From Bacteroidota bacterium (GTDB lineage Bacteria; Bacteroidota; Bacteroidia; CAIKAF01): DNA of 64,000 nucleotides. A program made the position numbers and the translations under genes. Shown here piece by piece: positions 1-64,000 of the stretch (within the stretch, counting starts at the first letter, position 1; every line of letters starts with the position of its first letter). The stretch spans positions 12,049 through 76,048 of the forward strand of contig VGMT01000008.1 in the NCBI GenBank assembly GCA_016866335.1, written 5' to 3'. The notes beneath the pieces were generated by a model. That model worked only from the letters and a program-made list of their open reading frames with translations, searched no databases and had not been told where the DNA came from.

Positions 1-29
1 ACTTGAACAAAGATAATTAAACTAAGTAA

Positions 30-779
30 ATGAATATTCATTGTATTCTTCTTAGGCATGGACAAAGTGCCTGGAACAAGGACAACCGATTTACAGGATG
101 GCAGGATGTGCCTTTAAGCCCGCTAGGGATTGAGGAGGCAAAAATGGCAGGCCAAATTTTGAAAGAAAATGGAATGCTGCCCGAAATTGCCTTTACCTCG
201 TACCTCCAACGGGCCATTAAAACATTATGGTTGGCCTTAGAAGAATGTGGGCAAATGCACATTCCAGTTTATAAAACCTGGAGATTAAATGAAAAGCATT
301 ACGGGGCATTGCAAGGTTTAAACAAGGCCGAGACAGCCTCAAAATATGGAGAAGAGCAGGTCTTATTATGGAGAAGGGGCTATTCCGTTCGTCCACCAGA
401 GTTGGAAATAAACGATCCCCGACACCCCGCAAACCAAACCAAATATGCTGGCATAGAGGCATCCGAATTGCCGGGTACAGAATCTTTGGCCGATACCCTA
501 ACCCGAATGCTCCCGTTTTGGAATTCAAGCATCGTTCCTAGTTTCAAAGAACATAGCACTGTTTTAATTGCAGCACATGGAAACTCCCTTCGTGGTATTG
601 TGCAACATTTAAAAGGCTTGACAGACGAAGAAATTCTTGCTTTAAATATACCAACAGGAGTTCCTTATCTTTTTGAACTAAATTCAGATGGGCAATACCT
701 GTCGGACAGGTACCTTATTAATGAGGACGATTTAGAACGCAAGTTGGAGGAAGTAAAAAACCAAGGGAAGGCTCATTAA
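30..779 (+). CDS. gpmA: 2,3-bisphosphoglycerate-dependent phosphoglycerate mutase
   Basis: The N-terminus RHGQSAWNKDNRFTGWQDVPLS is the histidine phosphatase (dPGM) signature. A 249 aa length is typical of GpmA. Confidence 0.88.
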   Translation: MNIHCILLRHGQSAWNKDNRFTGWQDVPLSPLGIEEAKMAGQILKENGMLPEIAFTSYLQRAIKTLWLALEECGQMHIPVYKTWRLNEKHYGALQGLNKAETASKYGEEQVLLWRRGYSVRPPELEINDPRHPANQTKYAGIEASELPGTESLADTLTRMLPFWNSSIVPSFKEHSTVLIAAHGNSLRGIVQHLKGLTDEEILALNIPTGVPYLFELNSDGQYLSDRYLINEDDLERKLEEVKNQGKAH

Positions 780-783
780 TGGC

Positions 784-1503
784 ATGAAAACGTGGGCTAT
801 TGGAGATGTTCATGCCTGTGGGCACACCTTAAAGGCACTGGTTGATACCTTAGGGCCAACCCCTGGCGACTGCCTAATTTTTCTGGGCGACCTGATTGAT
901 CGGGGTAAAACAATGCCTTCGGCCCTGGATTTGATTGACGAGTTAAAGTTAAACGGAGTCCAAATCCGACTTCTTAGAGGAAATCATGAAGACGCATTCA
1001 TTCAAGCATTTGAAGAAAGTCAAAATCCACCCAAACGAAAACTGTTTCAAAAAAATATCCTTCCAGCCTTCAACGTGTGGAAATCATTTGGAGGAAATGA
1101 AGTATTGCGAAGTTTTGGGGCAAATCGAATGTCAGAATTGCCCGAACACTTAATAAAACTAATTTACGGCAGTGAAATGTGGATTGAACTCGACCATTTC
1201 ATTTTGGTTCATGCTGGTTTTAACTTTAGCCACGAACCCTTTTGGGAAGACACCCAGGCCATGATGTGGATAAGAGAGTTTGATGTAGATTTAAGCAAAA
1301 CCAAGGGCCGACGAGTTGTTCACGGGCATGTACCAGTGTCGCTTGAATTAATTAAACAAACCCTGGAACAACCTAACTTTGGCTTTATAGACCTTGACAA
1401 TGGATGTGTTTACAGAGACAGACCAGGAATGGGAAATTTGGTCGCCCTTGACCTGAACGAAACAACATTGATTGTACAACCTAATATTGAACCTTACGCA
1501 TGA
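784..1503 (+). CDS. calcineurin-like metallophosphoesterase (PPP-family Ser/Thr phosphatase / ApaH-PrpE-like)
   Basis: Motifs GDVHAC..GDLIDRG..RGNHE match GDxHG/GDxxDRG/GNHE. The start is 4 nt after the gpmA stop. Confidence 0.7.
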   Translation: MKTWAIGDVHACGHTLKALVDTLGPTPGDCLIFLGDLIDRGKTMPSALDLIDELKLNGVQIRLLRGNHEDAFIQAFEESQNPPKRKLFQKNILPAFNVWKSFGGNEVLRSFGANRMSELPEHLIKLIYGSEMWIELDHFILVHAGFNFSHEPFWEDTQAMMWIREFDVDLSKTKGRRVVHGHVPVSLELIKQTLEQPNFGFIDLDNGCVYRDRPGMGNLVALDLNETTLIVQPNIEPYA

Positions 1504-2048
1504 GTTTGTTTATCATTACCGGAGGACCAGGATCTGGAAAAACGAGTTTGATTCAAGGCCTTCAAACAAAAGGATACGTTGTTTTTCCAGAGGCTTCAAG
1601 AATGGTTATTTCTGAACAACAAAAACAAGAGAATGGCATTCTGCCCTGGACCGATCTAGAGGGGTTTCAACACCTTGTTTTTGAACAACAAAAAAGAGAT
1701 TACCATACTGCCAAGTCTCTTGGAAGCGTGGTATTTTTAGATCGAGGCCTTCCAGATGGCCTTGGCTACATGAAATCTGGCGGGTTGTTTATACCTCAGG
1801 AACTCAAAACCAACATCAAACAGTTTCCTTACGCCAACACCGTTTTTTTAACCCCTCCGTGGCAAGAAATTTATAAAAATGACTCTGCCCGCTGGGAAGA
1901 TTTTCAAAAAGCGGAAGACATTTATTTCTCGCTTAAAGAAGTGTATGAGGATTTGGGCTACAACACCCGGCCCCTTCCCTTAGATACAATAGAAAAACGA
2001 ATTGAATTTGTCTTAAATCAAATTTCAACTCCCCCTTCGGTTCCGTAA
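1500..2048 (+). CDS. small P-loop NTPase (COG3911/AAA_28-like predicted ATPase)
   Basis: Walker A GGPGSGKTS lies at the N-terminus and a VVFLDRG Walker-B-like motif follows. The start overlaps the upstream phosphoesterase stop by 4 nt (ATGA). Confidence 0.6.
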   Translation: MSLFIITGGPGSGKTSLIQGLQTKGYVVFPEASRMVISEQQKQENGILPWTDLEGFQHLVFEQQKRDYHTAKSLGSVVFLDRGLPDGLGYMKSGGLFIPQELKTNIKQFPYANTVFLTPPWQEIYKNDSARWEDFQKAEDIYFSLKEVYEDLGYNTRPLPLDTIEKRIEFVLNQISTPPSVP

Positions 2049-2057
2049 CTTTGCGGA

Positions 2058-3965
2058 ATGCAACCTGAAGAAATTCTGTTTTCCTATTGGGGCCACCGGC
2101 AGTTCCGGCCCCTTCAAAAGGAAATTGTAGAATCTGTATTAGAAGGGAAAGACAGCCTTGCACTTTTGCCAACAGGGGGTGGAAAAAGCATTTGCTTTCA
2201 GGTTCCCGGAATAATGCTACCCGGATTATGCCTTGTCATTTCTCCCCTGATTGCCTTGATGGAAGACCAGGTTTTAAATTTAAAACAAAGAGGAATTTCA
2301 GCCTATGCCATTCGAAGCGGCCAAACAACAGGAATCATTCGATCAATTTTGGACGAAGCCTCTGACGGTAAGGTGAAATTTCTGTATGTATCGCCAGAGC
2401 GCTTAACCTCTGTACTTTTTCAAGCCTACCTTCCGTATTTAAAACCTAGTTTGATAGCTGTAGATGAAGCCCATTGTATTTCACAATGGGGTTATGATTT
2501 CAGGCCTCATTATTTAAACATTGCTGGGATTCGCCCCTGGTTTAAGGACGTGCCTGTTTTGGCTCTTACCGCCACGGCCACGCCCGATGTTGTTGAAGAC
2601 ATTCAAGCTAAATTAGGATTTTCAAAGCCAAATGTGTTTCAGAAATCCTTTAAAAGAAGCAACCTAACCTATGGCGTGACCGAAACAGACAATAAGCTTG
2701 ATCGGCTCTCTATTTTTTTAAAAAAACAGCCTGGTTCGGCCGTTGTATATGTGCGCAACCGAGCAAAATGTGAGCGCATTGCTGAATGGCTCAAAAACCA
2801 AGGCTGGGATGCAGATTATTACCACGCAGGAATTCCAAACGCAGAACGAAGCAAAAAACAATCCTATTGGATTCAGCAACCCAATGCGATAATGGTGGCG
2901 ACCAATGCTTTTGGAATGGGTATTGATAAAAGCAATGTTCGTGCCGTAGCACACCTAGATTTACCAGATACCATAGAAGCCTATTTTCAAGAAGCCGGGA
3001 GGGCAGGCCGAGACGAGAACCCTGCCGTAGCCTTGTTGATGGTTTCTGATGATGACCGAGCAACCTTAAAGGAGAATTTGGAGTTTCAATTCCCTAATTT
3101 GGAAACCATTGGACGAATCTATGAAGCCCTATTCAAAGAAACGTTCATTACTTTAGGAGAAGGAGCGGGGCATGTGCTTGAAGTGGATATTGAACCCTTG
3201 GCTAATGCTTTAAAACTGGCACCACAGCAATTACATTCGGGCTTAGGTTTATTGGAGCGAGGAGGATACATTCAGGTTATTGAATCTGCAGAGGACATTT
3301 GCTACCTTAAGCTTAAAAGCGAACCACAGCAGCTGCGCAGTATGGTTGTTTCTAAAAAAGCCATTCAGCTTTGTGAACGATTGATGCGAAAAATTCCGGG
3401 TATTGCAGATGAAACCAAAGGCATTAGAATGGAACAGCTAAGAAGATGGACCTATACTGAAACAGACGATGTTTGGAAGGTACTTTTGGGCGAGTTGCAA
3501 GAGCGTGGGGCATTGAATTACTTTTTACCTGAACCAAACCGATGTATTTTAAGGTTGCTTTCTGAACGGGTCCCAAAATCCCATATTCGCCTTTCAAATG
3601 AGGTTTATGGACTAAGAAGGAAAATTGCTGAAGAAAAAATGAAGGCAGTAGAGCACTACGCTTTTGACAAAAAAAAATGCCGGCTGCTAAAGTTGTTGAG
3701 TTATTTTGGAGAAGTAGATACCCTTGCATGTGGACAATGCGACGTGTGCATTTCAAAAGAAAAGGCCAAAAATTTGGAAGAACTGTTTTTTGAGGCCAGA
3801 AACGAAAAAATGGAATGGAGGTTAGAAGAAATCCGCGACAGGTTTCCAACAATTAGGAACTTCAACCATCCGATTTTTCGGGAATGGGTGGAGTCTGGCC
3901 TAATAAGTGAAATTAAGCCAGGGTTGATTCGATTCAATATTGAAGCAGAGCAGCGCCCCAAGTAA
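2058..3965 (+). CDS. recQ: ATP-dependent DNA helicase RecQ
   Basis: Helicase motifs LLPTGGGKS and DEAHCISQWG (DEAH box) are present. The protein is 635 aa with C-terminal RQC/HRDC-like regions, and the start is 9 nt after the preceding gene. Confidence 0.85.
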   Translation: MQPEEILFSYWGHRQFRPLQKEIVESVLEGKDSLALLPTGGGKSICFQVPGIMLPGLCLVISPLIALMEDQVLNLKQRGISAYAIRSGQTTGIIRSILDEASDGKVKFLYVSPERLTSVLFQAYLPYLKPSLIAVDEAHCISQWGYDFRPHYLNIAGIRPWFKDVPVLALTATATPDVVEDIQAKLGFSKPNVFQKSFKRSNLTYGVTETDNKLDRLSIFLKKQPGSAVVYVRNRAKCERIAEWLKNQGWDADYYHAGIPNAERSKKQSYWIQQPNAIMVATNAFGMGIDKSNVRAVAHLDLPDTIEAYFQEAGRAGRDENPAVALLMVSDDDRATLKENLEFQFPNLETIGRIYEALFKETFITLGEGAGHVLEVDIEPLANALKLAPQQLHSGLGLLERGGYIQVIESAEDICYLKLKSEPQQLRSMVVSKKAIQLCERLMRKIPGIADETKGIRMEQLRRWTYTETDDVWKVLLGELQERGALNYFLPEPNRCILRLLSERVPKSHIRLSNEVYGLRRKIAEEKMKAVEHYAFDKKKCRLLKLLSYFGEVDTLACGQCDVCISKEKAKNLEELFFEARNEKMEWRLEEIRDRFPTIRNFNHPIFREWVESGLISEIKPGLIRFNIEAEQRPK

Positions 3966-4944
3966 ACCCACTTCCAAAAGCCGCCATAGCTATCATTTCT
4001 CCCTTTTGAATTCGACCTGAACTAATTGACTCATGCAAGGCAAGAGGAATGGAGGCCGAGGTGGTATTGCCGCGGCAATGGATGTTGGTAATAAGTTTGC
4101 TTTGGGGTATGGATAATTCAGAAGCAACATGCTGTGAAATCCGTTGATTGGCTTGATGAGGAATAAACCAATCCCATTCATCCGAAGATATTGAGGTTCT
4201 CGATATCAATTCGGTTAAGGCCTCACGAAATCGAGCAGTGGCATGTTTAAAAACAGCGGGGCCATTCATGTAAGGAAGCATCTCCCCTCGTTTCATCATG
4301 TCGACCGAAGCTATAGGCGATTGCTGAGTACCGGGGTTCTTCTGGACCAATTCCTCAGCAAAACGGCCATCGGAATGAATTAGGCAGTCAATTAGACCTA
4401 CCCTATCTTTTGAATCGGAAATTGGCTTTGCTTCAAGACAAACGGCTGCTGCAGCATCTCCAAACAAAACGGATATATTTCGGCCCCGTGTACTCAATTC
4501 CATCAAAGCCGATTGGGCCTCACTGCAAACCAGTAAGATTTTTTGGGCCTTGCCCGATTCTATATAGGCTTGCGCCACTGAAAGTCCATAAATAAATCCA
4601 GAACATTGGGCTCGAATGTCTAAGCATGGTATATTGGGCAAGTCCAATTCCCGCTGAACCAAAACACCGGACCCAGGAAAGTAATAGTCTGGACTAAGGG
4701 TTGAGAAAATCAGTAAATCCGGATCGGAAATCGACCAATTGGCCCTATCCATGGCATCTTGAGCTGCTGAAGCGCCCATGAAAGAACAGGTTTCATGGCT
4801 TAAATCGGCAAACCTACGCGACTGAATTCCACTTCGCTCTTGAATCCAGGCATCGGTTGTATCCATCAAGGGTTCAAGGTCTTTATTAAAGACCTCTCTT
4901 TTCGGCAAATACGCCCCGGTAGATTTGAGAATAAGGCGCCACAT
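3934..4944 (-). CDS. 3-oxoacyl-ACP synthase III family protein (FabH-like)
   Basis: A thiolase-fold KAS III with the C-terminal AAFGSGFTWGAALLQY motif and the active-site Cys region AQCSGFIYGL. The 3' end overlaps the recQ 3' end by 32 nt (convergent). Confidence 0.78.
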   Translation of the reverse strand: MWRLILKSTGAYLPKREVFNKDLEPLMDTTDAWIQERSGIQSRRFADLSHETCSFMGASAAQDAMDRANWSISDPDLLIFSTLSPDYYFPGSGVLVQRELDLPNIPCLDIRAQCSGFIYGLSVAQAYIESGKAQKILLVCSEAQSALMELSTRGRNISVLFGDAAAAVCLEAKPISDSKDRVGLIDCLIHSDGRFAEELVQKNPGTQQSPIASVDMMKRGEMLPYMNGPAVFKHATARFREALTELISRTSISSDEWDWFIPHQANQRISQHVASELSIPQSKLITNIHCRGNTTSASIPLALHESISSGRIQKGEMIAMAAFGSGFTWGAALLQY

Positions 4945-5007
4945 TCATGTTAAATTTAAAAAATCAGGATCTGGATTGGCACAATTGTTTAAGAACCGAA
5001 GGTAAAA

Positions 5008-6354
5008 TCAAATTTCTTTCACCGAATGAACCATTCGGATTCCCATTTCTTGTAATTCTTTTAAAACGGGGGCATAACATTCAGCCGCAACAGGTATATG
5101 CACTCCAGGACTAGCAATATGGCCCTTTAAAATGGCCTTTGCTGCTATACCTAGCGGAAGCCCTACCGTTTTGGCCATAGCGGTTTTTACCGAATCTTCG
5201 CCTTCAACAACCAAATGGGCGCGCAACTCGAAGGTTTTACCCTCAATCGTATAATTCAGTAGGTGATACATAACAATCATATCTTTATCCATGGGCGACA
5301 ATGTCCATTTTTTTTCCAAAATATGCTGTAGAATTTGAGCAGGCGATGCAGGCCTTGAAAGCCCCACCGGCTCGTTGTTGAATAAATTCAACCATTTTAA
5401 CTTTCTAAATTCTTCAGAATCCAAGTCCAATCGCAAAGCTTGAGCCAACTTTGTTTCAACGCTATCCGTGGGATGGTAAAACAAAAAGCTGTTAACAAAA
5501 TCACGGTGGGTCATTGCATCTACCCCTTCCATTTGATAGGAATCATCGGTCATTCCCAACTGAACAAAGACATCCCAGGCACGGCAAAATCCAAGCCTTC
5601 GTATGGTACCCCTATACAGTGTTTTGATACCGTTCAGGTTGTACAGATTTAAGTACTTTAAGGAATCCCGATTGCCGTACACCTCGAATTCTCCATATTG
5701 TTCAATTTCTATGACCTCGGTTCGGCGAAACACCTTATGATAAGGAATGTACTTGAATTTGCCTTCGTGTAAAAATTTAACTGCTCCTCCCGAAGCTGCC
5801 AAAACAACGTTCCGAGGGTTCCAAGTAAACTTGTATTTCCATGGTCCCGATTCGCTTGAAGGTGCCATTAATCCCCCTGTATAGCTTTCAAAAGCGCAGA
5901 TTTCAGCCCCCATTGACCGCAGGTGATCAATAAACTGCATGGCCGTCATATGGTCAATTCCTGGATCTAGGCCCATTTCGTTTAAAAAAATTAAACCCTT
6001 TGACCTAGCCTTGGCATCTAAGGCCAGCATTTCATCAGAAAGATAAGAGGCCGTAATCAAATGCGAATTCGATTCTAAACACAATTGGGCAATGCCTATA
6101 TGCATATGGGGCGGAAGCAAAGAAATAACAAGGTGGCAGCCCGTTAGCAAGTTCCTAACATCGTCTATCTGATTTACATCTACAACAGCACCCTTAACCC
6201 AGGGAAATTTGCTGATTTTATTTTTCAGGCCTTGAACATCAACATCGGCAACGATTAAATTCCAATTTGAACTTAAAACCAGATTGGCTAGGTATTCAAT
6301 CATTGAAGAAGCTGATTTTCCCGCTCCTAAAATCAAAATTGTTTTCGTTTGCAT
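5008..6354 (-). CDS. saccharopine dehydrogenase family NAD(P)-binding protein
   Basis: An N-terminal Rossmann motif ILILGAGKSASSMIEYL is present. The 448 aa length and downstream regions are typical of saccharopine dehydrogenase (NADP, glutamate-forming)-like proteins. Confidence 0.65.
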   Translation of the reverse strand: MQTKTILILGAGKSASSMIEYLANLVLSSNWNLIVADVDVQGLKNKISKFPWVKGAVVDVNQIDDVRNLLTGCHLVISLLPPHMHIGIAQLCLESNSHLITASYLSDEMLALDAKARSKGLIFLNEMGLDPGIDHMTAMQFIDHLRSMGAEICAFESYTGGLMAPSSESGPWKYKFTWNPRNVVLAASGGAVKFLHEGKFKYIPYHKVFRRTEVIEIEQYGEFEVYGNRDSLKYLNLYNLNGIKTLYRGTIRRLGFCRAWDVFVQLGMTDDSYQMEGVDAMTHRDFVNSFLFYHPTDSVETKLAQALRLDLDSEEFRKLKWLNLFNNEPVGLSRPASPAQILQHILEKKWTLSPMDKDMIVMYHLLNYTIEGKTFELRAHLVVEGEDSVKTAMAKTVGLPLGIAAKAILKGHIASPGVHIPVAAECYAPVLKELQEMGIRMVHSVKEI

Positions 6355-6445
6355 TTACACCCTAAAACTAAATCGTAATGGCAAAGATATGGAAGGAAAT
6401 GAGCTTAACGTAGGCTGTGCCCAATTGGTTTTTAACACCTAAAAT

Positions 6446-6913
6446 TTGATGAACAAAGCTACTAAAAACCCATCCTCATTATCTTTGAGCATGAAAAACA
6501 TGAGTCGAAACGGATTGGCCGGGGCCATTTTGGGCTTGTTCGGTGTTGTACTTGGAGCGCTTGGAGCCCATGCCCTAAAAGGGATTCTAAGCAACGATGC
6601 GCTGGAAAGCTACAAAACCGGAGTGTATTATTTGCAATGGCATGCAAGCCTTATTTTGTTTCTGGCCTTTATTTTCAAATCAGAAGTAACCACTCCAAAG
6701 TATGTTCGTTGGGGTATTCGTTTCTTCTTTATTGGAATAGGTTTGTTTACCGGATCTATATTGGGTTTGGTCTTTCTTTCTACCTTAGGTTTAAATGCCA
6801 GATTTTTGGGGCCGATTACTCCATTGGGGGGATTTAGCCTTATGTTGGGCTGGTTTTGCCTTATACTGAATTTTCTTCAGCGATTAAAATACCGAAATAC
6901 CGATGTCAACTAA
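6446..6913 (+). CDS. DUF423 (YgdD-like) small membrane protein
   Basis: There are four predicted TM helices, including a GALGAHAL motif. The true start may lie at an internal Met (MKNMSRNG). Confidence 0.55.
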   Translation: MMNKATKNPSSLSLSMKNMSRNGLAGAILGLFGVVLGALGAHALKGILSNDALESYKTGVYYLQWHASLILFLAFIFKSEVTTPKYVRWGIRFFFIGIGLFTGSILGLVFLSTLGLNARFLGPITPLGGFSLMLGWFCLILNFLQRLKYRNTDVN

Positions 6914-7265
6914 AACTCTTTTTGCTTTGTTCCTATTGACTTTCCTTTCTTGCATTGGAAAAAAAAGTGCCCTTGCCCCCATTCAACCCGAAGAATCGGC
7001 ACCGGTATTTTGTTCCATTTCGTTTTTTAGCATTGGCTACGGAATAGATGGGCAGGGTTTGAAATCAGTCCAAAATTGGGCTCAACAGAAAAAAGACTCG
7101 GTGGTACTTCAACAAACCCCTTGGGGGCGAGAGGGAGAGGTTGATGTCTGCCTTCGAAGTATTCATTATGAAACTGAAATCCAAAGGTGGTTGACGGATT
7201 TAAAGGGCATCCTTGCTAGGGCTAAAAACTGCCGTATTTCAAATGAAAAATCGTGCCGAAAGTGA
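6903..7265 (+). CDS. hypothetical lipoprotein
   Basis: A signal peptide with the lipobox-like LLTFLSCIGK is present. No recognisable domain was found. Confidence 0.4.
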   Translation: MSTKTLFALFLLTFLSCIGKKSALAPIQPEESAPVFCSISFFSIGYGIDGQGLKSVQNWAQQKKDSVVLQQTPWGREGEVDVCLRSIHYETEIQRWLTDLKGILARAKNCRISNEKSCRK

Positions 7266-7337
7266 AAAATCATTCTTTTACGGCCGATTAATTGTTACTT
7301 TTGAGTCCTTAAAAATCTCTCCTGTCAAACACCCAAA

Positions 7338-8951
7338 TTGATGCAAAACCTCGGACTTCCAAATCACATAAAACCATTGGAAACAAATGGAATTAAAACA
7401 GAAGCAGATGTTTTTTGGAACCTTTGCCCCTCTGAACTTATCGAACACACTCTAAAAGCAGGTCAAGGAAAACTAATTGATTGTGGAGCATTGGCAGTTG
7501 AAACGGGGGAATTTACTGGCCGTAGTCCAAAAGACCGTTTTATTGTATCCGATGAATTAACCCAACACGAGGTTTGGTGGGGAAACCACAACATTGCCTT
7601 TGAAGAAGAGGCCTTTTTAAGGCTTCGCGATAAGATGCAAGACTATTGTGCCACACGAAATTTATACGTTAGGGATGCTTGGGTTGGTTCAGACCAAAGG
7701 TGCCGGGTATCGGTTCGCGTAGTGAATGAAACGGCTTGGAGCAATTTGTTTGTTTACAACATGTTTATAGAGCCATCGGCAGATGAAGTTCAGGCATTAA
7801 AGCCGGAGTGGTTGGTCTTAAATATACCCAGCTTCAAAGCCCTGCCTGAAATAGATGGTACAAGGCAGCACAACTTCGCCATCGTTTCATTTAAACATAA
7901 AACCATTTTAATTGGCGGAACAGGTTATACAGGGGAGATTAAGAAAGGAATGTTTTCGGCTCTGAATTTCATACTGCCCACCCAACACAATGTAATGCCT
8001 ATGCACTGCAGCGCCAATGTGGGCGACAATGGAGATACGGCCTTGTTTTTTGGGTTATCGGGAACAGGAAAAACAACGCTTTCTGCCGACCCAGAACGCC
8101 TGTTGATTGGAGACGATGAACACGGGTGGGCCGATTCTTCTGTTTTCAATTTTGAAGGAGGTTGCTATGCCAAAACGATTGACCTAACAGAAGAAAAAGA
8201 ACCAGATATTTACCGGGCCATTCGATATGGGGCTCTACTTGAGAATATTGGAATAGATCCTCATTCTAGAAAACCTGATTATACTGATTCCAAACTTACC
8301 GAGAATACGCGAGTTTCGTACCCTATTCATTACATAGACCGAATCCAAAATGGATCAATAGGGGCTGAGCCTAAACACATATTTTACCTTACCTGCGATG
8401 CTTACGGGATTTTGCCTCCTATTTCAAAATTGACCGCTGGGCAAGCCATGTACCACTTTATTTCTGGATACACTGCCAAGGTAGCTGGAACGGAAGCTGG
8501 AATTACCGAACCCCAGACCACCTTTTCTGCTTGTTTCGGGGCCCCCTTTATGCCTTTGCATCCAGCACGGTATGCTGCAATGTTGGGTGAACGAATTAAA
8601 AAATCTGGAGCCAAGGTTTGGTTAATCAATACTGGTTGGAGCGGTGGGCCTTATGGAATTGGACAACGCATGAAATTGAATTTAACTAGGGCAATGATTC
8701 GGGCAGCCATGAATGGTCAATTGGATTGGGAGGACTACCAGCAACACCCTATTTTTGGGTTGGCGATGCCCTTAACCTGTCCAGGGGTTCCTGCGGAATT
8801 GCTAAATCCAGAATCAACCTGGAAAAATAAAGAATCCTATCAAGAAGCCGCCTATGCATTGGCTCAAAAATTCCATGCCAATTTTGAAAAGTTCAGTACG
8901 GAAGCATCACCTGAAATTTTAGAGGCAGGTCCAAGGACCCTAGTTAAGTAA
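7338..8951 (+). CDS. pckA: phosphoenolpyruvate carboxykinase (ATP)
   Basis: The kinase-1a P-loop GLSGTGKTTLS and a 537 aa length match ATP-dependent PEPCK. Confidence 0.9.
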   Translation: MMQNLGLPNHIKPLETNGIKTEADVFWNLCPSELIEHTLKAGQGKLIDCGALAVETGEFTGRSPKDRFIVSDELTQHEVWWGNHNIAFEEEAFLRLRDKMQDYCATRNLYVRDAWVGSDQRCRVSVRVVNETAWSNLFVYNMFIEPSADEVQALKPEWLVLNIPSFKALPEIDGTRQHNFAIVSFKHKTILIGGTGYTGEIKKGMFSALNFILPTQHNVMPMHCSANVGDNGDTALFFGLSGTGKTTLSADPERLLIGDDEHGWADSSVFNFEGGCYAKTIDLTEEKEPDIYRAIRYGALLENIGIDPHSRKPDYTDSKLTENTRVSYPIHYIDRIQNGSIGAEPKHIFYLTCDAYGILPPISKLTAGQAMYHFISGYTAKVAGTEAGITEPQTTFSACFGAPFMPLHPARYAAMLGERIKKSGAKVWLINTGWSGGPYGIGQRMKLNLTRAMIRAAMNGQLDWEDYQQHPIFGLAMPLTCPGVPAELLNPESTWKNKESYQEAAYALAQKFHANFEKFSTEASPEILEAGPRTLVK

Positions 8952-8955
8952 TAGC

Positions 8956-9717
8956 ATGGGACGGGGTCGAAATGCCATTTTTGCCCTGTTCGTATTTTGG
9001 GTTTTAACAATAGCCCTTGCCTGCAACCCAAAATGGGTGGCGGTGCAATCCGATGCTTCCTTTTTATCGCTCAATCAAATTAAAGGAGATTCTTTGGCTG
9101 AAGCCCTACTGAAACCCTACTCCGACTCGGTATCAAAAAGCATGGGGCGCGTATTGTGTCATTCTGCCAAAGCCCTTCCCAAAATAAAAGGTTCAGCCGA
9201 AACCGCCCTGGGCAATTTAATGAGTGACATTGTATTAGATAGAGCGAGAAAAATTCAGCCCGAAGTTCAGGCATCTTTGCTCAACCTGGGTGGCCTACGG
9301 GCATCATTACCAGAAGGCCCTATCGCCTTGGGTAACGTGTATAGTTTAATGCCCTTTGACAATCGAATTGCGCTTGTAAAATTAGGTCCAAAAGAAAAAA
9401 AAGAAATGTTTCGCTACATTGGCGAACACCCCGGCACACCCTTTTCTGGATTTGAACTTCGGTGCGAAAATCAAAATTGGATGGGTTTTTTAAAAGGGGA
9501 ACCCATTCCAGAAAACGATTCCTTCTACGTAGCAACGTCCGATTTTTTAGCCCAAGGAGGCGATAAAATGAATTTCTTTTTAACCAATCCCTTGTTTTTT
9601 GATCCCGGTGTTCTACTTAGGGATGCTATCATTTCTTACATGGTAGAATCCCAACAGGCTGGCAAAAACATCCATAGTCAATTGGACAACCGAATAGTTC
9701 CCTGTACCGAAAAATGA
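8956..9717 (+). CDS. 5'-nucleotidase C-terminal domain protein (lipoprotein)
   Basis: A signal peptide with lipobox LTIALACN is present. It resembles the UshA C-terminal substrate-binding domain, and the stop overlaps the next gene by 4 nt. Confidence 0.6.
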   Translation: MGRGRNAIFALFVFWVLTIALACNPKWVAVQSDASFLSLNQIKGDSLAEALLKPYSDSVSKSMGRVLCHSAKALPKIKGSAETALGNLMSDIVLDRARKIQPEVQASLLNLGGLRASLPEGPIALGNVYSLMPFDNRIALVKLGPKEKKEMFRYIGEHPGTPFSGFELRCENQNWMGFLKGEPIPENDSFYVATSDFLAQGGDKMNFFLTNPLFFDPGVLLRDAIISYMVESQQAGKNIHSQLDNRIVPCTEK

Positions 9718-10667
9718 ACCGCAGAACATTTATTAGAACGGCCGGTATTGCAAGCCTAGGAATTGGATCGGCTGGAAAGGCCATTGGCAAGGAGTTTCTT
9801 TTTAAAACCAATGCCGCCGAAAATGGGCTTAAACGGCTGGTCATTTTGCATACAAACGATATGCACAGCCATTTGGAACCGTTTTCGGAAACAGATCCCA
9901 AATATGCTGGGCAGGGAGGTATGGCCCGAAGGGCATCATTGATAAAACAAATTAGAGCCGAAGGACATTCAACCTTGTTGTTGGATGCAGGTGATGTTTT
10001 TCAGGGCACGCCTTATTTCAATTTGTTTAAGGGGGAGCCAGAGTTTAAAATGATGTCGGCGATGGGTTACGATGTCGGAACCCTAGGAAATCATGATTTC
10101 GACAATGGAATCGAGGGCTTGGTTGATATGATGCGTTATGCCCAATTTCCCTTCGTAAATGCAAATTACCTCTTATCGGATACTCAACTTGAGGGGAAAG
10201 TTAAGCCCTATACCATTATTCAAAAAGAAAGCTTGAAAATTGGGGTTGTAGGAGTAGGTGTTGACCTTCAAGGCCTAGTTAGTCCATCCTTAGTGGGAAA
10301 GGTAAGGTATTCCAATCCAATTCCTGTAGCTCAGGAACTGGCAAATCGGTTAAAATTTGATTTCGGCTGCCACTACATTATTTTGTTGTCGCATTTGGGC
10401 TATTCCTATAAAGGAAATCAGGTATCTGATCTTGTTTTGGCAGAACAAACCGAGAACATAGATTTAATTGTGGGCGGCCATACCCACACCTTTTTGGAAA
10501 AACCAACCTTGATTAAAAACCAGAAAAATCAAGCTGTTTTAGTAAGTCAGGCCGGCTGGGCTGGTTTACTTTTAGGCCGAATTGATGTTTATTTTAGCCC
10601 AAAAGGACATGCCAAGGGCTTTGAATCTTCAATGAATGAAATTTCCAAAAAAACAATAGGCATTTAA
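9714..10667 (+). CDS. metallophosphatase / 5'-nucleotidase N-terminal catalytic domain protein, Tat-secreted
   Basis: A twin-arginine signal MNRRTFIRTAGIASLGIGSAG is present. Calcineurin-like motifs HTNDMHS, GDVFQG and GNHDFD are also present. Confidence 0.7.
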   Translation: MNRRTFIRTAGIASLGIGSAGKAIGKEFLFKTNAAENGLKRLVILHTNDMHSHLEPFSETDPKYAGQGGMARRASLIKQIRAEGHSTLLLDAGDVFQGTPYFNLFKGEPEFKMMSAMGYDVGTLGNHDFDNGIEGLVDMMRYAQFPFVNANYLLSDTQLEGKVKPYTIIQKESLKIGVVGVGVDLQGLVSPSLVGKVRYSNPIPVAQELANRLKFDFGCHYIILLSHLGYSYKGNQVSDLVLAEQTENIDLIVGGHTHTFLEKPTLIKNQKNQAVLVSQAGWAGLLLGRIDVYFSPKGHAKGFESSMNEISKKTIGI

Positions 10668-10718
10668 TTTTTTTTTACATTATTTTCTATCAATATTTGC
10701 ATATAAATTCGGTAAGAA

Positions 10719-10760
10719 CAACTGACAAGGCTAAAACCCCTTCAGTTTGTTTGTCAGTTG
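10719..10760. promoter_or_regulatory. perfect 10-bp inverted repeat (CAACTGACAA ...22 nt... TTGTCAGTTG) in the dnaA upstream region
   Basis: Read directly from the sequence. It lies 32 nt upstream of the dnaA ATG in an AT-rich gap, and the loop is too large for a classic terminator. Confidence 0.35.
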
Positions 10761-10791
10761 TTTGCTCGAATACAATTATTGCTATTAAACG

Positions 10792-12225
10792 ATGTCAGAG
10801 AATCTTCAAGAGGTATGGGAAAGCTGTCTAAAAGTGATTAAGGACAATGTAAGTCCTCAAAGCTTTCAGACATGGTTTGCTCCCATTGTTCCTCTAAAAT
10901 TGGAGAATCAAGTTCTGACCATCCAAGTGCCCTCTCAGTTTTTTTACGAATGGTTGGAAGAGCATTATATTACTCTTTTAAAACATACTGTTCGAAAAAC
11001 CGTTGGAGCGAATGGACGACTGGAGTATTCCATTATTATGGAAAACAGCTACCATTCTGAACGGCCACATACCATTCAAATACCTACCTCCGAAACTCGG
11101 GCTATAAAGAATCCAGCCATTAGTATGCCACTGGAAACCTCGGGTGAACATTCCATTCGAAATCCATTTGTGATTCCGGGGCTCAAAAAAATGCACATTG
11201 AGTCAAATCTGAATCCCAACCACAGCTTTGACAACTTTATTGAAGGAGATTGCAACCGCTTGGCAAGGTCGGCTGGTTACGCCGTTGCCAAAAATCCGGG
11301 TGGAACTTCCTTTAACCCCTTGCTTATTTATGGTGGAACTGGGCTAGGCAAAACACACCTTTCCCATGCCATAGGAATTGAAATTAAACGAATGTTCCCG
11401 AACAAAACCGTGCTCTATGTTCCGGCTGAAAAATTCACCACCCAGTTTATTGACTCGGTAAAAAACAACACGTCGTCCGACTTCGTCAATTTTTACCAAT
11501 TGATGGATGTTTTGATTCTAGATGATGTACATATTTTGGGCGGAAAGGAAAAAACCCAAGATGTTTTCTTCCATATTTTCAACCATTTGCACCAAAGTGG
11601 CAAGCAAATTATCTTAACATCAGACAAAGCTCCCGTTGACCTACAAGGAATGGAGCAACGCTTGCTTTCAAGATTTAAATGGGGATTATCGGCCGATTTG
11701 CAAGTCCCAGAATTGGAAACGCGGATTGCCATTTTGCATAAAAAATTGTACAACGACGGAATCGTTCTTCCCGATGATGTAATTGAATACCTTGCCTACT
11801 CCATCAACACCAATGTTCGTGAGTTAGAGGGGGCCTTGATTTCATTGATTGCTCAGTCCTCTTTAAACCGGAAAGAAATCAACATCGATTTGGCTCGAAG
11901 GATGATTGATAAGTTTGTCCGAAACAATGCCCGTGAAATTTCAATTGAGTTTATTCAAAAGGTTGTTTGCGATTATTTTGAACTGCCCATTGACCTTATG
12001 AAATCCAAAAGCCGGAAACGCGAAGTGGTTCAGGCAAGGCAAATTGCGATGTTCTTTTCTAAGCAGTTTACAAAATCCTCTCTTGCCAATATTGGTGCCC
12101 AATGCGGAGGAAAAGACCACGCAACTGTTTTACATGCCTGCAAAACGGTGAACAACCTCATTGAAACCGACAAGCAATTCAAGGCCTATGTGGACGAACT
12201 GGAAAAGAAAATCAATATTCAGTAA
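10792..12225 (+). CDS. dnaA: chromosomal replication initiator protein DnaA
   Basis: The AAA+ Walker A GGTGLGKTHL, box VII and a C-terminal DNA-binding domain (KSRKREVVQARQIAMF) are present. Confidence 0.9.
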   Translation: MSENLQEVWESCLKVIKDNVSPQSFQTWFAPIVPLKLENQVLTIQVPSQFFYEWLEEHYITLLKHTVRKTVGANGRLEYSIIMENSYHSERPHTIQIPTSETRAIKNPAISMPLETSGEHSIRNPFVIPGLKKMHIESNLNPNHSFDNFIEGDCNRLARSAGYAVAKNPGGTSFNPLLIYGGTGLGKTHLSHAIGIEIKRMFPNKTVLYVPAEKFTTQFIDSVKNNTSSDFVNFYQLMDVLILDDVHILGGKEKTQDVFFHIFNHLHQSGKQIILTSDKAPVDLQGMEQRLLSRFKWGLSADLQVPELETRIAILHKKLYNDGIVLPDDVIEYLAYSINTNVRELEGALISLIAQSSLNRKEINIDLARRMIDKFVRNNAREISIEFIQKVVCDYFELPIDLMKSKSRKREVVQARQIAMFFSKQFTKSSLANIGAQCGGKDHATVLHACKTVNNLIETDKQFKAYVDELEKKINIQ

Positions 12226-12332
12226 GGCAATCTGATTTATTTCTTCAGGGCTTCCTTCCATTCAATTTTATCAACAAATTTCAACCTACTAACCGTTCAT
12301 CAAGGCATTTCTAAACCTTGAACAAACCCAGA

Positions 12333-14657
12333 TTAGGTTTCCGAGATTGGGTTTGATTTTCCATCCTTTAGTTTGAACAAGGTGGGCAACAAAATCAAAT
12401 CGCCCATTAAAGCTACAACCATCACAAAGGCGGTAAGCAAGCCAATCAAACGGGTAGCCATAAAACTAGACAAGGAAAGCACCAAGAAACCCGAACATAA
12501 AATAATGGACGTAATAACAATGGGTTTTCCTGAATAAACAAAGGCATTCGGTATGGCTTCAGACATAGGAAGCCCCTTTTTGCGTTCCACCCGAAGTTGG
12601 GCCAAGAAATGAATGGTATCGTCGACGGCAATTCCGAAGGCAATGGTGAACAATACAGCCGTAGAAATTTTCATTGAAATTCCTAAAAAGCCCATCAAAC
12701 CTGCCAGGGCAAGCAGGGGCAGAATATTGGGCAACAATGAAATGAAAACAATTTTAACCGACCTAAATAGGTAATACACAATTCCCATTATAAAGAGGAA
12801 AGAAATCAAGAGCCCTTGGCCTATATTTAGAGCCAAATTGCGGTTGTTTTTATCAATCAATTCGGCTGTACCGGTTAAGGTAACGCGAATGGGGCTATTC
12901 CCAATAATTTTTTTCAACGCAGGTTCAATTTGCCTCCTAAGCTCAAAGGCGCGCTTACTTCCGATGTCCTTGAAAAGTCCTTTCATTCTGGCCGAACGTA
13001 AATCGGAGCTGAGGTAGGCGTTTAATTTTCCTCCGTTTTCTAAAATCCGAATTTCCCGAACAATTTGCCTTAAACGCGCGGAAGATTTCGGTAATTCATA
13101 GGCATCGGGCATACCTCCGCTCAACGCTCTGTTTCCTATTTTGACCATGGCAACGGGCGAAAAAACGAATCCAGTTTGATAGTAGAAGCGCAGGGTGTCT
13201 TCCATTTGCTCCATTTTTGCCAAAACCACTGGATCAAACAAATCTAGGCTAGAATCGGTGATTTCAACAGCTACCTCTAAAGGCCGCGTACCCTGAAAAC
13301 GCTCACCAAAAAAAGCGAAGTCTTGACTAATTTTAGAATCCCTTGCCAAGTCTTCCAGCAATAGGGTGTTCTCCCTGACCTGAAGGGCTCCAATCAAAGT
13401 AAAAAGAGTAATCAAGCTACATACTATCCAAATGGCCCTTCTGCGCTGTAAAATAATCTGGATAAGTCTGGCAAAAAAATCCGTCCATTCCACCGATTTT
13501 CCTGGCTTAAATCGATGCCCAAATAGAATAAAGAAAGCGGGCAGGTAGGTCAAAGACAAAAGGTACGCGATTCCAACCCCTGCTGCCGTATACAAGCCAA
13601 AATCATCGATGGGATCAATGCCTGAACTGGCCAAGGAACCAAAACCAACCATGGTGGTCAAGGTGGTAAACAGGTTGGCTAGGCCAATGTTTTTAATCGT
13701 GGTTGAAGTCGCTTCCTCGACAGTACTTCCATTGGCACGTTCTTTCAAAAATTTAGTCAAAGAATGAATGGTAACCGAAAGGCCTACAACAACCAAAATG
13801 GTGGGTATTGCACTAGCCATTACATCCATGGACTTGCCGGTTACCTCCATAAAACCCAGGGTAATGGCAACGGCCAATAACACCATAGATAAGGGAGCTG
13901 AAATGGCCACCCATGAACGGTACATCAAAAATAAAATGGTAACCATCAGCACAAAAGCGATGCCTAAAAACAAAACGAGTTCGCCCTGAATAAGGTCAAT
14001 GTAAAAAGCCTGCCCAACACAACGACCTGCAACATGGTATTCATCAAAACCCAAAGATGCAACCAAGGCGTTGACCTGAGCTGATAAAGGTCCGCAAGCC
14101 GTATCACCAATGTAGGGAGTATGGTCTAGAATCAAACACACCGACTTTCCGTCCTTTGAAAACATACTGCCATAGTATTCAGGAGTTTGTGTCAAGGCAA
14201 TTGAATCATCGGCCCTAAATTCTGGATTTTGCCAACGTAGGTACGGCATTTCTACACCAAATCCCATGAGCGGGTCTCGAACCATTGAACGGATGTTTGT
14301 GGGTGAAACCACCTTTTCAACAAACCGTATTTTGTGCAAGGAATCGGTTAAAATACTGACCTTTTTAAGAAAAGCTGGGTCGTAAACTGAACCTGTTTTT
14401 TGATGAAGTCCAATTAAGATGAAATCGTTATCGGACCCAAATTTCTTGCGAAACTCTTGAAAAAAAGCTGTTTCTGGGTCTTTCTTTGGAAAAAAGGCTT
14501 CAAAGTCGTAGTTGTATTCCACCAACACAGCCCGCCAAATGCTAAACCCCGCCAGCAATATGCTGAGAATTAGAATGATTTTCGCCTTTAGCGGGGTTAA
14601 TTTCATAGGGTGCAAAGGTGTAAAATATACACCAAAGTTGAAACCCCAAATCAACAA
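12333..14657 (-). CDS. MMPL/RND-superfamily exporter (SSD-type membrane transporter)
   Basis: Two 6-TM bundles are each preceded by a large periplasmic loop (HpnN/MMPL architecture). The likely start is an internal Met MKLTPLKAK at 14606. It lies directly downstream of the AAA ATPase gene. Confidence 0.72.
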   Translation of the reverse strand: MLIWGFNFGVYFTPLHPMKLTPLKAKIILILSILLAGFSIWRAVLVEYNYDFEAFFPKKDPETAFFQEFRKKFGSDNDFILIGLHQKTGSVYDPAFLKKVSILTDSLHKIRFVEKVVSPTNIRSMVRDPLMGFGVEMPYLRWQNPEFRADDSIALTQTPEYYGSMFSKDGKSVCLILDHTPYIGDTACGPLSAQVNALVASLGFDEYHVAGRCVGQAFYIDLIQGELVLFLGIAFVLMVTILFLMYRSWVAISAPLSMVLLAVAITLGFMEVTGKSMDVMASAIPTILVVVGLSVTIHSLTKFLKERANGSTVEEATSTTIKNIGLANLFTTLTTMVGFGSLASSGIDPIDDFGLYTAAGVGIAYLLSLTYLPAFFILFGHRFKPGKSVEWTDFFARLIQIILQRRRAIWIVCSLITLFTLIGALQVRENTLLLEDLARDSKISQDFAFFGERFQGTRPLEVAVEITDSSLDLFDPVVLAKMEQMEDTLRFYYQTGFVFSPVAMVKIGNRALSGGMPDAYELPKSSARLRQIVREIRILENGGKLNAYLSSDLRSARMKGLFKDIGSKRAFELRRQIEPALKKIIGNSPIRVTLTGTAELIDKNNRNLALNIGQGLLISFLFIMGIVYYLFRSVKIVFISLLPNILPLLALAGLMGFLGISMKISTAVLFTIAFGIAVDDTIHFLAQLRVERKKGLPMSEAIPNAFVYSGKPIVITSIILCSGFLVLSLSSFMATRLIGLLTAFVMVVALMGDLILLPTLFKLKDGKSNPISET

Positions 14658-14660
14658 AAA

Positions 14661-16349
14661 CTATTTATGAAAGCCAACCTTAAAGGTTGAGGTTATGGCC
14701 TTGTTTTCTGCCCTCATAAAATTTCTGAAATCCGAGACCGAAAAGGCCGTTTGCTTATTCAGGATTTGCTTAAGCAACCATCGTTTTTTGAACAAGGCCA
14801 AATCTGCTCCCGTAAAAATAAAATCTTGGGCTAACGATTCGCAGGTCCCTTTGGCAATATCGGGAAAGAAATAATGAATCATTTTTTGCCGAACTTCAGC
14901 TGGGGGTATTCCCAGCTCAATTTTATACAAGAATCGGCGTTCAAAAGCAGAGTCCATGGCATAGGGCCGATTGGTTGTGGCCACCAAAATCCCATGGAAT
15001 TGTTCCAGGTGTTGAAGCAAAATCGTTTGCATGGCGTTTTCGGTAGCCATCAGATTTCCATCAAAAGAATCGCGTTGTTGAAATACGGCATCGGCTTCAT
15101 TAAAAACCAAAATGGGAGCATGGGCTTGTTCCTTAAGCATTTGTCGGTATTCGGTAAAAACCGAGTCCAAATTCTTTTCGCTTTGGCCGTACCATTTATC
15201 GCGTTGTTGAGCAACATCAAAAAAAACAAGGTCGCGTTTCGTTTCACGGGCCCACTGTTTAATGGTTTCGGTTTTCCCGGTTCCCGGTGGACCGTACAGC
15301 AGAACGGTAAGACCGGGCGCCTCGCCTGCCTGAACCATTTGCTTGTTAAACCGAGCAAAGGCCGATTTGCGCGTTAAGCGCTTAAGGTCATTCAACGTTT
15401 CCTCGGCATGAGGGTTTAAAAAAAGGCATTTTGGGGTCAATTCAGCATGTTGGATTTTTTGAACGGGACTTTGCACGGGCTCTGAAAAATCGTGAATCCT
15501 TGTGTACCTCTTTTCTATTGGTTTAGGATTCGATGCCGTAAAACGAAGTAAAAAATCGGAGTCGGTGCTGCTTTCTATGCAGACCAGACCTGCCTTTATT
15601 AAAGCATGAGATTCACTAAAAACCGAGTGGCGAAAGGCCGTAATATCTATGGGATGCTTGCAAAACAAGCGCGCTATCAACTTTAACGGATAGGAATGGC
15701 ACTCCACATGATCGAGTAAAGCAAAAAACAAGGCCAAGGCATGTTCGGATTTATCCACCTTTGACTCCAGGATTCGAGAAAACGGGGCGGCTGTAGCCTG
15801 GCTTAAAAAACCATGGCTAAATTGCTCCCAATCTTCCAGCGTCATCAATTGATTGCGAAAACAAACAGATTTGACATAGGCCTGAAGGACTTCCCTTTTG
15901 CATGGGTTTTCTGGCGCAAAGGGCAGGGCATCTTTTCGATTGAATTTAAGGGCTGCTTCGGCCGAGGCAGACAGGCAAATAACATCGGGGCGCTCCAAGG
16001 AATTCGCTGGAAACAACTGCAAAAATCCCTTTTCCAATAAGCCCTCCATACCAAAACAAAGATCATTGGGGAGCATGCTTAGATCGGCCTCCTCTGCAAA
16101 CCGATTTAAATACAAATCGCCACGGCGCTGCCGAATACCACAATAGGCTGAAAGCACTTGAGCCTCTGACAAGGTAATTTGACAGAATTCGGCCAAATTT
16201 ACCATAGCCTCCTCTACATTCTCAATAGAGGCATCGGGCAAAACGGACGTAGAAACAGGCTGGGGATTGTCCCAACGTTGCAACCAATTTATGGACATAG
16301 GAGAAAAATTTTTACGAAGTTCCGAAACAGCAATGCAGACAATTTGCAC
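14661..16349 (-). CDS. AAA+ ATPase with uncharacterised ~330-aa N-terminal domain
   Basis: The C-terminal classic-clade AAA module has Walker A LLYGPPGTGKT and SRH TTNRPYAMDSAFERRF. The Walker B motif reads ILVFNEAD, that is NE rather than DE. The ORF-track start is GTG, and an alternative ATG (MSINWLQ) lies at 16298. Confidence 0.72.
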   Translation of the reverse strand: MQIVCIAVSELRKNFSPMSINWLQRWDNPQPVSTSVLPDASIENVEEAMVNLAEFCQITLSEAQVLSAYCGIRQRRGDLYLNRFAEEADLSMLPNDLCFGMEGLLEKGFLQLFPANSLERPDVICLSASAEAALKFNRKDALPFAPENPCKREVLQAYVKSVCFRNQLMTLEDWEQFSHGFLSQATAAPFSRILESKVDKSEHALALFFALLDHVECHSYPLKLIARLFCKHPIDITAFRHSVFSESHALIKAGLVCIESSTDSDFLLRFTASNPKPIEKRYTRIHDFSEPVQSPVQKIQHAELTPKCLFLNPHAEETLNDLKRLTRKSAFARFNKQMVQAGEAPGLTVLLYGPPGTGKTETIKQWARETKRDLVFFDVAQQRDKWYGQSEKNLDSVFTEYRQMLKEQAHAPILVFNEADAVFQQRDSFDGNLMATENAMQTILLQHLEQFHGILVATTNRPYAMDSAFERRFLYKIELGIPPAEVRQKMIHYFFPDIAKGTCESLAQDFIFTGADLALFKKRWLLKQILNKQTAFSVSDFRNFMRAENKAITSTFKVGFHK

Positions 16350-16384
16350 AGTTGAATTGCCAAACTTTTTTGCACCTTTAAGGC

Positions 16385-17494
16385 ATGGAGAAACTCAACA
16401 GCAAAACCGAACGCATACGTTGCATTTGTGATTTTCTTGACCGGGGCGGAGGCTCCTTAGTAGAGATGCAAAACGCTGTAAACCAAAACCTTGAAGACAA
16501 GGGGCTTGCAACCATAGAGGTACGGAGCCTCAGGTACTCATTAAGGCAACTCAAAGACGGCGACTTTGAACATAGCCTTAGTCATTTGCCAGAATCAGAG
16601 CGCAAAAATTTATTCAACTGGGAATACCATAGAGGGACGTACCGCTGGGCAGAAAGCAGTTTAAAGCCAGAGTTTGGAGACTTGGAAGAAGAAGAGCGAA
16701 GTACCCTACCCTTTTTGATGGGCATTCTAAAAAGGTACGAAACCTTGCCCGCCGTTCGGCGTATTTTGGGGCAATTGGTTGAACATTACCGGTTGAATGA
16801 AGACGATTTAGAGGGAGCATCGGCTGTATTTCACAGTGCACCCACTCTGTATGTTCAAGGCCACGGGAAGGCCTCAGAGAAAAATGTGGTGGAACTGGCA
16901 ATACAACTTTTAGGGCATATTCGAAAAGAAGAGGTCATTGAATTCAATTACAGCTCAGTGGCTTTTGTGAAATCTGACCTAAACACACTGAATTACCATA
17001 CAGTAATGCCCCTTCAAATTCGATTGTACGACAATTTGTATTACCTCAGTGCGGTTCCCCTGAACGAAAACCACCTGCTTACATTTAGAATTGACCAAAT
17101 TCATGGATTAAGGGTGGATATCGGCAGCGATGAAAACGAAAATCCGATCCATTTCGACCGAAAAAAAGTGGAGAAAAAAATGGGGCTGCGCAGCCATTTC
17201 AAGCATGTTCTTGGGGTATGGAACCATGCAGCAGAAGACCAGGTGCACGATATACGGGTAGAGTTTTTTGGTTGGGCCGCCTCCTATGCAAAGCGTTTGC
17301 AGTTTCACCCAACTCAAACCTTAATACATACCAATGTTAGCAACAACAGCTTGGTTTTCTCATTCAAATTGAAACTAAAACCCGAAGAATTTCCAAACCA
17401 ACCTGCCGAGGAGCGTTCGCCAGAATTGTCGTTTTTTTTAGGCCGGTTTCGAAGGTTTGCCAGGGTACTTAGCTTTGAAGCCCTGAGGGGTTAA
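16385..17494 (+). CDS. HTH-WYL-WCX transcriptional regulator (YafY/BrxR/CapW/PafBC-like)
   Basis: The N-terminal HTH is RIRCICDFLDRGGGSLVEMQNAV. The central WYL motif is YDNLYYLSAVPLNENHLLTFRIDQIHGLRV, matching the pattern WYL..a...R.FRldRI. A C-terminal WCX-like segment VRVEFFGWAASY is present. The gene is divergent from the AAA ATPase gene. Confidence 0.62.
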   Translation: MEKLNSKTERIRCICDFLDRGGGSLVEMQNAVNQNLEDKGLATIEVRSLRYSLRQLKDGDFEHSLSHLPESERKNLFNWEYHRGTYRWAESSLKPEFGDLEEEERSTLPFLMGILKRYETLPAVRRILGQLVEHYRLNEDDLEGASAVFHSAPTLYVQGHGKASEKNVVELAIQLLGHIRKEEVIEFNYSSVAFVKSDLNTLNYHTVMPLQIRLYDNLYYLSAVPLNENHLLTFRIDQIHGLRVDIGSDENENPIHFDRKKVEKKMGLRSHFKHVLGVWNHAAEDQVHDIRVEFFGWAASYAKRLQFHPTQTLIHTNVSNNSLVFSFKLKLKPEEFPNQPAEERSPELSFFLGRFRRFARVLSFEALRG

Positions 17495-17520
17495 ATTCCA
17501 CTTTCTGGCAAAAAACCAGC

Positions 17521-17690
17521 GTAGGCCTGCGCCCCCGATGGCAGCGGCAGCGACCGAAGTCGGTGCCATGGCTTGCCGCCCCGCGGAGGCGACCTTGGGA
17601 GCCCACGCAGGGGCCAGCAAGCCGCAGCACCGGCAAGGGCGCTACAGCGAACAGCGGGAATAGGCGCCCAAAAAAATCCCTGAAAGCACA
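17521..17690 (-). repeat. GC-rich long-hairpin intergenic element, copy C (inverted orientation, diverged)
   Basis: It shares GGGCTCCCAAGGTCGCCTCCGCGG and GCTTTCAGGG (as reverse complement) with copies at 20197 and 32455. GC is about 65% against a roughly 40% background, and it lies between the WYL gene stop and the ctpA start. Confidence 0.55.
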
Positions 17691-17713
17691 ACACATTTCC
17701 CTACTTTTACGTT

Positions 17714-19297
17714 ATGATTTCGATGAAGCGAATTACTCTGGCCCTGATTGGGCTGCTGATGCCTGTGCTGAGCCTGCCGCTGTGTGCGCAAATAAACAAT
17801 CCTTCCGAAAAACTCGACGGCCTTCTGTTTTTCTTGGAAAATTATTACCTAGAAAAAATTGACCGCGAAACGCTGATTGAAGCGGCTTTGGAAGGGCTGC
17901 TCAACGAACTTGACCCCCATTCCTACTACTTACCACCCCGCGAACTCAAAGCGTCTGAAGAAGCATTAAGCGGAAATTTTGAAGGCATTGGAGTGCAATT
18001 TAACATTCACAACGACACCATTATGGTGGTAAGCCCCATCAGTGGCGGCCCCTCAGAACGCCTAGGAATTCGCAGCGGAGACCGAATTATTTTCATTGAA
18101 GACACCCTGGTGGCCGGGAAAAAAATAACCAACAACGATGTGTTTCGTTGGCTGCGCGGAAAAAAAGGCAGCATTGTGAATGTTAAAATCATGCGTCCCG
18201 GACTGAGCGATTTGCTTGATTTTGCCATTGTGCGCGATAAAATTCCTGTGTTCAGCATGGACGCAGCTTTTATGCTAAAACCCGGAGTGGGTTACCTGAA
18301 AATAAACCGCTTTGCGGAAACCACAGTAGATGAATTCAAAGAAGGTTGGACCAAATTAAAAGCCCTGGGAGCCAAAGACTTAATCTTAGATTTGCAAGGA
18401 AATTCAGGTGGGTATTTGATGGCCGCCACGGGAATTCTTGACCACTTTTTGGCGAAAGGTAAGTTGCAGGTGTACACCCAAGGCCTGCACAGCGATCGAC
18501 GCGATTTCAAAGCAAGCGGAAATCCGATGCTGTTGAACAACCGACTGGTTGTTCTGGTGGACGAAGGATCGGCCTCGGCAAGTGAAATCGTTGCCGGCGC
18601 CGTGCAAGACCACGACCGAGGTTTGGTGGTTGGACGCCGAACCTTCGGCAAAGGCTTGGTACAAAATACCTTTCCCATGCCCGATGGGTCTGCATTCCGA
18701 CTTACCACCGCCAGGTATTTCACCCCTTCAGGCCGGTTTATTCAAGCTCCCTACAACGAAGGAACCGAAAAATATTACAAGGATTTGGCCAGCCGGTTCG
18801 ACAAAGGCGAATTGACCGACTCGAGCAAGGCGCAAATTCCCGACAGCCTGGCGTTTAAAACCTCGAAAGGACGAACCGTGTACGGGGGAGCAGGCATTAT
18901 GCCCGATGTGTTTGTGCCGCTAGACACCTCCTTTTTTTCGGTATGCCTGAACCGAATTACCGCTGCCGGGCTGCCCTACAATGTTGCCTTAGATTATGTG
19001 GACGCCCACCGGGCAGAACTGCAAAGCGCATACCCCAGCATGGACGATTTTAATTCTAGATTTGATGCCCAGCCTTTGTGGGAAACCCTATTAACCGAAA
19101 TTGAAAAACGTAATCTGCCTTGCGAAACGGGCGATGTTAACCGCAGCAAGGTGTTTTTGCAAACCATGCTTAAAGCCTTGGTAGCTCAAAACCTTCATGG
19201 CCGAGATGCCTTTTTCAAGGTAATGGCCAGCGAAAACGAGTCCATTCAAAAAGCCCTAGAAATGCTGGAAGGCCCTTGGCCAGAATACCTAAAATAA
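17714..19297 (+). CDS. ctpA: S41 family C-terminal processing peptidase
   Basis: A signal peptide, a PDZ domain (GVQFN...GGPSERLGIRSGDRII) and a catalytic region LDLQGNSGG..SASASE are present. Confidence 0.8.
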   Translation: MISMKRITLALIGLLMPVLSLPLCAQINNPSEKLDGLLFFLENYYLEKIDRETLIEAALEGLLNELDPHSYYLPPRELKASEEALSGNFEGIGVQFNIHNDTIMVVSPISGGPSERLGIRSGDRIIFIEDTLVAGKKITNNDVFRWLRGKKGSIVNVKIMRPGLSDLLDFAIVRDKIPVFSMDAAFMLKPGVGYLKINRFAETTVDEFKEGWTKLKALGAKDLILDLQGNSGGYLMAATGILDHFLAKGKLQVYTQGLHSDRRDFKASGNPMLLNNRLVVLVDEGSASASEIVAGAVQDHDRGLVVGRRTFGKGLVQNTFPMPDGSAFRLTTARYFTPSGRFIQAPYNEGTEKYYKDLASRFDKGELTDSSKAQIPDSLAFKTSKGRTVYGGAGIMPDVFVPLDTSFFSVCLNRITAAGLPYNVALDYVDAHRAELQSAYPSMDDFNSRFDAQPLWETLLTEIEKRNLPCETGDVNRSKVFLQTMLKALVAQNLHGRDAFFKVMASENESIQKALEMLEGPWPEYLK

Positions 19298-19301
19298 AGC
19301 T

Positions 19302-20189
19302 ATGAACACCTACGAAAAAGGCATGCTGGCCCCCGACAGCTTAACCGGAAAAACCATTGCAATTACAGGAGGAGGCAGCGGATTGGGCTTAAGCATGGCG
19401 GCCTATTTTCTAGCCTTGGGCGCACAGGTAAGCATTTGCGGCCGAAAAGAAGAAAAACTGGCCTCGGCAGCCGCGGAACTGCAATCCAGAACTGGAAAAA
19501 GCGTATTCTATTTTCCCTGCGATGTGCGGCAATACGATGAGGTGGAAGCCTTTCGCGAAAAAACCATTGAAGCCTTAGGGCCCGTCAATGGATTGGTAAA
19601 CAATGCCGCGGGAAACTTTTTAAGCCCCACCGAACGGTTAAGCCACCGCGCCTTCGATTCGGTGGTTGACATTGTTCTAAAAGGCAGTTACAACAACAGT
19701 TTAAGTTTCGGCAAGTATTGGATTGACCAAAAAATTGCGGGCAACACATTGAACATTGTAACCACCTACGCTTGGACAGGGTCGGCCTACGTGGTTCCAT
19801 CGGCCTGCGGCAAGGCGGGGGTTTTGGCCCTGACGCGGTCTTTGGGTGTTGAATGGGCCAAATACGGCATTCGAACCAACGCTATTGCTCCAGGCCCCTT
19901 CCCTACTCCGGGCGCTTGGGACCGCTTGTTTCCGCAAGAATTTATGCAGCAGGTTGACATACCCTCGAAAATTCCGGTGGGTCGGGCGGGTGTTCACCAA
20001 GAGTTGGCCAATTTAGCGGCGTATTTAATGTCGGATTTTTCGGCCTTTATTCAGGGCGAGGTAATTACCATTGATGGTGGCGAATGGCTTAAAAACGGAG
20101 GGGAATTTAGTTGGGTCGGCGATTTGATTCCGGCAGAAATGTGGGATATGGTTGAGGCATTGATTCGAAGCAAATCTGGCAAATCGTAA
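19302..20189 (+). CDS. SDR family oxidoreductase (2,4-dienoyl-CoA reductase-like)
   Basis: The Rossmann motif TGGGSGLG, the NNAAG motif and a YxxxK-type region are present. It is convergent with the thiolase gene. Confidence 0.72.
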   Translation: MNTYEKGMLAPDSLTGKTIAITGGGSGLGLSMAAYFLALGAQVSICGRKEEKLASAAAELQSRTGKSVFYFPCDVRQYDEVEAFREKTIEALGPVNGLVNNAAGNFLSPTERLSHRAFDSVVDIVLKGSYNNSLSFGKYWIDQKIAGNTLNIVTTYAWTGSAYVVPSACGKAGVLALTRSLGVEWAKYGIRTNAIAPGPFPTPGAWDRLFPQEFMQQVDIPSKIPVGRAGVHQELANLAAYLMSDFSAFIQGEVITIDGGEWLKNGGEFSWVGDLIPAEMWDMVEALIRSKSGKS

Positions 20190-20196
20190 TTTGTTA

Positions 20197-20351
20197 AGGG
20201 GGCGGCTGCCGGGCTTTCAGGGCTAATCCGCATCGGGCATTGGGGGCAGAATGCTCAGCAAGTAGCTCCTCGCGTCGCTCTTGCTGCGCGTTCTGCCCTG
20301 CCAATGCCCGCTTTGCGGGTTAGCCTCTTCAATCCCTGCCGCAGGGTGGCG
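20197..20351 (+). repeat. GC-rich long-hairpin intergenic element, copy A
   Basis: The whole unit folds as nested inverted repeats: GGCTAATCCGCA/TGCGGGTTAGCC, CGGGCATTGG/CCAATGCCCG and GCAGAATGCTCAGCAAG/CTTGCTGCGCGTTCTGC. It starts 8 nt after the SDR gene stop and ends 26 nt before the NlpC/P60 stop. Confidence 0.65.
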
Positions 20352-20377
20352 TAAAAAGGAAAGCAATAAACGCTGGG

Positions 20378-21082
20378 TTAAACGGGTCTGCGAATCAACC
20401 TCAAGGCATGGGAATAGCGCCCCTCATCTGCCCTAAAAATCCCCTGCTGGTCAATCTTATCGATGCGCACCATTCCAGCTGCATGCAGAACCCGATCGGC
20501 AGACAACAAAATGCCTACATGTACTATGCGGCCCTCTTCGTTGTCAAAAAACACCAAATCACCAGGCTTGCTTTCAAACAGCCAAGAAACCAGATGACCA
20601 ACTTCAGCTTGTTGAGCTGCGTCCCGAGGCAAAATAAAGCCACGAGATTCCCAAAACAACTGAGAAAGACCCGAGCAATCGATTCCCATCGCTGTTTTTC
20701 CGCCCCAAAGATAAGGTACGCCCAACCAAGCCTCTGCCCATTCCGGCAAAGAGATAGGTCCTTGGGTTGGTTGATGAACTTTTGACCCCATGCTGGTCCA
20801 AACCATTCCAAAATCGCCTGGCGTTTGTTGAATCAAGGCATGTTGAAAATAGCCGGGAACTTCGTTGCTGCCTATTGCAACCAAGCCAGAACTTCGAACC
20901 CAGGCCGGATAACGTTCGTCTTTGCGTTGCACAAACCACCATTCACCTTGATTTTCAAGGCAATCAACCCAATCCCCAAACAGGAATTGGGTGCTCATTT
21001 CGGCAGAGTGGGCTGGCAAGGAGCGTCCTGGCAGTACAGGAACCTGTACCCGAAAAGAGGAGGTCATATTAACAGCGTTCAA
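20378..21082 (-). CDS. NlpC/P60 (C40) family peptidase with N-terminal SH3-like region
   Basis: The catalytic Cys motif GIDCSGLSQLFW and downstream His are in the C-terminal half. Confidence 0.72.
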   Translation of the reverse strand: MNAVNMTSSFRVQVPVLPGRSLPAHSAEMSTQFLFGDWVDCLENQGEWWFVQRKDERYPAWVRSSGLVAIGSNEVPGYFQHALIQQTPGDFGMVWTSMGSKVHQPTQGPISLPEWAEAWLGVPYLWGGKTAMGIDCSGLSQLFWESRGFILPRDAAQQAEVGHLVSWLFESKPGDLVFFDNEEGRIVHVGILLSADRVLHAAGMVRIDKIDQQGIFRADEGRYSHALRLIRRPV

Positions 21083-22244
21083 TCACAATGGCACTGGCGC
21101 CACCTCCGCCGTTGCACAATGAAGCAACTCCGGTTTTCTTGTTTTCTTGATGTAGGGAATGCAGCAAGGTAACCAATATGCGGGCACCTGAAGAACCTAA
21201 GGGATGGCCTAAAGAAACGGCACCTCCATACACATTCACCTGTTCGGGTTTCAATCCCAATTTTTTGTTGTTGGCAAGGGCAACCACGGCAAAGGCCTCG
21301 TTCAGTTCGTACAAATCTACCGCTTCCGCATCAATTGCTGCATGCTGCAAGGCTTTGGGCACAGCTAAGGCCGGAGCAATGGTAAACCAGCAAGGTTCGG
21401 TTGCCGCATCGGCAAATCCTTTAACCTCAGCAAGGGGTGTTAAGCCCAATTCCTTTAGCTGAGCTTCGCCAACCAAAACTAGGGCCGAGGCCCCGTCGTT
21501 AAGGGTTGAAGCGTTGGCAGCGGTAATGCTTCCATTTTTATCAAAAACCGGGCGCAGTTCGGGAATTTTATCGAACTGTACATTTTTATATTCTTCGTCT
21601 TCAGAAATCACCACATCGCCTTTTCTGCCGGCAATGGTAACGGGGGCGATTTCGGCCGTGAATTTACCAGCGGCCCAAGCGGCCTGAGCACGGCGGTACG
21701 ATTCAATGGCATAGGCATCTTGGTCTTGCCGGCTAAATTCCATTTCTCTTGCACAAAGTTCCCCTGCATTGCCCATGTGGTAGTCGTTGTACACATCCCA
21801 CAATCCATCTTTAATCATGCCATCGGTCAATTGTCCGTGGCCCAACTTTTGGCCAAAGCGGTTGGAAGAAACATAGTAGGGAACCTGCGACATGTTTTCC
21901 ATGCCACCAGCCACCACAACCTTAGCATGACCAAGCATAATGGATTGTGCCGCTAGCATAATGGATTTCATTCCTGAGGCGCAGACCTTATTCACGGTAG
22001 TACACGGTACGGTATTGGGCAAACCGGCCTTTAGTGCAGCCTGCCGGGCGGGGGCCTGACCAAGCCCAGCAGAAAGTACGTTACCCATGAATACCTCGTC
22101 CACCTGATTGGCAGAAACACCTGCCCGTTCAAGAGCGGCCCGAATGGCTACTGAACCCAATTCGGTGGCTGAAACACCAGATAATGCGCCGCCAAAACTG
22201 CCCATAGGGGTACGAACGGCCGAAACAATGTACACTTTATTCAT
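21069..22244 (-). CDS. acetyl-CoA C-acyltransferase (thiolase II)
   Basis: The thiolase N-terminus MNKVYIVSAVRTPMGSFGG, the active-site NKVCASGMKS and a C-terminal CNGGGGASA are present. The ORF-track start at 22295 adds 17 non-conserved residues. Confidence 0.85.
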   Translation of the reverse strand: MNKVYIVSAVRTPMGSFGGALSGVSATELGSVAIRAALERAGVSANQVDEVFMGNVLSAGLGQAPARQAALKAGLPNTVPCTTVNKVCASGMKSIMLAAQSIMLGHAKVVVAGGMENMSQVPYYVSSNRFGQKLGHGQLTDGMIKDGLWDVYNDYHMGNAGELCAREMEFSRQDQDAYAIESYRRAQAAWAAGKFTAEIAPVTIAGRKGDVVISEDEEYKNVQFDKIPELRPVFDKNGSITAANASTLNDGASALVLVGEAQLKELGLTPLAEVKGFADAATEPCWFTIAPALAVPKALQHAAIDAEAVDLYELNEAFAVVALANNKKLGLKPEQVNVYGGAVSLGHPLGSSGARILVTLLHSLHQENKKTGVASLCNGGGGASAIVIERC

Positions 22245-22339
22245 AGGTAAATACTTTGCAGCGAAGATAGAAAATCTAGGCGTGTTGAAAAGCATTCGAA
22301 GGCATTAAACCTGACCTAGCACCTCAATTTAATTCTCGA

Positions 22340-23221
22340 TTAATCGGGCTTTGAAAAAGCCGAAATCCAAAATTCAGCGGAACTCGTGGCAGGACGCTCC
22401 AGCCATTCTTCCATGGGTCTTGGGTCCCCAACATTGTCTTTAAATAGCAGTTTAAACTGCTCGTAATCCAAAATTTCAGGAAACCAAACCGAAATAAAAT
22501 TCCGGGTAACAATGTCCACTAGATTTTTAGGAATTTCGATGGGTATTAACCGTTGATTACGAACCTTGGCAGCCAAGGTCATCAATTCGCCGAACGAAAT
22601 CGGAGTTGGTCCAACCAAATCTAAGCTTTTTACCGGCAATTCCTGAATCTGAATAGCCTGTTCCATGATCTGCACAACATCTTGGGGCATTACCGGCTGA
22701 ATTTTATGCTGAGGAAAGGAGGCAGGAAGCAATGCACGGTTACCTAAATAGCGGCTAATGTCCAAAAGCAATACCAGTTTTTGAACCAACAAATTGTTGG
22801 GCAGGCAGAGCAGCGATGGGCGCAAAACCAAAGCGTCGTCTTGCTTTAGCACAATAGCTTCGCCCTTGGCCTTGCTGTTTAAAAAGGCAGAGCCAGAATC
22901 GGAATCTGAACCCAATACCGAGACGTGAAGAATACGCGGATTGCCTATCTCATGCCGATTCTCAATAAGGGTGCGGAGCAGTTCGGTATGAACCTCAAAA
23001 AATGCCTCGTTTTTGCTTTCTCGAATAATGCCGGCCACATTGACAAAAACATCAACCTTTCCTAGGGTTTTCCAATCGCTATGAATAGGATCAAAGCAAA
23101 CATACCCCTTTCCTGATTTCCTTGATAGAGCAAGTACTTCGCAATCTGCCCGTTTCAATAGGCTTTGATGCAGCAGCGAACCGAGCTGTCCTCGAGCTCC
23201 AAGAATGGCTATGCGTTTCAC
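22340..23221 (-). CDS. NAD(P)H-binding epimerase/dehydratase-family protein (NDUFA9/NmrA-like)
   Basis: An N-terminal ILGARGQLGS Rossmann motif is present in a 293-aa protein. Confidence 0.55.
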   Translation of the reverse strand: MKRIAILGARGQLGSLLHQSLLKRADCEVLALSRKSGKGYVCFDPIHSDWKTLGKVDVFVNVAGIIRESKNEAFFEVHTELLRTLIENRHEIGNPRILHVSVLGSDSDSGSAFLNSKAKGEAIVLKQDDALVLRPSLLCLPNNLLVQKLVLLLDISRYLGNRALLPASFPQHKIQPVMPQDVVQIMEQAIQIQELPVKSLDLVGPTPISFGELMTLAAKVRNQRLIPIEIPKNLVDIVTRNFISVWFPEILDYEQFKLLFKDNVGDPRPMEEWLERPATSSAEFWISAFSKPD

Positions 23222-23258
23222 AATTTCAACTGACTTGGCTTATTAAAGCCGCGCCAAA

Positions 23259-24386
23259 TCAATTCACCATTATAGGCATCATCAACATGGTAATCTCTTC
23301 AATATCATGCTGGTATTCGCTGGGGGCTAAAATTCCAGGACGACTTGGTGTGCTCATTTTCAAGGTTACGCTTTCTTGATCCATGTTGCTGAGCATTTCT
23401 ATTAAAAAACGGCTATTGAAACCAATTTCCATGTCTTCGCCAGAATACTGGCAATGCAATTCTTCTTTGGCCGAATTGGAAAAATCCAAATCTTCTGCAA
23501 TAATTTCAAGCTGGTTGCCTGCCAATTTTACGCGCACCAAATAGGTGGCTTTATTTGAAAAAATAGAAACCCTTTTTAAACCATTAAGCAGGGCATGCCG
23601 ATCAATGGTTAATACATTGGGGTTTTCTTTAGGAATAACAGCCTCGTAGGCAGGATATTTACCTTCAATTAATCGGCTGAAAACAACATAATGTCCGAAG
23701 GAAAAGCGTACGTTCTTTTCGCTGTATTCAATGGACAAAGGCTCTTCCGATCCCCCCAGAATATTCTTCAGCAAATTCAAAGGCCGCTTATTTAAAATCA
23801 GTTCAAAGCTTGAATCGCATTGAATATCAAAGCGTTTATAAAGCACCAATTTATGGGCGTCGGTAGCTACAAAGTTGGCCGATTCAGGAGAGGCTTGAAG
23901 TAAAACACCCGACATAACCGGACGCAGCTCATCGTTCCCGGCGGCAAAAATCGTTTTTGCTACCGCATTGTTAAAGGTGAGGGCTTCAACCGAAAAGGAA
24001 CCCTTGCTATGAAACTCAGGCAAGGAAGGAAATTCGGAAGCATCGTGCCCTGCCGTTTTGTACTTTCCGCTATCGGAATGAATGTTTATGCCTTGGGTGT
24101 TTGGATCTACCGTAATGGATAGGGGCACATCTGCAAATGTTTTTAGTATATCCACCAAAAACCGAGCAGGGATAGCAACCTGTCCTTCCGATTTAACGCT
24201 GACCTCAGGTATTTCGGCAATTACTGTAGTCTCTAAATCAGAGGCGGTTACTTTTAATCCACCGTTCCCCGTTGACTGAAACAAAAAATCCTGCAAAATG
24301 GGAACAGAATTGTTTCCACCTTGAATAACCCCCATTAGGGTTTGAATATGACCTAGAAGGGTTTTACTTGAAACGACAAACTGCAT
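23259..24386 (-). CDS. dnaN: DNA polymerase III beta sliding clamp
   Basis: A 375-aa, three-domain clamp with an N-terminus MQFVVSSKTLL...VPILQDFLF that is typical of DnaN. Confidence 0.8.
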   Translation of the reverse strand: MQFVVSSKTLLGHIQTLMGVIQGGNNSVPILQDFLFQSTGNGGLKVTASDLETTVIAEIPEVSVKSEGQVAIPARFLVDILKTFADVPLSITVDPNTQGINIHSDSGKYKTAGHDASEFPSLPEFHSKGSFSVEALTFNNAVAKTIFAAGNDELRPVMSGVLLQASPESANFVATDAHKLVLYKRFDIQCDSSFELILNKRPLNLLKNILGGSEEPLSIEYSEKNVRFSFGHYVVFSRLIEGKYPAYEAVIPKENPNVLTIDRHALLNGLKRVSIFSNKATYLVRVKLAGNQLEIIAEDLDFSNSAKEELHCQYSGEDMEIGFNSRFLIEMLSNMDQESVTLKMSTPSRPGILAPSEYQHDIEEITMLMMPIMVN

Positions 24387-24429
24387 GATTCTCTAATTTG
24401 ATAAACAAATATACGGCAAAGTAACCGAA

Positions 24430-25428
24430 TTAAGGTTTTACAGGCGGGCCACCCTGAAAATATTCAATAGGAACCGTAACGGGGTCGAAGGTAAAAAACT
24501 GGCACAAGGTAACTTCGCCGTTTTTCAGAATTCCATACATCCTATCAACATCAATATCAATCGGATCCCCAAGCATATTCAATGTTCCTTTGGGAAGGGG
24601 AATGGCGCATAACTTCACCGAACTTTCCTTTCCATTCCGGTCTTTCAAGATAATGGTGTGCAAGGCATATTTTCGCTGCACCGAATCCATACGAGCGGTA
24701 TTCACATCCACCCAATTCTCAAAGCCCATAACCTTAAAGTTTTGCAAAAAAACCTTGATCAGACTGGTATCGGCCTTTGGTGAAGCAGTTCCCGTCTGAA
24801 GTTGAACCAAAGAAAACCTTGAGGGCGAAAGCACATCAATTCGGAATGAACTTTCAGGCCGTTGATGATGTACAACTTGAACCGAGGCTATATCGCGGAT
24901 GTGGTGATTAAAAATCTGTTTTGTTTTCCATTCCAATACACTTGGATTAAAGTGGTTGGTCAAATACCCCCTAAACCCAGGAACATAAACAATCACTGGC
25001 ACCTCTGAACCTTGCAGCATCATATAGGTACCCAGGTGATTCTGAGTAGGGCCTCCTACAAAAAACGTACGAATGGGTTCCTTGTCGTTTCCAAACACCT
25101 CTACCCTAATTCCGTAAACCGATAACTTTTTAAAAACTTCTTGTTGGCCGTTTTTAGGTATAAACTCCTTTACTTCCATGCGCCTTAGCGTCGATAAGGT
25201 TACCTCCACCAGGTCGCGACGGGCAGGCAAATTTAGACCTTCAATGGTCCATTCATTTGGGTTCCGTATCAGGGTAACCTTGCTTCCCCCATTGTTGCTA
25301 ATCTGAATTTTTTGAATCGAGGCAGTGTCCTCAATTTTAAATTGGGTATAATCAGCATCCATGGCCGAATCCTTTCCACCGCAGGCCATAAAGAAAACAA
25401 CAACCAAAGGAAAGATTAAATAGTTCAT
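24430..25428 (-). CDS. GldG-associated DUF4340-like lipoprotein
   Basis: A lipoprotein signal MNYLIFPLVVVFFMACGG is present. Its ATG overlaps the gldG stop (ATGA), and it sits in the conserved position downstream of gldG. Confidence 0.5.
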   Translation of the reverse strand: MNYLIFPLVVVFFMACGGKDSAMDADYTQFKIEDTASIQKIQISNNGGSKVTLIRNPNEWTIEGLNLPARRDLVEVTLSTLRRMEVKEFIPKNGQQEVFKKLSVYGIRVEVFGNDKEPIRTFFVGGPTQNHLGTYMMLQGSEVPVIVYVPGFRGYLTNHFNPSVLEWKTKQIFNHHIRDIASVQVVHHQRPESSFRIDVLSPSRFSLVQLQTGTASPKADTSLIKVFLQNFKVMGFENWVDVNTARMDSVQRKYALHTIILKDRNGKESSVKLCAIPLPKGTLNMLGDPIDIDVDRMYGILKNGEVTLCQFFTFDPVTVPIEYFQGGPPVKP

Positions 25429-27116
25429 GCGTATTTGCGTTTTTGAATCCATCGAACTCCAAACCACAGAAAAAGCAGGTAAGCCAAGGGAATTAGAATC
25501 TGAGCGCTTTGCCAGAAACTACCATTGGCTTCTACCTTTATTGGGTCCAAGTTCCGAATTTGAAAGCGCTTATTTCGAATAGAAATAAACCAAGCATCGT
25601 TGGCCAAATAATGAACAGCGTTCATTAAAAAGTTCTTATTGCCCTCAAAAAAGTAGCCACTTGCCGGATCTTCGCCCAATCGGAACGGGCGGTTTTGCCT
25701 AGAATTAAATCGGTTTTTAACAATATCACCATCGCCAACAACAATCATTTTTGAAGGCTGCCCTTTTTCTAAGAAGGGATAATCTGCCGTTGGCAACAAA
25801 CGGCCTTTGAAGGCGCTTTCAAATGAGCCCTCCAGTAGAACAGCCATAGGCTGATTGGGCTTGTTAAACCTTTCTGGGCTTGCCTTTTCAGCTACAGCTT
25901 GAATTCCAACTCGGGCAGGCGTCATTAAACTTCTTGAAACAGGTCCACTGCTCAATAAAATGGTCTTTTGAATTCCAGAAAGCTTAACCGTATCTAAGCT
26001 AGAAGGGAATTCAAAACGTATTGGTCCCACTCGGCTGGTAAGTAAATGCCGATCATCGGGCAGCACCACAGGATAAAAAAACCAAGGCAATAATTCCTCT
26101 TTAGGTTGGTCGCCAACCATACCAGTTACAACTGGAATAGGGGCACACGATGCATCTTGAATTAAATTATAATTGATGCGAACACCATACTTAAAAAGCA
26201 AATCATTCAAACCCAAATCCTTTGGCAATGCTATGGTATATCCCTTCGGACTTGACTTCAAACTATCTAGGTCAACCGCCACCTGGTCTAGCAGCCACAA
26301 CACCCGGCCGCCTCGCATCAAATATTGGTCAATTACGAATTTCTCTGCTTCTCCAAAAGTAGAATCTGGCTTTGCCAACACCAAACAGGCATACGACTTA
26401 TTAAGCGTATTTAATTGATTGTTTAACACTAAGCCTTCTACTGTATAGTATTCTTTCAAGGACATTAAAAAGTCGGCGATCAAGCCTTGGGGCAATTCCC
26501 TATGACCAAAGGAGAACGCAATTTTTGGCCGACGTTCAAAGGTGTGCAGTTTATACATTGCCGAGGCAAATCCGAACTCAAGCCGCTCGATGGACGTATT
26601 TAAGGCCTGATCTGCCAATGATGGATCCAAACCAGCCAATTCCTCTAATAATTCAACCTTGGCTTCGTGGCCCTTGTAACTTATGGTAGCCGCGGGAATA
26701 ATTGACCGCTCTTGCCTACCCGCCTCGTCGGCAAAGGTTAAGGAAAAGGGTTGTATTCCCTTTTCAACCAATTCCTGCTGCATTAGGGCCTGCTCCTCAG
26801 GATCTTTTCCAGAAAAAGGGTCCACAAAACGGTACTGAAGGTTGTTCCCTGCCTGGTATCGAAATTCCTCAAGCAATTCACGAGTGGCCGTTTGAAGACG
26901 CTTAAATACTGGCGGAAATTTCCCTTCCAAATACACCGTTACAATCGCCGGCTCCTCCATATTCCTAAGCATGGAAATGGTACTGTCCGATAAACTATAT
27001 CGCCCCTCTGCCGTAAAATCCCAACGAAAAAACAAACGCCCCGAAATGGCATTTATGCCAGCCAGAATACCCAGTGCGGCAATCAACCAAGCAATATCTT
27101 TTCTCTTTCTGTTCAT
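25425..27116 (-). CDS. gldG: gliding motility-associated ABC transporter substrate-binding protein GldG
   Basis: An N-terminal TM anchor, a large periplasmic domain and a C-terminal TM are present. It lies immediately downstream of the ABC-2 permease gene. Confidence 0.75.
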   Translation of the reverse strand: MNRKRKDIAWLIAALGILAGINAISGRLFFRWDFTAEGRYSLSDSTISMLRNMEEPAIVTVYLEGKFPPVFKRLQTATRELLEEFRYQAGNNLQYRFVDPFSGKDPEEQALMQQELVEKGIQPFSLTFADEAGRQERSIIPAATISYKGHEAKVELLEELAGLDPSLADQALNTSIERLEFGFASAMYKLHTFERRPKIAFSFGHRELPQGLIADFLMSLKEYYTVEGLVLNNQLNTLNKSYACLVLAKPDSTFGEAEKFVIDQYLMRGGRVLWLLDQVAVDLDSLKSSPKGYTIALPKDLGLNDLLFKYGVRINYNLIQDASCAPIPVVTGMVGDQPKEELLPWFFYPVVLPDDRHLLTSRVGPIRFEFPSSLDTVKLSGIQKTILLSSGPVSRSLMTPARVGIQAVAEKASPERFNKPNQPMAVLLEGSFESAFKGRLLPTADYPFLEKGQPSKMIVVGDGDIVKNRFNSRQNRPFRLGEDPASGYFFEGNKNFLMNAVHYLANDAWFISIRNKRFQIRNLDPIKVEANGSFWQSAQILIPLAYLLFLWFGVRWIQKRKYA

Positions 27117-27119
27117 GGA

Positions 27120-27914
27120 TTAAGACCAATTTCGCTTTTGAATCCAAGTTTTGGCCGCCAATAAAAACACTACCGTCAGGCTAATAAAATACACCAGGTC
27201 TCGGGAATCAATCACTCCCCTGCTTATGGAATCGTAATGATAACCAAGACCCAATTGAAGTAGATAATACTCATTCCCTTGCATTAGGCCAAGCCCAACC
27301 AATTGAGGAATCCCTTCGGTAAGAATCAATCCAAAACCAAGCCCCAAAAGCAACGCAATCATTTGATTTGAGGTCAGCGAACTGGCAAAAATCCCTGCGG
27401 CCAAATAAACCGAAGCCAAAAGAAACAATCCAATATATGAGGTAAAAATCCCTGCCCAATCCAAAGCCTCTACAGAACTTAATTGAACCAAGGCCACCAA
27501 ATATCCTAGGGTAGGCACTAAACTCAAAAAAACCAAAACCTGACCGGCACAAAATTTGGCAAATATCACCTCCATGGTTCGCACCGGCTTGGTTAAAAGC
27601 AATTCAAGGGTTCCCAATGCGTGTTCCTCCGATAGACTCCTCATGGTAAGCGCCGGTATCAAAAGCAAAAACAAATAGGGTGCGTCTTCAAAAAAACGCT
27701 TCATGTCAGCAAAACCAAAACTTACAAGGTTGTCATTAGGAAACAACCACAGATATACTGCATTTACCAATAGGAATACCCCCATTATGGCATACCCCGT
27801 AATGCTGGCAAAAAAAAGGGAAATCTCTTTTAAAAAAATCGCCTTCACGCTCTCAGTCCTAAAAAGTTTGAGTACAAAGTTAGCCGAATTTAGCGCTCGC
27901 CAAAATAAGGCCAA
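27120..27914 (-). CDS. gldF: gliding motility-associated ABC-2 type transporter permease GldF
   Basis: Six TM helices are predicted and the conserved N-terminus is VKAIFLKEISLFFAS. The real start is probably GTG at 27848, and the ATG at 27914 adds 22 residues. Confidence 0.72.
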   Translation of the reverse strand: MALFWRALNSANFVLKLFRTESVKAIFLKEISLFFASITGYAIMGVFLLVNAVYLWLFPNDNLVSFGFADMKRFFEDAPYLFLLLIPALTMRSLSEEHALGTLELLLTKPVRTMEVIFAKFCAGQVLVFLSLVPTLGYLVALVQLSSVEALDWAGIFTSYIGLFLLASVYLAAGIFASSLTSNQMIALLLGLGFGLILTEGIPQLVGLGLMQGNEYYLLQLGLGYHYDSISRGVIDSRDLVYFISLTVVFLLAAKTWIQKRNWS

Positions 27915-28030
27915 AATACCATGCCGCTAACCTTGCTAATTGGGACTAATGGCCCACATTTGGGAACCTAGCATGAAAGGGAAACCATTCAATCTGCAAA
28001 AAACGTACTTTTGAAAAAATCTCTACACGC

Positions 28031-29890
28031 ATGACCCGATTGTTTTGGGCTCTTTTGAGCCTGTATTTTTTCCCTCTTGCAGCACAACAACCTACAACAT
28101 TTTCATGCCCAAGGCTAGGGGTTAGTTCCATGCCCGAAGGCTTGGAAACAGAATGGATGAGTGATTTGGTAAGCCGCGAAGCACCCAACTTTCTATCCAA
28201 GCCCGACAAGCGGTTTATGTACGAACAAAAGGATAAAAGCGCTAAACTTTTCCCAAGAAAATCAAAAGTTGCCTCTGCCGAAAAAAGCCTGGTTCCCCAA
28301 CCCATTTTGGGAACCGCATTCCAAGGAAACGTCTTTAGCAGCAGCGTGCCCATGGACAATTCAATGGCATTCAATGAAGACTCCCTGTTGGTTTCTGCCA
28401 TCAATACTACCATTCGTGTGTACAGTAGAAACACCGGAATTCTGCGCTCATCTTTGACCCTTCGATACTTTACCGATGCTGTAGGTTTAATTGGAACCGC
28501 AAACTACCGATATGACCCCAAAGTTATCTTCGACCCCCTAGCCCAACGCTTTATGGCCGTTATTTTAAACGGAAGCGTCGCTGCCACCTCTAAAATTATT
28601 CTTGCCTTCTCGCAAACCTCAGATCCCCGCGGCGACTGGAACATGTACACCCTTCCCGGTAATCCTTTTAATGACTCTACCTGGTTTGATTTCCCTTGCA
28701 TTAGTTTCACCGAAAATGAGGTTTTTATTACTGGCAATCAAATTCGGGAAGGAGTTAGTTGGCAAATGGGCTTTCGGCAATCCGTCATCTGGCAAATTCG
28801 AAAACAAGAAGGCTACAACGGCGATTCTCTTCACAGCCAGGTTTGGTCAGGAATTGAATACGGCGGACGGCCCCTTAGAAACCTTCATGCCGTAACCCGT
28901 TGCTCCGATTTCACCAGTAACCCAGAACAGTATTTTTTGTCAAACCGAAATTTCGATGTTCAAAACGATTCCCTCTTTCTGCTGAAAATCAGCGACACCA
29001 TTGGAACCGGAACCCTTTCTATTCAACACATTCAACTTCCCCTTGCATATGGAGTTCCTCCCGAGGCAAGGCAGCCAGACACAGCAAAAACCTTAGCCAC
29101 AAACGACGCCCGGGTTTTAGCCGCAAATCTTGACAGAGGCCGTATTCAATTTGTTGGAAATACCCTTGATACCTCAACCGGTTCCTGCGGCATTTACCTA
29201 GGTCAAGTTGCTCAACTTAACCAAGCTAACCCCCTTGTTGAACATGCCAGAATCATTGGATTTGATACCCTAGATTTGGGATACCCAAACCTGGTTACCA
29301 TTGGTTATGCTCCCGACAACAGCCCAAGGGCAATTGTGGCCTTTAACCACAGTGGCCCCTCTACCTTCCCCGGAATTTCTGCGCTCACCTTTGATCAAGG
29401 GCAGGTTTCTGACCTGATTCGTGTTAAAACTGGGCTTCAAAGCCTAAATGTTATCGAGGGACCAAGCGAAAGATGGGGAGATTATTTCGGAGCCCAACAG
29501 TATTTCCCAGAATACGGCAAAATTTGGATTGCTGGAACGTTTGGAGCCGCTGACAAACGCCATTCAACTTGGATTGCCGAACTCATCAGCCCTTTTGGTT
29601 CTTCGCCTGCAGCGGTTCAACCCATCAACCCAAACAACCCCTCATCCTTTCTTTTTCCAAACCCCTCTTTCCAACGCAGCTTTTTCCGGTTTAATCTCAC
29701 CCAACCCGGTCCAGTTAAACTTGATTTGTTCGACCTTAACGGCAAATCCCTTGGAACTGTTTACCAGGGAATGGGCCTTAAAGGAGAACAAGAAATAGGT
29801 TTTGAAATCGGACATTTACCCCCCGCCAGTTACTTGGTAGTTCTAACCTCGCCGCTAGGAAAAACAACAAAAACCATCGTTAAACAATAG
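28031..29890 (+). CDS. secreted hypothetical protein with T9SS C-terminal sorting domain
   Basis: A signal peptide is present. The C-terminal roughly 80 aa (VKLDLFDLNGKSLGTVYQG...YLVVLTSPLGKTTKTIVKQ) match the Por-secretion CTD pattern. Confidence 0.55.
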   Translation: MTRLFWALLSLYFFPLAAQQPTTFSCPRLGVSSMPEGLETEWMSDLVSREAPNFLSKPDKRFMYEQKDKSAKLFPRKSKVASAEKSLVPQPILGTAFQGNVFSSSVPMDNSMAFNEDSLLVSAINTTIRVYSRNTGILRSSLTLRYFTDAVGLIGTANYRYDPKVIFDPLAQRFMAVILNGSVAATSKIILAFSQTSDPRGDWNMYTLPGNPFNDSTWFDFPCISFTENEVFITGNQIREGVSWQMGFRQSVIWQIRKQEGYNGDSLHSQVWSGIEYGGRPLRNLHAVTRCSDFTSNPEQYFLSNRNFDVQNDSLFLLKISDTIGTGTLSIQHIQLPLAYGVPPEARQPDTAKTLATNDARVLAANLDRGRIQFVGNTLDTSTGSCGIYLGQVAQLNQANPLVEHARIIGFDTLDLGYPNLVTIGYAPDNSPRAIVAFNHSGPSTFPGISALTFDQGQVSDLIRVKTGLQSLNVIEGPSERWGDYFGAQQYFPEYGKIWIAGTFGAADKRHSTWIAELISPFGSSPAAVQPINPNNPSSFLFPNPSFQRSFFRFNLTQPGPVKLDLFDLNGKSLGTVYQGMGLKGEQEIGFEIGHLPPASYLVVLTSPLGKTTKTIVKQ

Positions 29891-29893
29891 GGC

Positions 29894-31342
29894 GTGAACG
29901 GCTGGATTATTCTTTTACTTTTTCTAGCTTACCTTTCTTTTTTAGCCTTGGTAGGCTACCTGACTGGTAAAAATACCGACGAAGCAGGTTTTCATAAGGG
30001 CGGAAAAAAAACGGCTTGGTACATCATTGCCCTCGGTATGGTGGCCGATAGCCTTAGCGGGGTGACCTTTATTAGCATCCCTGGAAATGTCCACGGGCAA
30101 GGTTTCTCTTACATGCAAATTGTTTTAGGTTATTTTCTAGGATATCAAATTATTGCAGCTGTCCTTATCCCCTTGTATTTCAAACTCAACTTAACCAGTA
30201 TTTACGAATATCTACAGCTTCGTTTTGGAATCATTGGGCAAAAAACCGGATCCGCCTTTTTTCTTATCTCCCGAATCATCGGTGCCTCTGGCAGGCTTTT
30301 TCTGGCTGTAAGTATTTTTCAGTTTTTTTTCCTTGATTCCCTTGGCGTCCCCCTTGAAATTACGGTGGTTGCCATCATGGCTCTCATGTACCTCTACACC
30401 TATAAGGGGGGAATTAAAACCCTGTTGTGGACCGATGCCATTCAAGCCTTTGTCATGTTGGCCGCTCTTGGCCTTACCCTTTATTCCATCCATGAATCCC
30501 TTAATCTTTCTTTGCTGGAATGGAAAAGAATCGCAACCAAATCTTGGTGGATTTCCAACCCTCAAGATCCACATTTTTGGGGAAAAGACATCTTGGCAGG
30601 GGCCTTTATAGCCCTAAGCATGACAGGATTAGACCAAACAATGATGCAAAAAAGCCTTGCTTGCAAACAGGTTAAAGACGCTCGAAAAAATATGATTTGG
30701 TTTGGTTTCGCTATTGTTTTTGTCAATTTTGCCTTCTTGCTTCTCGGCGCAGGCCTTTCGCATTTTCTCTTCGCAAAAGGGCTTATTGGAATGGAGTTAA
30801 AAGCCGACCATATTTTCCCATACCTGGCTTTTCATGAACTCGGAACCTTGGCCATGATTGCCTTTTCGCTCGGGTTAATTGCGGCATCCTTGAGCAGTGC
30901 CGATTCCGTTTTAACTACCCTTACCACCGCCTTTTGCATGGATTTTCTTAATTTTTCAAACCCTGAATCCCTGCCAAAAAATCCCGCTCGCATTCGCCAA
31001 AATGTGCATCTTGGCTTTGCCCTGACTCTCTGGCTTTGCATTCTAGCTTTCGACGCCTTGACCAACGACAGCCTTATTTATGTTATTCTAACCCTGGCTG
31101 GTTACACCTATGGTCCCTTGCTCGGTTTATTCAGTTTCGGACTTATCTTACCTAAACTCAAACCAATTCCTTGGACCATTCCCCTTGTTTCAATTATTTC
31201 AGTAGGTCTTACCGCACTCTTTAATTATGTGTTGGCCCCAAACTGGGGCTATTCCCCTGGATTTGAACTTTTACCTCTCAACGGATGCATTACCTTTGTT
31301 GGACTATGGATTTCATCTTTATTTCGCCCCTTAAACGCTTAA
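29894..31342 (+). CDS. sodium:solute symporter family transporter
   Basis: About 13 TM helices are predicted. SSF-like N-terminal motifs are present. Confidence 0.72.
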   Translation: MNGWIILLLFLAYLSFLALVGYLTGKNTDEAGFHKGGKKTAWYIIALGMVADSLSGVTFISIPGNVHGQGFSYMQIVLGYFLGYQIIAAVLIPLYFKLNLTSIYEYLQLRFGIIGQKTGSAFFLISRIIGASGRLFLAVSIFQFFFLDSLGVPLEITVVAIMALMYLYTYKGGIKTLLWTDAIQAFVMLAALGLTLYSIHESLNLSLLEWKRIATKSWWISNPQDPHFWGKDILAGAFIALSMTGLDQTMMQKSLACKQVKDARKNMIWFGFAIVFVNFAFLLLGAGLSHFLFAKGLIGMELKADHIFPYLAFHELGTLAMIAFSLGLIAASLSSADSVLTTLTTAFCMDFLNFSNPESLPKNPARIRQNVHLGFALTLWLCILAFDALTNDSLIYVILTLAGYTYGPLLGLFSFGLILPKLKPIPWTIPLVSIISVGLTALFNYVLAPNWGYSPGFELLPLNGCITFVGLWISSLFRPLNA

Positions 31343-32451
31343 TCGTTTTTGTATTGGTTTGCCTACCAGGTTTAGGTAGCTGCCAAGCCATCGCCGATGG
31401 ATTGATTTATTCCCTCCCAAAATCGGAATTCACTTTGCTTGGAACGGTACGCACAACCCAATACACTCCAGGCCCTTTAGCAACTTACGCAAAAAAATAC
31501 TTGGGAATTCAGGCCAAAGAGATGCCCGAAACAATCCATCAAATTACACAAAGCAAGCTTATTTTAAATTTGTTGCCCGACACAGCATGCCTTTATTTGG
31601 TTCCCAACGCTGTGCTGCAGCAAAACCGATTCAACTTTGGTAGGGGATCAATGCTGCTTTCTGTCAATTCGCCCAACCCAGCCCCTCAACACAATCAAGG
31701 TTTATTCAGTAGGTCTGCAAGCAGCACTGGAAATACTGATTTGCCTGTGCTGCCAATGTTATGCCTAACCCAAGAAACCGACACCATTTATCGCCGAGAA
31801 CTCTTGGCAGATTCCGTTGTGGTTGAACACTGGGAAATTCAAACCCTAATTCAACAGCAAACCACCGAGGAAATTGCCAAAAGTACGGCGCAAAAACTGG
31901 TTCAATTGGAGCAAGAACGGCAACAGTTGCTGCGATTCAATGAAGATGTTCAGTATTCTGGACCCGCCCTTCGGGTCATGCTTCAGAGGCTAGATTCCTT
32001 AGAAACATATTACCATGAATTGTTCCAAGGCCGACAAACTCACCGTATGACTGCTTTTTCCTTTCCTCTTACCCTTTCTAATTCTGAGCTGGCTGATTTG
32101 CAACTTAAAGGACACACAACCAAAGTCATCGCTGGTTTTTCTGCTGACGCAGGCTTCACTTCCGATACCTCCCAAGCATTGCCTCTCGTGCTCAGCATCC
32201 AAGGCTTGGGATTGCCGCAAGCCATGCGCCGGTTTATTCCCGAAAAAGCTGCCAAATCATCCGAAGGTTTGCTGCTTCGCATTCCTGAGCGTTGCACTAT
32301 GCAAATTTCGCTTGGGAATACTTTGCTGATTCGCGAATATCAGCCCCTATTTCAGTTGGGTACTTTGGTGCGCATTCCGCTTCCTAAATCAGGTATTTTA
32401 GAATATTCAATTTGGCCCGAATTGGGCAATCCTGATTCGGTTGAATGGTGA
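31306..32451 (+). CDS. hypothetical lipoprotein
   Basis: A signal peptide with lipobox CLPGLGSC is present. No recognisable catalytic motif was found, and the 5' end overlaps the symporter gene. Confidence 0.4.
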   Translation: MDFIFISPLKRLIVFVLVCLPGLGSCQAIADGLIYSLPKSEFTLLGTVRTTQYTPGPLATYAKKYLGIQAKEMPETIHQITQSKLILNLLPDTACLYLVPNAVLQQNRFNFGRGSMLLSVNSPNPAPQHNQGLFSRSASSTGNTDLPVLPMLCLTQETDTIYRRELLADSVVVEHWEIQTLIQQQTTEEIAKSTAQKLVQLEQERQQLLRFNEDVQYSGPALRVMLQRLDSLETYYHELFQGRQTHRMTAFSFPLTLSNSELADLQLKGHTTKVIAGFSADAGFTSDTSQALPLVLSIQGLGLPQAMRRFIPEKAAKSSEGLLLRIPERCTMQISLGNTLLIREYQPLFQLGTLVRIPLPKSGILEYSIWPELGNPDSVEW

Positions 32452-32454
32452 ATT

Positions 32455-32606
32455 GTGGGCGGGTTCCGGGCTTTCACAGGTAGTCCGCACCCATGCATGC
32501 TGGCTACAGCGGCTTTGCGCGGGCTCCTAAAGTCGCCTGCGCAGCTCGCGTAGCCATACTTGCATGGTTTTGCGGGCTACCTAGCTCAATCCCGCCCGCG
32601 GCCACT
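32455..32606 (+). repeat. GC-rich long-hairpin intergenic element, copy B
   Basis: It is collinear with copy A in CCGGGCTTTCA, TTTGCGGG.TA.C and TCAATCCC.GCCGC. Its stem AGGTAGTCCGCA/TGCGGGCTACCT covaries with copy A. It begins 4 nt after the upstream stop codon and is convergent with pnp. Confidence 0.65.
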
Positions 32607-32669
32607 CATTTCAATACTCCTTTCAAAAAAAATGCTCCCGAAGGAGCATATATTAGTTAAATCCGCGGA

Positions 32670-34874
32670 TTAGTAATCGCGGCGGGGACGAGGACGATCT
32701 CCGCGACCGCCATCTCGGCCTTCTGGGCGGGGACCACGTTCTTCCGGAGCAACCCAACCTTCTGGCTTTGGCAAAAGCGCACGGCGCGACAAACGTAATT
32801 TTCCAGTTGCTTGATCTACCTCCAACAACTGAACATCTATCGTGTCTCCCTCATTCAAAACCTGAGCAATATCTGGAGTTTTTTCCCAGGCATACTCAGA
32901 AATATGAAGCAAACCTTCTTTTTTAGGTAAAATTTCTACAAAGGCTCCAAATGTAGTAATCTTCTTTACCACACCTGTAAAACGATCGCCTGGTTCTGGC
33001 ACACTTGTCATTAAACGAATGCGCTCCTGAGCCATTTTAATACCAACAGGATCTGACCCAGCAATTTCAATCACTCCCTTATTGTCAACATCCTCTAAGC
33101 TAATCACTGTATTGGTCGTCTTCTGCAATTCCTGAATATGCTTACCTCCAGGCCCGATAACCGCACCAATGAATTCCCCTGGAATAATCATGGTTACAAT
33201 TTGTGGTACAAAAGGTTTGAATTCCGCACGAGGCTTTGGCTGAACCGAATCCATAACATCTAAAATATGAATTCGGCCCCGCTTTGCCTGCTCTAAAGCC
33301 TCTTTCAATACTTCAAATGACAAGCCGTTTACCTTAATGTCCATTTGGCAGGCGGTAATTCCCTGACGGGTCCCAGCCACTTTAAAGTCCATGTCGCCAA
33401 GATGATCTTCATCCCCTAAAATATCAGATAAAATAGCATACTTGCCCGTTTCTTCGTCCGATATCAATCCCATGGCAATTCCTGAAACGTGACCTTTCAC
33501 AGGTATCGCAGCATCATGCATCGCCAATGAACCGGCACAAACGGTAGCCATAGAACTTGAACCATTGGATTCCAAAATATCGCTAACAATACGAACCGCA
33601 TAATCAAAATCGCTAGGCACAACCTGTTTAAGAGCACGCAAGGCCAGGTTACCGTGGCCAACCTCACGGCGACCTGTGCCACGCATAGGTTTTGCTTCGC
33701 CCGTAGAAAACGGAGGGAAATTGTAGTGCAACAAGAAACGGTTTTTTCCCTCAATTACTACCCCATCAATAATCTGCTCATCTAATTTGGTACCTAAGGT
33801 TACCGTAGTAAGCGACTGGGTTTCTCCACGTGTAAATACAGCCGAGCCATGAACCATGGGTAGGTAATCGGTTTCTGCCCAAATCGGACGAATTTCATCA
33901 AGTTTACGGCCATCTAAACGCTTGCGCTCATTTAATACACAATCGCGAACTGCTTTCTTTTCAACCGAATGAAAATAGGCTTTGATTAAAAATGAATTTT
34001 CAGCAGCTTCTTCCGAACTTAACCCAGCCACGAACTCTTCTCTAATAGCCTTGAATTTTTCAGATCGCAATTTCTTATTTGCATTTCCTTCGTTGGCTAT
34101 ATCATAGGCACGTTGATAAGCAAACGCAGAAATCCGAGTTTTTAAATCTAGATTGTGTTTTTCATGAGAATAACTACGCTTGGTTTTACCCAATTTAGAT
34201 GCCAATTCAACCTGTGCCTTCACCTGAACCCTAATGGCTTTGTGGGCAAATTCTAAGGCTGAAAGCAAAACATCCTCGCCCACCTCCTTCATTTCTCCTT
34301 CCACCATGACAATATCGTTGGCGTTTCCTGCCACCATCAAATCTAAATCAGCACGCTCTAAATCCGAACGAAATGGGTTGACCACAAAATGACCATCAAT
34401 CCGAGCAACCCGAACTTCAGAAATAGGGGCTGTAAATGGAATATCTGAAACAGCGATGGCTGCCGAGGCTGCCAAACCCGCTAAGCAATCAGGTAGCAGT
34501 TCTTTATCATGGCTAATCAAATAAACCAAAACCTGAGTTTCAGCATGAAAATCATCAGGAAATGTGGGGCGTAAAGCACGATCAATCAACCTAGATATCA
34601 AAATCTCTTGGTCAGAAGGACGAGCTTCGCGCCTAAAAAAGCCACCAGGAAAACGTCCTGCGGCAGCATACATTTCTCGGTAATCTACCGTCAATGGCAT
34701 AAAATCTACATTTTCGCCTGCCTCTGGGCGTGCCACTGCCGTGGCCAACAACATTGTGTTGCCCATGCGAACCACCACAGAACCATCTGCCTGCTTGGCC
34801 AATTTTCCTGTTTCTATGGTCACTAAACGGCCATCTCCCAAATCAATGGTTTGGGTAATTGCTTGAATACTCAT
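32670..34874 (-). CDS. pnp: polyribonucleotide nucleotidyltransferase (PNPase)
   Basis: Two RNase PH domains plus KH and S1 domains are present. The C-terminus has an Arg/Gly-rich tail. Confidence 0.9.
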
Positions 34875-34929
34875 AAGATTGTTTTTTGCATCAAATAAAA
34901 AAAGGCAACATGGTTGCCTTTGAAGTCAC

Positions 34930-35199
34930 TTATTTCCTTAAGCCTAACTTAGCGACAATCGCACGATAGCGAATGATGTCCGTATTAATAAGGTAATTCA
35001 ACAGTTTTCTGCGTTTTCCTACCAATGCAATCAGGGAACGCTGGGTGCCGAAATCTTTACGATTCCGTTTTAAGTGCTCTGTTAAATGATTGATGCGATG
35101 CGAAAAGAGCGCGATTTGGGCCTCAGCACTTCCTGTATTTGTCTCGGAACCGCCGTGCTCGCTGAAGAATTGCTTTTTTACTTCTGTCGTTAAGTACAT
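34930..35199 (-). CDS. rpsO: 30S ribosomal protein S15
   Basis: The 89-aa protein MYLTTEVKKQ...IVAKLGLRK matches the S15 signature. The ORF-track start at 35325 is an upstream extension. Confidence 0.85.
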   Translation of the reverse strand: MYLTTEVKKQFFSEHGGSETNTGSAEAQIALFSHRINHLTEHLKRNRKDFGTQRSLIALVGKRRKLLNYLINTDIIRYRAIVAKLGLRK

Positions 35200-35529
35200 T
35201 TCTTTCGGTAATTTTAGTCCGCAAAGATAGAAATTATTTCGGTATTGCATCAACCTACCTTCTCTTTTCATTCTAAATTTTCCTTTAGATGATTTCTGAA
35301 TTCCAATTTCTCTCTTGCCCAACATCTGGTTTTGCTCTAATCAAACCGAGTTTTATACAACCAAGTACGAAAGCCCCTCACCCTGTTAAACCAAAAAACA
35401 AATTTGGTTATGTTTTAATTTTTTTTTGCTCATCTGCGCTTTTAGGCTTTGGAATAACAATGTCTTTTATTTACTTTCGGGCGAACTTTAAAATCAAGAT
35501 AAAAGAACTTAACGCTTAAATCAGAGGAG

Positions 35530-36816
35530 ATGTCAGACACAGCGGAATTAAAATTTGGAGGAGCTTCGTACGAGTTGCCAGTAGTTGAGGGTACCGAAAA
35601 CGAAAAAGCCATTGACATTGCAAACCTGCGCAGCCAATCAGGGTTGATTACCCTTGATTCCGGATACAAAAATACCGGAGCTACCACCAGCAGCATTACC
35701 TATTTAGATGGAGAGGAAGGTATTCTAAGGTACCGAGGCTACCCCATTGAACAGCTTGCCGAAAAATCCAATTTCCTTGAAGTTGCTCATCTTCTCATTT
35801 ACGGAGAACTGCCTACCAAAGATACCCTTCAGCAATTTTCTCGCAGCATCGCCGAACACAGCATGCTGCATGAAAATATGCGCGGCTTCTTCAGTTCCTT
35901 TCCTTTAAATGCACACCCCATGGGTGTAGCGGCCGCGGTAACCACTACCCTATCGACCTTTTACCCCGGTTCCTTAGATCCGCATCGAAGCGAAGATAAA
36001 GTCAATTTAACCATCCTCCGTCTTTTAGCTAAATTCCCAACCATCGCAACTTGGGCCTATAAATCTAGCCTTGGTCGTCCTTTTGTATATCCAAGTACAA
36101 AACTAGATTATGTTGAGAATTTTTTAAATATGATGTTCGCTGGCCCAACCAACGATTACCATGTTGACGCCGTCGTTACAAATGCCTTAGACAAGCTTCT
36201 AATATTGCATGCTGACCATGAGCAAAATTGCTCAACCTCTACCGTTCGCTTGGCAGGTTCCTCTCAGGCCAACCTATATGGTTCTATAGCTGCCGGTATC
36301 GTTGCCCTTTGGGGCCCTCTTCATGGCGGTGCCAATCAGGCGGTTATTGAAATGCTTGATAAAATTCAAAACGAGGGCGGAAGTATCGATAAATGGGTAG
36401 ATAGAGCGAAAGACAAAAACGACCCATTCCGTCTTATGGGATTTGGTCACCGGGTGTACAAAAATTTTGATCCACGTGCCAAAATCATCAAAAAAGCTTG
36501 CGATGACCTACTTAATCGCCTGGGAGTTAAAGACCCCGTCCTTGATATAGCTATGAAATTGGAGGAAATAGCCCTGAGCGATGAATACTTTATCGAAAGA
36601 AAGCTATACCCCAATGTTGATTTTTACAGCGGAATCATGTACAGGGCAATGGGCATTCCTCAAGATATGTTCACCGTTATGTTTGCCATGGGCCGACTTC
36701 CAGGTTGGATTGCTCAATGGAAAGAAATGGTTGCCAACAAAGAACCTATTGGTCGGCCACGTCAAATTTACACTGGGGCACGCATGCGTGATTATGTGAA
36801 TTTGGCCGAGCGTTGA
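35530..36816 (+). CDS. gltA: citrate synthase
   Basis: Active-site regions GFGHRVYK and HADHEQN are present in a 428-aa protein. Confidence 0.9.
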   Translation: MSDTAELKFGGASYELPVVEGTENEKAIDIANLRSQSGLITLDSGYKNTGATTSSITYLDGEEGILRYRGYPIEQLAEKSNFLEVAHLLIYGELPTKDTLQQFSRSIAEHSMLHENMRGFFSSFPLNAHPMGVAAAVTTTLSTFYPGSLDPHRSEDKVNLTILRLLAKFPTIATWAYKSSLGRPFVYPSTKLDYVENFLNMMFAGPTNDYHVDAVVTNALDKLLILHADHEQNCSTSTVRLAGSSQANLYGSIAAGIVALWGPLHGGANQAVIEMLDKIQNEGGSIDKWVDRAKDKNDPFRLMGFGHRVYKNFDPRAKIIKKACDDLLNRLGVKDPVLDIAMKLEEIALSDEYFIERKLYPNVDFYSGIMYRAMGIPQDMFTVMFAMGRLPGWIAQWKEMVANKEPIGRPRQIYTGARMRDYVNLAER

Positions 36817-36880
36817 TTGGTTGCACTCCTCGGTATTTATTCTTTCAAGGGTAATTTAGGGCTTTCTTAATCCGATTGGC

Positions 36881-36929
36881 TTAGGGTTAACAACATTTTA
36901 TGCTTAATCCTAACCCCCTATCCTTTTTT
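36881..36929 (+). terminator. candidate stem-loop/T-tract downstream of gltA
   Basis: An imperfect 10-bp inverted repeat TTAGGGTTAA/TTAATCCTAA is followed 9 nt later by a T7 run. This is a weak terminator geometry. Confidence 0.25.
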
Positions 36930-36988
36930 TACCTGTCAGGCACCCCCTAATCTGATTTCATTTTTCAGGCTTTACGTATCTTGCACCC

Positions 36989-38470
36989 ATGAAAAAAATA
37001 ATGGTGGCGAATCGAGGCGAAATCGCCTTAAGAATTATGAAAACCTGCAAAAAAATGGGCATCCAAACGGTAGCCGTTTTCAGTGAAGCAGATGCCCATG
37101 CCCCCCATGTTCAATTTGCCGACCAAGCGGTGCTGCTTGGACCCGCGCCCAGCAACCAATCTTACCTTAAAGGCGATTTAATCGTTCAAAAAGCATTGGA
37201 ATTGGGGGTTGATGGAATTCACCCTGGGTATGGCTTTTTATCAGAAAATGCCGAATTTGCAAGGGCAGTAACCCAAGCGGGAATAGTTTTTATTGGCCCA
37301 AGCCCTCAAGCAATGGAAATTATGGGGTCTAAACTTGGAGCTAAAGCGGCCGTTAAAAACTTCCAAGTCCCCTTGGTTCCAGGAACTGCCGAAGCAATTT
37401 CGGATATTGAAGAAGCCAAATCCATTGCTCATTCCATTGGATTTCCCGTGCTAATAAAAGCATCGGCCGGTGGAGGGGGAAAAGGTATGCGAATTGTCGA
37501 AGAAGCCAGTGAATTTGAAGATGCCCTATCGCGTGCCAGGTCCGAAGCCATCAACGCCTTTGGCGATGGTTCTGTTTTTATTGAAAAATACCTTGGCACT
37601 GCAAAACACATTGAAATTCAAGTTCTTGGCGACCAAAAAGGAAACGTGCTTTACCTTTTTGAACGCGAATGTTCCGTTCAAAGAAGACACCAAAAGGTGG
37701 TTGAGGAGGCTCCATCGGCAGTTTTATCGACAGATATCCGTAAAAAAATGGGCGAGGCCGCCGTTCAAGTAGCCAAAGCTTGCTCTTATACTGGAGCGGG
37801 TACCGTTGAATTTATTTACAACAATGGCGATTTTTATTTCTTAGAAATGAATACCCGCCTGCAAGTTGAACATCCCGTAACCGAAATGATAACCGGATTA
37901 GACTTGGTGGAATGGCAAATTCGCATTGCCCGAGGCGAAGCTCTTTCGATGAATCAGGATGATCTTAGAATTAATGGACATGCCATTGAAGTTCGCGTTT
38001 ATGCAGAAGACCCCCTCAATCAATTTTTACCTGATGTTGGTAAACTTCGCAGATACCGAGAGCCTCAAGGTAATGGTATTCGAGTAGATAGCGGGGTGTA
38101 CGAAAACATGGAAATTCCAATCCACTATGACCCCATGCTCTCTAAATTGATTGTCCATGGAAGCAACAGACAGGAAGCCATAGAAAAAACCTTAAAGGCC
38201 ATTGAAGAATACGAAATTGAGGGAGCATGCACAACCCTAGATTTTTGTCGGTTTGTTTTAAAGCACCCCAACTTTATTGATGCAACCTTTACAACACGTT
38301 TCGTTGAAGAACACTTTAAACCAGATATGCTTCGAGAATCAGTCCCGAGTAACATTGAAGCCCTAGCCGCAGCAGTAGCAGCAGAATTAATGCATAGGCA
38401 AGCCCACCTAAATGGAGCTCAACTTCAAGAAAACACGCTAAGTTCTTGGCAACTTCGTCAAGGGTTTTGA
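36989..38470 (+). CDS. accC: biotin carboxylase (acetyl-CoA carboxylase subunit-like)
   Basis: The N-terminus MKKIMVANRGEIALRI, an ATP-grasp domain and the EMNTRLQVEHPVTE motif are present. Confidence 0.8.
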   Translation: MKKIMVANRGEIALRIMKTCKKMGIQTVAVFSEADAHAPHVQFADQAVLLGPAPSNQSYLKGDLIVQKALELGVDGIHPGYGFLSENAEFARAVTQAGIVFIGPSPQAMEIMGSKLGAKAAVKNFQVPLVPGTAEAISDIEEAKSIAHSIGFPVLIKASAGGGGKGMRIVEEASEFEDALSRARSEAINAFGDGSVFIEKYLGTAKHIEIQVLGDQKGNVLYLFERECSVQRRHQKVVEEAPSAVLSTDIRKKMGEAAVQVAKACSYTGAGTVEFIYNNGDFYFLEMNTRLQVEHPVTEMITGLDLVEWQIRIARGEALSMNQDDLRINGHAIEVRVYAEDPLNQFLPDVGKLRRYREPQGNGIRVDSGVYENMEIPIHYDPMLSKLIVHGSNRQEAIEKTLKAIEEYEIEGACTTLDFCRFVLKHPNFIDATFTTRFVEEHFKPDMLRESVPSNIEALAAAVAAELMHRQAHLNGAQLQENTLSSWQLRQGF

Positions 38471-38910
38471 ACCGTTAACCGTTGTATTTTGGGTATTGGC
38501 CCTTGGCAGTAACTTTGATGGCAATTTAAACACGAAACTCTGAGCTTTTCATACGCCTGAACTTGTTCCTGTCCTTTACTGCTGCACATCTTTTCCAAAT
38601 CACTAAGCCATTGGTCTGAATAGGCATTAAAGTGGTTTCGGTCCCTTATAATACCTTCCGTTTCTTTGGCCGTTGAAAGGCGAACAAATTCCTCAGGGCA
38701 ATCCTGAATATCCAAACCCTTCTCCAAATTCCCTTTAGACTTCTCCATAAAATCCGTCATAGACCTCATTAACAGAGACAATTCACTGTCCCCGTTTGGA
38801 TTCACGACTGCCTTCTCCCTTATGGGAACTTCGGTATGATTGGATTTAGACTCTGATTGGCATGAAAGGGTAAGGAAAAGGGCAGTGCCACAAAAAACAA
38901 AGACCTTCAT
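38458..38910 (-). CDS. hypothetical lipoprotein
   Basis: A signal peptide with lipobox LFLTLSCQ is present. The protein is 150 aa with no recognisable motif. Confidence 0.35.
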   Translation of the reverse strand: MKVFVFCGTALFLTLSCQSESKSNHTEVPIREKAVVNPNGDSELSLLMRSMTDFMEKSKGNLEKGLDIQDCPEEFVRLSTAKETEGIIRDRNHFNAYSDQWLSDLEKMCSSKGQEQVQAYEKLRVSCLNCHQSYCQGPIPKIQRLTVQNP

Positions 38911-38920
38911 AAAAAAGCCC

Positions 38921-40150
38921 TTATTTTACTATAACCTTGTGAATTTCGGACTTTCCATTTGCCTTCGTCCAGACCAATGAATAAATACCCGCAGAAAGTT
39001 CTGGCATTTCCTTCAGGTGATTTTCTGAATTCAAAATCCTACTTAATACCACCCTGCCTGCTGAATCAAATAGCCGAACAGATCCAGTCCAAGTAGAATT
39101 GAAATTCAACTTTTGGGCCGCAGAGCCTGACACAGGATTTGGATAAACCACCGATTTAAATTCCGATTCGGGAGAAAGGCTCAATTGGTCATTGCAAACC
39201 ATATCCCATAAAAAATCCCGAACAAACCAAAAAGTAGAATCCATATAAGCCGGACTGGAGTTTTGAGGACTATGACCAGCACCCAACCACAATTGAAAAT
39301 CGTTTCGAACACCGATATTTTGTGCCCGTTTGTTCAGGGTTAAAGAACCATCTACCTCCATAACTGGAATTCCTGGGTTGGCAATAGCCGTATTGTGGGG
39401 AACAGTTCCATCTTGATCTCCATGCAAAGAAACAAAGGGCTGATTGCCTGGTTCAAGCCAAATTGAATCAGCCAAAGCACCACAAATATTAATAACTGCC
39501 TGAACTCCAGAAGGATAACCAGGGTTTCCAGAATTACCTTCCAAATCGCCCAAATTGGGACTTACCCCTTGGGGTACCTCTGAGGCCTTATCTAAATATG
39601 CATTGTGAAGGCTTAAAATAGCTCCCGCCGAATTGCCGCCCACAACCACTCGGTTTGGATCTATGCCATAGGGATTTCCCATTTCAGACACAGATTTACG
39701 TAGGTATCGTATGGCAGCCTTTTGATCTTGAACAGCTCTATACACAGCTTCAACAAACGTTAACTCCACATTCGGACTTAAAAAAATGGTCAGCGGATTT
39801 TCAAGTCGATAATTCATAGAGGCGGTTACATAACCCAACTTGGCAAACCGGGAACACAATTCCACGATTGAATTATCTGCCGTCTTTGAGCCCCCAATAA
39901 AACTGCCCCCATGTGCCAGCAGTATTACAGGTCTTTGGGTTCTATTATCTCCATCAGGCAAATATATATCCATCAATAAATTTAGGCTCACCCCCTCACT
40001 ATTAACGGCTTGTCCATATTGAACATTCGACTGAACAGTAAAACTGGGAAACTGCTCTGTTTGATACATTCCATTATCGCATTCAGCAATTTGTGCGAGT
40101 AGCGAGGTTTGGAAAAAAAGGCTAAGACCTAAGAGATAAACTGTTTTCAT
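38921..40150 (-). CDS. secreted alpha/beta-hydrolase (carboxylesterase/lipase-like) with T9SS C-terminal domain
   Basis: A signal peptide, the oxyanion HGGSF motif and the nucleophile elbow GGNSAG are present. The C-terminal roughly 75 aa resemble a Por CTD. Confidence 0.62.
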   Translation of the reverse strand: MKTVYLLGLSLFFQTSLLAQIAECDNGMYQTEQFPSFTVQSNVQYGQAVNSEGVSLNLLMDIYLPDGDNRTQRPVILLAHGGSFIGGSKTADNSIVELCSRFAKLGYVTASMNYRLENPLTIFLSPNVELTFVEAVYRAVQDQKAAIRYLRKSVSEMGNPYGIDPNRVVVGGNSAGAILSLHNAYLDKASEVPQGVSPNLGDLEGNSGNPGYPSGVQAVINICGALADSIWLEPGNQPFVSLHGDQDGTVPHNTAIANPGIPVMEVDGSLTLNKRAQNIGVRNDFQLWLGAGHSPQNSSPAYMDSTFWFVRDFLWDMVCNDQLSLSPESEFKSVVYPNPVSGSAAQKLNFNSTWTGSVRLFDSAGRVVLSRILNSENHLKEMPELSAGIYSLVWTKANGKSEIHKVIVK

Positions 40151-40182
40151 AGATTAAATTTATGTTAAGGTAAAAAAAAATA

Positions 40183-41784
40183 CTATTTCAAAGCCCTAAT
40201 TGAGGCATTTATCCATGGATCGGTTTGATTAGCAACTTGATAATATCCAACCATGCCCCATAAATTTCGAGCCAGCAACTCTTCTACCCTTTGCAATACA
40301 ATAGGTTGCGATTTAGGCTGTCCATTCCAAGCCTCCTTTTGGGCCGAATTAAGAGCCTTCAACCATTCAGCTTTGATTTCATTTTCCCATGCCTTTTTTT
40401 CTGATATCCAATCTAAGGCTGAAGGATACTTTTTAATCCATTTTGCACGAAATTGTTGAGTCATGTTAAAGATAATTTCCTGAATGTTACCCGTTGAATA
40501 GAGGTCCAAAAAGAGTTCAGAAGGTTCAAGTTCTTCTTTTACCAAAATATCAGGCAGAATCCCCCCCCCTCCAAATACAATCCGTCCCGCATCCGTATAA
40601 TAAGGAGTCGTGTCCCCTTTAATTTCAATAATAACACTTTCGGCATAATAGGCATCTGTTCCCTGCTCATAAGAACGTTGAATACACCGACCCGCAGGGG
40701 TAAAATACCTCGCAACGGTTAAAGTTAATGCAGCTCCATTGGCAAGAGGCATGGGCTCTTGAACCAAACCTTTTCCAAATGTCCTTTCTCCAACAATCCA
40801 GCCCCTATCGTGGTCTTGAACGGCTCCTGCAACAATTTCTGAGGCACTTGCACTATACCTGTCAACCAAAATACACAATGGCTTGCCCTCAAAATTTCCT
40901 TGATTCGTCGAAAAGTACTCCTCCTTTTCACGTTTAAGTCCTTGGGTATAAACGATCAGTTCTTCATTTTTTAAAAATTCATCTGCAATCTCAATGGCAG
41001 CACTCAGCAAGCCGCCGGGATTGCCGCGCAGGTCTAAAATCAACCGAGTCATACCCTTTTCTTCTAATTTTAAAATAGCCTCTTCAATTTCTTTTGAGGA
41101 TGTTTCTGAAAAACGCGACAACTTGATAAATCCCGTTTTTGCATCATACATGTAAGCTGCATCCACCGTATTCAATGGGATTTTATCTCGTTTAATTTTG
41201 AAAATTAGTATGGTTGAACTTCCAGGACGTTTGATTCCCACTTTAACGGTCGAGCCAGCCTCTCCGCGCAATTCCTTAACCACATCCTGACTTTCAATTC
41301 CAACCCCCGCGATAGATACACCATCTACTTCGACAATTCGATCGCCCGCCATTATTCCTACTTTTTCCGAGGGGCCGCCAGGAAGAACCGCATCCACCAT
41401 TACGGTGTCTCGAACAATTTCAAACTGAACCCCTATCCCTTCAAATTCTCCTGCAATTTCCTCTTCTAAAGCCGAATTATCAATGGGCGGCAAATACGTA
41501 GAATGAGGATCTAACTCGGTTAAAAATGCTTGGTAGGCCTTAGATTTAAGGTCCTCAATATCAACACTATCAACGTAATTTTCCTCAATCAATTGAAGTA
41601 AATAATCCAATTCACTGTATCCCGCTCCTTCCGTTTGCAAAGATTTGGAAATCCAATGTGGCTTTGAAAAAATAATCCCAATTAAAATGCCTAGAACAAG
41701 GAAAACGGAAAACAATAAGGGCAAAAGGAATTTGCTTGAAGATGAGCGACCTGAATTCATACCCTCAAATATACAACAAACCAA
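40183..41784 (-). CDS. S41 family C-terminal processing peptidase (second paralog)
   Basis: It has the same PDZ and catalytic architecture as 17714-19297 (GVQFE...LDLRGNPGG...SASASE). The likely start is an internal Met at 41760. Confidence 0.75.
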   Translation of the reverse strand: MVCCIFEGMNSGRSSSSKFLLPLLFSVFLVLGILIGIIFSKPHWISKSLQTEGAGYSELDYLLQLIEENYVDSVDIEDLKSKAYQAFLTELDPHSTYLPPIDNSALEEEIAGEFEGIGVQFEIVRDTVMVDAVLPGGPSEKVGIMAGDRIVEVDGVSIAGVGIESQDVVKELRGEAGSTVKVGIKRPGSSTILIFKIKRDKIPLNTVDAAYMYDAKTGFIKLSRFSETSSKEIEEAILKLEEKGMTRLILDLRGNPGGLLSAAIEIADEFLKNEELIVYTQGLKREKEEYFSTNQGNFEGKPLCILVDRYSASASEIVAGAVQDHDRGWIVGERTFGKGLVQEPMPLANGAALTLTVARYFTPAGRCIQRSYEQGTDAYYAESVIIEIKGDTTPYYTDAGRIVFGGGGILPDILVKEELEPSELFLDLYSTGNIQEIIFNMTQQFRAKWIKKYPSALDWISEKKAWENEIKAEWLKALNSAQKEAWNGQPKSQPIVLQRVEELLARNLWGMVGYYQVANQTDPWINASIRALK

Positions 41785-41790
41785 GGGCGG

Positions 41791-42840
41791 TTAGGGTACA
41801 TTACTCAACCAATCATCCAACGCGGAATTCAGCAAGGAGGGTTTGGAGATGCTAGCCTTTTCGGGAGAAGAAATATGCTCCCAATCTACAAATCCAGCTG
41901 TACGGTAATCAAACCACCCAAATTGACCATGCAAATCTTTAGCTAGGCCTTCTTGTTCTGGTTGACCTGGGGTTGGATCAAGCAATGCTGGTTTGCCCTG
42001 CAACCTTAAATCCATTAAAGTACTGTAACCCGCACGACAAAAAACCCAAGTTGCGGCCGATAAAAATGGGGAAAGTTGTGAGGGAGTTGCTAAATCTACG
42101 ACCTCCCAATTAGAAGGAAATTTGACCTTAGGAGGGGCCGATGTTCCGCGAACGACCCGAAATACTCCATACTTTTCTTCCAACTTTGGGGTCATTTCAA
42201 TCTCCCAATGACTTCGAAGTGGTTCTGGACCTGAAATAATCCACAGAGGCATTGGGCTTAATTGGGTTTTGTCCTCAACCATCGGCAAAGCCGATAAGTA
42301 CCCCAGATACCTTTTCGGTAAATGTGTTCGCGACAATTTTCCAGATAACTTCTCTTCGGGGTGATCCGGCAACCACAATTCCTTAAATCGCGACAAATAT
42401 AAATCGTGCAAAACATTGGCCGGCGCCATCCAGAATGGAATAGGCAAAGTCAATTGATGCGCAATTAAAGCCGAGGGTATGTTTTTTCCCTGAAAGGCTG
42501 GTCGATGATCTGATACAATAAAATCAGGAGCTCCATTCTTCCGAATGTACGTTTTCATCCACCTTTGGTCTGCACGCAACCAATGTTGCAAATTAAAAGC
42601 CTGTTTCAAAATAGCCAAACTAAAACTTCCACCCGGTTTTTGATAGGTAATTCCTGGGTCGGGCAACTCATGAAAGGTCACATCAGGAAACCGCCTCTTT
42701 AGCCATTCCAAACCTACGCCAGAACAGCCAACCTCAACCCTACATCCCTTTTCAATTAATGTTTCTATTACAACAGATGAACGGGTGGCATGACCAAGGC
42801 CCCAATTTAATATTCCATACAAAACTCTAGGCTGCTTCAT
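41791..42840 (-). CDS. glycosyltransferase (GT28/MGT-like)
   Basis: The N-terminus YGILNWGLGHATRS is a G-loop typical of GT-B MurG/UDP-glycosyltransferase-like enzymes. Confidence 0.55.
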   Translation of the reverse strand: MKQPRVLYGILNWGLGHATRSSVVIETLIEKGCRVEVGCSGVGLEWLKRRFPDVTFHELPDPGITYQKPGGSFSLAILKQAFNLQHWLRADQRWMKTYIRKNGAPDFIVSDHRPAFQGKNIPSALIAHQLTLPIPFWMAPANVLHDLYLSRFKELWLPDHPEEKLSGKLSRTHLPKRYLGYLSALPMVEDKTQLSPMPLWIISGPEPLRSHWEIEMTPKLEEKYGVFRVVRGTSAPPKVKFPSNWEVVDLATPSQLSPFLSAATWVFCRAGYSTLMDLRLQGKPALLDPTPGQPEQEGLAKDLHGQFGWFDYRTAGFVDWEHISSPEKASISKPSLLNSALDDWLSNVP

Positions 42841-42850
42841 TCTTCAAGAT

Positions 42851-44047
42851 TTAATTTTCAACTTCATCGGGTTGGGATTTTTTCCATTCCCTTAAAATTG
42901 CCGTCCAAGATTGGCGAATAAAAACCCGAAAAACAGTATAACCCGGAACGGCAAATATCAGTCCGTAAAATCCAGCAAGTTTTGCTCCTATAAACGTAAT
43001 TAGGAAGATTTCAAGAGGATGAATGTTTAACCTTGACGAAAAAATAATGGGCTGCAAAAAATACCCATCAATTTGCTGTACTAAAAAGAAAACCAGCATC
43101 ATTCTCAACATTAAGGGCCACAACTCTTGATAAAACTCAGCATCCAAATGAGCCGAAATACCCAATAAAAGACCCAACAAACTACCTAAAATGGGACCTA
43201 AATATGGAATAATGTTGAACAGCGAAGCAATCAAGGCTATGCTAATTGCCAATGTGGGAGATAAACCAACAAGCCATAGGCCAAGCCCTTCTAATAAGAA
43301 AACCAACAACCATTGAACAAGTAGTCCATTAAAATATTGAGTTAATAGGCGACGACTTTCCACCCAACTTTGAACAAAAATGGGGCGAACCGATTTGGGC
43401 AAAAAACACTGAACAGCAGGCCAAATTATATCCTTGTCTTTCAATAAAAAAAAAGCGATAAAAAAGCCCGAAACAAAAGCCAAAATTAAGCTTGCAACCG
43501 CAGAAGCCACAGCACCCAGCATATTTCCCAACCAAATTAAATCAACCCAATCCATTAGTTTTTGCCGAAATTGAAGTGTGATTTCCTGATTGGATGCAGG
43601 TATTCCTAGATTTTGATTGACCAATGAATCCAATCCTGATCCACCAATTCCTTGCTCCGAAAGCCATCGAGCTGATACCCCAATTGGCTCTTCCAATGCT
43701 GAAACCACCTGATGCGATTCAATCTTTTGCCAATTGCTTAATTGATATCCAATTAAGGGTAATACCAACATCCAAAAAACCGAAAATACCAGCATTAGGA
43801 TTGCCAACGAAAGAAAAGAGGCCAATGAATTTGGACAGGATTTCCCTCGGAATTTAATTCCCTTAATTCGACCATAAATAGGATGAGCCATTAAGGCCAG
43901 AACTACCCCAATAATTAAATACGAACTGACAGCAGGAAAATAAACCCCAAACCCAATAATACCGACGAGCAACATCAGAATTGGCACCCATATTGAAGGG
44001 CGACTTATCCAACGAAGTATTAAATCAGATTGCGGCTTGTTTCCCAT
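42851..44047 (-). CDS. AI-2E family transporter (PerM/UPF0118)
   Basis: An eight-TM membrane protein with a 398 aa length and topology typical of AI-2E. Confidence 0.7.
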   Translation of the reverse strand: MGNKPQSDLILRWISRPSIWVPILMLLVGIIGFGVYFPAVSSYLIIGVVLALMAHPIYGRIKGIKFRGKSCPNSLASFLSLAILMLVFSVFWMLVLPLIGYQLSNWQKIESHQVVSALEEPIGVSARWLSEQGIGGSGLDSLVNQNLGIPASNQEITLQFRQKLMDWVDLIWLGNMLGAVASAVASLILAFVSGFFIAFFLLKDKDIIWPAVQCFLPKSVRPIFVQSWVESRRLLTQYFNGLLVQWLLVFLLEGLGLWLVGLSPTLAISIALIASLFNIIPYLGPILGSLLGLLLGISAHLDAEFYQELWPLMLRMMLVFFLVQQIDGYFLQPIIFSSRLNIHPLEIFLITFIGAKLAGFYGLIFAVPGYTVFRVFIRQSWTAILREWKKSQPDEVEN

Positions 44048-44714
44048 TCCCTTCTAAACTTAAAATCACCTCACGTAAAACCTTTGGTGGTAAATCATGA
44101 CCACCGTTAAATGGCCATAATTTCGGCCTAAAATCTAAAAACAATTCAGCAAGGTTATCTGGCATATAAGGATCTGATGTTCCATAAACCAAAATTATTT
44201 TCCCCAATTCAGGTTGACCTAAAAGTGGCAAGGTAAAATCAGTGGGGAAAACAGCTCCCCAAAGTACCAACCCTTGAATGTCTTGTGGATTACGATTCAT
44301 AAAAAAACGCGCTGCGGTTGCAGCGCCTTGAGAAAAACCCAAAATAAAAATGGCCGCATTGGGTGATGAAGAACGGACATAATTTATGACTTTAGACAGA
44401 TAACCAATGTAGTCTTGAATTTCATCTGCCCGGTCGTGTTTTGTCATCCAAGAAGCTCCGACTTCTCCAAAAGCCCCCTTAACATAGAATTTACTCAAGC
44501 CTTCTGGGGCCAAAAAACAACGCTCATCCTCCTGCAGGTCTGAAAATTTCTCAACAAAATCACTGGCAATTTGGGCATAACCATGAAGTACAATCCACAC
44601 AAAATCAGTGGATTCAGATAAATCGCCCCGAATTTCAACCTGGGCAGTTCGAAGTACAGGAATCGCAATTCTCTTCACTACCTTAAAGGTACTTTTCCTA
44701 TTAGGTTGTGCCAA
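44025..44714 (-). CDS. alpha/beta hydrolase (phospholipase/carboxylesterase family)
   Basis: The nucleophile elbow GFSQGA is present in a 229-aa protein. Confidence 0.55.
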   Translation of the reverse strand: MAQPNRKSTFKVVKRIAIPVLRTAQVEIRGDLSESTDFVWIVLHGYAQIASDFVEKFSDLQEDERCFLAPEGLSKFYVKGAFGEVGASWMTKHDRADEIQDYIGYLSKVINYVRSSSPNAAIFILGFSQGAATAARFFMNRNPQDIQGLVLWGAVFPTDFTLPLLGQPELGKIILVYGTSDPYMPDNLAELFLDFRPKLWPFNGGHDLPPKVLREVILSLEGNGKQAAI

Positions 44715-44777
44715 AAAAGTAAGAAAAAAAACCGTTTTTTTTCCATTTGTTTACCTTGAGATAACGATGCCCTAACT

Positions 44778-45944
44778 CTAGGCCTTTTTCAATGATTTGC
44801 GCCGTTTAAATTCAGCATACAGCAAGCCCAATTCTCTGCCGGTTTGTCCCTGAACCGAGGTGTTCTCTGTAGCTCTACGCTGAAGATAAGGCAGCAACTC
44901 ATTTACTGGACCATATGGCACGTATTTAGCTACATTATAACCTGATTGCGCTAAATTAAAGCTAATGTGGTCGCTCATTCCCAATAACTGTGAAAAATAA
45001 ATGCGTGGATCCGAAGGGCTTAAATCAAATTGTTGCATTCTCTCAACCAATTTGAGGCAACTTTCTTCATTGTGAGTTCCAAGGACTATGGCTCCCAAGT
45101 GAATATGCTCCACAACAAAATCAAGCGCAGAATTAAAATCTCGATCGGTATCGGCCTTAGAAATTAGAATTGGGTCAGGGTAACTTTTTTCAACTGAACG
45201 CCGCCTTTCCTTTTCCATATAAGCGCCACGAACAAGTTTAACCCCAGGATAGAAACCCTGATTTTCAGCCTTCTGCCATAAATATTTAAGGTATTCCAAT
45301 CTATCCTTCCTATACAATTGAAGGGTGGTGTAAACAAGCGGTCCATCCGTATTAAATTCAACAAAGGCCTCTTCTGCTAACCTATCAATGGCTGTTTGCA
45401 ACCAGCTTTCTTCTGCATCAATCATTATAGGCACTCGCTTTCTTGAGGCTTCGGTTAAAATTCTACGGAAACGCTCTTTCAAATTCAACCATTCAGGGTC
45501 ATTGTCATCGGCGTGAACCGACTGCCTGGTTAGCACATCTTCGGTTGCCAAACCACTGACTTTAAATACAGCAAAGGGCATTGATGAACTTTTTGCCGCG
45601 GTGGCTATGCACTCTATTATTTCAAGGGCGGTTCCCTCAAAACCCTGGTCATCTTTTTTACCTTCTACGGAATAATCCAAAATACTTCCAACACCTCTTT
45701 CGGCCAACCAGATGATTTTCTCCATCGATGAATCACGGGTTTCTCCTCCCACAAATTGTTGGAAAATAGTCCTTTTAATCAAGCCCTTAATTGGAAAACC
45801 TAAACCCAAAAGGAAAGAAGTTAACGTACTTCCCACTTTTACCAAAAACGGGTTGGACAGCAATCGAAACAACAAGACCGCACGGCCAAGTTCCGCATCG
45901 CTTTTACCCCGAAAGGCAACCTCAGTACAATCAAATGAAAGCAT
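44778..45944 (-). CDS. proline dehydrogenase family protein
   Basis: A monofunctional PRODH TIM-barrel of 388 aa with a C-terminal region typical of Bacteroidota PutA-like PRODH. Confidence 0.6.
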   Translation of the reverse strand: MLSFDCTEVAFRGKSDAELGRAVLLFRLLSNPFLVKVGSTLTSFLLGLGFPIKGLIKRTIFQQFVGGETRDSSMEKIIWLAERGVGSILDYSVEGKKDDQGFEGTALEIIECIATAAKSSSMPFAVFKVSGLATEDVLTRQSVHADDNDPEWLNLKERFRRILTEASRKRVPIMIDAEESWLQTAIDRLAEEAFVEFNTDGPLVYTTLQLYRKDRLEYLKYLWQKAENQGFYPGVKLVRGAYMEKERRRSVEKSYPDPILISKADTDRDFNSALDFVVEHIHLGAIVLGTHNEESCLKLVERMQQFDLSPSDPRIYFSQLLGMSDHISFNLAQSGYNVAKYVPYGPVNELLPYLQRRATENTSVQGQTGRELGLLYAEFKRRKSLKKA

Positions 45945-46024
45945 GGAAATTCATATGCGCAAACCTACATTAAAAATTTCTCACTTAATATGGTATTTTT
46001 ACCTTTGGCCCATAGAAATTCACC

Positions 46025-47080
46025 ATGTTTCTCACCACAGGAAATTGCCCTATCTATTTTGAAAAAAACGGCTTTGATTACCTGAGGAATTTCCTCAAGG
46101 AATTAGCGGCAGACCGTCAGCTGTTTTTGGTCACAGATGAGAATTGTAAAAAACATTGCTGGCCGCTGCTTGAACAGGTTTTTGATAAAAACCAAAAGCC
46201 ATTGTTGGTGACCCTTCCAGCTGGAGAAAGGTATAAAACGCTTGAAAGCGCAACCTTAATCTGGGATTCATTAATGACCGCCCAAGCAAAGCGAAACAGC
46301 TTAATAATTAACCTAGGTGGAGGGGTTATAACCGATATGGGGGGGTTTGCTGCCAGTGTTTTTAAAAGAGGTATACCCTTTATTCATATTCCAACCAGTT
46401 TATTAGGTATGGTCGATGCCTCCATTGGAGGCAAAACCGGCATCGACTTTAAAGCGCACAAAAACATGATTGGAACATTCTCATATCCAGAGGCTGTTTT
46501 TATATGGGACGGATTTTTGGAAACGCTCGAACAGGGCCACCGAAAATCGGGAATGGCAGAGGCCTATAAGCATGCTCTAATTGACAACAGTGGGTATTGG
46601 GATTTCCTGAAGAAAGGAGATTTGAGTTTTGAACGCATCATCTTTAAAAGCCTTGAAATCAAAAAAAAACTGGCCGACAAGGACCCAAAAGAAAAAGGGG
46701 AACGAAAAAAATTGAATTTTGGTCATACCGTGGCGCATAGTCTAGAGGCCTATTTCCTAGATAAAGAAGAAGAAATTTTTCATGGCAATGCCGTTGCAGC
46801 TGGTATTATTGTTGAATCCTTTTTATCGTGGAAATCCGGATTTTTATCCCTTGAATGCTTAGAAGAGATCACCGGTGTTATTTTCCGAAGATTTGACCCT
46901 ATTTTGTTCCCCACTAAAGATGTGGAATACCTTTTAAGCTATATGAAGCAAGATAAAAAGAACGACAAATCTGGGCTAAACTTCACATTATTGGATTGTG
47001 TCGGTGGCGCAATAATCAACCAAAGACTGGACACATCTTTGGTCGGGGAAGGCCTTACATATTATGCCTCTCTAGTATAA
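46025..47080 (+). CDS. aroB: 3-dehydroquinate synthase
   Basis: The glycine-rich NAD-binding GGGVITDMGGF motif and metal-binding His residues are present in a 351-aa protein. Confidence 0.82.
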   Translation: MFLTTGNCPIYFEKNGFDYLRNFLKELAADRQLFLVTDENCKKHCWPLLEQVFDKNQKPLLVTLPAGERYKTLESATLIWDSLMTAQAKRNSLIINLGGGVITDMGGFAASVFKRGIPFIHIPTSLLGMVDASIGGKTGIDFKAHKNMIGTFSYPEAVFIWDGFLETLEQGHRKSGMAEAYKHALIDNSGYWDFLKKGDLSFERIIFKSLEIKKKLADKDPKEKGERKKLNFGHTVAHSLEAYFLDKEEEIFHGNAVAAGIIVESFLSWKSGFLSLECLEEITGVIFRRFDPILFPTKDVEYLLSYMKQDKKNDKSGLNFTLLDCVGGAIINQRLDTSLVGEGLTYYASLV

Positions 47081-48279
47081 TGCGAATCATTCCGGTAGAA
47101 ATCAATCAGGATCAGTACCCCTCCTTCCAATTACCCCCTTCAAAAAGCGTTTACAACAGGCACCGAGTTCTTTATCACCTGGCAAAGGAAAAAATGCCTT
47201 TTCCTACAAAAGGCCTGCCCGCTGATTGCACATATTTAGATCTTGCCCTAAACAGTTTCGATGAAGATGTATACCTAGGCCAAGGGGGTACCACGCTTCG
47301 ATTTTATTTGGCAAGTCGCCTACTTCAAAATTATCAAGTCAAAATTCAAGTTGATGAGCAATTAAAGTCTAGACCCATTCACCCTCTTTTGGATTCGCTT
47401 GAGCAATTAGGTTTATGCATTGAAAGAGGTTGGCCGCTTCATATCAAACCGGCAAAAAAAATAGGCAATAAGGTCTTTGTTAATGCCTCTGATAGTTCCC
47501 AGTTTGTATCTGCCTTAGCTCTAGTAGGAGCCTTTCTTGAAAATGGATTAGCTATCGATTGGGAAGAAAATCTAGCGTCAAAATCATTTTTTGAATTAAC
47601 ACTGAGAATCCTCTCAGAATGGCAAATCGAATATACAGTTTCAAAGCAAAGTATTCATATCAAATCTGGATTTAAAATCCCTGAACAACCTTCAATTTCA
47701 GGAGATTGGGCTTCGGCTTCGTATGTTATCATGGGGGCGGCACTGCGCAAACAGTCGGTTTATTTGAATAATCTTGTCGAAAATACGGGGCAACCCGATG
47801 AGGAACTAAAAACTATGTTAGCTCCATTGGGCATTAAACTTAAATCATTGAACCGGGGTATGCTGGCTGAATGCACCGTTGAACAGATGAAATTAATCCA
47901 AAAAGATTTTACAAACTGTCCTGATTTAGCACCCACCTTGTGTATTTGGCACCTATTAAAAGGCATTCCGATTTGGTTCACAGGTTTAAACACCCTAAAT
48001 AAGAAAGAGAGCCAACGACTTAACAAACTGGCAGAACTTTTAAAGGATATGAAATTGGATTTTTCTGTAACCGCCGACAGCCTATTCTGCGAGGTTATGA
48101 ACCCAACTTTCCCTGAAAAATATGAAGCAAATACAGAAGGAGACCACAGATTAGCAATGGCATTCTCTGACCTCTGCCTTAAAATTCCCGATTTAAAGCT
48201 CAGTGAAGTACAATCCGTTGAAAAATCATACCCCCAATTTTGGGAAGAAATGAGAATCTGGAAAATCATTTCAAAATAA
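47080..48279 (+). CDS. aroA: 3-phosphoshikimate 1-carboxyvinyltransferase (EPSP synthase)
   Basis: The EPSP synthase fold starts at MRIIPVEIN... and the ATG overlaps the aroB stop (TAATG). The ORF-track start at 46996 is an out-of-context extension. Confidence 0.78.
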   Translation: MRIIPVEINQDQYPSFQLPPSKSVYNRHRVLYHLAKEKMPFPTKGLPADCTYLDLALNSFDEDVYLGQGGTTLRFYLASRLLQNYQVKIQVDEQLKSRPIHPLLDSLEQLGLCIERGWPLHIKPAKKIGNKVFVNASDSSQFVSALALVGAFLENGLAIDWEENLASKSFFELTLRILSEWQIEYTVSKQSIHIKSGFKIPEQPSISGDWASASYVIMGAALRKQSVYLNNLVENTGQPDEELKTMLAPLGIKLKSLNRGMLAECTVEQMKLIQKDFTNCPDLAPTLCIWHLLKGIPIWFTGLNTLNKKESQRLNKLAELLKDMKLDFSVTADSLFCEVMNPTFPEKYEANTEGDHRLAMAFSDLCLKIPDLKLSEVQSVEKSYPQFWEEMRIWKIISK

Positions 48280-48402
48280 AATTTATCCCAAAAGGACATT
48301 TTTTTCGCCTTCATTTGGCATATAATCAAGCCATTTATCCCTTATTTTTGCGCAAAACCAATTATTAATCAATGAATTGAGAGGTTAGCCAAATTAACTT
48401 CT

Positions 48403-48807
48403 ATGCATTGCGTTAAATTCTCTTTACAATCAATAATGCTTAAAAACTTTAGCTTTGCAATTGTAAAAATCAAAGTTATGCGCGTGAAAATCGGTTTAGA
48501 AATAAAGAAATTAAGGAAGTTGCAACGGTTTACACAAGAACAAATAGCCCAAAAACTTGACTTGAGTGTTGCTGGCTATTCTAGGATTGAGAGAGACGAG
48601 GTTAATGTTACTTTGGACCGCTTGCAAGAATTGTCGGATGTACTAGGAACAACTCCCGAATTTCTATTGGGTTGGGAGTCAGGCAAAGAAACCAAAACTG
48701 TTAAAGATTCAAGCCTTGATAAAATTGAGAGGCTTTATCAAGATCAAATCATTCAATTAAAAGAGGAAATTGTGTTTCTTCGAAAACAATTGCAAACAGA
48801 AGCCTAA
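48403..48807 (+). CDS. XRE-family helix-turn-helix transcriptional regulator
   Basis: An HTH FTQEQIAQKLDLSVAGYSRIERDE is followed by a predicted coiled-coil tail. The probable start is the internal Met at 48478. Confidence 0.6.
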   Translation: MHCVKFSLQSIMLKNFSFAIVKIKVMRVKIGLEIKKLRKLQRFTQEQIAQKLDLSVAGYSRIERDEVNVTLDRLQELSDVLGTTPEFLLGWESGKETKTVKDSSLDKIERLYQDQIIQLKEEIVFLRKQLQTEA

Positions 48808-48888
48808 TATTGTTCGCTCACCGTTCTTTGTAAATTGATTGTTTTTAAACGAAATCCATCAATTTATTTGAAAAAATGCATTTTTCAC

Positions 48889-48925
48889 TTGACAGGTAAA
48901 TTCTAATCCCGTAGATTTGCTTTTC
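48889..48925 (+). promoter_or_regulatory. candidate promoter (TTGACA-N17-TAGATTTG)
   Basis: TTGACA lies at 48889-48894 and TAGATTTG at 48918-48925. The latter matches the Bacteroidota sigma-AB -7 consensus TAnnTTTG. It points into a gene-free region. Confidence 0.3.
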
Positions 48926-49359
48926 ACTAGTGAATAAAACCTAACCTAATCGTTCTTGCTTCGTCACTTATTGGGGTGGCGAAGAACACTTCGGGTTCAT
49001 AAAGCGTGAAGTCTGATAGCGATAAAACGCACCTTATACGTGAATTTTATCGCTCGGGGGTCTCATGGATGCTTCTTAAAAACAGTGATATTTAGTTCAT
49101 TGGATTTAGGAAGCGGGAACATTGGGAATGAGACGGGGGCGCTGGCTACGCACCCAAATTAAATAACTCGCTTAGTCAAATTGACTGAATGTATTTGAGA
49201 ATGGACAGTTCCAAGCAATACGTCTTTTTGATAAAATCGAGTTGGTTGTAGAAAAACCGGTTTACGCCCAAGGGAGTCCTTCCTGAAAGTTCAGGTTGCG
49301 TCTCTTTTGGGCGTGCCTTCGACCAATCCCTTATCCAATTTTCCAGCTGTAGAATTGAG

Positions 49360-49503
49360 CGGCATGCAGCCCGGATTGAACGGGCAGACTGCGCCAGCAA
49401 ACCCCTTAGGCCGTGGGCTGCGGAGGCACGAAGTGACCCCGCAAAGCCGCTGGCCTAAAGGGTTTGCTAAGCTGGATGCAAGTGAAAGCCGGATCAGCTG
49501 CCC
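49360..49503 (-). repeat. GC-rich long-hairpin intergenic element, copy D (inverted orientation)
   Basis: It contains CGCAAAGCCGCTG and GTGAAAGCCGGA..CTGCCC. These match the reverse complement of copy B (CGCAAAGCCGCTG, GTGAAAGCCCGGAACCCGCCC) and of copy A. It abuts the yggS stop. Confidence 0.55.
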
Positions 49504-49509
49504 AAATAC

Positions 49510-50172
49510 CTATCCCCTCAAACCAAATATATCGCTCCCTACTCGTACACAGGTACTCCCCTCTTGAACCGCTAGGGGCCAATCCTGCGACATGCCCATC
49601 GATAATAGTGAAATATGCGAAAATTGGGGTATTAATTTGATTTCATGAAAAAGCGAATTCAACCGTTTAAATTCGGCCTCCACAATCCCTTTATCTGATA
49701 CATTGCTGGCCATGCCCATTAGGCCTTGAATAGAAATATACCCTTGAGCCAAAGGAAAAACCTCGGTTAAAAAAGGGATAACCTCCGAAAAAGGCATTCC
49801 GAACTTGGTATCTTCAGAAGAAATTTGAACCTGTATTAGGGCAGATATTTTTATTTCTAAGCGTCTGGCCTCTTTTAGGATTTCATGAAAAAGCCGCACT
49901 GAATCGAGACTATGGATTAAATAAACACTTTGAATAAGGGGTTTCACCTTATTCCGTTGCAAATGACCAATTAAATGCCAGCGAATATCTGACGGCAATT
50001 TACTCGCCTTTTCAAGAAGTTCTTGGACCTTATTTTCACCAAAATCACGAACTCCTGTTTCATAAAGCTCTAGAATCTTTTCAATGCTGTGATTTTTAGA
50101 GACGGCAAGCAATTGAACATGAAGAGGGATTTCGGCCCTAATCCTTCGGTAATTATCAACCGTAGTACTCAT
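49510..50172 (-). CDS. yggS: YggS family pyridoxal-phosphate homeostasis protein
   Basis: A 220-aa alanine-racemase-N-fold protein with the N-terminal lysine region LLAVSKNHS. Confidence 0.78.
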   Translation of the reverse strand: MSTTVDNYRRIRAEIPLHVQLLAVSKNHSIEKILELYETGVRDFGENKVQELLEKASKLPSDIRWHLIGHLQRNKVKPLIQSVYLIHSLDSVRLFHEILKEARRLEIKISALIQVQISSEDTKFGMPFSEVIPFLTEVFPLAQGYISIQGLMGMASNVSDKGIVEAEFKRLNSLFHEIKLIPQFSHISLLSMGMSQDWPLAVQEGSTCVRVGSDIFGLRG

Positions 50173-51368
50173 TTGTTCAACTGGTCGGTTAAATCGAACA
50201 TGGTAAATCCACTTAGAAGTTTTGGCTCAAACCATGTTGATTTTGGAGGCATAAGCTGCCCTCGGTTAACAATTGAAAAAAACTGCTGGAATTCAACGGG
50301 TGGTAGGACAAAAAGTACTTCGGCCGAGGCTGCTTTTTGACCTTTAATTAAGTCCTGTTCATCCAGATATCCACCTACAAATGCAACATTTTTATCGCTG
50401 CTTAAGTCGTGCATATTTAGTAATGGAGCTAAGATGAAATCATTTAGCCAGTCGGCAGAAAGCGTAGTTTGGCCTAAGGGGGTTATAAAGTTGATTTTAA
50501 ACCATTCATCTTTAAAATGAAAAAGCCAGTAGCATGAATTGGGTTCTGCATACTCGGCAGGTTCAATGGTGCAAAACTGCTTAAGGTGATGGGTTAACTT
50601 TTCTAAAAAATCCCTGGGCACCTTTTTTACCATTCTGTGATAGGGTAAAATTTGAGACTCATTGCTAGGAAAACAAGCTGTCAATACGAATTGATCAGCG
50701 GCATTTGCATTATGATGCTGCTGAAAACGCTGAATAGCTAACCTGCGGGAGGAACTGATTCGGTGGTGCCCATCTGCAATATACAGATTGGGCAACTCGG
50801 CGAAAACCTGTTGTATTTGAACCAAACTTGGAGCATCTTTAACGACCCACAGTTGGTGCCGACCAAAATCGGGTATTGAAACTTCAATATCGGGAGAAAA
50901 TCTTGTAAGGTCAAGAAGAAGAGCCTGGCTTTGCGGGGTTGAATTGAAGGTCAAAAGGGCGGGCTCAGCATTTAGATTTGTTTGGTCCAAGTAATCAGCA
51001 AGCAGTGCTTCTTTGCGAACCAAGGTGGCCTCGTGTTTTTTGATGGACTGGTAATCGGAATCGGTACCAATCGGAACAAGGCCAATAAAACCTGTAAAGC
51101 ATGATGATTCCCTAATCTGCCGATAAATTAGAAAAACGGGACTTTTTGATTTTTGCAGAATGCCTTGATTCAAAAAAGAATCAAGTTTTTTCCTGCGTGA
51201 ATCTTGATCTTGGTTTTGAGCCAAGATCACATGAAGGAAGGAAAATGGATTTGACCGTAGAATGGATTCTTTTTGGTCGGCGGAATACCCATCAAAAGGG
51301 AGTGTAACAACTTTTGAGGCAATATTGACCTTCGGTAAAATTGCTGAAAAAGGAAGAAATGTAGCCAT
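50169..51368 (-). CDS. DUF1015 domain protein
   Basis: A 399 aa protein whose stop overlaps the yggS start by 4 nt. It sits in a conserved position next to serA/serC in many genomes. Confidence 0.55.
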   Translation of the reverse strand: MATFLPFSAILPKVNIASKVVTLPFDGYSADQKESILRSNPFSFLHVILAQNQDQDSRRKKLDSFLNQGILQKSKSPVFLIYRQIRESSCFTGFIGLVPIGTDSDYQSIKKHEATLVRKEALLADYLDQTNLNAEPALLTFNSTPQSQALLLDLTRFSPDIEVSIPDFGRHQLWVVKDAPSLVQIQQVFAELPNLYIADGHHRISSSRRLAIQRFQQHHNANAADQFVLTACFPSNESQILPYHRMVKKVPRDFLEKLTHHLKQFCTIEPAEYAEPNSCYWLFHFKDEWFKINFITPLGQTTLSADWLNDFILAPLLNMHDLSSDKNVAFVGGYLDEQDLIKGQKAASAEVLFVLPPVEFQQFFSIVNRGQLMPPKSTWFEPKLLSGFTMFDLTDQLNK

Positions 51369-51371
51369 GCA

Positions 51372-52337
51372 TCAAGCTCGGAAATGGTCAATTACCAAAT
51401 CCACCAGTTCTTGACCAATGCGGGTTTGAGCTTCGGCGGTACTACCACCGACATGGGGAGAAACGCTTATTTTGGTATGATTAAGCAATTCAGGGAGGGG
51501 ACTAGGTTCGTTTTCGAATACATCTAGGCAAGCAAATGCCAAACGGCCGGAATCGAGGGCGACCAATAGATCTTTTTCATTTACAATGCCTCCGCGGGCT
51601 GTATTTATAAGAATGGCACCGGGTTTCATGTGCGAAAATTCGGCAGCACTTAAAAGTGGGTTTCCGTTTGCTGGCATAGGAACGTGCAAGGTAATGGCAT
51701 CGCTGGCCTGAAGCAACTCGTCAAGGCTAACCGTTTCAAACTCAAGGGTGAATGTATCGCCGGTTTGAAGAAAATCGACTTCGATTTCTGCGGTTTTGAC
51801 CCATGGGTCATAAGGTAAAACCTTCATTCCAAGGCCCATAGCCATTTGAGCTACCTCCTGCCCAATACGACCAAATCCGATAATTCCCAAGGTTTTCCCT
51901 TTGAGTTCAAAAGCCTGTGCATAGCTTTTTTTAAGTGCTTCAAACTTGCCTTGGCCCTCTACAGGCATAACCCTATTTGAGTGATGTAAAAAGCGGGCTA
52001 CCGAGAACAGATGGGCAAAAACCAATTCAGCGACAGAACGGGTGGAACTAGCGGGAGTATTGGTTACGGTTCGGCCGAGCGATCGACCATATGCTACATC
52101 AATATTATCCATACCTACCCCACCACGGCCGACAAAAGATAAGTTCGGACAAGCGTCGAAAATCTCTTTTCTGACTTTGGTAGCAGAACGGACCAAGAGA
52201 CCTCGAACTTGGCTAGAATTGATAAAATCTATTAGATTTTCTTGAGGAACCTTTTCAATAATGACATCAAACCCATGTTCTTGAAGTGAAAATAGGGCGC
52301 CTTCTTCAAGGCCGTCGTTGGCTAAAATGCGAATCAT
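51372..52337 (-). CDS. serA: D-3-phosphoglycerate dehydrogenase / D-isomer-specific 2-hydroxyacid dehydrogenase
   Basis: The NAD-binding GIIGFGRIG motif and a catalytic His region are present. It is adjacent to serC. Confidence 0.78.
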   Translation of the reverse strand: MIRILANDGLEEGALFSLQEHGFDVIIEKVPQENLIDFINSSQVRGLLVRSATKVRKEIFDACPNLSFVGRGGVGMDNIDVAYGRSLGRTVTNTPASSTRSVAELVFAHLFSVARFLHHSNRVMPVEGQGKFEALKKSYAQAFELKGKTLGIIGFGRIGQEVAQMAMGLGMKVLPYDPWVKTAEIEVDFLQTGDTFTLEFETVSLDELLQASDAITLHVPMPANGNPLLSAAEFSHMKPGAILINTARGGIVNEKDLLVALDSGRLAFACLDVFENEPSPLPELLNHTKISVSPHVGGSTAEAQTRIGQELVDLVIDHFRA

Positions 52338-52340
52338 GAA

Positions 52341-53408
52341 TTATCCGTGTTGTTGTTCAAAATCGCGCATGGCATTCACCAAGGCCTGCACGCTTTCAAG
52401 GGGTAAGGCATTGTACATAGAAGCTCGGTAACCACCCACTGAACGATGGCCTTTTAAGCCACTTATACCCCTTTCTTCCAGTAAGGCTTCAAAAGTAGGT
52501 TCCAACCGTGTGTCGTTCAACAAAAAAGTGGCGTTCATCCATGACCGAACTGACTTTTCAACGGTGCCCGTAAACAGAGAACTGCTGTCTAGTGCGCTAT
52601 AAAAGCAATCGCTTTTTTGACGGTTTACCTCTCCAATCCAAGTCAATCCGCCTTTATTTTTAAGCCATTTTAGAGTTAACATACTCACAAAAATGGGGAA
52701 AACTGGAGGCGTGTTGAACATGGATTCCTTTTCGATGTGTATTTGGTAATCAAGCATGGTAGGTAAATTTCTGCCTGTTTTACCGAGCATATCTTTTTTC
52801 ACAATAACCAGGGTCGTTCCTGCCGGGCCCATATTCTTTTGTGCACCAGCGTAAATCATTGAAAACCTTGATGCGTCAATGGGTTTGCTAAAAATATCGG
52901 AAGACATATCGCAAACGAGCGGAACAGGTGAATCCGGGATGTTTTGAAACTGGGTACCAAAAATGGTGTTGTTCGAGGTATAATGCAGGTAATCCGCATC
53001 AGAAGGAACTGAAAATTCTGGTAAGTAGGCGTAGTTTTTGTCTTTTGAGCTCCCAATAACCTCAACACGACCAACCCGTTTAGCTTCTTTTATAGCATTA
53101 GCAGCCCATGTACCTGTATCAAGGTAGGCGGCATAACCTTCCGAACTAAGCAGGTTCAAAGGGGCCATATAAAACTGCAAACTGGCCCCTCCTTGCAAAA
53201 ACACCACCTCATAATCGTTGCTCAAGTTTAAAAGATCGCGAACAAGGGCAATAGCTTGGTCCATCACATCAACAAATTCTGGCCCTCGATGCGACATTTC
53301 AATAAGAGAAAGCCCTGTATCTTGGTAATTTAGTACACCTTGAGCGGCCTCTTGCAACACTTCTGCCGGCAATATTCCTGGGCCGGCACTGAAATTATGA
53401 ATTTTCAT
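52341..53408 (-). CDS. serC: phosphoserine aminotransferase
   Basis: A class V aminotransferase fold of 355 aa with the PLP-lysine region GAQKNMGPAG. Confidence 0.85.
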   Translation of the reverse strand: MKIHNFSAGPGILPAEVLQEAAQGVLNYQDTGLSLIEMSHRGPEFVDVMDQAIALVRDLLNLSNDYEVVFLQGGASLQFYMAPLNLLSSEGYAAYLDTGTWAANAIKEAKRVGRVEVIGSSKDKNYAYLPEFSVPSDADYLHYTSNNTIFGTQFQNIPDSPVPLVCDMSSDIFSKPIDASRFSMIYAGAQKNMGPAGTTLVIVKKDMLGKTGRNLPTMLDYQIHIEKESMFNTPPVFPIFVSMLTLKWLKNKGGLTWIGEVNRQKSDCFYSALDSSSLFTGTVEKSVRSWMNATFLLNDTRLEPTFEALLEERGISGLKGHRSVGGYRASMYNALPLESVQALVNAMRDFEQQHG

Positions 53409-53511
53409 GGCTTTAGTAAGGATTTAAATTGCTACAAAGGAACAAAAAAAGACGGCTTAAAAAACCGCCTTTTCGTAATAAAGAATTACCTTAAAACAGG
53501 TGCATTATCAT

Positions 53512-54447
53512 TTACTTCTTAGCAGATTTCAAAAACTCATCAAATTGAGTTTTCGTTCCACCATAGGTGAATAGCGAAGATAAAGTATAGTATTCTTTGA
53601 TATCGGTTGAGGCTACTTTGGAATATGCATAAATAGCAAAAGCCAACTTGGTTTCATCGTAAGTAAACAGGTTTATGATCTGCTTAACCTGACCAATGTA
53701 AAAGCAATAGCTGTCTGCCATTTGCTTTGCCGAGGCCAACCTTTCTTCATCTGATGTATGGCTTTGTATGGTTTGAATTCCTTTGCGCAATTCAGTATCC
53801 CACATTCCAACAATGCATTTTTGCTGTGCTGTGGCCATTTCATAACGGGTTTGACCGTTTCCTTCCCACTGAGACGACTGCCAAGTTTCGTGTTCATGGT
53901 CGATGTTGGAATTAAGGGTATGTGAGCCTGAAATAGTGGTATTGGTTTGCACTCCATCGACATTCATTTGTATTCCTACGGACCCATTTTGCTCGTTTAC
54001 ATTAAACTGAAACCCGACCGATCCATTGTTTGGATTCGTATTTGAGGGTGTTTGTTGTTGCGCTGGAACCACGGGCTCATCGTGGTAAACGGGTTGAGCC
54101 ACTGGGGCTACAGGAGCTGTTGTTCCGGCGGGTGCTTCAGACAAATAGCGTACAACCCATTCGTTTTTTTTATTGCGCTTTAGATTGTATGTGATTTCTA
54201 AGGTAGGCGAGGCAAGAACTGTTTTAATTATGGAACCCAATTCGGCTTGTTCAAATTTGATGTTCACCTTTACTCCTTCCGTATTTACCCCATCAAAGCG
54301 CACGCGGGTATCGGGCTGGTAATTGACGGTTTGCCCATTTACTGTCAGGGTAAAACGTTCTCCGCTTTCGCTAAAAAAAATCAAACTGCCTTGACCCCAA
54401 AACAGGGAAGGAATTAGCATTGTAAGGGAAAAAACGAATTTAAGCAT
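53512..54447 (-). CDS. DUF4476-like secreted protein
   Basis: A signal peptide and a low-complexity Q/N/P/V-rich middle region are present. A C-terminal domain is conserved in Bacteroidota. Confidence 0.45.
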   Translation of the reverse strand: MLKFVFSLTMLIPSLFWGQGSLIFFSESGERFTLTVNGQTVNYQPDTRVRFDGVNTEGVKVNIKFEQAELGSIIKTVLASPTLEITYNLKRNKKNEWVVRYLSEAPAGTTAPVAPVAQPVYHDEPVVPAQQQTPSNTNPNNGSVGFQFNVNEQNGSVGIQMNVDGVQTNTTISGSHTLNSNIDHEHETWQSSQWEGNGQTRYEMATAQQKCIVGMWDTELRKGIQTIQSHTSDEERLASAKQMADSYCFYIGQVKQIINLFTYDETKLAFAIYAYSKVASTDIKEYYTLSSLFTYGGTKTQFDEFLKSAKK

Positions 54448-54510
54448 TGTCTTTGTTTTAAGTTCAAATTTATTTGAAAAAGGGGGAAGTCAAAACCAGG
54501 CTCAGGTTAA

Positions 54511-56310
54511 TTAGTCGTTAAACTGTATATCAAATGGCAAGCGTGCGTTTACTCCTTGCATGTTTTCTACTTTTTTAAGAAGGGCTAGCCATTCAATTCC
54601 AAATCCCAAACCTTCCTTTTTAAGCAAGGCCTTGCTATTTTCAGAAAGACCTTCGAAAAAGGCCTCGAAGGGGTCAACAGGTTTAGGATAAACGGCGGTA
54701 GTATAATAGGACACCTTGGCCAGTTTGGCTGCCTCTTGAACTGCTTCTTTAAGGCCTCCCAAACCATCGACCAAACCCAATTGTTTTGCTTGTTCACCGG
54801 ACCAAACACGACCTTGGCCAATCGAATCAACCATATCTACCTTCATGGAACGTCCGTTGGCGACGCGTTGTGTAAATTCACCGTAAATCCGGGTCACCAT
54901 TTTCTCAAGAACTTCTTTTTCTCTCTCTCTTAAGGGGCGAGAACCCGTAGGAAAATCTCCATTGGCATGCAGGTTAATGGTGTCGGTAGTTACCCCCAAT
55001 TTTTCATTCAACAAACCTTTTGCGTTGAAAAGCAATCCGAAAACACCTATGGACCCTGTAATGGTGGTAGGATTAGCAAAAACTTTCGAAGCGTGGCACG
55101 AAATATAATATCCTCCTGATGCGGCAAGATTTCCCATAGAAACAACCACAGGTTTTTTTGCCTTTAACAGAGCTAGCTCCCGCCACATTAATTCAGAGGC
55201 AAGTGCCGAACCTCCTGGAGAATTCACACGTAGAACCACCGCTTTAACATCATCGTTTTCTCTAAGCTCCCGAATGCTTTGGTTTAAAGATGTTGAACCT
55301 ACCATTCCTTGAGAACTTTTCCCATCAACAATATCGCCCTCGGCTACCAAAATGGCAACCTGATTTTCAGACTCGTTTGAAAGGGCAAGGTTTGCGAGAG
55401 CCATTTTTCCATAATCCTCCAAAGATTGAAGCGGAGATTCATCTTCCGACCATTTTTCCCAACCCGCTAATTTTGCCAACCTGTTCATAAACTCGTCGCG
55501 GTATTCCAAGGTGTCAGAGAATCGGTATTTTTGAGCATCTAAGGCCGAAGTAATGTGCAACCCATTAATAAGGGAATCAAGGGTGCCCGAAGGAAGTTTG
55601 TTCTTCGCTACCAATGAAGACCCCATCGATTTCCACATGCTACCCATAAGGGCCCTCATTTGAATGCGGTTTGATTCACTTGCCTGAGTAAGCAAAAAGG
55701 GTTCTACCGCGCTTTTAAATTTATTGCCCGATGGCCTAACGGCATAAGGCTCAACCCCTATCTTATCTAGAACACCTCTAAAAAAGAGAAGTTCAGCTCC
55801 CATACCATTGAGTAAAAAATCAGAGTGAGCATTTAGCGAAAGATGGGTAGAAACAGATGCGAAATAGTACGCCTTTTGAGATAATCCTTCCGAATACGTC
55901 GCAATAAACTTCCCTTTTGCTTTAAACCGCTCTAAGGCTTGCCTTATTTCAAAAGCATTCCCCATTCCAGTACTCAACCCATCCATGTCTAAAAAAATAC
56001 CCACCACTTTGTCGTCTGTGCTGGCATAATCAAGCACATTTATGGTTTCCCACAAGGTCAATTTACCCTTGGTACCTGAGCCAAAGTCGATCTCGGCAAA
56101 GGGATTTTGGTCGGGTGAGTCGACCACTGGGTAAGAAAAAGTTAAGTGCAAAACTGTTTTTTCCTCTGCCTCGGTTTGCACTTGCTCTGAGCCGCCAAAT
56201 TCAGACGAAACCACAGCAGCTACACCGGCAATAACAAGTATGGCAAATAAAACTCCCGCAATACTGGCCCCCAAGATGGACCCCAGAAACGAACCCCAAA
56301 AATTCTTCAT
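54511..56310 (-). CDS. sppA: signal peptide peptidase SppA (67K type)
   Basis: An N-terminal TM is followed by two ClpP/crotonase-like S49 repeats. The second carries the Ser-Lys dyad region. Confidence 0.78.
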   Translation of the reverse strand: MKNFWGSFLGSILGASIAGVLFAILVIAGVAAVVSSEFGGSEQVQTEAEEKTVLHLTFSYPVVDSPDQNPFAEIDFGSGTKGKLTLWETINVLDYASTDDKVVGIFLDMDGLSTGMGNAFEIRQALERFKAKGKFIATYSEGLSQKAYYFASVSTHLSLNAHSDFLLNGMGAELLFFRGVLDKIGVEPYAVRPSGNKFKSAVEPFLLTQASESNRIQMRALMGSMWKSMGSSLVAKNKLPSGTLDSLINGLHITSALDAQKYRFSDTLEYRDEFMNRLAKLAGWEKWSEDESPLQSLEDYGKMALANLALSNESENQVAILVAEGDIVDGKSSQGMVGSTSLNQSIRELRENDDVKAVVLRVNSPGGSALASELMWRELALLKAKKPVVVSMGNLAASGGYYISCHASKVFANPTTITGSIGVFGLLFNAKGLLNEKLGVTTDTINLHANGDFPTGSRPLREREKEVLEKMVTRIYGEFTQRVANGRSMKVDMVDSIGQGRVWSGEQAKQLGLVDGLGGLKEAVQEAAKLAKVSYYTTAVYPKPVDPFEAFFEGLSENSKALLKKEGLGFGIEWLALLKKVENMQGVNARLPFDIQFND

Positions 56311-56436
56311 AGATTGATTTATTAAATGCAGCCGAAGGTACTTAAAAGCAAATGAAGTTACTGCACCTAAAAACTAGGATTTAAAGTGTTTTAACGGTTT
56401 AACAATCCTAGTAAATCGGGGTAGAAGGTGTTAAGA

Positions 56437-56444
56437 GTTTTTTA
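56437..56444 (+). promoter_or_regulatory. candidate -7 box (TACCTTTG) for ribF
   Basis: A TAnnTTTG match lies 18 nt upstream of the ribF ATG. Confidence 0.25.
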
Positions 56445-56461
56445 CCTTTGCAAAAGGAACT

Positions 56462-57400
56462 ATGGAGGTCATTAACGGAATAGAATCGCTGCCCAAATTC
56501 AATAAACCTGTTATAACAACAGGGACCTTTGACGGAATCCATATTGGGCATCAAAAAATTTTGAATAGGACCATAGAAAGGGCAAAGGCCATACATGGGG
56601 AATCGGTTTTGGTTACATTTCATCCACATCCTAGGCTGGTTTTATTTCCTGAAGACAACGATTTGAGGTTGTTGAATACCCTGGAGGAGAAAAAAGAACT
56701 TTTGAGTGAATTGGGTTTGGATTTTTTGCTGATTATTCCTTTCGATGGGGCCTTTAGTCGAATGAAAGCCAGGGATTATGTTGAGGTCTTTTTAAAGAAA
56801 TCCCTGAATGCCCACACCTTAATTGTGGGTTATGACCATCATTTTGGTCGAAACCGAGAAGGAGATTTTGGCCTGCTTGAAAGCTTATCGACCGAACTCA
56901 GTTTTGATTTAGAAGAGATTCCGGCGCAAGACATAGACCAAATTAAAGTTAGTTCCACCAAAATAAGGCAGGCCTTGCTGCAAGGCGATGTAAAAACGGC
57001 CGCCGAATTTTTAACCTACCCCTACTCCATTCATGGCAAGGTAGAATATGGGGATGGCCGAGGATCTGGAATGGGATTTCCAACGGCAAACATCAACTTG
57101 AGTGATGAGCGGAAGCTTATTCCTGCAAATGGTGTTTATGCGGCCATGGTTAACGCCTCTCGGGGGCAATTTAAGGCTATGGTTAACATTGGTATTCGCC
57201 CTACTTTTGAGTATAATCCGGAAAGAAAGGTCGAAGTTCATCTGTTTGATTTCAAAGCTAATTTGTATGGGGAAAACCTAACCGTTCGCTTTATTGAGAA
57301 AATGAGAGACGAGATGCCATTCAGCGGCCCCGAAGCCCTTAAGCAACAATTAAGGAAGGACTCGGATGAAGCCAAAACCATATTAAAATCCTATGCTTAA
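56462..57400 (+). CDS. ribF: bifunctional riboflavin kinase / FAD synthetase
   Basis: An N-terminal nucleotidyltransferase GTFDGIHIGHQ motif and a C-terminal riboflavin kinase domain are present. Confidence 0.85.
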   Translation: MEVINGIESLPKFNKPVITTGTFDGIHIGHQKILNRTIERAKAIHGESVLVTFHPHPRLVLFPEDNDLRLLNTLEEKKELLSELGLDFLLIIPFDGAFSRMKARDYVEVFLKKSLNAHTLIVGYDHHFGRNREGDFGLLESLSTELSFDLEEIPAQDIDQIKVSSTKIRQALLQGDVKTAAEFLTYPYSIHGKVEYGDGRGSGMGFPTANINLSDERKLIPANGVYAAMVNASRGQFKAMVNIGIRPTFEYNPERKVEVHLFDFKANLYGENLTVRFIEKMRDEMPFSGPEALKQQLRKDSDEAKTILKSYA

Positions 57401-57989
57401 ATTTTTGTCTGGCATATTAATTTGGTTCAACTTGTTTTCGGATGTGTTTTGTCAAACATCCGAATTTCGTGATGAACCACTGTACACGGACCTAAAAATT
57501 GCATTGGAACACCCTGAACGGGTAAAAAGGTTGGCCTTAAATCGAAAAAAAATTAAGCGGATTCCCAAGGAAGTTTTTACGTTTCCGAATCTATGGGAGC
57601 TTGATTTATCAAAAAATAAAATAGCCTCATTGCCTCCTGAAATTTCAAAACTTAAAAAGCTTAGAATTTTGAATTTAGAGCGAAACAATTTAGAAGCGCT
57701 TCCTAAGGAGCTTTGCGATTTACAAAAGCTCGAGGTGTTGAACCTTCGAAAAAACGCATTGTATCAATTGCCAGATTGCCTCACCGATTTGAGCCAACTG
57801 AATTATTTCATCGTTTCTTCAAACCCCATTTTCAAACTGCCCAAAAACATAAACGGCATGGTTCAATTGATAGAATTTGATGCGAGATCTACCGATATTC
57901 ATCCGGATGCTATTAAATCCATGCAACAGGCCCTCCCTGCAAGCCGCATTTTGTGGGATTCAGATTGCAACTGCGGTCCAAATCATTAA
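57393..57989 (+). CDS. leucine-rich repeat protein (secreted)
   Basis: A signal peptide and five or six LxxLxLxxNxL repeats are present. The start overlaps the ribF stop by 8 nt. Confidence 0.6.
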   Translation: MLKFLSGILIWFNLFSDVFCQTSEFRDEPLYTDLKIALEHPERVKRLALNRKKIKRIPKEVFTFPNLWELDLSKNKIASLPPEISKLKKLRILNLERNNLEALPKELCDLQKLEVLNLRKNALYQLPDCLTDLSQLNYFIVSSNPIFKLPKNINGMVQLIEFDARSTDIHPDAIKSMQQALPASRILWDSDCNCGPNH

Positions 57990-58058
57990 TGCCTAAGTAG
58001 GGCAATGGGTTTGTCATTGGACTCCGTTTTATTATTTTTGCCCTCATCAACTTAAACT

Positions 58059-59075
58059 ATGGTAAAGAAAGCGTCGGTAAATAAAACAAGATTTTCAAAA
58101 GAAACCTGGCTGAAGTGGTATAAGGATATGCTCCTATGGCGTCGCTTGGAAGAAAAAGCGGGAATGATGTACACCATGGGCAAAATCAGGGGATTTTGTC
58201 ATTTATACATAGGTCAAGAGGCCCTAGTGGCAGGTGCATGTTCTGCCATTCGCCCCGACGACAATATGATTACCGCCTACAGAAACCATATTCATCCCTT
58301 GGGCAAGGGAATGGAATCCAAATACATGATGGCCGAGTTGTACGGAAAATCTACCGGCTGTTCAAATGGAAATGGAGGTTCTATGCATATGTTTTCGCGG
58401 GAACTTCGCTTCTGGGGTGGTCATGGTATTGTTGGCGGGCAAATTCCGGTAGGGGCAGGTTTGGCGTTTGCCGACCAATTCAATGGTTCCGATAGGGTTA
58501 CCTTATGCTACATGGGCGATGGAGCTGTTCGCCAGGGATCCTTCCACGAAACATTCAATTTAGCTATGCTTTGGAAACTACCTGTTATTTTCATCATTGA
58601 AAACAACAAGTATGCTATGGGAACATCGGTAGAACGTACCTCCAACGTTACCGATTTGTATAAATTAGGTTTATCGTACGATATGCCCTCGGAAGCGGTA
58701 GATGGCATGTGTGCCGACACCTTCCATGAAGCTATTGAAAGGGCGGCCAAGAGGGCTCGCTCGGGCGAAGGCCCAACCTTAATTGAAGCTTTAACCTATA
58801 GGTACAAGGGGCACTCTATGTCTGACCCCCAAAAATACAGAACAAAAGAAGAGGTGGAAGAATACAAGGACAAAGATCCTATTTTGCATGCCCTGTCTGT
58901 GCTTCAGTCCAACAATTGGATATCTGATTCTGATTTGGACACGATTGACCAAGAGGTTAAAAAAGAGGTTGATGAGGCTGTTGATTTTGCGGAAAATTCC
59001 CCCTATCCTGATCCTTCAGACTTGTACGAATACGTATATTCTGAACCCAATTATCCTTTTATCGAAACCCACTAA
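58059..59075 (+). CDS. pdhA: pyruvate dehydrogenase (acetyl-transferring) E1 component subunit alpha
   Basis: The TPP-binding GDGA...NN motif region (YMGDGAVRQGSFHETFNLA...ENNKYAMGT) is present. Confidence 0.85.
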   Translation: MVKKASVNKTRFSKETWLKWYKDMLLWRRLEEKAGMMYTMGKIRGFCHLYIGQEALVAGACSAIRPDDNMITAYRNHIHPLGKGMESKYMMAELYGKSTGCSNGNGGSMHMFSRELRFWGGHGIVGGQIPVGAGLAFADQFNGSDRVTLCYMGDGAVRQGSFHETFNLAMLWKLPVIFIIENNKYAMGTSVERTSNVTDLYKLGLSYDMPSEAVDGMCADTFHEAIERAAKRARSGEGPTLIEALTYRYKGHSMSDPQKYRTKEEVEEYKDKDPILHALSVLQSNNWISDSDLDTIDQEVKKEVDEAVDFAENSPYPDPSDLYEYVYSEPNYPFIETH

Positions 59076-59084
59076 AAATTTAAC

Positions 59085-60323
59085 ATGGCTGAAATAGTTC
59101 GGATGCCCAAATTAAGCGATACCATGACCGACGGTGTGGTAGCAGCATGGCATAAAAAGGTTGGTGAGAAAGTGAAAGCCGGCGATTTGTTGGCCGAAAT
59201 TGAAACCGATAAAGCCACCATGGAATTTGAAAGCTTCCAAGAAGGTGTTTTACTTTATATCGGAGTTGAAAAAGGTGGAACCGCCCCAGTGGATTCCATC
59301 TTGGCAATTTTGGGAAAGGAAGGTGAAGATGTTACTGGGCTGATTGCCAATGGCTCAACGCCGCCCGCAACTGCAACGGAAAATCCTGAGGTTTCAGTAG
59401 CTTCTTCCAATAGGGCAGTAGAACCTTCTACCCCTTCAGCTGCGCCTATTGCCAACCAAAGCATAGACATCAACAGCAACGATCGTCTTAAAGCCAGTCC
59501 ACTGGCAAAAAATATTGCTCGCGATAAAGGAATTGACCTTCGGTCTGTAACGGGTTCTGGGGATGGCGGACGCATTGTTAAGAAAGACTTAGAAAATGCA
59601 CCTGCTTTGGTTCCTGGTCCTTCATTCTCGGCTGCAGGTTCAACTCATAGCTACGAGGTCCCAGTATCGCAAATGCGGAAGACCATAGCCCGCCGATTGG
59701 GCGAAAGCAAATTCACAGCACCTCATTTCTATTTGACTATGGAAATTGACATGGACCAAGCTGTAGCCGCCCGAAACGTTCTGAAAAATTCAATGAATGT
59801 TTCGGTTTCGTTCAACGACCTGGTCATTAAAGCGGTTGCATTATCGCTAAGGAAGCATCCCGCCGTAAATTCAGCTTGGTTGGGTGACAAAATCCGTTTT
59901 CATGAGTATGTGAATATCGGGGTCGCTGTTGCCGTTCCCGAAGGGTTGGTAGTCCCAGTTTTGCAGCACGCTGACCAACGCTCTCTCTCTGAAATTTCAA
60001 CCGCTGTTCGTGATTTTGCACAACGTGCAAAGGAAAAGAAATTGCAAGCAGAAGAAATGCAAGGAAATACATTCAGCATTTCAAACCTAGGTATGTTTGG
60101 AATCAGCAATTTTACCGCCATCATCAATCCACCTGATTCTGCCATTTTGGCGGTGGGTGCCATTCGCCAAGAAGCCGTTGTTAAAAATGGAAACCTTGCC
60201 GTTGGCCACCGTATGTCGGTTACCTTGAGTTGCGACCATCGTTCTGTAGACGGTGCCACTGGTGCTGCCTTCCTACAAACTTTGAAAGCCATGCTGGAAG
60301 AACCCCTAATGATGCTCGTGTAA
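59085..60323 (+). CDS. dihydrolipoamide acetyltransferase (2-oxo acid dehydrogenase E2)
   Basis: A lipoyl domain (ETDKATME), a peripheral-subunit-binding domain (SPLAKNIARDKGIDL) and catalytic DHRSVDG are present. Confidence 0.8.
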   Translation: MAEIVRMPKLSDTMTDGVVAAWHKKVGEKVKAGDLLAEIETDKATMEFESFQEGVLLYIGVEKGGTAPVDSILAILGKEGEDVTGLIANGSTPPATATENPEVSVASSNRAVEPSTPSAAPIANQSIDINSNDRLKASPLAKNIARDKGIDLRSVTGSGDGGRIVKKDLENAPALVPGPSFSAAGSTHSYEVPVSQMRKTIARRLGESKFTAPHFYLTMEIDMDQAVAARNVLKNSMNVSVSFNDLVIKAVALSLRKHPAVNSAWLGDKIRFHEYVNIGVAVAVPEGLVVPVLQHADQRSLSEISTAVRDFAQRAKEKKLQAEEMQGNTFSISNLGMFGISNFTAIINPPDSAILAVGAIRQEAVVKNGNLAVGHRMSVTLSCDHRSVDGATGAAFLQTLKAMLEEPLMMLV

Positions 60324-60694
60324 TGCTGCGCACTCTGCTCCTTTTTGATGTTTCTGGAGGAGAGTTCATTTTAATTGTACTTGCCATTATATTGCTTTTC
60401 GGTTCCAAAGGAATTCCTGAAATTGCTAGGGTTGTAGGCAAAGGAATGCGGGAATTCCGAACCGCCACCGATACCATTAAACGAGAAATCTCTGAATCTG
60501 GCCAATCCATGAAGCAAGACCTGACCAATGAGGCGGTTCGGCCTTTTGATCAAGCTTTTTCTGACGAACATTATCTAAGTCCCCCCCCCAGCAGTTCCTA
60601 CGATGTCGATTTTCAAAGCAGCCCAAACAGCAAGCAGGAAGAAAACACCGACGAACAACCATCGCCAACCGACCTAGAAACACCAAACCCCTGA
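60323..60694 (+). CDS. tatA: twin-arginine translocase TatA/E family protein
   Basis: An N-terminal TM and amphipathic helix (ILIVLAIILLFGSKGIPEIARVVGKGMREFR) are followed by an acidic/Pro-rich tail. The ATG overlaps the E2 stop (TAATG). Confidence 0.6.
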   Translation: MLRTLLLFDVSGGEFILIVLAIILLFGSKGIPEIARVVGKGMREFRTATDTIKREISESGQSMKQDLTNEAVRPFDQAFSDEHYLSPPPSSSYDVDFQSSPNSKQEENTDEQPSPTDLETPNP

Positions 60695-60756
60695 TGTTCA
60701 ACCTTCATGGTAGTATCTTTTCTTTATTCCAACCTCATTTTTAATACTTTAGTGGT

Positions 60757-61458
60757 ATGAAAAACGCGCGCTATGCCGTAATTGGTCTTGGTCTTTTTGG
60801 CACTTCCATTGCCCGAGAATTAAGTCGTCGGGGAGCAGAAGTCCTCGCCATTGACAACGTCGAACACCAGGTTGAAGGAGTAAGTGGTGATGTGGCATTT
60901 GGAGTAACCATGGACGCCACCGATTTAAAGGCCCTGAAAGCTCAAAACATCCACGAAATGGACGCCGTTATTGTGGCCATTGGCGAAGGAAAATTTGATA
61001 CCATGCTGCTCTGTGTGGTTCTACTTTTGGAACTTAAGGTTAAACGAATCATCGCCAGGGCCGAAGGACCACGGCAAAGAATGATTCTTGAAAAAATTGG
61101 ATGCAAAGAAATTCTATCTCCCGAAGATGAAGTGGCTATGTTGGTCGCCGAGCGACTCATCAATCCCAACATCATTTATTATATGCCCCTTCCCGACAAT
61201 TATGAAATTGTTGAAATTAAAACCCCACCATCTGTGGCCAACCGCTCTTTGGCCGACATAAACCTGCGGAACCGTTACCAAATCGACTTAATTACCATTA
61301 AGCGCGAAGTGGCTCACGTAAATAGAGAGGGTTCTACCATTACCGAAAAACACATTTTGGGTGTGGTTGGTCAAGATACCATTTTACTTGCTACCGACAC
61401 ACTCCTTGTTTTTGGTATTGACCAAGACATTCAGCGCTTTATAGAAATCAATCAATAA
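60757..61458 (+). CDS. TrkA/KtrA-type potassium transporter NAD-binding regulatory subunit
   Basis: An RCK_N Rossmann domain (AVIGLGLFG) plus a TrkA_C domain are present. Confidence 0.72.
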   Translation: MKNARYAVIGLGLFGTSIARELSRRGAEVLAIDNVEHQVEGVSGDVAFGVTMDATDLKALKAQNIHEMDAVIVAIGEGKFDTMLLCVVLLLELKVKRIIARAEGPRQRMILEKIGCKEILSPEDEVAMLVAERLINPNIIYYMPLPDNYEIVEIKTPPSVANRSLADINLRNRYQIDLITIKREVAHVNREGSTITEKHILGVVGQDTILLATDTLLVFGIDQDIQRFIEINQ

Positions 61459-61556
61459 AATGAGCTGCCTTGTGCCTATCCGATAGCCAATTTTCATTTA
61501 AAAAAACAACCCATTTCTTACCTCCCTTTCGTATGTTTTGCTAATTTCACAGCAAA

Positions 61557-63659
61557 ATGACCCTTATGCTGCGGATTCGACTGGCGCTTGTTTGCTTAAC
61601 CTCTCTTTTTTCCCTTATCCAAGCCTTTTCTCAAAACCTGTGCTTAACAACCGAAATGGTTCAAAAAGCATTTCAAGCAGACCCTCACCTGCAAATTGAA
61701 TTCGAGGCCTTTAACCAATGGATTGCTGAACATGAATCTCAATTCATTCCAGGTTCGGAGGCCAATTATGTTATTCCTGTTGTGGTCCATGTTATTCACG
61801 ATAACGGTATGGAATATATTTCCGATGCTCAAATTGCCGACGCAATCAGCATTTTAAATGAAGATTTCAATAAATTGAACAGCGACGCAAATCAGGTTGT
61901 TTCCTCGTTCTTAAGCCGAGTTGGAAATGTGGGTTTTGAATTTCGATTGGCCAAAAAAGACCCCAATGGCAACTGCACCAACGGAATTACTCGAACACAA
62001 TCGTATTTGACCTACAACGCCGACGATAAAGCCAAAAGTGTTTCTTATTGGCCAAGAAACAAATACTACAACATTTGGGTAGTGAACAGCATCGAAAGTA
62101 GTGGTGGTGGAATTATTGGTGGATATGCATACTTGCCCGGTACAGCGCCCTCTGCAGCCACCGATGGTATCATTCTTGATAACCGCTACACCGGTAGCAT
62201 TGGCACGGCCGATGGATCCAATTTCAACGCGCGGGTAATTACGCATGAAACCGGACACTTTTTTGGCTGCCTGCACCCATGGGGATTTAATGCCTGCGGT
62301 TCAGGTTGCGGAGATGATTTGGTTGCCGATGTTCCTGCAACCAGCGGTTCATGCAACAACTGCAATCTTTCGCAAACCACCTGTGGCTCCCTAGATAACG
62401 TCGAGAATTTTATGGACTATGCCATGTGCTCAAAAATGTTCACCACCGGCCAGGCTTCACGAATGAACACCGTAATCAACACCAGTTCTGGTCAACGCAA
62501 TTCCCTGTGGCAAAGCGCCAACCTTATTGCCACCGGTACACAAACTGGTTTTACCCAAAATTGCGCTCCAATTGCCGATTTCCATGCCGAAAAAACAACA
62601 GCCTGCACCGGTTCTGCCCTTTTGCTTTCAGATCGAACTACCAACGCTACCCCCACCTCTTGGTCTTGGACCATCACCAATGGAACCCAAACCTTTACCT
62701 CTACCGACCAAAATCCCTACATCACATTTACGGCCCCAGGCGATTACAATGTAACCCTAACCGTTGGAGCTGTTGGTGGAACCAACTCCACAACCCGTCA
62801 AAAAGTGATCCGTATTTTTGATTCAAATTCCGACGACCAGAACTGGATCTACTTCGATACCTTTAATAACAACCCCTTAAATTATGGTCGCTGGACAGCC
62901 ACTTCAACACCCGATTCACCCTATGGCTGGGAAACCTCTTCGCAGGTTTTTTACACCTGGCCAAACTCCTTGAAAGTAAACAACAACGGTAGCCCTCTAG
63001 GCAAAAAATTCACCCTGATTAGTCCCTCTTACGATTTTTCAGCCCTGAATGGAAGCTTAAGAATGAGTTACCGATTCGCTTACGCTAAAAGAGCTACGGG
63101 TAGCGATGACCGCATGTTGATTTCAATTAGCAGCAACTGCGGCCAAACCTGGACACTTAGAAAAACATTAATGGCCAACGATTTGGCCTCAAGCGGAATT
63201 ACAACCGCCAATTTTATTCCAGCCTCGAAGGCCGACTGGCGCAGCGATTCCCTTACCGGAACCATGCTTCAACCTTGGGCAAATCGAACCAATGTACGCC
63301 TGAAATTCGAGTTTATTTCTGGCGGAGGCAACCACTTTTACCTAGACGACATCAACATTTCTGGGCCTCTGAGCATTGAAAATGAACCGAATGCCATTCT
63401 GCCCTTTAACCTATTCCCAAACCCGGCTCAGCGAACGGTTACATTGGCTTATTCTTTAGACCAACAAAGCCATTGTTCGATAGCCCTATTCGACTTAAGT
63501 GGCCGAGAATTGTTTGCTTGGTCAGACCTTGCCGGGTCCAAAACCTCAGGACAACATGCCCAAGAATTGCAAATTCCTGATCACATTCAGGCAGGCACTT
63601 ACCTTATTGGTTTAAACCTGAATGGCCAACAGCATCTACAACGCCTCATTCTGAATTAA
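61557..63659 (+). CDS. secreted M43 (pappalysin/ulilysin-type) zinc metalloprotease with T9SS C-terminal sorting domain
   Basis: A signal peptide, the zinc motif HETGHFFGCLH (HExxHxxGxxH), a Cys-rich segment and a PKD-like region are present. The C-terminal roughly 80 aa form a Por CTD. Confidence 0.7.
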   Translation: MTLMLRIRLALVCLTSLFSLIQAFSQNLCLTTEMVQKAFQADPHLQIEFEAFNQWIAEHESQFIPGSEANYVIPVVVHVIHDNGMEYISDAQIADAISILNEDFNKLNSDANQVVSSFLSRVGNVGFEFRLAKKDPNGNCTNGITRTQSYLTYNADDKAKSVSYWPRNKYYNIWVVNSIESSGGGIIGGYAYLPGTAPSAATDGIILDNRYTGSIGTADGSNFNARVITHETGHFFGCLHPWGFNACGSGCGDDLVADVPATSGSCNNCNLSQTTCGSLDNVENFMDYAMCSKMFTTGQASRMNTVINTSSGQRNSLWQSANLIATGTQTGFTQNCAPIADFHAEKTTACTGSALLLSDRTTNATPTSWSWTITNGTQTFTSTDQNPYITFTAPGDYNVTLTVGAVGGTNSTTRQKVIRIFDSNSDDQNWIYFDTFNNNPLNYGRWTATSTPDSPYGWETSSQVFYTWPNSLKVNNNGSPLGKKFTLISPSYDFSALNGSLRMSYRFAYAKRATGSDDRMLISISSNCGQTWTLRKTLMANDLASSGITTANFIPASKADWRSDSLTGTMLQPWANRTNVRLKFEFISGGGNHFYLDDINISGPLSIENEPNAILPFNLFPNPAQRTVTLAYSLDQQSHCSIALFDLSGRELFAWSDLAGSKTSGQHAQELQIPDHIQAGTYLIGLNLNGQQHLQRLILN

Positions 63660-64000
63660 TGGCCCTCGGAAAAATTGAACACCTAGGCATTGCCGTCCAC
63701 GACCTTCAAGCCTCGGAACACCTTTTCCAAACCCTTATTGGCCAGGCTCCTTACAAGCGAGAACGCGTAGATTCTGAAGGTGTAGAAACTTCCTTTTTTA
63801 TGGCTGGGAACAACAAAATTGAGTTGCTCGCCGCCACGAACCCAGAAAGCCCCATTCATCGATTTTTAGAAAAAAACGGAGAAGGTATTCACCATGTGGC
63901 TTTTCATGTCGACAACCTGCTTCAAGAAATTGAACGCCTAAAATTAGCCGGATTTACCGTGCTAAACGATTCGCCAAAACCAGGGGCCGACGGTAAACTC
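63659..64000 (+). CDS. mce: methylmalonyl-CoA epimerase (VOC/glyoxalase family), 3'-truncated by window end
   Basis: MALGKIEHLGIAVHDL...GEGIHHVAFHVDNL...PKPGADGKL matches the MCE pattern. The ATG overlaps the upstream stop (TAATG). Confidence 0.75.
   Translation, partial: MALGKIEHLGIAVHDLQASEHLFQTLIGQAPYKRERVDSEGVETSFFMAGNNKIELLAATNPESPIHRFLEKNGEGIHHVAFHVDNLLQEIERLKLAGFTVLNDSPKPGADGKL

What the first reader, a model, noticed from the sequence alone, without database searches (positions are those of the whole stretch)
12333..17494. WYL-domain regulator divergent from an AAA+ ATPase - MMPL exporter operon (candidate uncharacterised regulated system)
The 369-aa protein at 16385-17494 has the three-part HTH / WYL (YYLSAV...LLTFRIDQIHGL) / WCX architecture. 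BrxR, CapW and PafBC share this architecture and are known as ligand- or damage-responsive switches for phage-defense or DNA-damage regulons. Here it faces, across a gap of at most 86 bp, an operon encoding a 562-aa AAA+ ATPase with a large uncharacterised N-terminal domain, then an MMPL/RND exporter. The ATPase stop and the exporter start are separated by at most 54 nt. PafBC is encoded in the Pup-proteasome gene cluster alongside an AAA+ ATPase (Mpa/ARC), which is a suggestive parallel. A WYL-controlled ATPase-plus-exporter module is not a described defense or stress system, as far as I can tell from the sequence.
Basis: partly seen in the sequence, partly recalled or inferred. Interest (0 to 1): 0.6.

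Follow-up and report, generated by a model that had tools for sequence, protein, structure and literature searches.

The report
WYL regulator paired with AAA unfoldase
A ligand-sensing WYL transcription factor and a fast-evolving AAA ATPase, transcribed in opposite directions from a shared promoter region, form a conserved two-gene unit of unknown function in Bacteroidota, and the neighbouring membrane exporter is an unrelated housekeeping gene.

Summary
All three ORFs are real. The 369-aa protein is a true HTH-WYL-WCX regulator: Pfam WYL is above its cutoff, and hhalign to WYL+WCX proteins gives probability 100%, E 9e-44, over the full length.

The three-gene reading fails. The ATPase-exporter linkage is found only in the window's own clade, where the whole dnaN-dnaA region keeps the same gene order. 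None of 80 more distant MMPL loci has the ATPase or the WYL gene nearby. The three next-closest MMPL orthologues follow ndk and a SpoU methylase instead. The exporter also has its own conserved promoter-like block.

What is conserved is the divergent pair. The WYL gene (29-49% identity) sits next to a 545-aa ATPase (about 30% identity) in many unrelated Bacteroidota contexts. A family-wide palindrome, yGCAd-N5-TTGCr, lies in the shared promoter region and is about 90-fold enriched there. The window site is at 16333-16351.

The ATPase has two winged-helix domains followed by a Vps4/p97-like AAA domain. The pore loop (KWYG) is intact and Walker B has an invariant Asn-Glu.

The same WYL family also sits next to other gene sets. 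In two Flavobacterium genomes that set is a JAB / E2-like / E1 operon containing this ATPase family.

Best reading: a WYL-repressed, inducible unfoldase module for conflict or stress. No description of the pair was found in the literature or defence libraries searched. Its function is inferred, not shown.

The parts
16385..17494 (+). WYL-family transcription factor, 369 aa. HTH is at about residues 8-60 (16406-16564). The WYL domain is at residues 179-244 (16919-17116). The WCX-like C-terminal domain is at about residues 270-365 (17192-17479).
   Evidence: Pfam WYL 22.4 bits against a cutoff of 21.8. PADLOC WYL 1.9e-11. 28 of 29 family members hit WYL. hhalign to the WYL+WCX family gives probability 100%, E 9.1e-44, full length. 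The bridged profile hits PafB, PafBC, DriD and BrxR structures. dN/dS is well below 1 against clade relatives.
16299..16384 (.). 86-bp divergent control region between the ATPase start (16298) and the WYL start (16385). It holds a reverse-strand -7-like box CGAAGTTC (16315-16322) for the ATPase and a -7-like box CTTTTTTG (16365-16372) for the WYL gene.
   Evidence: Sequence read. Alignment of five clade members shows conserved blocks at these elements. The Bacteroidetes -7 consensus TAnnTTTG is from established knowledge, and the window's boxes are degenerate versions of it.
16333..16351 (.). Candidate WYL operator ATGCAG-ACAATT-TGCACAG. This is a degenerate copy of the family palindrome CTAyGCAA-N5-TTGCrTAG. 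The half-sites are invariant across the clade and the spacer varies.
   Evidence: The pattern yGCAd-N5-TTGCr occurs in 11 of 26 WYL-upstream intergenic regions, at 3.07 per kb against 0.033 per kb in the rest of the same loci. The window has only 2 sites in 64 kb, and one of them is here. The half-sites are invariant in the clade alignment and keep a fixed 10-nt distance from the ATPase-side box, even where a 23-bp insertion moves the WYL-side box.
14661..16298 (-). AAA ATPase, 545 aa. The N-terminal tandem winged-helix region is residues 1 to about 325 (15324-16298). The classical-clade AAA domain is residues about 326-545 (14661-15323). Motifs: Walker A GPPGTGKT at 15270-15293, pore loop KWYG at 15186-15197, Walker B ILVFNEAD at 15090-15113, and Arg fingers RR at 14934-14939.
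16299..16349 (-). 5' extension of the mechanical ORF (GTG at 16349), very probably not translated. It overlaps the operator and promoter region.
   Evidence: Homologues of 72-86% identity are 545 aa and start at the equivalent of 16298. The conserved non-coding blocks lie here.
12333..14606 (-). MMPL/HAE3-like RND transporter, 757 aa. It is an adjacent housekeeping gene and is not part of the module.
   Evidence: Pfam MMPL 8e-36. TIGR00921 HAE3 scores 221 bits, below its cutoff of 351.9. None of 80 homologous loci has the ATPase or WYL gene nearby. The orthologues at 45-53% identity follow NDK and a SpoU methylase.
14607..14638 (-). Conserved non-coding block upstream of the MMPL gene, including a -7-like box CACCTTTG (14613-14620). 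It is the likely promoter of the exporter itself.
   Evidence: The block is conserved in L002, L004 and L014-L016 even though the upstream ATPase gene has diverged to 53% identity. MMPL orthologues with different upstream genes carry TAAGTTTG or CAATTTTG at the same distance from the ATG. No terminator was found in the 54-nt gap, so read-through is not excluded.

Best explanation
The functional unit is a two-gene divergent module: a WYL regulator (16385-17494) and an AAA ATPase (14661-16298).

Regulation. The WYL protein is an HTH-WYL-WCX transcription factor. I infer that it binds, as a dimer, the palindrome-like operator at 16333-16351. The operator sits between the two divergent promoters and overlaps the -33 region of the ATPase promoter. 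By analogy with CapW and BrxR, the bound protein would keep the ATPase, and probably itself, repressed until a ligand binds the WYL domain. In the nearest solved relatives, PafBC and DriD, that ligand is single-stranded DNA.

Effector. The induced ATPase is predicted to form a classical-clade AAA ring of the Vps4/p97/Msp1 type. It would thread a protein substrate through a pore lined by the conserved KWYG loop. The fast-evolving tandem winged-helix N-domain would select the target, which could be a protein or a DNA-bound complex.

Biological role. The most likely role is defence against phages or mobile elements, or a damage or stress response.

Exporter. The MMPL exporter downstream is an independent housekeeping gene with its own promoter.

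Shown versus inferred.
- Shown: domain identities, conservation of the pair, enrichment and geometry of the operator, non-conservation of the exporter linkage, and purifying selection on both genes.
- Inferred: repression rather than activation, the ligand, hexamer formation and unfolding, and the defence role.
For: Pair conservation.
- ATPase relatives at about 30% identity keep a divergent WYL homologue at 29-46% identity in unrelated contexts.
- Of 33 genome loci found with the WYL profile, the ATPase is directly divergent in the window's clade and in L017, L018, L020, L021 (the same contig as L008/L010), L022, L023, L028, L034 and L037. The metagenome loci L005 and L011 show the same arrangement. 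It is on the same strand in L024 and inside a longer operon in L035 and L038.

Operator.
- The palindrome is about 90-fold enriched in these intergenic regions.
- Its half-sites are invariant in the clade, and it keeps fixed spacing to the ATPase-side promoter box.

Regulator fold.

ATPase.
- It belongs to the classical AAA clade and has an intact pore loop, sensor-1 residue and arginine fingers.
- The N-domain is a tandem winged helix.

Conflict-like features.
- The ATPase has the highest dN in the neighbourhood, especially in its N-domain. dN is 0.15-0.41, against 0.01-0.03 for DnaA. Amino-acid identities to L014 are DnaA 96, S41 87, MMPL 79, WYL 74 and ATPase 53%.
- The same WYL family is paired with different neighbouring gene sets.
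- Some relatives sit beside McrBC, HsdR, integrases, RmuC and a Cas4-like DUF2779 nuclease.
- The ATPase family lies inside a JAB / E2-like / E1 operon in two Flavobacterium genomes.
- HTH-WYL regulators are already known beside ubiquitin-like and immune operons (PMC11601596).
Against: - There is no experimental data for any member.
- The defence context is only moderate. Most of the 87 neighbouring genes in 11 loci are ordinary genes, and only a few hit defence models.
- In the window, the pair sits among core genes 2.4 kb from dnaA, with no mobile-element or defence genes nearby.
- No PADLOC model covers the full-length ATPase. The IetA match is at the AAA-domain level only. NCBIfam IteA scores 69 bits against a cutoff of 510.
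- The window's operator and both -7 boxes are degenerate compared with relatives.
- The nearest solved WYL relatives, PafBC and DriD, are activators, so repression is not established.
- The Walker B aspartate is replaced by asparagine in every member, so the ATPase cycle may be atypical.
- The pair was not found in viral contigs. This neither supports nor opposes a defence role.
Confidence: 0.6

Rival explanations
1. One reading: WYL controls a three-gene unit in which the AAA ATPase and the MMPL exporter work together as one regulated export or stress system.
For: The two genes are on the same strand with a 54-nt gap, and no terminator was detected between them. The arrangement is kept in all 7 clade relatives, L001-L004 and L014-L016.
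Against: - In those relatives the whole dnaN-to-PEPCK region keeps the same gene order, so the linkage carries no information.
- More distant WYL+ATPase pairs never carry an MMPL gene.
- None of 80 MMPL homologue loci has the ATPase or WYL gene within 8 kb.
- The three next-closest orthologues follow ndk and spoU.
- A conserved promoter-like block precedes the exporter.
- No operator-like site lies upstream of the exporter.
Confidence: 0.05
2. A chromosomal DNA-damage or replication-stress response in the manner of PafBC, DriD or SiwR. The WYL protein would be an ssDNA-activated transcriptional activator. The ATPase would be a housekeeping remodeller that clears stalled DNA-bound protein complexes, using its winged-helix domains to bind DNA.
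For: - The nearest solved relatives by profile are PafB, PafBC and DriD at 1e-15 to 1e-19. BrxR scores only 1.6e-4.
- In the window, the pair is vertically inherited in a core region next to dnaA and is under purifying selection.
- The N-domain fold resembles DNA-binding winged helices such as MarR and Cdc6.
- One family member is fused to an SF1 helicase.
- A Cas4-like/RNase H-like nuclease, DUF2779, recurs nearby.
Against: - The distribution is patchy. Only 43 protein clusters were found by word search and 33 loci among 185,579 species genomes.
- Relatives lie beside integrases, McrBC and HsdR.
- The ATPase N-domain evolves fast.
- The same regulator family sits beside different gene sets.
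- These features fit accessory or conflict genes better than a core repair pathway.
Confidence: 0.22
3. A mobile-element maintenance or regulation module. The pair would be a remnant of an integrative element, in which the WYL protein controls element induction and the winged-helix AAA protein acts as a replication, partition or transposition helper.
For: Relatives lie next to tyrosine integrases, an FtsK-gamma protein and an excisionase-like HTH_17 gene.
Against: - The AAA domain belongs to the classical protein-threading clade with an intact pore loop. It is not an initiator or IstB/DnaA-like clade.
- The window has no integrase, repeats or mobile genes around the pair.
- Many loci show the pair without element genes.
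- It is absent from viral contigs.
Confidence: 0.08

Closest known systems
CapW-CBASS and BrxR-BREX (HTH-WYL-WCX repressors of defence operons)
   Same: They share the three-domain architecture. The regulator gene sits beside or divergent from the genes it controls. There is a palindromic site in the shared promoter. One regulator family is paired with different neighbouring gene sets. Association with ubiquitin-like operons is also reported for CapW/BrxR-like factors (PMC11601596).
   Different: The sequence family is different. The window family's own profile does not hit BrxR or CapW structures at all, and BrxR appears only through a bridging profile at 1.6e-4. The neighbouring gene is a single uncharacterised AAA ATPase, not BREX or CBASS. 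Repressor behaviour and the inducing signal have not been tested.
PafBC, DriD and SiwR (ssDNA-responsive WYL activators of damage regulons)
   Same: These are the best solved-structure relatives by bridged profile: PafBC 4.9e-19, PafB 3e-18 covering HTH+WYL, and DriD about 1e-15 covering WYL+WCX.
   Different: This is a single 369-aa protein, not a PafB-PafC tandem. It is not in a Pup-proteasome cluster. The adjacent AAA protein is not Mpa/ARC, since pup_AAA scores 26 bits against a cutoff of 505. The host phylum is Bacteroidota.
Vps4/CdvC, p97/Cdc48/VAT, Msp1/ATAD1 and spastin (classical-clade AAA unfoldases)
   Same: The AAA domain shares the fold and motifs: Walker A, an aromatic-hydrophobic-Gly pore loop, sensor-1 Asn and an RRF arginine-finger motif.
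   Different: The N-terminal domain is a tandem winged helix, not a MIT domain or a double-psi barrel. There is a single AAA ring. Walker B is Asn-Glu in every member.
IetA of the IetAS defence system
   Same: It is the best PADLOC match (3.2e-23), and NCBIfam IteA gives 3e-19. Both matches cover the AAA domain.
   Different: The score is far below the family cutoff, 69 bits against 510. No IetS protease partner is present. The N-terminal region is unrelated. The match is no stronger than the match to CdvC.
Bacterial ubiquitin-like conjugation operons (Bil, Bub, CBASS Cap2/Cap3)
   Same: In Flavobacterium aciduliphilum and F. cheonanense, the same WYL family is divergent from an operon of JAB, an E2-like protein, a ThiF-type E1 and a member of this ATPase family.
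   Different: The window has no E1, E2 or JAB genes. I found no paper describing an AAA partner in such operons.

Membership tests
HTH-WYL-WCX transcription factors | WYL domain (Sm-like SH3 beta-barrel, Pfam PF13280) | tested here: met
   22.4 bits against a gathering score of 21.8 for the window protein. 28 of 29 family members hit it, best E 2.6e-7. PADLOC WYL gives 1.9e-11.
HTH-WYL-WCX transcription factors | C-terminal WCX domain (PF25583) | tested here: met
   There is no direct Pfam hit. hhalign aligns window residues up to 368 with a family in which 17 of 20 members carry WCX (probability 100%, E 9.1e-44). The conserved FHPTQ aligns with PLHxSQ. DriD WYL+WCX is hit by the bridged profile.
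HTH-WYL-WCX transcription factors | N-terminal (winged) helix-turn-helix | tested here: met
   There is no direct Pfam HTH hit. The hhalign alignment starts at residue 5 and matches the R-x3-I-x3-L ... (V/I)-S/x-x-R-T/S-L-x2-x-L-x2-L-R pattern. The bridged profile aligns residues 6-251 with PafB 5-238. No structure prediction of this protein was run.
HTH-WYL-WCX transcription factors | Binds an inverted repeat in its own or the regulated promoter | tested here: inconclusive
   A family-wide palindrome is about 90-fold enriched in the upstream intergenic regions. The window copy at 16333-16351 is degenerate. Binding itself cannot be tested here.
BrxR/CapW subfamily | Close sequence relationship to BrxR or CapW, and adjacency to BREX, CBASS or another known defence system | tested here: not met
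   The family's own profile gives no BrxR or CapW hit in the PDB. BrxR appears at 1.6e-4 only through bridging. The adjacent genes are not a PADLOC system.
PafBC with the Pup-proteasome/Mpa cluster | PafB-PafC tandem, and an Mpa/ARC-type AAA (coiled-coil + OB + AAA) in a Pup-proteasome locus | tested here: not met
   There is a single WYL gene. The pup_AAA model scores 26 bits against a cutoff of 504.75. The N-domain is a winged helix. No proteasome or Pup genes are among the nine genes from 7338 to 20189 that were scanned with Pfam.
Classical-clade AAA ATPases (PF00004) | Walker A, pore-loop 1 (aromatic-hydrophobic-Gly), sensor-1 and second region of homology with arginine fingers | tested here: met
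   GPPGTGKT, KWYG, N443 and R454-R455 are invariant or conservatively substituted in 44 sequences. Pfam AAA gives 1.4e-22. VAT and p97 are hit at 1e-50.
Classical-clade AAA ATPases (PF00004) | Canonical Walker B hhhhDE | tested here: not met
   The motif is hhhF-N-E. Asn replaces Asp in 44 of 44 sequences, and the catalytic Glu is kept.
IetA (IetAS defence) | Score above the curated IteA cutoff, and an adjacent IetS serine protease | tested here: not met
   69.4 bits against a cutoff of 510. No S8-type protease partner is present. The nearby S41 peptidase (17714-19297) is a conserved housekeeping neighbour, and it is absent from distant pairs.
MMPL/HAE3 RND transporters (neighbouring gene) | MMPL domains, and score above the subfamily cutoff | tested here: inconclusive
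   Pfam MMPL is clearly met at 124 bits against a cutoff of 20.5. TIGR00921 HAE3 scores 221 bits, below its cutoff of 351.9. It is a superfamily member whose substrate is unknown.

The most novel reading that the evidence does not exclude
The winged-helix AAA protein would be the effector of an undescribed Bacteroidota immune or conflict system. It would be a bacterial Vps4/Cdc48-like unfoldase that a WYL sensor switches on during infection or DNA damage. In its fuller form, the Flavobacterium operon with JAB, an E2-like protein, E1 and this ATPase, it would act on proteins tagged by a ubiquitin-like conjugation pathway. That would make it a prokaryotic counterpart of ubiquitin-directed segregases. 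The window would carry the minimal two-gene version.
Probability: 0.15. Interest if true: 0.8.

Novelty: new variant of a known kind. Interest (0 to 1): 0.45.

Why it matters
WYL regulators have been reliable markers of inducible defence and damage-response genes. This work defines a compact, experimentally tractable unit: one regulator, one operator and one ATPase.

- The effector belongs to the classical protein-unfolding AAA clade. It has an unusual tandem winged-helix targeting domain and an invariant Asn-Glu Walker B motif.
- The pair is conserved across Bacteroidota and was not matched by the defence-system library searched (PADLOC-DB v2.0.0).
- Relatives embedded in an E1 / E2-like / JAB operon offer a way to ask whether bacteria couple ubiquitin-like tagging to an unfoldase.
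- The work also removes a false lead. The MMPL exporter should not be annotated or studied as part of this system.

Tried and rejected
1. Three-gene system including the exporter. Rejected on synteny and on the exporter's own conserved promoter-like block.
2. PafBC/Mpa parallel. Rejected.
3. Membership in IetAS. Rejected, because the similarity is limited to the AAA domain.
5. Phage origin. The WYL family is absent from IMG/VR, and the ATPase gave only AAA-domain-level hits there.
6. Direct profile hits of the WYL family to solved BrxR or CapW structures. None were found, only PafBC at E 0.096. This was resolved with a bridging profile.
7. Additional operator sites in the window that might define a regulon. 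Only one other match was found, inside the WYL coding sequence, and it is within chance expectation.
8. Rfam scan of the window. No RNA family was found.
9. dN/dS. dS is saturated (above 1 or undefined), so only the dN ranking and the conclusion of purifying selection are usable.
10. Defence-island enrichment among neighbours. The signal is weak, with DUF2779 the only clearly recurrent partner.
11. Literature searches for a WYL-plus-AAA pair, or for an AAA protein in bacterial ubiquitin-like operons. No description was found.
12. The afdb50 fold library was unavailable.
13. No empty-site relative was found, meaning dnaA-MMPL-S41 without the pair. How the pair arrived in the window's clade is therefore unresolved.

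Full report
**What is in the window**

The region holds three real ORFs.
- The 369-aa protein at 16385-17494 (+) hits Pfam WYL just above the gathering score, 22.4 against 21.8 bits, at residues 179-244. It also hits a PADLOC WYL profile at 1.9e-11.
- The ORF at 14661-16349 (-) carries a classical AAA domain, Pfam PF00004 at 1.4e-22.
- The ORF at 12333-14657 (-) is an MMPL/RND transporter, 8e-36.

Homologues fix the true starts.
- The ATPase starts at the ATG at 16298 and is 545 aa (MSINWLQRW...). Relatives of 72-86% identity are 545 aa.
- The exporter starts at the ATG at 14606 and is 757 aa, identical to P0164.

The surrounding genes are core genes.
- Upstream lie PEPCK, two nucleotidase/phosphoesterase genes and dnaA (10792-12225, convergent with the exporter).
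- On the other side lie an S41 peptidase, an SDR, an NlpC/P60 protein, a thiolase and dnaN.
- The organism is an uncultured freshwater member of the Flavobacteriales or wider Bacteroidota, with about 43% GC.

**Is the regulator really HTH-WYL-WCX?**

Yes, but it belongs to a very divergent family.
- Pfam WYL hits 28 of 29 aligned relatives. No HTH or WCX model fires.
- The family profile alone reaches only the PafBC WYL domain, at E 0.096, among solved structures.
- A full HMMER scan of 1.84 billion representatives with the family profile found 806 proteins at E 1e-3 or better. Many are about 330-aa proteins matched from end to end.
- Of 20 such proteins, 19 carry Pfam WYL and 17 carry WCX.
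- hhalign between the two families gives probability 100%, E 9.1e-44, with 311 aligned columns spanning window-family positions 5-370. The alignment includes the N-terminal R-x3-I-x3-L ... RT-L-x-x-x-L-x-x-L-R helix-turn-helix pattern. It also aligns the C-terminal FHPTQ with the PLHxSQ motif.
- A profile that includes the bridging sequences hits PafBC (4.9e-19), PafB over HTH+WYL (3e-18), DriD over WYL+WCX (about 1e-15) and BrxR (1.6e-4).

The three-part architecture is therefore supported by transitive homology. I did not run a structure prediction of this protein.

**Which genes belong together?**

Close relatives tell us nothing here. In L001-L004 and L014-L016 the whole stretch from dnaN to PEPCK keeps the same gene order.

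The informative comparisons are the distant ones.
- ATPase homologues of about 30% identity (P0010, P0017, P0030) each have a divergent gene of about 360-410 aa upstream. That gene is 29-46% identical to the window's WYL protein.
- None of them has an MMPL gene. Their surroundings differ: McrBC plus an excisionase-like gene, an integrase plus an FtsK-gamma protein, and HsdR.
- Scanning one genome per species with the WYL profile gave 33 loci, all in Bacteroidota-type assemblies.
- tblastn and blastp show the ATPase directly divergent in L017, L018, L020, L021, L022, L023, L028, L034 and L037. It is on the same strand in L024 and inside a longer operon in L035 and L038.

The exporter behaves differently.
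- None of 80 metagenomic loci with MMPL homologues (27-40% identity) has an ATPase or WYL homologue within 8 kb.
- The three next-closest MMPL orthologues (45-53% identity) all sit behind the same housekeeping block: FKBP, FKBP, DHH, then NDK, a SpoU methylase and MMPL.
- Within the window's clade, the 32 bp upstream of the exporter ATG are conserved even though the ATPase gene just upstream has diverged to 53% identity.
- That block contains CACCTTTG at the position where orthologues with other upstream genes carry TAAGTTTG or CAATTTTG. These resemble the Bacteroidetes -7 promoter element TAnnTTTG, which I take from established knowledge.

So the exporter is a housekeeping neighbour, probably with its own promoter. 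Read-through from the ATPase cannot be excluded, because no terminator was found.

**A family-wide operator**

- The WYL-upstream intergenic regions of many loci contain a palindrome with consensus CTAyGCAA-N5-TTGCrTAG. An example is L008, TAACTACGCAAttggcTTGCGTAGTTA. Others occur in L017, L018, L019, L020, L025, L028 and L034.
- The pattern [CT]GCA[AGT]-N5-TTGC[AG] occurs in 11 of 26 non-redundant regions. That is 3.07 per kb, against 0.033 per kb in the remaining 424 kb of the same loci.
- The window has a degenerate copy, ATGCAGacaattTGCACAG, at 16333-16351. Only two places in the 64-kb window match the pattern, and the other is inside the WYL coding sequence.
- In the clade alignment the two half-sites are invariant and the spacer varies.
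- The site keeps a fixed 10-nt distance from the conserved ATPase-side box (C/A)AAGTTC. This holds even where a 23-bp insertion pushes the WYL-side promoter away.
- In other ATPase-type loci the same spacing of 10-11 nt separates the half-site from a CTGCAAAG-like reverse -7 box (read by eye).
- The operator therefore overlaps the -33 region of the ATPase promoter. That geometry suggests repression, as in CapW and BrxR, but activation, as in PafBC and DriD, is not excluded.

**The ATPase**

- AlphaFold models have mean pLDDT 80, both for the full length and for the N-domain alone (pTM 0.69). They show two helix-helix-helix-strand-strand modules at residues 43-109 and 183-253, then a linker, then the AAA domain.
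- The AAA domain is closest to VAT, p97 and Afg2 by sequence profile, at 1e-50. By structure it is closest to Vps4, p97, Rix7, Msp1/ATAD1 and spastin. NCBIfam ranks CdvC and IteA first, both far below their cutoffs.
- Across 44 family members, several motifs are invariant: Walker A GxPGTGKTE, sensor-1 Asn443 and Arg454-Arg455. Pore loop 1 is K-[WY]-[YFV]-G. These are the hallmarks of a substrate-threading unfoldase.
- One oddity stands out. Walker B reads F-N-E-A-D in all 44 sequences, with Asn in place of the canonical Asp.
- One relative, P0087, replaces the first winged-helix module with an SF1 helicase.

**Evolutionary behaviour**

- Against clade relatives, every gene has dN well below dS. 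dS is saturated, so the ratios themselves are not reliable.
- dN ranks as follows: ATPase 0.15-0.41 (N-domain 0.16-0.48), then WYL 0.08-0.22, then MMPL 0.09-0.16, then S41 0.05-0.10, then DnaA 0.01-0.03.
- Amino-acid identities to L014 are 53, 74, 79, 87 and 96% in the same order.
- Both genes of the pair are therefore functional, and the ATPase targeting domain is the fastest-evolving element in the neighbourhood.

**Other gene sets beside the same regulator family**

The WYL family is found divergent from at least three kinds of neighbouring genes.
- A: the ATPase alone.
- B: an operon of about 139-155, 155 and 399 aa with no hit in any library searched. It occurs in L019, L025, L026, L027, L030 and L039.
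- C: in Flavobacterium aciduliphilum DSM 25663 and F. cheonanense JCM 17069, an operon of six genes. These are a 148-aa protein, a JAB peptidase, a 144-aa E2-like protein (UQ_con E 0.16, weak), a ThiF-type E1, a 553-aa member of this ATPase family and a 157-aa protein. The gaps around the ATPase are 12-14 bp.

L034 carries an ATPase 66% identical to the type-C one, but directly divergent from the WYL gene. The E1/E2/JAB block is therefore gained or lost between regulator and ATPase.

A cassette of an unknown 297-375-aa protein plus DUF2779 is the most recurrent extra neighbour. PADLOC gives DUF2779 weak Cas4 and DEDDh exonuclease hints, PHROGs gives a CRISPR/Cas-associated hit, and a survey of the RNase H-like superfamily mentions the family (PMC3985635, found but not read). 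DUF2779 hits 5 of 87 neighbouring proteins in 11 loci, and it is also present in L023, L031, L035 and L038. It is absent from the window.

Otherwise the neighbours are mostly ordinary genes, with a few defence-model hits such as HsdR, RmuC and SoFic in PADLOC and McrBC in Pfam. The defence-island signal is suggestive, not strong.

The wider family of about 550-aa ATPases occurs without WYL in gut Bacteroidales and in a spirochaete. There the similarity is limited to the AAA domain, and the contexts are variable. Neither gene family is phage-borne.

**Interpretation**

- The best-supported statement is structural. This is a conserved two-gene module of a WYL regulator and a winged-helix AAA unfoldase, sharing a divergent promoter and operator.
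- The mechanism I commit to is ligand-relieved repression of an inducible protein-remodelling ATPase whose N-domain selects the target. The biological role would be conflict with phages or mobile elements, or a damage or stress response.
- I put about 0.85 on the two-gene-module statement. I put about 0.6 on the full statement, which includes the direction of regulation and a conflict or stress role.
- The main rival is a housekeeping DNA-damage response in the manner of PafBC or DriD, at about 0.2. The three-gene exporter reading is at about 0.05.

**Comparison with known systems and novelty**

- The arrangement works like CapW/BrxR-controlled defence loci. The regulator is a member of the broad HTH-WYL-WCX family, but not of the BrxR, CapW or PafBC subfamilies.
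- The ATPase is a classical-clade AAA protein. It is not IetA, Mpa, Vps4 or Cdc48.
- Literature searches found HTH-WYL regulators beside bacterial ubiquitin-like (Bub) operons (PMC11601596). They found no description of this pair or of an AAA partner in such operons.
- PADLOC v2.0.0 has no model covering it.
- I rate it a new variant of a known kind and moderately interesting.

Noticed in passing
L035:4339-9890 (Flavobacterium aciduliphilum DSM 25663, NZ_QLSZ01000003.1) and L038:4834-9851 (F. cheonanense JCM 17069): The same WYL family is divergent from a six-gene operon: a 148-aa protein, a JAB peptidase (318 aa), an E2-like protein (144 aa; UQ_con E 0.16), a ThiF-type E1 (411 aa), a winged-helix AAA ATPase (553-575 aa) and a 157-aa protein. 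The gaps around the ATPase are 12-14 bp. This looks like a ubiquitin-like conjugation operon with a built-in classical AAA unfoldase. I found no description of one.
   Followed up: partly
L026:7782-9889, L025:8233-9935, L027:613-2773, L030:755-2435, L039:7782-9889, L019:199-648: The same WYL family, with the same palindromic operator, is divergent from a different three-gene operon of about 139-155, 155 and 399 aa. These proteins have no Pfam, PADLOC or PHROG hit. In L026 an HNH endonuclease gene follows.
   Followed up: partly
L008:9049-11455, L011:2849-5548, L022:11467-14014, L028:4733-7441, L020:3102-4634, L035:2830-4332: A cassette of an unknown 297-375-aa protein plus a DUF2779 protein recurs next to the WYL-ATPase pair, in varying orientation. 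DUF2779 has a Cas4-like PD-(D/E)XK region and a weak DEDDh exonuclease hint. L020 and L035 carry DUF2779 only. The cassette is absent from the window.
   Followed up: partly
window 15090-15113 (ATPase residues 396-403): Walker B reads ILVFNEAD. Asn replaces the canonical Mg-coordinating Asp in all 44 aligned family members, while the catalytic Glu and all other AAA motifs are intact. The functional meaning is unknown.
   Followed up: partly
protein P0087 (881 aa, metagenomic): This family member has an SF1 (RecD/Pif1-like) helicase in place of the first winged-helix module. It is followed by the second winged helix and the AAA domain, again with FNEAD. This hints at a nucleic-acid-linked function.
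   Followed up: partly
window 17287-17301: A perfect palindrome, TGCAAAGCGTTTGCA, matches the operator pattern and lies inside the 3' part of the WYL coding sequence (the WAASYAKRLQF region). It is within chance expectation for the window, so it may be coincidental.
   Followed up: no
window 10792-12225 (+) and 23259-24386 (-): dnaA and dnaN lie about 11 kb apart with the studied genes between them, so the window probably covers the chromosomal origin region. No oriC or DnaA-box analysis was done.
   Followed up: no
window 40183-41784 (-): A second S41 (C-terminal processing) peptidase paralogue is 41% identical to the one at 17714-19297.
   Followed up: no
L022:14700-16409 and L023:15464-16489: A second paralogous copy of the roughly 550-aa ATPase family lies a few kb from the WYL-ATPase pair, just beyond the DUF2779 cassette.
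   Followed up: no

Follow-up and report, generated by a model that had tools for sequence, protein, structure and literature searches.

Long-stemmed relatives of Flavo-1 form an old family of intergenic hairpins in freshwater Bacteroidota

Described repeat systems and the present family

The REP/REPIN-RAYT systems, reportedly described by Nunvar in 2010 and by Bertels and Rainey in 2011, provide one point of comparison for the elements analyzed here. REPIN populations normally consist of a master sequence with many identical copies, and E. coli REPs stabilize the mRNA upstream of them. The transcripts of Correia elements, which are Neisseria MITEs, are RNase III substrates. For Bacteroidetes, Quentin 2018 (PMC6006769) describes RAYT subclasses with "long double-foot" (GTRG...CYAC; subclass 2.4) or "atypical" (subclass 2.6) REPs, which are copied elsewhere in the genome. 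Flavo-1 (RF01705), to which Rfam assigns the type "Gene; sRNA", was judged a likely RNA from its covariation and variable stem length (Weinberg 2010; PMC2864571) and has been ranked among the most abundant small-RNA families in one review (PMC9029176). In F. psychrophilum, Flavo-1 matches occur in both orientations relative to transcripts, and many fall outside transcribed sequence (PMC9723704).

Here we show that four islands in a 64-kb stretch of Bacteroidota DNA (the window) belong to an ancient, high-copy family of ~150-nt imperfect palindromes in a freshwater Bacteroidota clade, and that these copies are long-stemmed, GC-rich relatives of Flavo-1. The family most likely consists of REP-like DNA hairpins rather than terminators.

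Copies in the window and in related genomes

Both strands of the window were searched, without filters, using a covariance model (R1) derived from 38 members of the family. An initial annotation of this DNA had called four islands and suggested a search of this type; R1 returned exactly four copies (47-151 bits; Table 1), essentially where that annotation had placed them. The remaining matches scored ≤12 bits, the top three being the same loci on their reverse strands. In ~300 kb from three related Bacteroidota MAGs (CAILUT01, CAIKAF01, JAQCBQ01), R1 identified 55 further sense copies, although these loci had been chosen for holding one copy and ~15 copies are extra to those. Every carrier bears the label Bacteroidetes, Flavobacteriales or Bacteroidia. 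Chance similarity between the copies was excluded by the R1 scores and by the covariation controls described below. The islands had been described as ~65% GC in a ~40% GC genome; the copies are indeed 61-72% GC, whereas the window as a whole is 43.7% GC. Predicted RNA folding energies of the four copies ranged from -79 to -99 kcal/mol, the z-score being weakest (-2.0) for 17521-17690.

Table 1. The four copies in the window and the conserved parts of c3 (window coordinates)
Feature	Position	Strand	R1 match	Folding	Neighboring genes	Sequence features
c1, divergent subtype	17525-17672	- (strand aligned to CCGGGCTTTCA of the other copies)	47.1 bits, E 1e-9		Tandem + genes: WYL-domain protein 16385-17494; CtpA-like S41 peptidase 17714-19297	+ strand CCCCGAUGGCAGCGG...ACAGCGAACAGCGGGAAUAGGCGCC, collinear with Flavo-1 subtype 2
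c2	20197-20346	+	119.3 bits	RNA -95.9 kcal/mol, z -6.1	SDR gene 19302-20189(+), stop 7 nt before c2 start; convergent NlpC/P60 gene 20378-21082(-), stop 31 nt past c2 end	Exact pattern matches: CCGGGCTTTCA at 20209-20219; TTCAATCCCTGCCGC at 20328-20342
c3, closest to family consensus	32454-32603	+	150.7 bits, E 2e-34	RNA -99 kcal/mol, z -8.9; ssDNA z -7.1 (+ strand), -5.8 (- strand)	DUF4831 gene 31285-32451(+), stop 2 nt before c3; convergent pnp 32670-34874(-)
c3 basal module, 5' half	32459-32476	+				P1 GCGGGT 32459-32464; bulge TCC 32465-32467; P1b GGG 32468-32470; mismatch helix CTTTCA 32471-32476; near the bulge, T64 in U.G wobble pair, T65 unpaired
c3 apical cap	32522-32537	+				GGC-UC-C-UAAA-G-UC-GCC; among most conserved columns of alignment A2
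c3 basal module, 3' half	32585-32599	+				CTCAAT 32585-32590; P1b' CCC 32591-32593; P1' GCCCGC 32594-32599
c4, diverged canonical copy	49362-49506	-	78.3 bits, E 4e-17	RNA -79.5 kcal/mol, z -4.3	YggS-like gene 49510-50172(-), c4 begins 3 nt past its stop	Apical cap GGUCAC-UUCG-UGCC in place of GGCUCC-UAAA-GUCGCC

The claim that all four islands lie 4-10 nt past a stop codon held for three of them, at 2-7 nt, but not for c1, which is 30 nt from the upstream stop and 41 nt from the next start codon and runs antisense to both tandem genes. Similarly, three of the four had been placed between convergent genes; the gene pair around c4 is convergent, but the second gene of that pair is 554 nt away. 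Across the family, copies are enriched just past stop codons and depleted between divergent genes (7/52). In ~31/58 copies, a co-oriented gene has its stop codon 2-65 nt from the 5' end of the CCGGGCTTTCA strand, compared with ~11 for the other end. Copies between tandem genes comprise 17 sense and 14 antisense. The 107 neighboring proteins, which are spread over 103 Pfam families, derive from housekeeping genes in mixed orientation, and no recurrent family was found among the 25 largest. As the initial annotation had stated, the copies contain no transposase; nor does one lie consistently beside them, and there is none among those 25 largest families. One copy region (L128:2487-2705) is annotated as a spurious ORF. 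The density of one copy per 16 kb in the window, together with the ~15 extra copies in the MAG loci, makes hundreds of copies genome-wide plausible.

Copies have stayed in place at orthologous sites. L099 holds a copy at the c1 site and another at the c2 site, with flanks that are 74.4% identical over 4,042 nt; the c1 site is also filled in L105, L106 and L108, and the c2 site in L106, L107 and L108 (CtpA identity 87-99%). Every relative locus spanning either site holds a copy, and no empty site was found among the orthologous sites compared. The c1 orthologs in L099, L105, L106 and L108 share an invariant apical half of ~60 nt together with compensatory changes, e.g., GG..CC to CC..GG, and the stems of c2 orthologs likewise differ through compensatory changes. 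Within genomes, paralogs have a median identity of ~0.70 and reach at most 0.89-0.90, from which we conclude that the family is old; no young, near-identical copies were found among these paralog comparisons.

Hairpin architecture and kinship with Flavo-1

Each copy is an imperfect hairpin of roughly 65 bp. From a T-rich/G-run 5' flank, it opens with a covarying closing helix (P1) of 6-7 bp, followed inward by a bulge of 2-4 nt and a helix (P1b) of 3-4 bp. Next comes a short helix in which three invariant mismatches are interleaved with covarying Watson-Crick pairs, then a long stem that starts from a GUAG...CUAC foot and is free in sequence with conserved length and bulges, and finally, at the tip, a conserved apical cap. 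The pairing is strongly supported by covariation: compensatory changes occur at 33/48 curated pairs and 30/36 RNAalifold pairs, paired cells make up 91.0% of the alignment vs 73.5% when shuffled and ≤50% with the partner slid, and the covariation score is 0.415 vs 0.122 for the control.

On the reverse strand, the basal helix reads GGGAUUGAA/UGAAAGCCC, with A.G, G.A and A.G mismatches invariant among covarying pairs. P1 covaries in alignment A2 (CG:26, GC:6, UA:2), in which P1b and the CUUUCA block are invariant. In variant copies, positions 3 and 6 of this block are paired and covary (U-A to G-C or A-U, and A-U to G-C, respectively), while the C.U, U.C and C.U mismatches are unchanged. The gUAG...CUAc foot (U 35/38; A 25/38, with U in 8; G 35/38) sits within a further conserved module, and c1 has it on one arm only. 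The c3 cap reads GGC-GA-C-UUUA-G-GA-GCC on the reverse strand, i.e., tandem G.A/A.G pairs, a C-G pair and a tetraloop, whose positions 1 and 4 covary (UA:19, CG:13). Among 63 distinct copies, the reverse-strand loops were UUUA (28), CUUG (26), GUGA (3), GUCA (2), GCGA (2) and CUUA (1). The conserved mismatches and apical cap imply recognition by a specific factor. The sequence blocks that the initial annotation had found to be shared correspond to the conserved base and cap; its account of dispersed repeats lying between genes was borne out, and the family belongs to the REP/ERIC class. That annotation had missed the covariation, the mismatches and cap, the retention at orthologous sites and the kinship with Flavo-1.

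The pairing statistics bear on which strand, and which nucleic acid, is involved. G.U pairs account for 2.7% of cells; counted by cells, they outnumber A.C (39 vs 20), but counted by columns they do not, as 14 pair positions hold any G.U vs 15 that hold any A.C. A U.G wobble on the CCGGGCTTTCA strand is conserved in 30/38 copies, and the tandem G.A pairs and GNRA/CUUG loops are borne by the reverse strand. As RNA, the forward strand is the more stable in 40/63 copies, with a mean difference of 1.1 kcal/mol; as ssDNA, both strands of c3 fold strongly.

The kinship with Flavo-1 is assigned because the basal module is the Flavo-1 core and because both subtypes correspond. Opposite the CCGGGCTTTCA strand, the module reads GGG-A-UU-GA-A.../...U-GA-AA-G-CCC, which is the core of Rfam Flavo-1, and the two subtypes in the window (c2, c3 and c4; c1) correspond to the two subtypes of the Flavo-1 seed. 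Set against the published seed alignment, canonical copies read GGG-A-UU-GAA-CC / GG-UGA-AA-G-CCC and c1 reads CCG-A-UG-GCA-GC / GC-GAA-CA-G-CGG. The seed examples GCGUUAGGGAUUGAAGC...CUGAAAGCCCGACC and UAGCC CCGAUG GAAGU GGAAA UCC...AUAACGGACAGCGG (Weinberg 2010; PMC2864571, supplementary file 151) have counterparts among the copies in GCGGCAGGGAUUGAACC...GGUGAAAGCCCGG and GCGCC CCCGAUGGCAGCGGCAGCG...ACAGCGAACAGCGGGAAUAGG. The copies agree with the Flavo-1 consensus GAUWG.AG...G.AWAGC except at the third mismatch, which is Watson-Crick in canonical copies.

Rfam models at their gathering thresholds (42 bits for Flavo-1) gave no match in the window, nor did any known Rfam family reach threshold when 18 related loci were scanned. 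In E-value mode, the Rfam Flavo-1 model matched c1 (17.6 bits, + strand, 17527-17665), and its top match to an independent c1-type paralog, L070:28-176, scored 20.1 bits (E 0.051). Both of these sub-threshold matches lie on the reverse strand relative to the CCGGGCTTTCA strand. At E≤10, the model gave no match on c2, c3 or the variant L065:7205. A mini covariance model confined to the Flavo-1 basal module (R2) proved too weak, missing even the window copies.

Position by position, the two families share a basal helix of 3 bp (GGG/CCC or CCG/CGG) that is followed by an A.G mismatch and two pairs; tandem purine mismatches (GAUUGAA / GAAAGC) and a further two pairs lead from there into the terminal stem. 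Like Flavo-1, the present family is many-copy, intergenic, found in either orientation, confined to Bacteroidota and an orphan in function, and its subtypes co-occur. In contrast to Flavo-1, in whose seeds the stems are mostly short and AT-rich, it has a terminal stem of ~100 nt that is 65-75% GC and near-fixed in length, a conserved GUAG/CUAC foot, bulges and G.A-closed apical cap, an A-U or G-C pair in place of the third purine mismatch (A.G), and a closing helix P1 of 6-7 bp.

Proposed REP-like action and competing explanations

That this ancient Flavo-1-related family acts as REP/REPIN-like single-strand hairpins, with a RAYT as candidate partner, is an explanation to which we give about an even chance. 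In a single-stranded state, one strand of the element would fold into the hairpin, and a sequence- and shape-specific protein would then read the base with its mismatches, the GUAG foot and the G.A-closed cap. The candidate for this protein is a RAYT-like Y1 (HUH) transposase that is syntenic in related genomes, with an element just upstream. Present spread would be very slow, copies would persist at their sites, and the pairing would be upheld by selection or by intra-palindrome templated repair. As a by-product, a hairpin transcribed within a 3' UTR might block 3' exonucleases. Action at the DNA level, or on either strand, is favored by the scarcity of G.U pairs, by the mixed orientation of copies between tandem genes, by the strong ssDNA folding of both strands and by the orientation and frequent lack of transcription of Flavo-1 matches in F. 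psychrophilum (PMC9723704). The proximity of the CCGGGCTTTCA-strand 5' end to co-oriented stop codons, the conserved U.G wobble and the judgment of Flavo-1 as a likely RNA (Weinberg 2010) speak against a purely DNA-level action.

The link between RAYT and the element family is suggestive only. L017:4780-5412 matches Y1_Tnp (E 1.3e-8), has REP_Tyr_transpos as its best NCBIfam match (68 bits) and contains the motifs DHFH, WQ and YIHQNP. An element lies 153-210 nt upstream of this RAYT-like gene in 5/5 orthologous loci with enough upstream sequence. Its orientation is opposite in two lineages, with remnants of the other configuration retained in L126; no element was found downstream of the gene, which thus has a copy on one side only. 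Against the link stands the observation of one syntenic locus in one clade, so that at most about two independent events are represented; with an element every 16-20 kb, the probability that a particular gene has one beside it by chance is ~10% per event. No Flavo-1 core was detected within 2.5 kb of five distant RAYT homologs (48-58% identity; L129-L133) with a strict base-pairing regular expression, which recovers many family members. The window contains no RAYT gene, and the accessible part of the published subclass-2.6 REP list holds nothing Flavo-1-like. Short hairpins of the GTAG-GGGCAGAC type lie within the coding sequence of the RAYT genes themselves, and these could be the true cognate REPs. 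Such short GTAG REPs were rejected as the dispersed partner of the RAYT, occurring in the sampled sequence only within the RAYT gene itself; the window and the MAG loci showed no dispersed family of GTAG-footed hairpins besides the present one.

Like REP/REPIN elements, the copies are high-copy, hairpin-forming extragenic palindromes with compensatory pairing and vertical, persistent inheritance; partial resemblances are a GTAG foot that pairs with the CTAC of the other arm and, in related genomes, a syntenic RAYT-like gene that adjoins a copy. Their length, however, is several times that of a REP (20-40 nt) and exceeds that of typical REPINs, and the foot is embedded in an extra conserved basal module. 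Unlike REPIN populations, the family lacks a master sequence and identical copies, paralog identity being at most 0.89-0.90. Active mobility is further opposed by the lack of an empty site among the orthologous sites compared, and of target-site duplications and solo ends. Moreover, a copy adjoins the RAYT on one side only, in a single clade.

Alternatively, the 65-bp hairpin, transcribed with the end of the upstream gene or between cistrons, may act in cis, blocking 3'-to-5' exonucleases or being cut by a double-strand-specific RNase, with the cap and mismatches serving an RNA-binding protein or RNase as binding or anti-determinant sites. We hold this reading, which is compatible with a REP-like origin, as a tentative possibility. 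It accords with the placement past co-oriented stop codons, which is shared by 3/4 window copies, with the small number of copies between divergent genes, with the great stability of the hairpins and with the maintenance of structure at orthologous sites through compensatory changes. The conserved U.G wobble lies on the co-transcribed strand, and tandem G.A pairs with GNRA/CUUG loops are classic RNA motifs. These motifs, however, sit opposite the strand that is co-transcribed with the adjacent gene. Between tandem genes, antisense copies are nearly as numerous as sense copies, some copies (L080, L043) follow a canonical terminator belonging to the upstream gene, and G.U pairs are rare and by column no commoner than A.C. 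The many Flavo-1 matches outside transcribed regions in F. psychrophilum (PMC9723704) also count against it.

A further alternative, which we regard as unlikely, is that the copies are not selfish repeats but host-maintained docking sites for a protein that reads the tandem-G.A helix and the G.A-closed tetraloop. Reading would take place either at the RNA level, in a 3'-UTR regulon common to Bacteroidota, or at the level of extruded DNA, in chromosome organization. Docking sites would explain the persistence of copies at their orthologous sites, through compensatory changes, over divergence at genus level, the absence of young copies, and the occurrence of the same basal module with unrelated interiors in distant Bacteroidia. 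If this were the case, Flavo-1, which is among the most numerous Rfam "sRNA" families, would represent a shorter version of this system.

Returning to REP-like hairpins, the copies represent a well-resolved long-stem branch of the Flavo-1 design, which was reported in 2010 and still lacks a function, and they place four constraints on it. Its invariant parts are the mismatches (tandem G.A, on one strand) and the capped loop, not the stem sequence; its pairing is almost purely Watson-Crick and it occurs in either orientation; it is retained for long periods at orthologous sites; and a RAYT-like gene adjoins a copy in related genomes. It therefore becomes testable whether Flavo-1-type elements correspond in Bacteroidota to REP/REPIN hairpins and are not small-RNA genes. 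Since Rfam annotation misses the long-stem branch, hundreds of 150-nt GC-rich islands per genome would go unlabelled or be called spurious ORFs.

The small-RNA gene reading itself, i.e., independent genes with their own promoters that produce a ~150-nt rod-like RNA acting in trans or titrating a protein, appears very unlikely for the present family. The strong covariation and variable stem length on which Weinberg 2010 (PMC2864571) relied, as well as the conserved loops, are consistent with such genes, and an exact Bacteroidetes -7 box (TAnnTTTG) lies just upstream on the reverse strand in L021/L032 and L072. That exact box, however, was found in ~3/56 copies, with no position-specific promoter signal in either flank, and an own reverse-strand promoter was rejected on these counts. 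In addition, the copies lack a terminator, hundreds of paralogs with free stem sequence would make a poor trans-acting regulator, and the F. psychrophilum transcriptome (PMC9723704) is unsupportive.

Intrinsic, bidirectional terminators, as proposed by the initial annotation, are highly improbable. GC-rich hairpins placed past stop codons would suit termination, and at c2 there is no other terminator-like structure between the two convergent genes. The proposal is nevertheless unsupported, because no copy has a U-tract: a T-tract past the hairpin was present in no copy on either strand, and a terminator scan of c1, c2 and c3 made no call on any of these three. The flank consensus, with a T-run/G-run on the 5' side and RRGC-N-CCTCAA on the 3' side, runs opposite to the requirements of a bidirectional terminator, since it places a T-run 5' of the hairpin and an A-run on the other strand. 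Furthermore, the conserved mismatches and cap would be superfluous for termination, and these genomes use canonical terminators, e.g., at L080, L043 and pnp, whose own lies beside c3 at 32632-32649.

Least probable of all are classical MITEs, i.e., deletion derivatives of DDE-transposase insertion sequences moved by cut-and-paste through terminal inverted repeats, even though the copies are short, non-coding, dispersed and palindromic and a second copy at L126 is surrounded by remnants that point to insertion into or beside an older one. The MITE-like nature that had been suggested is not supported: the terminal inverted repeat is the 6-7 bp P1 alone, short of the ≥10 bp expected of a MITE, and it covaries instead of being conserved, no direct repeat indicating a target-site duplication occurred in 58 flank pairs (the element ends being approximate), no solo ends or longer parent element with the same ends were found in ~1 Mb, and both young copies and a transposase among the 25 largest Pfam families listed for the 107 neighbor proteins are lacking.

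Three further candidates were rejected: integron attC sites (R''/R' boxes, RYYYAAC / GTTRRRY, are absent, the G of GTTCAAT being found in only 25/38 copies, and the neighbors are housekeeping genes in mixed orientation rather than a cassette array); a tRNA-like structure suggested by a T-loop-like GGTTCAATCC and a 7-bp "acceptor" (ARAGORN was negative in the window and no T-stem is possible, the bases preceding GGTTCAATCC being part of the covarying P2 helix); and a phage origin (14 IMG/VR pattern matches were non-members of the family).

Among other named repeats, Correia elements (~100-155 bp) resemble the present family in length, high copy number and transcripts that would form hairpins, but their 26-bp terminal inverted repeats, TA target duplication and AT-richness are absent here. 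The 127-bp ERIC/IRU elements of Enterobacteria are of similar size and, like it, form a long imperfect hairpin, lie strictly between genes in both orientations, occur as old and diverged copies without a known transposase, and may affect mRNA stability. They belong to another phylum, however, and have no sequence kinship with it. ERIC copies keep their sequence over the full length; in the present family, conservation covers the pairing, bulges, base and cap but not the stem sequence.

Structure of the hairpin elements and relation to Flavo-1

A covariance model of the element family (R1), built from 38 members and run unfiltered on both strands of the window, recovered exactly the four loci that the initial annotation had described as related GC-rich islands, i.e., the canonical copies c2, c3 and c4 and the divergent c1; no score exceeded 12 bits elsewhere in the window. 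The islands are indeed GC-rich (61-72%), although the window averages 43.7% GC rather than the "~40%" proposed. The shared blocks were likewise confirmed, with exact CCGGGCTTTCA and TCAATCCC present in two of the four copies at an identical 109-nt spacing. All four copies fold as RNA into single long hairpins and, as ssDNA, both strands of c3 form much more stable folds than shuffled sequence (z -7.1 and -5.8).

Coordinates of the elements and neighboring features (fold z against dinucleotide shuffles)
Feature	Location	Strand	R1 (bits)	RNA fold (kcal/mol)	z
c1	window 17525-17672	-	47.1	-94	-2.0
c2	window 20197-20346	+	119.3	-95.9	-6.1
c3	window 32454-32603	+	150.7	-99	-8.9
c4	window 49362-49506	-	78.3	-79.5	-4.3
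WYL-domain protein gene	window 16385-17494
pnp terminator	window 32632-32649	-
HTH_3 gene	window 48403-48807
Stretch between HTH_3 gene and c4	window 48808-49361
Facing pair, L006	1604-1752; 1832-1980	+; -
Facing pair, L079	6527-6674; 7131-7278	+; -
c1-subtype paralog, L070	28-176
Distant copy, L061	5966-6106
Public gene call, L128	2487-2705
Element copy, L128	2629-2777
RAYT-like ORF, L017	4780-5412
Region upstream of RAYT-like gene, L126	2470-2960
Complete inverted copy, L126	2642-2790
Short GTAG-type hairpins inside RAYT gene, L017	5064-5087; 5163-5184
The same, L129	2872-2899
The same, L130	2754-2805
The same, L131	2849-2874; 2953-2978
RAYT homolog, L132	2501-3196
RAYT homolog, L133	2501-3097

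On strand A, which carries CCGGGCTTTCA, the element starts with a T-run and a G-run, followed by helix P1 (GCGGCAG/CTGCCGC or GCGGGT/GCCCGC) with an adjacent bulge of 2-4 nt, P1b (GGG/CCC), the blocks CUUUCA and UUCAAU, P2 (gUAG...CUAc, plus a U.G wobble in 30/38 copies), a bulge (UU), a long stem unconstrained in sequence and the apical cap GGC-UC-C-UAAA-G-UC-GCC. Its length is near constant, at 125-129 nt between its two markers. RNAalifold predicted 36 pairs, 30 of them with compensatory changes. In a curated 48-pair structure, 33 pairs had both-sided changes, 91.0% of cells were paired (73.5% when shuffled, at most 50% with the partner slid) and the covariation score was 0.415 (0.122 and at most 0.108, respectively). 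Variant copies (L065:7205, L072:2456 and the c1 type) revealed that an apparent "internal loop" is really a helix, in which positions 2, 3 and 6 pair, position 3 covaries from U-A to G-C or A-U and position 6 from A-U to G-C, and the C.U, U.C and C.U oppositions never vary. These data show that the hairpin is rod-like and strongly constrained to pair, with invariant mismatches and cap.

On strand B, the opposite strand, these oppositions read A.G, G.A and A.G, and the cap reads GGC-GA-C-NNNN-G-GA-GCC. Among 63 distinct copies its loops were UUUA (28), CUUG (26), GUGA (3), GUCA (2), GCGA (2) and CUUA (1), with position 1 covarying with position 4. Tandem sheared G.A pairs and GNRA- or CUUG-type loops are well-known stable motifs, making strand B the better candidate for the folded, recognized strand; the conserved U.G wobble of strand A and its marginally greater stability as RNA point the other way. 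As G.U pairs were few (2.7% of cells) and no commoner by position than A.C (14 versus 15 pair positions), the constraint is essentially Watson-Crick, the outcome expected if the structure has to form in DNA or in both strands.

At gathering thresholds, no Rfam family matched the elements. In E-value mode, Flavo-1 (RF01705) ranked second to a microRNA model on strand B of c1 (17.6 bits, E 0.21), and was the top match on strand B of an independent c1-subtype paralog in L070 (20.1 bits, E 0.051). The published Flavo-1 seed alignment contains two basal subtypes (Weinberg et al., 2010, PMC2864571, supplementary file 151). The basal module matches these element by element, including a compensatory GGG/CCC versus CCG/CGG swap, showing that the core is the same, and both subtypes coexist within the same genomes here as in the seed.

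Basal modules of the Flavo-1 seed (PMC2864571) and of strand B of the window copies
Subtype	Source	Sequence
1	Flavo-1 seed	GCGUKA-GGG-A-UW-GNA-GC ... GC-GNA-WA-G-CCC-GACC
1	c2/c3/c4	GCGGCA-GGG-A-UU-GAA-CC ... GG-UGA-AA-G-CCC-GG-CUGCCGC
2	Flavo-1 seed	UAGCC-CYG-A-UK-GNA-GY-GGAAA-UCC ... GAUU-GNA-GC-GNA-MA-G-CRG-GAAAUAGC
2	c1	GCGCC-CCCG-A-UG-GCA-GC-GGC-AGCG ... CGCU-ACA-GC-GAA-CA-G-CGGG-AAUAGGCGCC

The window elements differ, however, in their long GC-rich stem, and their Rfam scores are too low for membership. The copy in L061, from a distant AT-rich Bacteroidia MAG (locus ~32-38% GC), shares the basal module, CGGGCTGCCGGGCTTTCACAAG...GTTGTTCAATCCCTGCCCG, with an interior that is AT-rich and unrelated; across distant lineages only the base is common. 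We conclude that the elements are long-stem, GC-rich relatives of Flavo-1. Flavo-1, with 239 representatives, was deemed likely RNA from covariation and its variable-length stem (Weinberg et al., 2010, PMC2864571), and its matches in the F. psychrophilum transcriptome are sense or antisense to transcripts, many being untranscribed (PMC9723704).

Placement relative to genes

Using crude ORF calls (minimum 90 aa), 52 copies had a called gene on both sides: 17 lay between tandem genes in sense, 14 between tandem genes in antisense, 14 between convergent and seven between divergent genes. In ~31/58 copies, the strand-A 5' end was situated 2-65 nt past the stop codon of a gene in the same orientation; the other end was so placed in ~11. 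Contrary to the proposal that all four window copies lie just past a stop codon, only three do (2-7 nt); c1 is antisense to both of its tandem neighbors, with a stop codon 30 nt before it and a start codon 41 nt after it. Stop-codon proximity is compatible with a role in cis on mRNA 3' ends, the main rival to the REP/RAYT paradigm and one that could coexist with a REP-like reading.

The proposed bidirectional terminators, on the other hand, are poorly supported: T-tracts are missing downstream of the hairpin in all copies, and a terminator scan of c1, c2 and c3 called none of them. The pnp gene beside c3 has its own terminator between itself and c3, a canonical hairpin (ATGCTCCTTCGGGAGCAT) with a trailing TTTTTTT just downstream of pnp, indicating that the genome uses ordinary intrinsic terminators alongside the elements. 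Placement is shown by these data to be orientation-independent and biased toward gene 3' ends, without terminator features. No consistent promoter signal was found on either side of the copies, and small-RNA genes are also a poorly supported reading.

The neighbors are ordinary housekeeping genes, their 107 proteins falling in 103 Pfam families, with no transposase among the best 25 of these by member number. Between the HTH_3 gene and c4 lie ~550 nt without an ORF of at least 80 aa and, in a whole-window scan, without an Rfam family at gathering threshold.

Distribution and age

When one genome from each species was scanned for an exact pattern, 104 loci matched, with ~90 chance matches expected. 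Genuine matches concentrate in three MAGs of freshwater or brackish Bacteroidota (ErkenSummer_bin-6618, LaPlata_bin-1703 and casp15-mb.160). R1 found 55 sense copies in 40 loci of the three MAGs; ~15 of these are additional to the copies that drew the loci in, i.e., ~1 per 20 kb, near the window density of 1 per 16 kb. IMG/VR held no family copies. Seven IMG/VR contigs (L114-L118, L122, L123) matched the pattern with the same 109-nt length; they are non-members by covariance model, and probably have a conserved phage gene in common. Facing copies share one intergenic region in L006, L045 and L079, 80-456 nt apart, a clustering like that of BIMEs. In L128, a public 72-aa gene call overlaps an element copy; GC-rich hairpin elements give rise to such spurious ORF annotations.

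The c1/c2 region is syntenic with L099 from the casp15 MAG (74.4% identity over 4,042 nt), where both sites are filled. The WYL-domain protein gene upstream of c1 is kept there together with c1. All covered sites are also filled in four metagenome loci with CtpA orthologs (87-99% identity), namely the c1 site in L105, L106 and L108 and the c2 site in L106, L107 and L108; in the locus of a 46%-identity CtpA homolog neither site has a copy. Orthologous copies keep base and cap, their stem differences are compensatory (e.g., GGTGC.../...GCACC versus CCTGC.../...GCAGG), and the apical ~60 nt of c1 are identical across five genomes. Identity between non-orthologous copies of one genome peaks at 89-90% (median ~70%). 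The family is real, large and old, and its turnover is slow. For the MITE-like reading suggested earlier, the ~1 Mb examined contained no target-site duplication, solo ends or longer same-ended element, and classical MITEs are poorly supported.

A RAYT-like candidate partner

A motif search (HUH, then Y..NP) across all DNA retrieved returned one ORF, in L017, with motifs DHFH, WQ and YIHQNP, a Pfam Y1_Tnp match (E 1.3e-8) and REP_Tyr_transpos as best NCBIfam model (68 bits; cut-off 80). Proteins annotated 'REP element-mobilizing transposase RayT' are among its homologs, and its orthologs (66-92% identity) share the synteny prfB, RAYT, reprolysin-like protease. An element copy lies upstream of the RAYT-like gene in 5/5 loci with enough upstream sequence, at 153 nt with strand A co-oriented with the gene (L017, L128) or at 210 nt and inverted (L124, L125, L126). 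In L126, the inverted copy is flanked by remnants of the other configuration, namely the 5' end (TTTAGGGCGGCAGCCGGGC) and the 3' end (CCTGCCGCAGGC), which suggests at least two arrivals at this site. This complete copy between the apparent ends of an older, opposite-orientation one looks like nesting or replacement, the sole hint of turnover seen. The adjacency was seen at one syntenic locus in one clade, with a copy on one side only, and five more distant RAYT homologs (L129-L133) had no Flavo-1 core within 2.5 kb.

As described by Quentin et al. (2018, PMC6006769), the REPs of the Bacteroidetes-rich RAYT subclass 2.6 (Y motif YIH[QN]NP) have 'atypical secondary structures' and are copied elsewhere in the genome, and those of subclass 2.4 are 'long, double-foot' hairpins with 5' GT[AG]G and 3' C[TC]AC. 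The long stem of this family appears to be footed like the latter. Short GTAG-type hairpins inside RAYT genes match the subclass 2.4 feature 'REP inserted in tnpAREP' of the same paper; a Lewinella homolog has GTAG-GGGCAGAC...GTCTGCCC and GGGCGAAC...GTTCGCCC-CTAC. These intragenic hairpins, which had no dispersed copies in the window or MAG loci, could be the true cognate REPs.

We infer that the REP/RAYT paradigm is the known mechanism that fits best; it accounts for ssDNA hairpins with recognized irregularities and a GTAG foot, for vertical persistence with compensatory change maintaining pairing, and for a RAYT-like gene with an adjoining copy. A specific protein would recognize the folded single strand at base, foot and cap. 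A literature search with characteristic sequence strings returned a single paper, which was unrelated. Palindromic repeats of the REP/ERIC type that have a Flavo-1 core are an already known kind of object; the literature searched has no description of the long-stem branch, its detailed structure or the possible RAYT link. Two of the distant RAYT homologs, in L132 and L133, are located within type I restriction-modification operons, with hsdS on one side and hsdR on the other.

Follow-up and report, generated by a model that had tools for sequence, protein, structure and literature searches.

Two long hairpins in the intergenic DNA of a Bacteroidota bacterium, here termed copies A and B, belong to a family of dispersed, GC-rich repeats that has not been described before and is present in many copies per genome. 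Both are located in a 64,000-nucleotide stretch of contig VGMT01000008.1 (hereafter the window), and alignments of 87 and 127 copies showed that the secondary structure of the element is under selection, or at least strongly maintained. The element is ∼142–145 nt long with a G+C content of ∼65–70%, as against 43% for the genome, and all copies are intergenic. On the plus strand, each copy folds into one long rod with a conserved base, a conserved tip and variable stems in the middle.

The original prediction, which had started from copies A and B, paired GGCTAATCCGCA with TGCGGGTTAGCC in copy A and AGGTAGTCCGCA with TGCGGGCTACCT in copy B (the P2 arms, Table 1). Both pairings were confirmed, the former consisting of 11 Watson–Crick pairs and one T.G. 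The three differences between the arms of the two copies (positions 1, 3 and 6) are each matched on the opposite arm, and the T.G wobble is common to both, as had been stated. Copy A had further been described as adding nested, perfect inner stems. Of these, CGGGCATTGG/CCAATGCCCG is indeed perfect, but GCAGAATGC/GCGTTCTGC contains one T.G and forms part of 19 nt arms that are 89% complementary. Nor are such stems an addition of copy A, because copy B, which lies 12 kb outside the region covered by that prediction (20197–20351), has long inner stems of its own. The hairpin interiors of the two copies are unrelated in sequence, yet paired in both.

Table 1. Positions of the four elements in the window and of the structural parts of copies A and B.
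Feature	Position	Strand	Remarks
Copy A, whole element	20198–20342	+	covariance model 123 bits, E 1e-28
Copy A, P1, 5′ strand GCGGCT	20202–20207		preceded by G-run
Copy A, bulge GCC	20208–20210		
Copy A, GGG	20211–20213		
Copy A, mismatch helix, 5′ side CTTTCA	20214–20219	+	followed by P2 and distal stems
Copy A, hairpin as first described	20221–20325	+	
Copy A, P2 arms	20221–20232 / 20314–20325		12 nt, one T.G
Copy A, P3 arms	20234–20243 / 20301–20310		10 nt, perfect
Copy A, P4 arms	20244–20262 / 20280–20298		19 nt, 89% complementary
Copy A, apical module AGCTCC-TCGC-GTCGCT	20264–20279	+	
Copy A, mismatch helix, 3′ side TTCAAT	20328–20333		
Copy A, CCC	20334–20336		
Copy A, P1, 3′ strand TGCCGC	20337–20342		
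Copy B, whole element	32457–32599	+	covariance model 145 bits
Copy B, P2 arms	32478–32489 / 32571–32582		
Copy C, whole element	49358–49508	−	diverged; covariance model 60 bits, E 4e-13
Copy D, whole element	17521–17674	−	diverged; covariance model 50 bits, E 1e-10

Copy A occupies a convergent spacer (20190–20377) between a short-chain dehydrogenase (SDR) gene (19302–20189, plus strand) and an NlpC/P60 peptidase gene (20378–21082, minus strand), the stop codons of which, at 20189 and 20378, flank it. As RNA, this spacer was predicted to form a single rod of −96.4 kcal/mol (z −4.7 relative to dinucleotide shuffles, of which 0/200 were as good). In the apical module of copy A, G-C and C-G pairs are followed by a tandem T.C/C.T mismatch, and the variable loop of 4 nt is closed by a C-G pair. 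Copy B, with a predicted fold of −106.8 kcal/mol (z −8.8 versus shuffles), is housed in the convergent spacer 32452–32607 between a DUF4831 gene and pnp, and starts 6 nt past the stop codon of the former (32449–32451). The stop codon of pnp and a canonical intrinsic terminator of this gene (minus strand, 32632–32649; ATGCTCCTTCGGGAGCAT followed by TTTTTTTG) lie beyond the 3′ end of copy B. As copy B is separated from the pnp stop codon (32670) by this terminator, it is outside the pnp transcript, and it is likely to be contained in the 3′ untranslated region of the DUF4831 gene.

A covariance model search raised the number of copies in the window to four by adding the diverged copies C and D. 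Copy C starts ∼2 nt past the stop codon of a co-oriented YggS-like gene (49510–50172, minus strand), has the base helix CCGG/CCGG in place of GGG/CCC, and its tip is altered. Copy D, which lies antisense between two plus-strand genes (a WYL-domain gene and an S41 peptidase gene), keeps the canonical tip GGGCTCCCAAGGTCGCC and has the base helix CCCG/CGGG. Wherever a convergent junction of the window has a spacer of 188 nt or more (three cases), a copy is present beside a co-oriented stop codon. The ∼550 nt between a 134-aa ORF and copy C (48808–49357) are mostly without an ORF of at least 50 aa, and this segment matched neither an Rfam model at E values up to 1 nor the repeat model.

The wider family was recovered with a search pattern built from the motifs common to copies A and B. 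A scan of species-representative genomes with this pattern returned at least 94 stretches, at least 91 of which were true copies (at least 88 distinct), all with a core length of 125–128 nt. Among the matches listed, the hosts included the MAGs ErkenSummer_bin-6618, LaPlata_bin-1703 and casp15-mb.160 (hereafter Erken, LaPlata and casp15) of uncultured freshwater or brackish Flavobacteriales/Bacteroidota, and two more copies, of a variant form, came from a Chitinophagaceae MAG. The covariance model, built from 87 copies, detected at least 127 copies in 721 kb of related DNA, the four of the window included. After removal of one near-duplicate genome, 93 copies showed a median pairwise identity of 74% and fell into 68 clusters at 90% identity, with one large subfamily occurring across genomes. 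The species of the window was also encountered in lake metagenomes.

Comparison of the window with Rfam 15 gave no match at the gathering score, and at E values up to 10 only generic miRNA-hairpin models appeared, with 16–28 bits against thresholds of 67–98. A tRNA, tmRNA or tRNA-like element was discounted, as ARAGORN detected none. A resemblance to the 5′ end of 7SL RNA (GCCGGGC, GUAGUCC) was regarded as fortuitous, no SRP model matching. A search of the literature returned no description of such a repeat family. Neither a phage-borne form (nine matches of a loose pattern over IMG/VR, none with the hairpin and all chance matches) nor a shorter ‘minimal’ version (12 chance matches only in a metagenome scan for interiors of 49–79 nt) could be substantiated. 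No split or solo half-elements other than one 10-mer were present in the Flavobacteriales loci, and the 721 kb of related DNA contained no elongated version.

The variant in the Chitinophagaceae MAG (MFD09671.bin.3.142; L040:2918-3056, minus strand, and L069:2362-2499, plus strand) has a basal module that is nearly base-for-base identical, an interior with ∼50 nt of AT-rich, unpaired sequence containing ATTATTCATTAT-like motifs, and a repeat unit reaching ∼70 nt further 5′ and 25 nt further 3′. It could have arisen by horizontal spread to another class of Bacteroidota, or represent a binning error.

Maintenance of the fold was evident from both alignments. In the MAFFT alignment of 87 copies, 93.9% of the pair cells were standard pairs, compared with 38–50% when the 3′ partners were slid by 1–3 columns; 30 of the 43 pairs had changed on both sides, and the covariation score of 0.426 (0.05–0.10 when slid) was reached in 0/500 shuffles. 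The alignment of 127 copies fitted with the covariance model, which leans towards the structure of the model, gave 95.0% standard cells (36–47% slid), two-sided change in 39/43 pairs and a score of 0.510, again with 0/500 shuffles. RNAalifold alone reported compensatory change in 28/40 pairs. As the copies are paralogous members of one dispersed family that includes subfamilies, such cell counts overstate the number of independent events. Most pairs nevertheless exhibited three to four pair types, with compensation both within subfamilies and between orthologues: copies at the same site in different species folded with −80 to −100 kcal/mol and revealed 41 double compensations in eight comparisons. 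Compensation was also present in copies that the search pattern had not forced, both in the base helix (GGG/CCC to CCGG/CCGG, CCCG/CGGG or CCTG/CAGG) and in the adjoining segment (CTTTCA/TTCAAT to CTATCG/CTCTAT or CTGTCG/CTCCAT). The original prediction had been staked on the outcome of a larger alignment, and with 87 and 127 copies this outcome favours structure. Its further claim, that selection acts on structure rather than on sequence, holds as regards structure but not to the exclusion of sequence, because the basal and apical modules are strongly conserved in sequence too.

The rod is closed by an outer helix P1 of 6 bp (GCGGCA/UGCCGC, GCGGGU/GCCCGC or GCGGUA/UACCGC), directly above which a 3-nt bulge is located on the 5′ side, followed by a helix of 3–4 bp (GGG/CCC, CCGG/CCGG, CCCG/CGGG or CCUG/CAGG). 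The next segment, 5′-CUUUCA/5′-UUCAAU, appears at first sight to be a 6 × 6 internal loop. Its variants CUAUCG/CUCUAU and CUGUCG/CUCCAU, however, indicate a helix of the form C.U, U-A, N-N′, U.C, C.U, R-Y, with three conserved pyrimidine–pyrimidine mismatches that include a tandem U.C/C.U. Helix P2 contains GU(A/U)G (GUAG or GUUG) beside a nearly invariant U.G; the corresponding GT(A/T)G tetramer is thus internal, paired with C(T/A)AC and at a fixed place. Above P2, a UU bulge leads into a stem of ∼25 bp that differs among subfamilies, and the rod ends in the conserved tip GC-UC-C[N4]G-UC-GC, in which the tandem U.C/C.U mismatch recurs.

The limits of the element are set by the G-run before P1 and the terminal GCCGC, as the information content beyond them equals background except for flanking tracts: the 5′ flank is T-rich and C-poor, the 3′ flank C/A-rich and G-poor, and a T-rich tract adjoins the 5′ end in 59/90 copies. 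An extension of the helix into the flanks was rejected, as the flanks of a copy pair no better with each other than with those of other copies or with random DNA. The same applies to a kissing interaction of an AAAG tip loop with the basal CUUU, since the loop varies and CUUUCA does not, and to a K-turn on the minus strand, since the G.A pairs do not adjoin the 3-nt bulge.

Both strands were predicted to fold with nearly equal energy (plus strand −86.8, minus strand −86.4 kcal/mol), and in the minus-strand version the conserved U.C/C.U mismatches would turn into tandem G.A pairs. The minimum-energy folds contained 270 G.U pairs on the plus strand versus 47 on the minus strand, and the consensus pairs 107 G.U versus 32 A.C. 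This excess of G.U over A.C identifies the plus strand, as written for copies A and B, as the selected fold, and it disfavours a symmetric duplex or cruciform. Of the two forms originally proposed, RNA or DNA cruciform, the symmetric double-strand cruciform therefore fits poorly. Copies antisense to or upstream of neighbouring genes displayed an equally strong excess on the plus strand (44 versus 8 in the class denoted ‘<E<’), so that the strand asymmetry is a property of the element and not of local read-through.

The position of the copies relative to genes was scored with the near-duplicate genome removed. Twenty-nine copies had convergent neighbouring genes, 25 tandem genes in sense, 15 tandem genes in antisense and 8 divergent genes; 38% of the copies thus lie in convergent spacers, which make up 13.5% of the background junctions (14% divergent, 72% tandem). 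The upstream gene was co-oriented in 54 cases versus 23, with a median distance of 21–26 nt from its stop codon to the element, and within convergent spacers the element was closer to the co-oriented stop codon in 24 cases versus 4. About 30% of the copies are antisense to or upstream of neighbouring genes. Where two copies are adjacent, all six independent pairs have the arrangement plus then minus, each copy facing its own gene. In these convergent pairs (L017:1602-1982, L058:70-417, L083:6387-6902, L103:2889-3262, L107:3650-4189 and L108:111-467) the copies are 38–230 nt apart, and they may represent a composite inverted-pair unit as in BIMEs.

Transcription signals belonging to the element itself were scarce. 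The Bacteroidetes −7 box TAnnTTTG was present upstream of only 1/91 copies, and no sigma-70-like signal was detected there. No U-tract follows the element, a hairpin with a T-run occurred within 130 nt downstream in only 3/88 copies, and terminator-like sites in the window were no commoner than in shuffles. Insertion behind the U-tract of an older terminator was likewise rejected, as a hairpin preceded the T-tract in 3/90 copies compared with 12% of random positions. The sole clear canonical terminator directly before a copy is that at L104:~350-386 (GGGTCCGGGCACTTCGGTGTTCGGACCC followed by TTTTTTT).

The sites occupied by the element proved to be stable. That of copy A is occupied in 4/4 genomes (the window genome and the Erken, LaPlata and casp15 MAGs), and an orthologue of copy D exists in all three MAGs (Erken, L102:631-785; partial in LaPlata and casp15). 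In ∼30 locus pairs of LaPlata and casp15, mostly 90–98% identical, every element was at a shared site, as was every comparable one between the Erken and LaPlata genomes (68–78% identical); the 6–7 sites compared across 70–80% identity were all shared. Hence, no presence/absence polymorphism was observed among the loci compared (LaPlata/casp15; Erken/LaPlata/window genomes), and six metagenome contigs of the species of the window were identical over copy A. Orthologous elements were 75–89% identical, equal to or above the locus-wide 68–82% in mostly coding surroundings, and BLAST alignments continue across the element but are interrupted in the spacer next to it. Orthologues of the window genome and the Erken MAG were mutual best matches, whereas in the more distant comparison of Erken with LaPlata same-genome paralogues were closer than orthologues, which fits either conversion or replacement of one copy by another, or a shared tendency to be drawn to a consensus.

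Direct marks of mobility were looked for in the same material. No flanking direct repeat of 2–8 nt exceeded the swapped-flank control, although old target-site duplications may have decayed. The genes between paired copies (gyrB and an aminotransferase) are housekeeping genes, and no transposase was located there. A tblastn search for an IS200-like TnpA in the 721 kb returned no match; this is a weak test, as these are parts of genomes and the query sequence was approximate. SDR homologues with 77% and 70% identity reside in different neighbourhoods, and their 37 kb contained neither the element nor a clean empty site. The nearly identical casp15 and LaPlata genomes are set apart at one copy by an immediately adjacent indel of 927 nt (L042:3553-4480 versus L044:3265-3269); as a carrier of a transposase it was rejected, since it holds an ordinary gene of 186 aa with a signal-peptide-like N-terminus.

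The explanation that we tentatively prefer, with slightly less than even confidence, is that of an old REP/ERIC-like dispersed repeat which is co-transcribed and kept for its fold as a 3′-end structure on mRNA. The family would have spread long ago by a DNA-level copy mechanism, as suggested by the copy number, the subfamilies, the occurrence of the basal module in a second class of Bacteroidota and the concerted evolution. Copies once fixed would have been long retained as their fold matters, in line with the positional conservation, the compensation between orthologues and a conservation above that of the adjacent spacer. At present the element would most likely be co-transcribed with the upstream gene, the rod being placed at the 3′ end of that mRNA, as indicated by where and in which direction it lies with respect to stop codons, by the convergent pairs and by the lack of a promoter. 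There it could act as a barrier to 3′ exonucleases and/or as a U-tract-independent stop or insulator, especially between convergent genes. The conserved base and tip, held at a fixed distance, are probably read by a protein; the constant length and the two mismatch modules are suggestive of a partner able to measure the rod. Transcription, 3′ ends and binding protein are all predicted here from sequence. Counting against a reading at mRNA 3′ ends, ∼30% of the copies are in other orientations, and the G.U asymmetry is equally strong in these; as minus-strand RNA folds equally well, a hairpin with a generic function could lie in either orientation. Nor are the fixed core of 125–128 nt and the conserved mismatches accounted for by a simple barrier to exonucleases. 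Moreover, that distant orthologues are not the nearest copies counts against the 3′-end reading and fits copying or gene conversion between sites.

A less likely alternative, but one that carries considerable weight, is a selfish, non-autonomous mobile element acting as single-stranded DNA, like REP/REPIN and IS200/IS605 ends. The plus (‘top’) strand hairpin with its mismatches would be recognized by a HUH (Y1) transposase or other recombinase acting in trans, and inserted without duplication beside a T-rich target; the structure would be kept for the need of the enzyme, and the position after genes would reflect target choice and the survival of harmless insertions. The many dispersed copies, the lack of target-site duplications and the GTAG/GTTG tetramer at a fixed place agree with such an element, as do the frequent T-rich tract at the 5′ end, which pairing with the 3′ flank does not explain, and a strand asymmetry that is independent of neighbouring transcription, as a REP/IS200-type top-strand element would show. 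The subfamilies common to genomes, the paralogues that are closer than distant orthologues, and the nearly identical basal module in a MAG of a different class point the same way. However, no transposase gene was present between or beside copies, the tblastn search, weak as it is, gave no IS200-like TnpA, and the viral contigs of IMG/VR contained no canonical copies. The shared sites in the ∼30 LaPlata/casp15 locus pairs and in the 6–7 more distant comparisons leave no polymorphism to indicate movement, and the copies are old and diverse. The uniformly convergent adjacent pairs and the 24:4 preference for the co-oriented stop codon suit transcription better than the polarity of replication.

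It is rather improbable that the rods constitute a lineage-specific RNA 3′-end signal, in which the two U.C/C.U modules, at a fixed spacing of ∼55 bp, would be recognized by a dedicated protein or by RNase III together with a partner, with termination, processing or insulation of transcripts as the outcome. The genomes of this lineage appear poor in canonical hairpin-plus-U terminators. If true, a domesticated repeat would here have given rise to a type of terminator or processing element that is new for bacteria.

Still less probable is a DNA site, cruciform or protein-bound duplex, that serves chromosome organization or topology where convergent transcription piles up supercoils. Binding of gyrase, IHF and Pol I has been reported for REP/BIME elements of E. 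coli, and the enrichment between convergent genes, the palindromic nature over the full length with both strands folding equally well, and the strict conservation of length would accord with such a site. But G.U (G.T) is 3–6 times commoner than A.C on one strand, which is unexpected for a cruciform or duplex, the polarity towards the co-oriented stop codon is left unexplained, and the conserved mismatches would destabilize extrusion. A family of independent small RNA genes with individual promoters and terminators is very improbable: the strand-specific, context-independent fold and the conserved tip loop would be in keeping with it, but the copies have no conserved promoter and no U-tract downstream, their first paired base lies ∼25 nt past a stop codon, and a small RNA family with over 100 members in each genome would be unusual.

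Repeats that are palindromic and dispersed have been described mainly in Proteobacteria and Firmicutes, and it is still debated whether they are maintained to the benefit of the host or only of their own spread. REP hairpins of E. coli are co-transcribed and have been reported to protect upstream mRNA and, when near the stop codon, to affect translation. Like the REP, BIME and REPIN elements of Proteobacteria, the present copies are extragenic palindromes of high copy number located mostly at gene 3′ ends and between convergent genes; they share with REP/REPIN the lack of target-site duplications, a folded single strand with conserved imperfections and a GTAG-like tetramer, and the REPIN is likewise a hairpin of ∼100 nt. 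REPs, however, are imperfect palindromes of 20–40 nt with a terminal GTAG or CGTC tag, two of which in inverted orientation form a REPIN (PMC3733652). The unit here is a single rod of ∼142 nt, with GT(A/T)G internal and base-paired and with further conserved modules outside it; it does not consist of two short palindromes, its halves not being palindromic themselves, and the host phylum is Bacteroidota. No RAYT (Y1 transposase) was detected here, within partial genomes and with an approximate tblastn query, the genes between paired copies being housekeeping genes.

The ERIC elements of Enterobacteria and the Correia/NEMIS elements of Neisseria form long RNA hairpins that are substrates of RNases and alter the stability of flanking mRNA. 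ERIC (IRU) and Correia elements resemble the present family in being imperfect palindromes of ∼105–155 bp in transcribed intergenic DNA, the ∼127 bp of ERIC being nearly the same length. They are MITE-like, with terminal inverted repeats, TA duplications and insertion polymorphism among strains, whereas neither duplication nor polymorphism was seen here; no sequence similarity exists, and the stem sequence of the present element is much more diverse and its paired covariation much stronger. The attC sites of integrons are also recognized as a folded single strand, by structure over sequence, and have in common with the rods conserved basal boxes, a mismatched or unpaired spacer, extrahelical bases and a variable terminal structure. 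Inspection of the consensus revealed no R″/R′ sites (RYYYAAC/GTTRRRY), and in place of co-oriented cassette arrays beside an integrase the copies are dispersed among housekeeping genes in both orientations. From an intrinsic (Rho-independent) terminator the element differs in that no U-tract follows the hairpin, a T-rich tract being found on the 5′ side instead. The RHE of sponge mitochondria, described as GC-rich repetitive hairpin elements of AT-rich organelle genomes (PMC2800124), likewise appear as GC-rich hairpin repeats that invade the intergenic DNA of a lower-GC genome, by analogy only, as the hosts are unrelated and the elements much shorter.

The element therefore behaves like REP/REPIN, ERIC and Correia but lacks those of their defining features that were tested, i.e. 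the size and tag of REPs and the duplication and polymorphism of MITEs. It is a structured, dispersed intergenic repeat of a new family; its general kind is common, and its function is one that we infer. It provides an unusually clean case from Bacteroidota, with over 100 diverged copies per genome, covariation at nearly all stem positions, a fixed length, two mismatch modules and the same sites occupied across species that are as diverged as their coding genes, a combination that points to a specific partner, protein or enzyme. Should the elements mark or create the 3′ ends of mRNAs, they would be relevant to the ending of transcription units in a phylum with signals unlike those of the E. 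coli model. The covariance model is ready for annotating these abundant freshwater genomes.

Some further features of the loci were recorded. In the window, dnaA (10792–12225) and dnaN (23259–24386) are 11 kb apart, and the intervening DNA contains unrelated genes together with copies D and A. The GC skew changes sign with gene orientation and gives no clear origin signal. Two conserved ORFs of the window, 22340–23221 (minus strand, 293 aa) and 28031–29890 (plus strand, 619 aa), are without a Pfam domain. Finally, spurious ORFs of 120–190 aa run through the rods on either strand (L020:4301-4663, L026:3130-3702, L049:2322-2735, L065:1299-1724, L083:6512-6940 and others), and false genes are likely to be predicted at such positions when these MAGs are annotated automatically.
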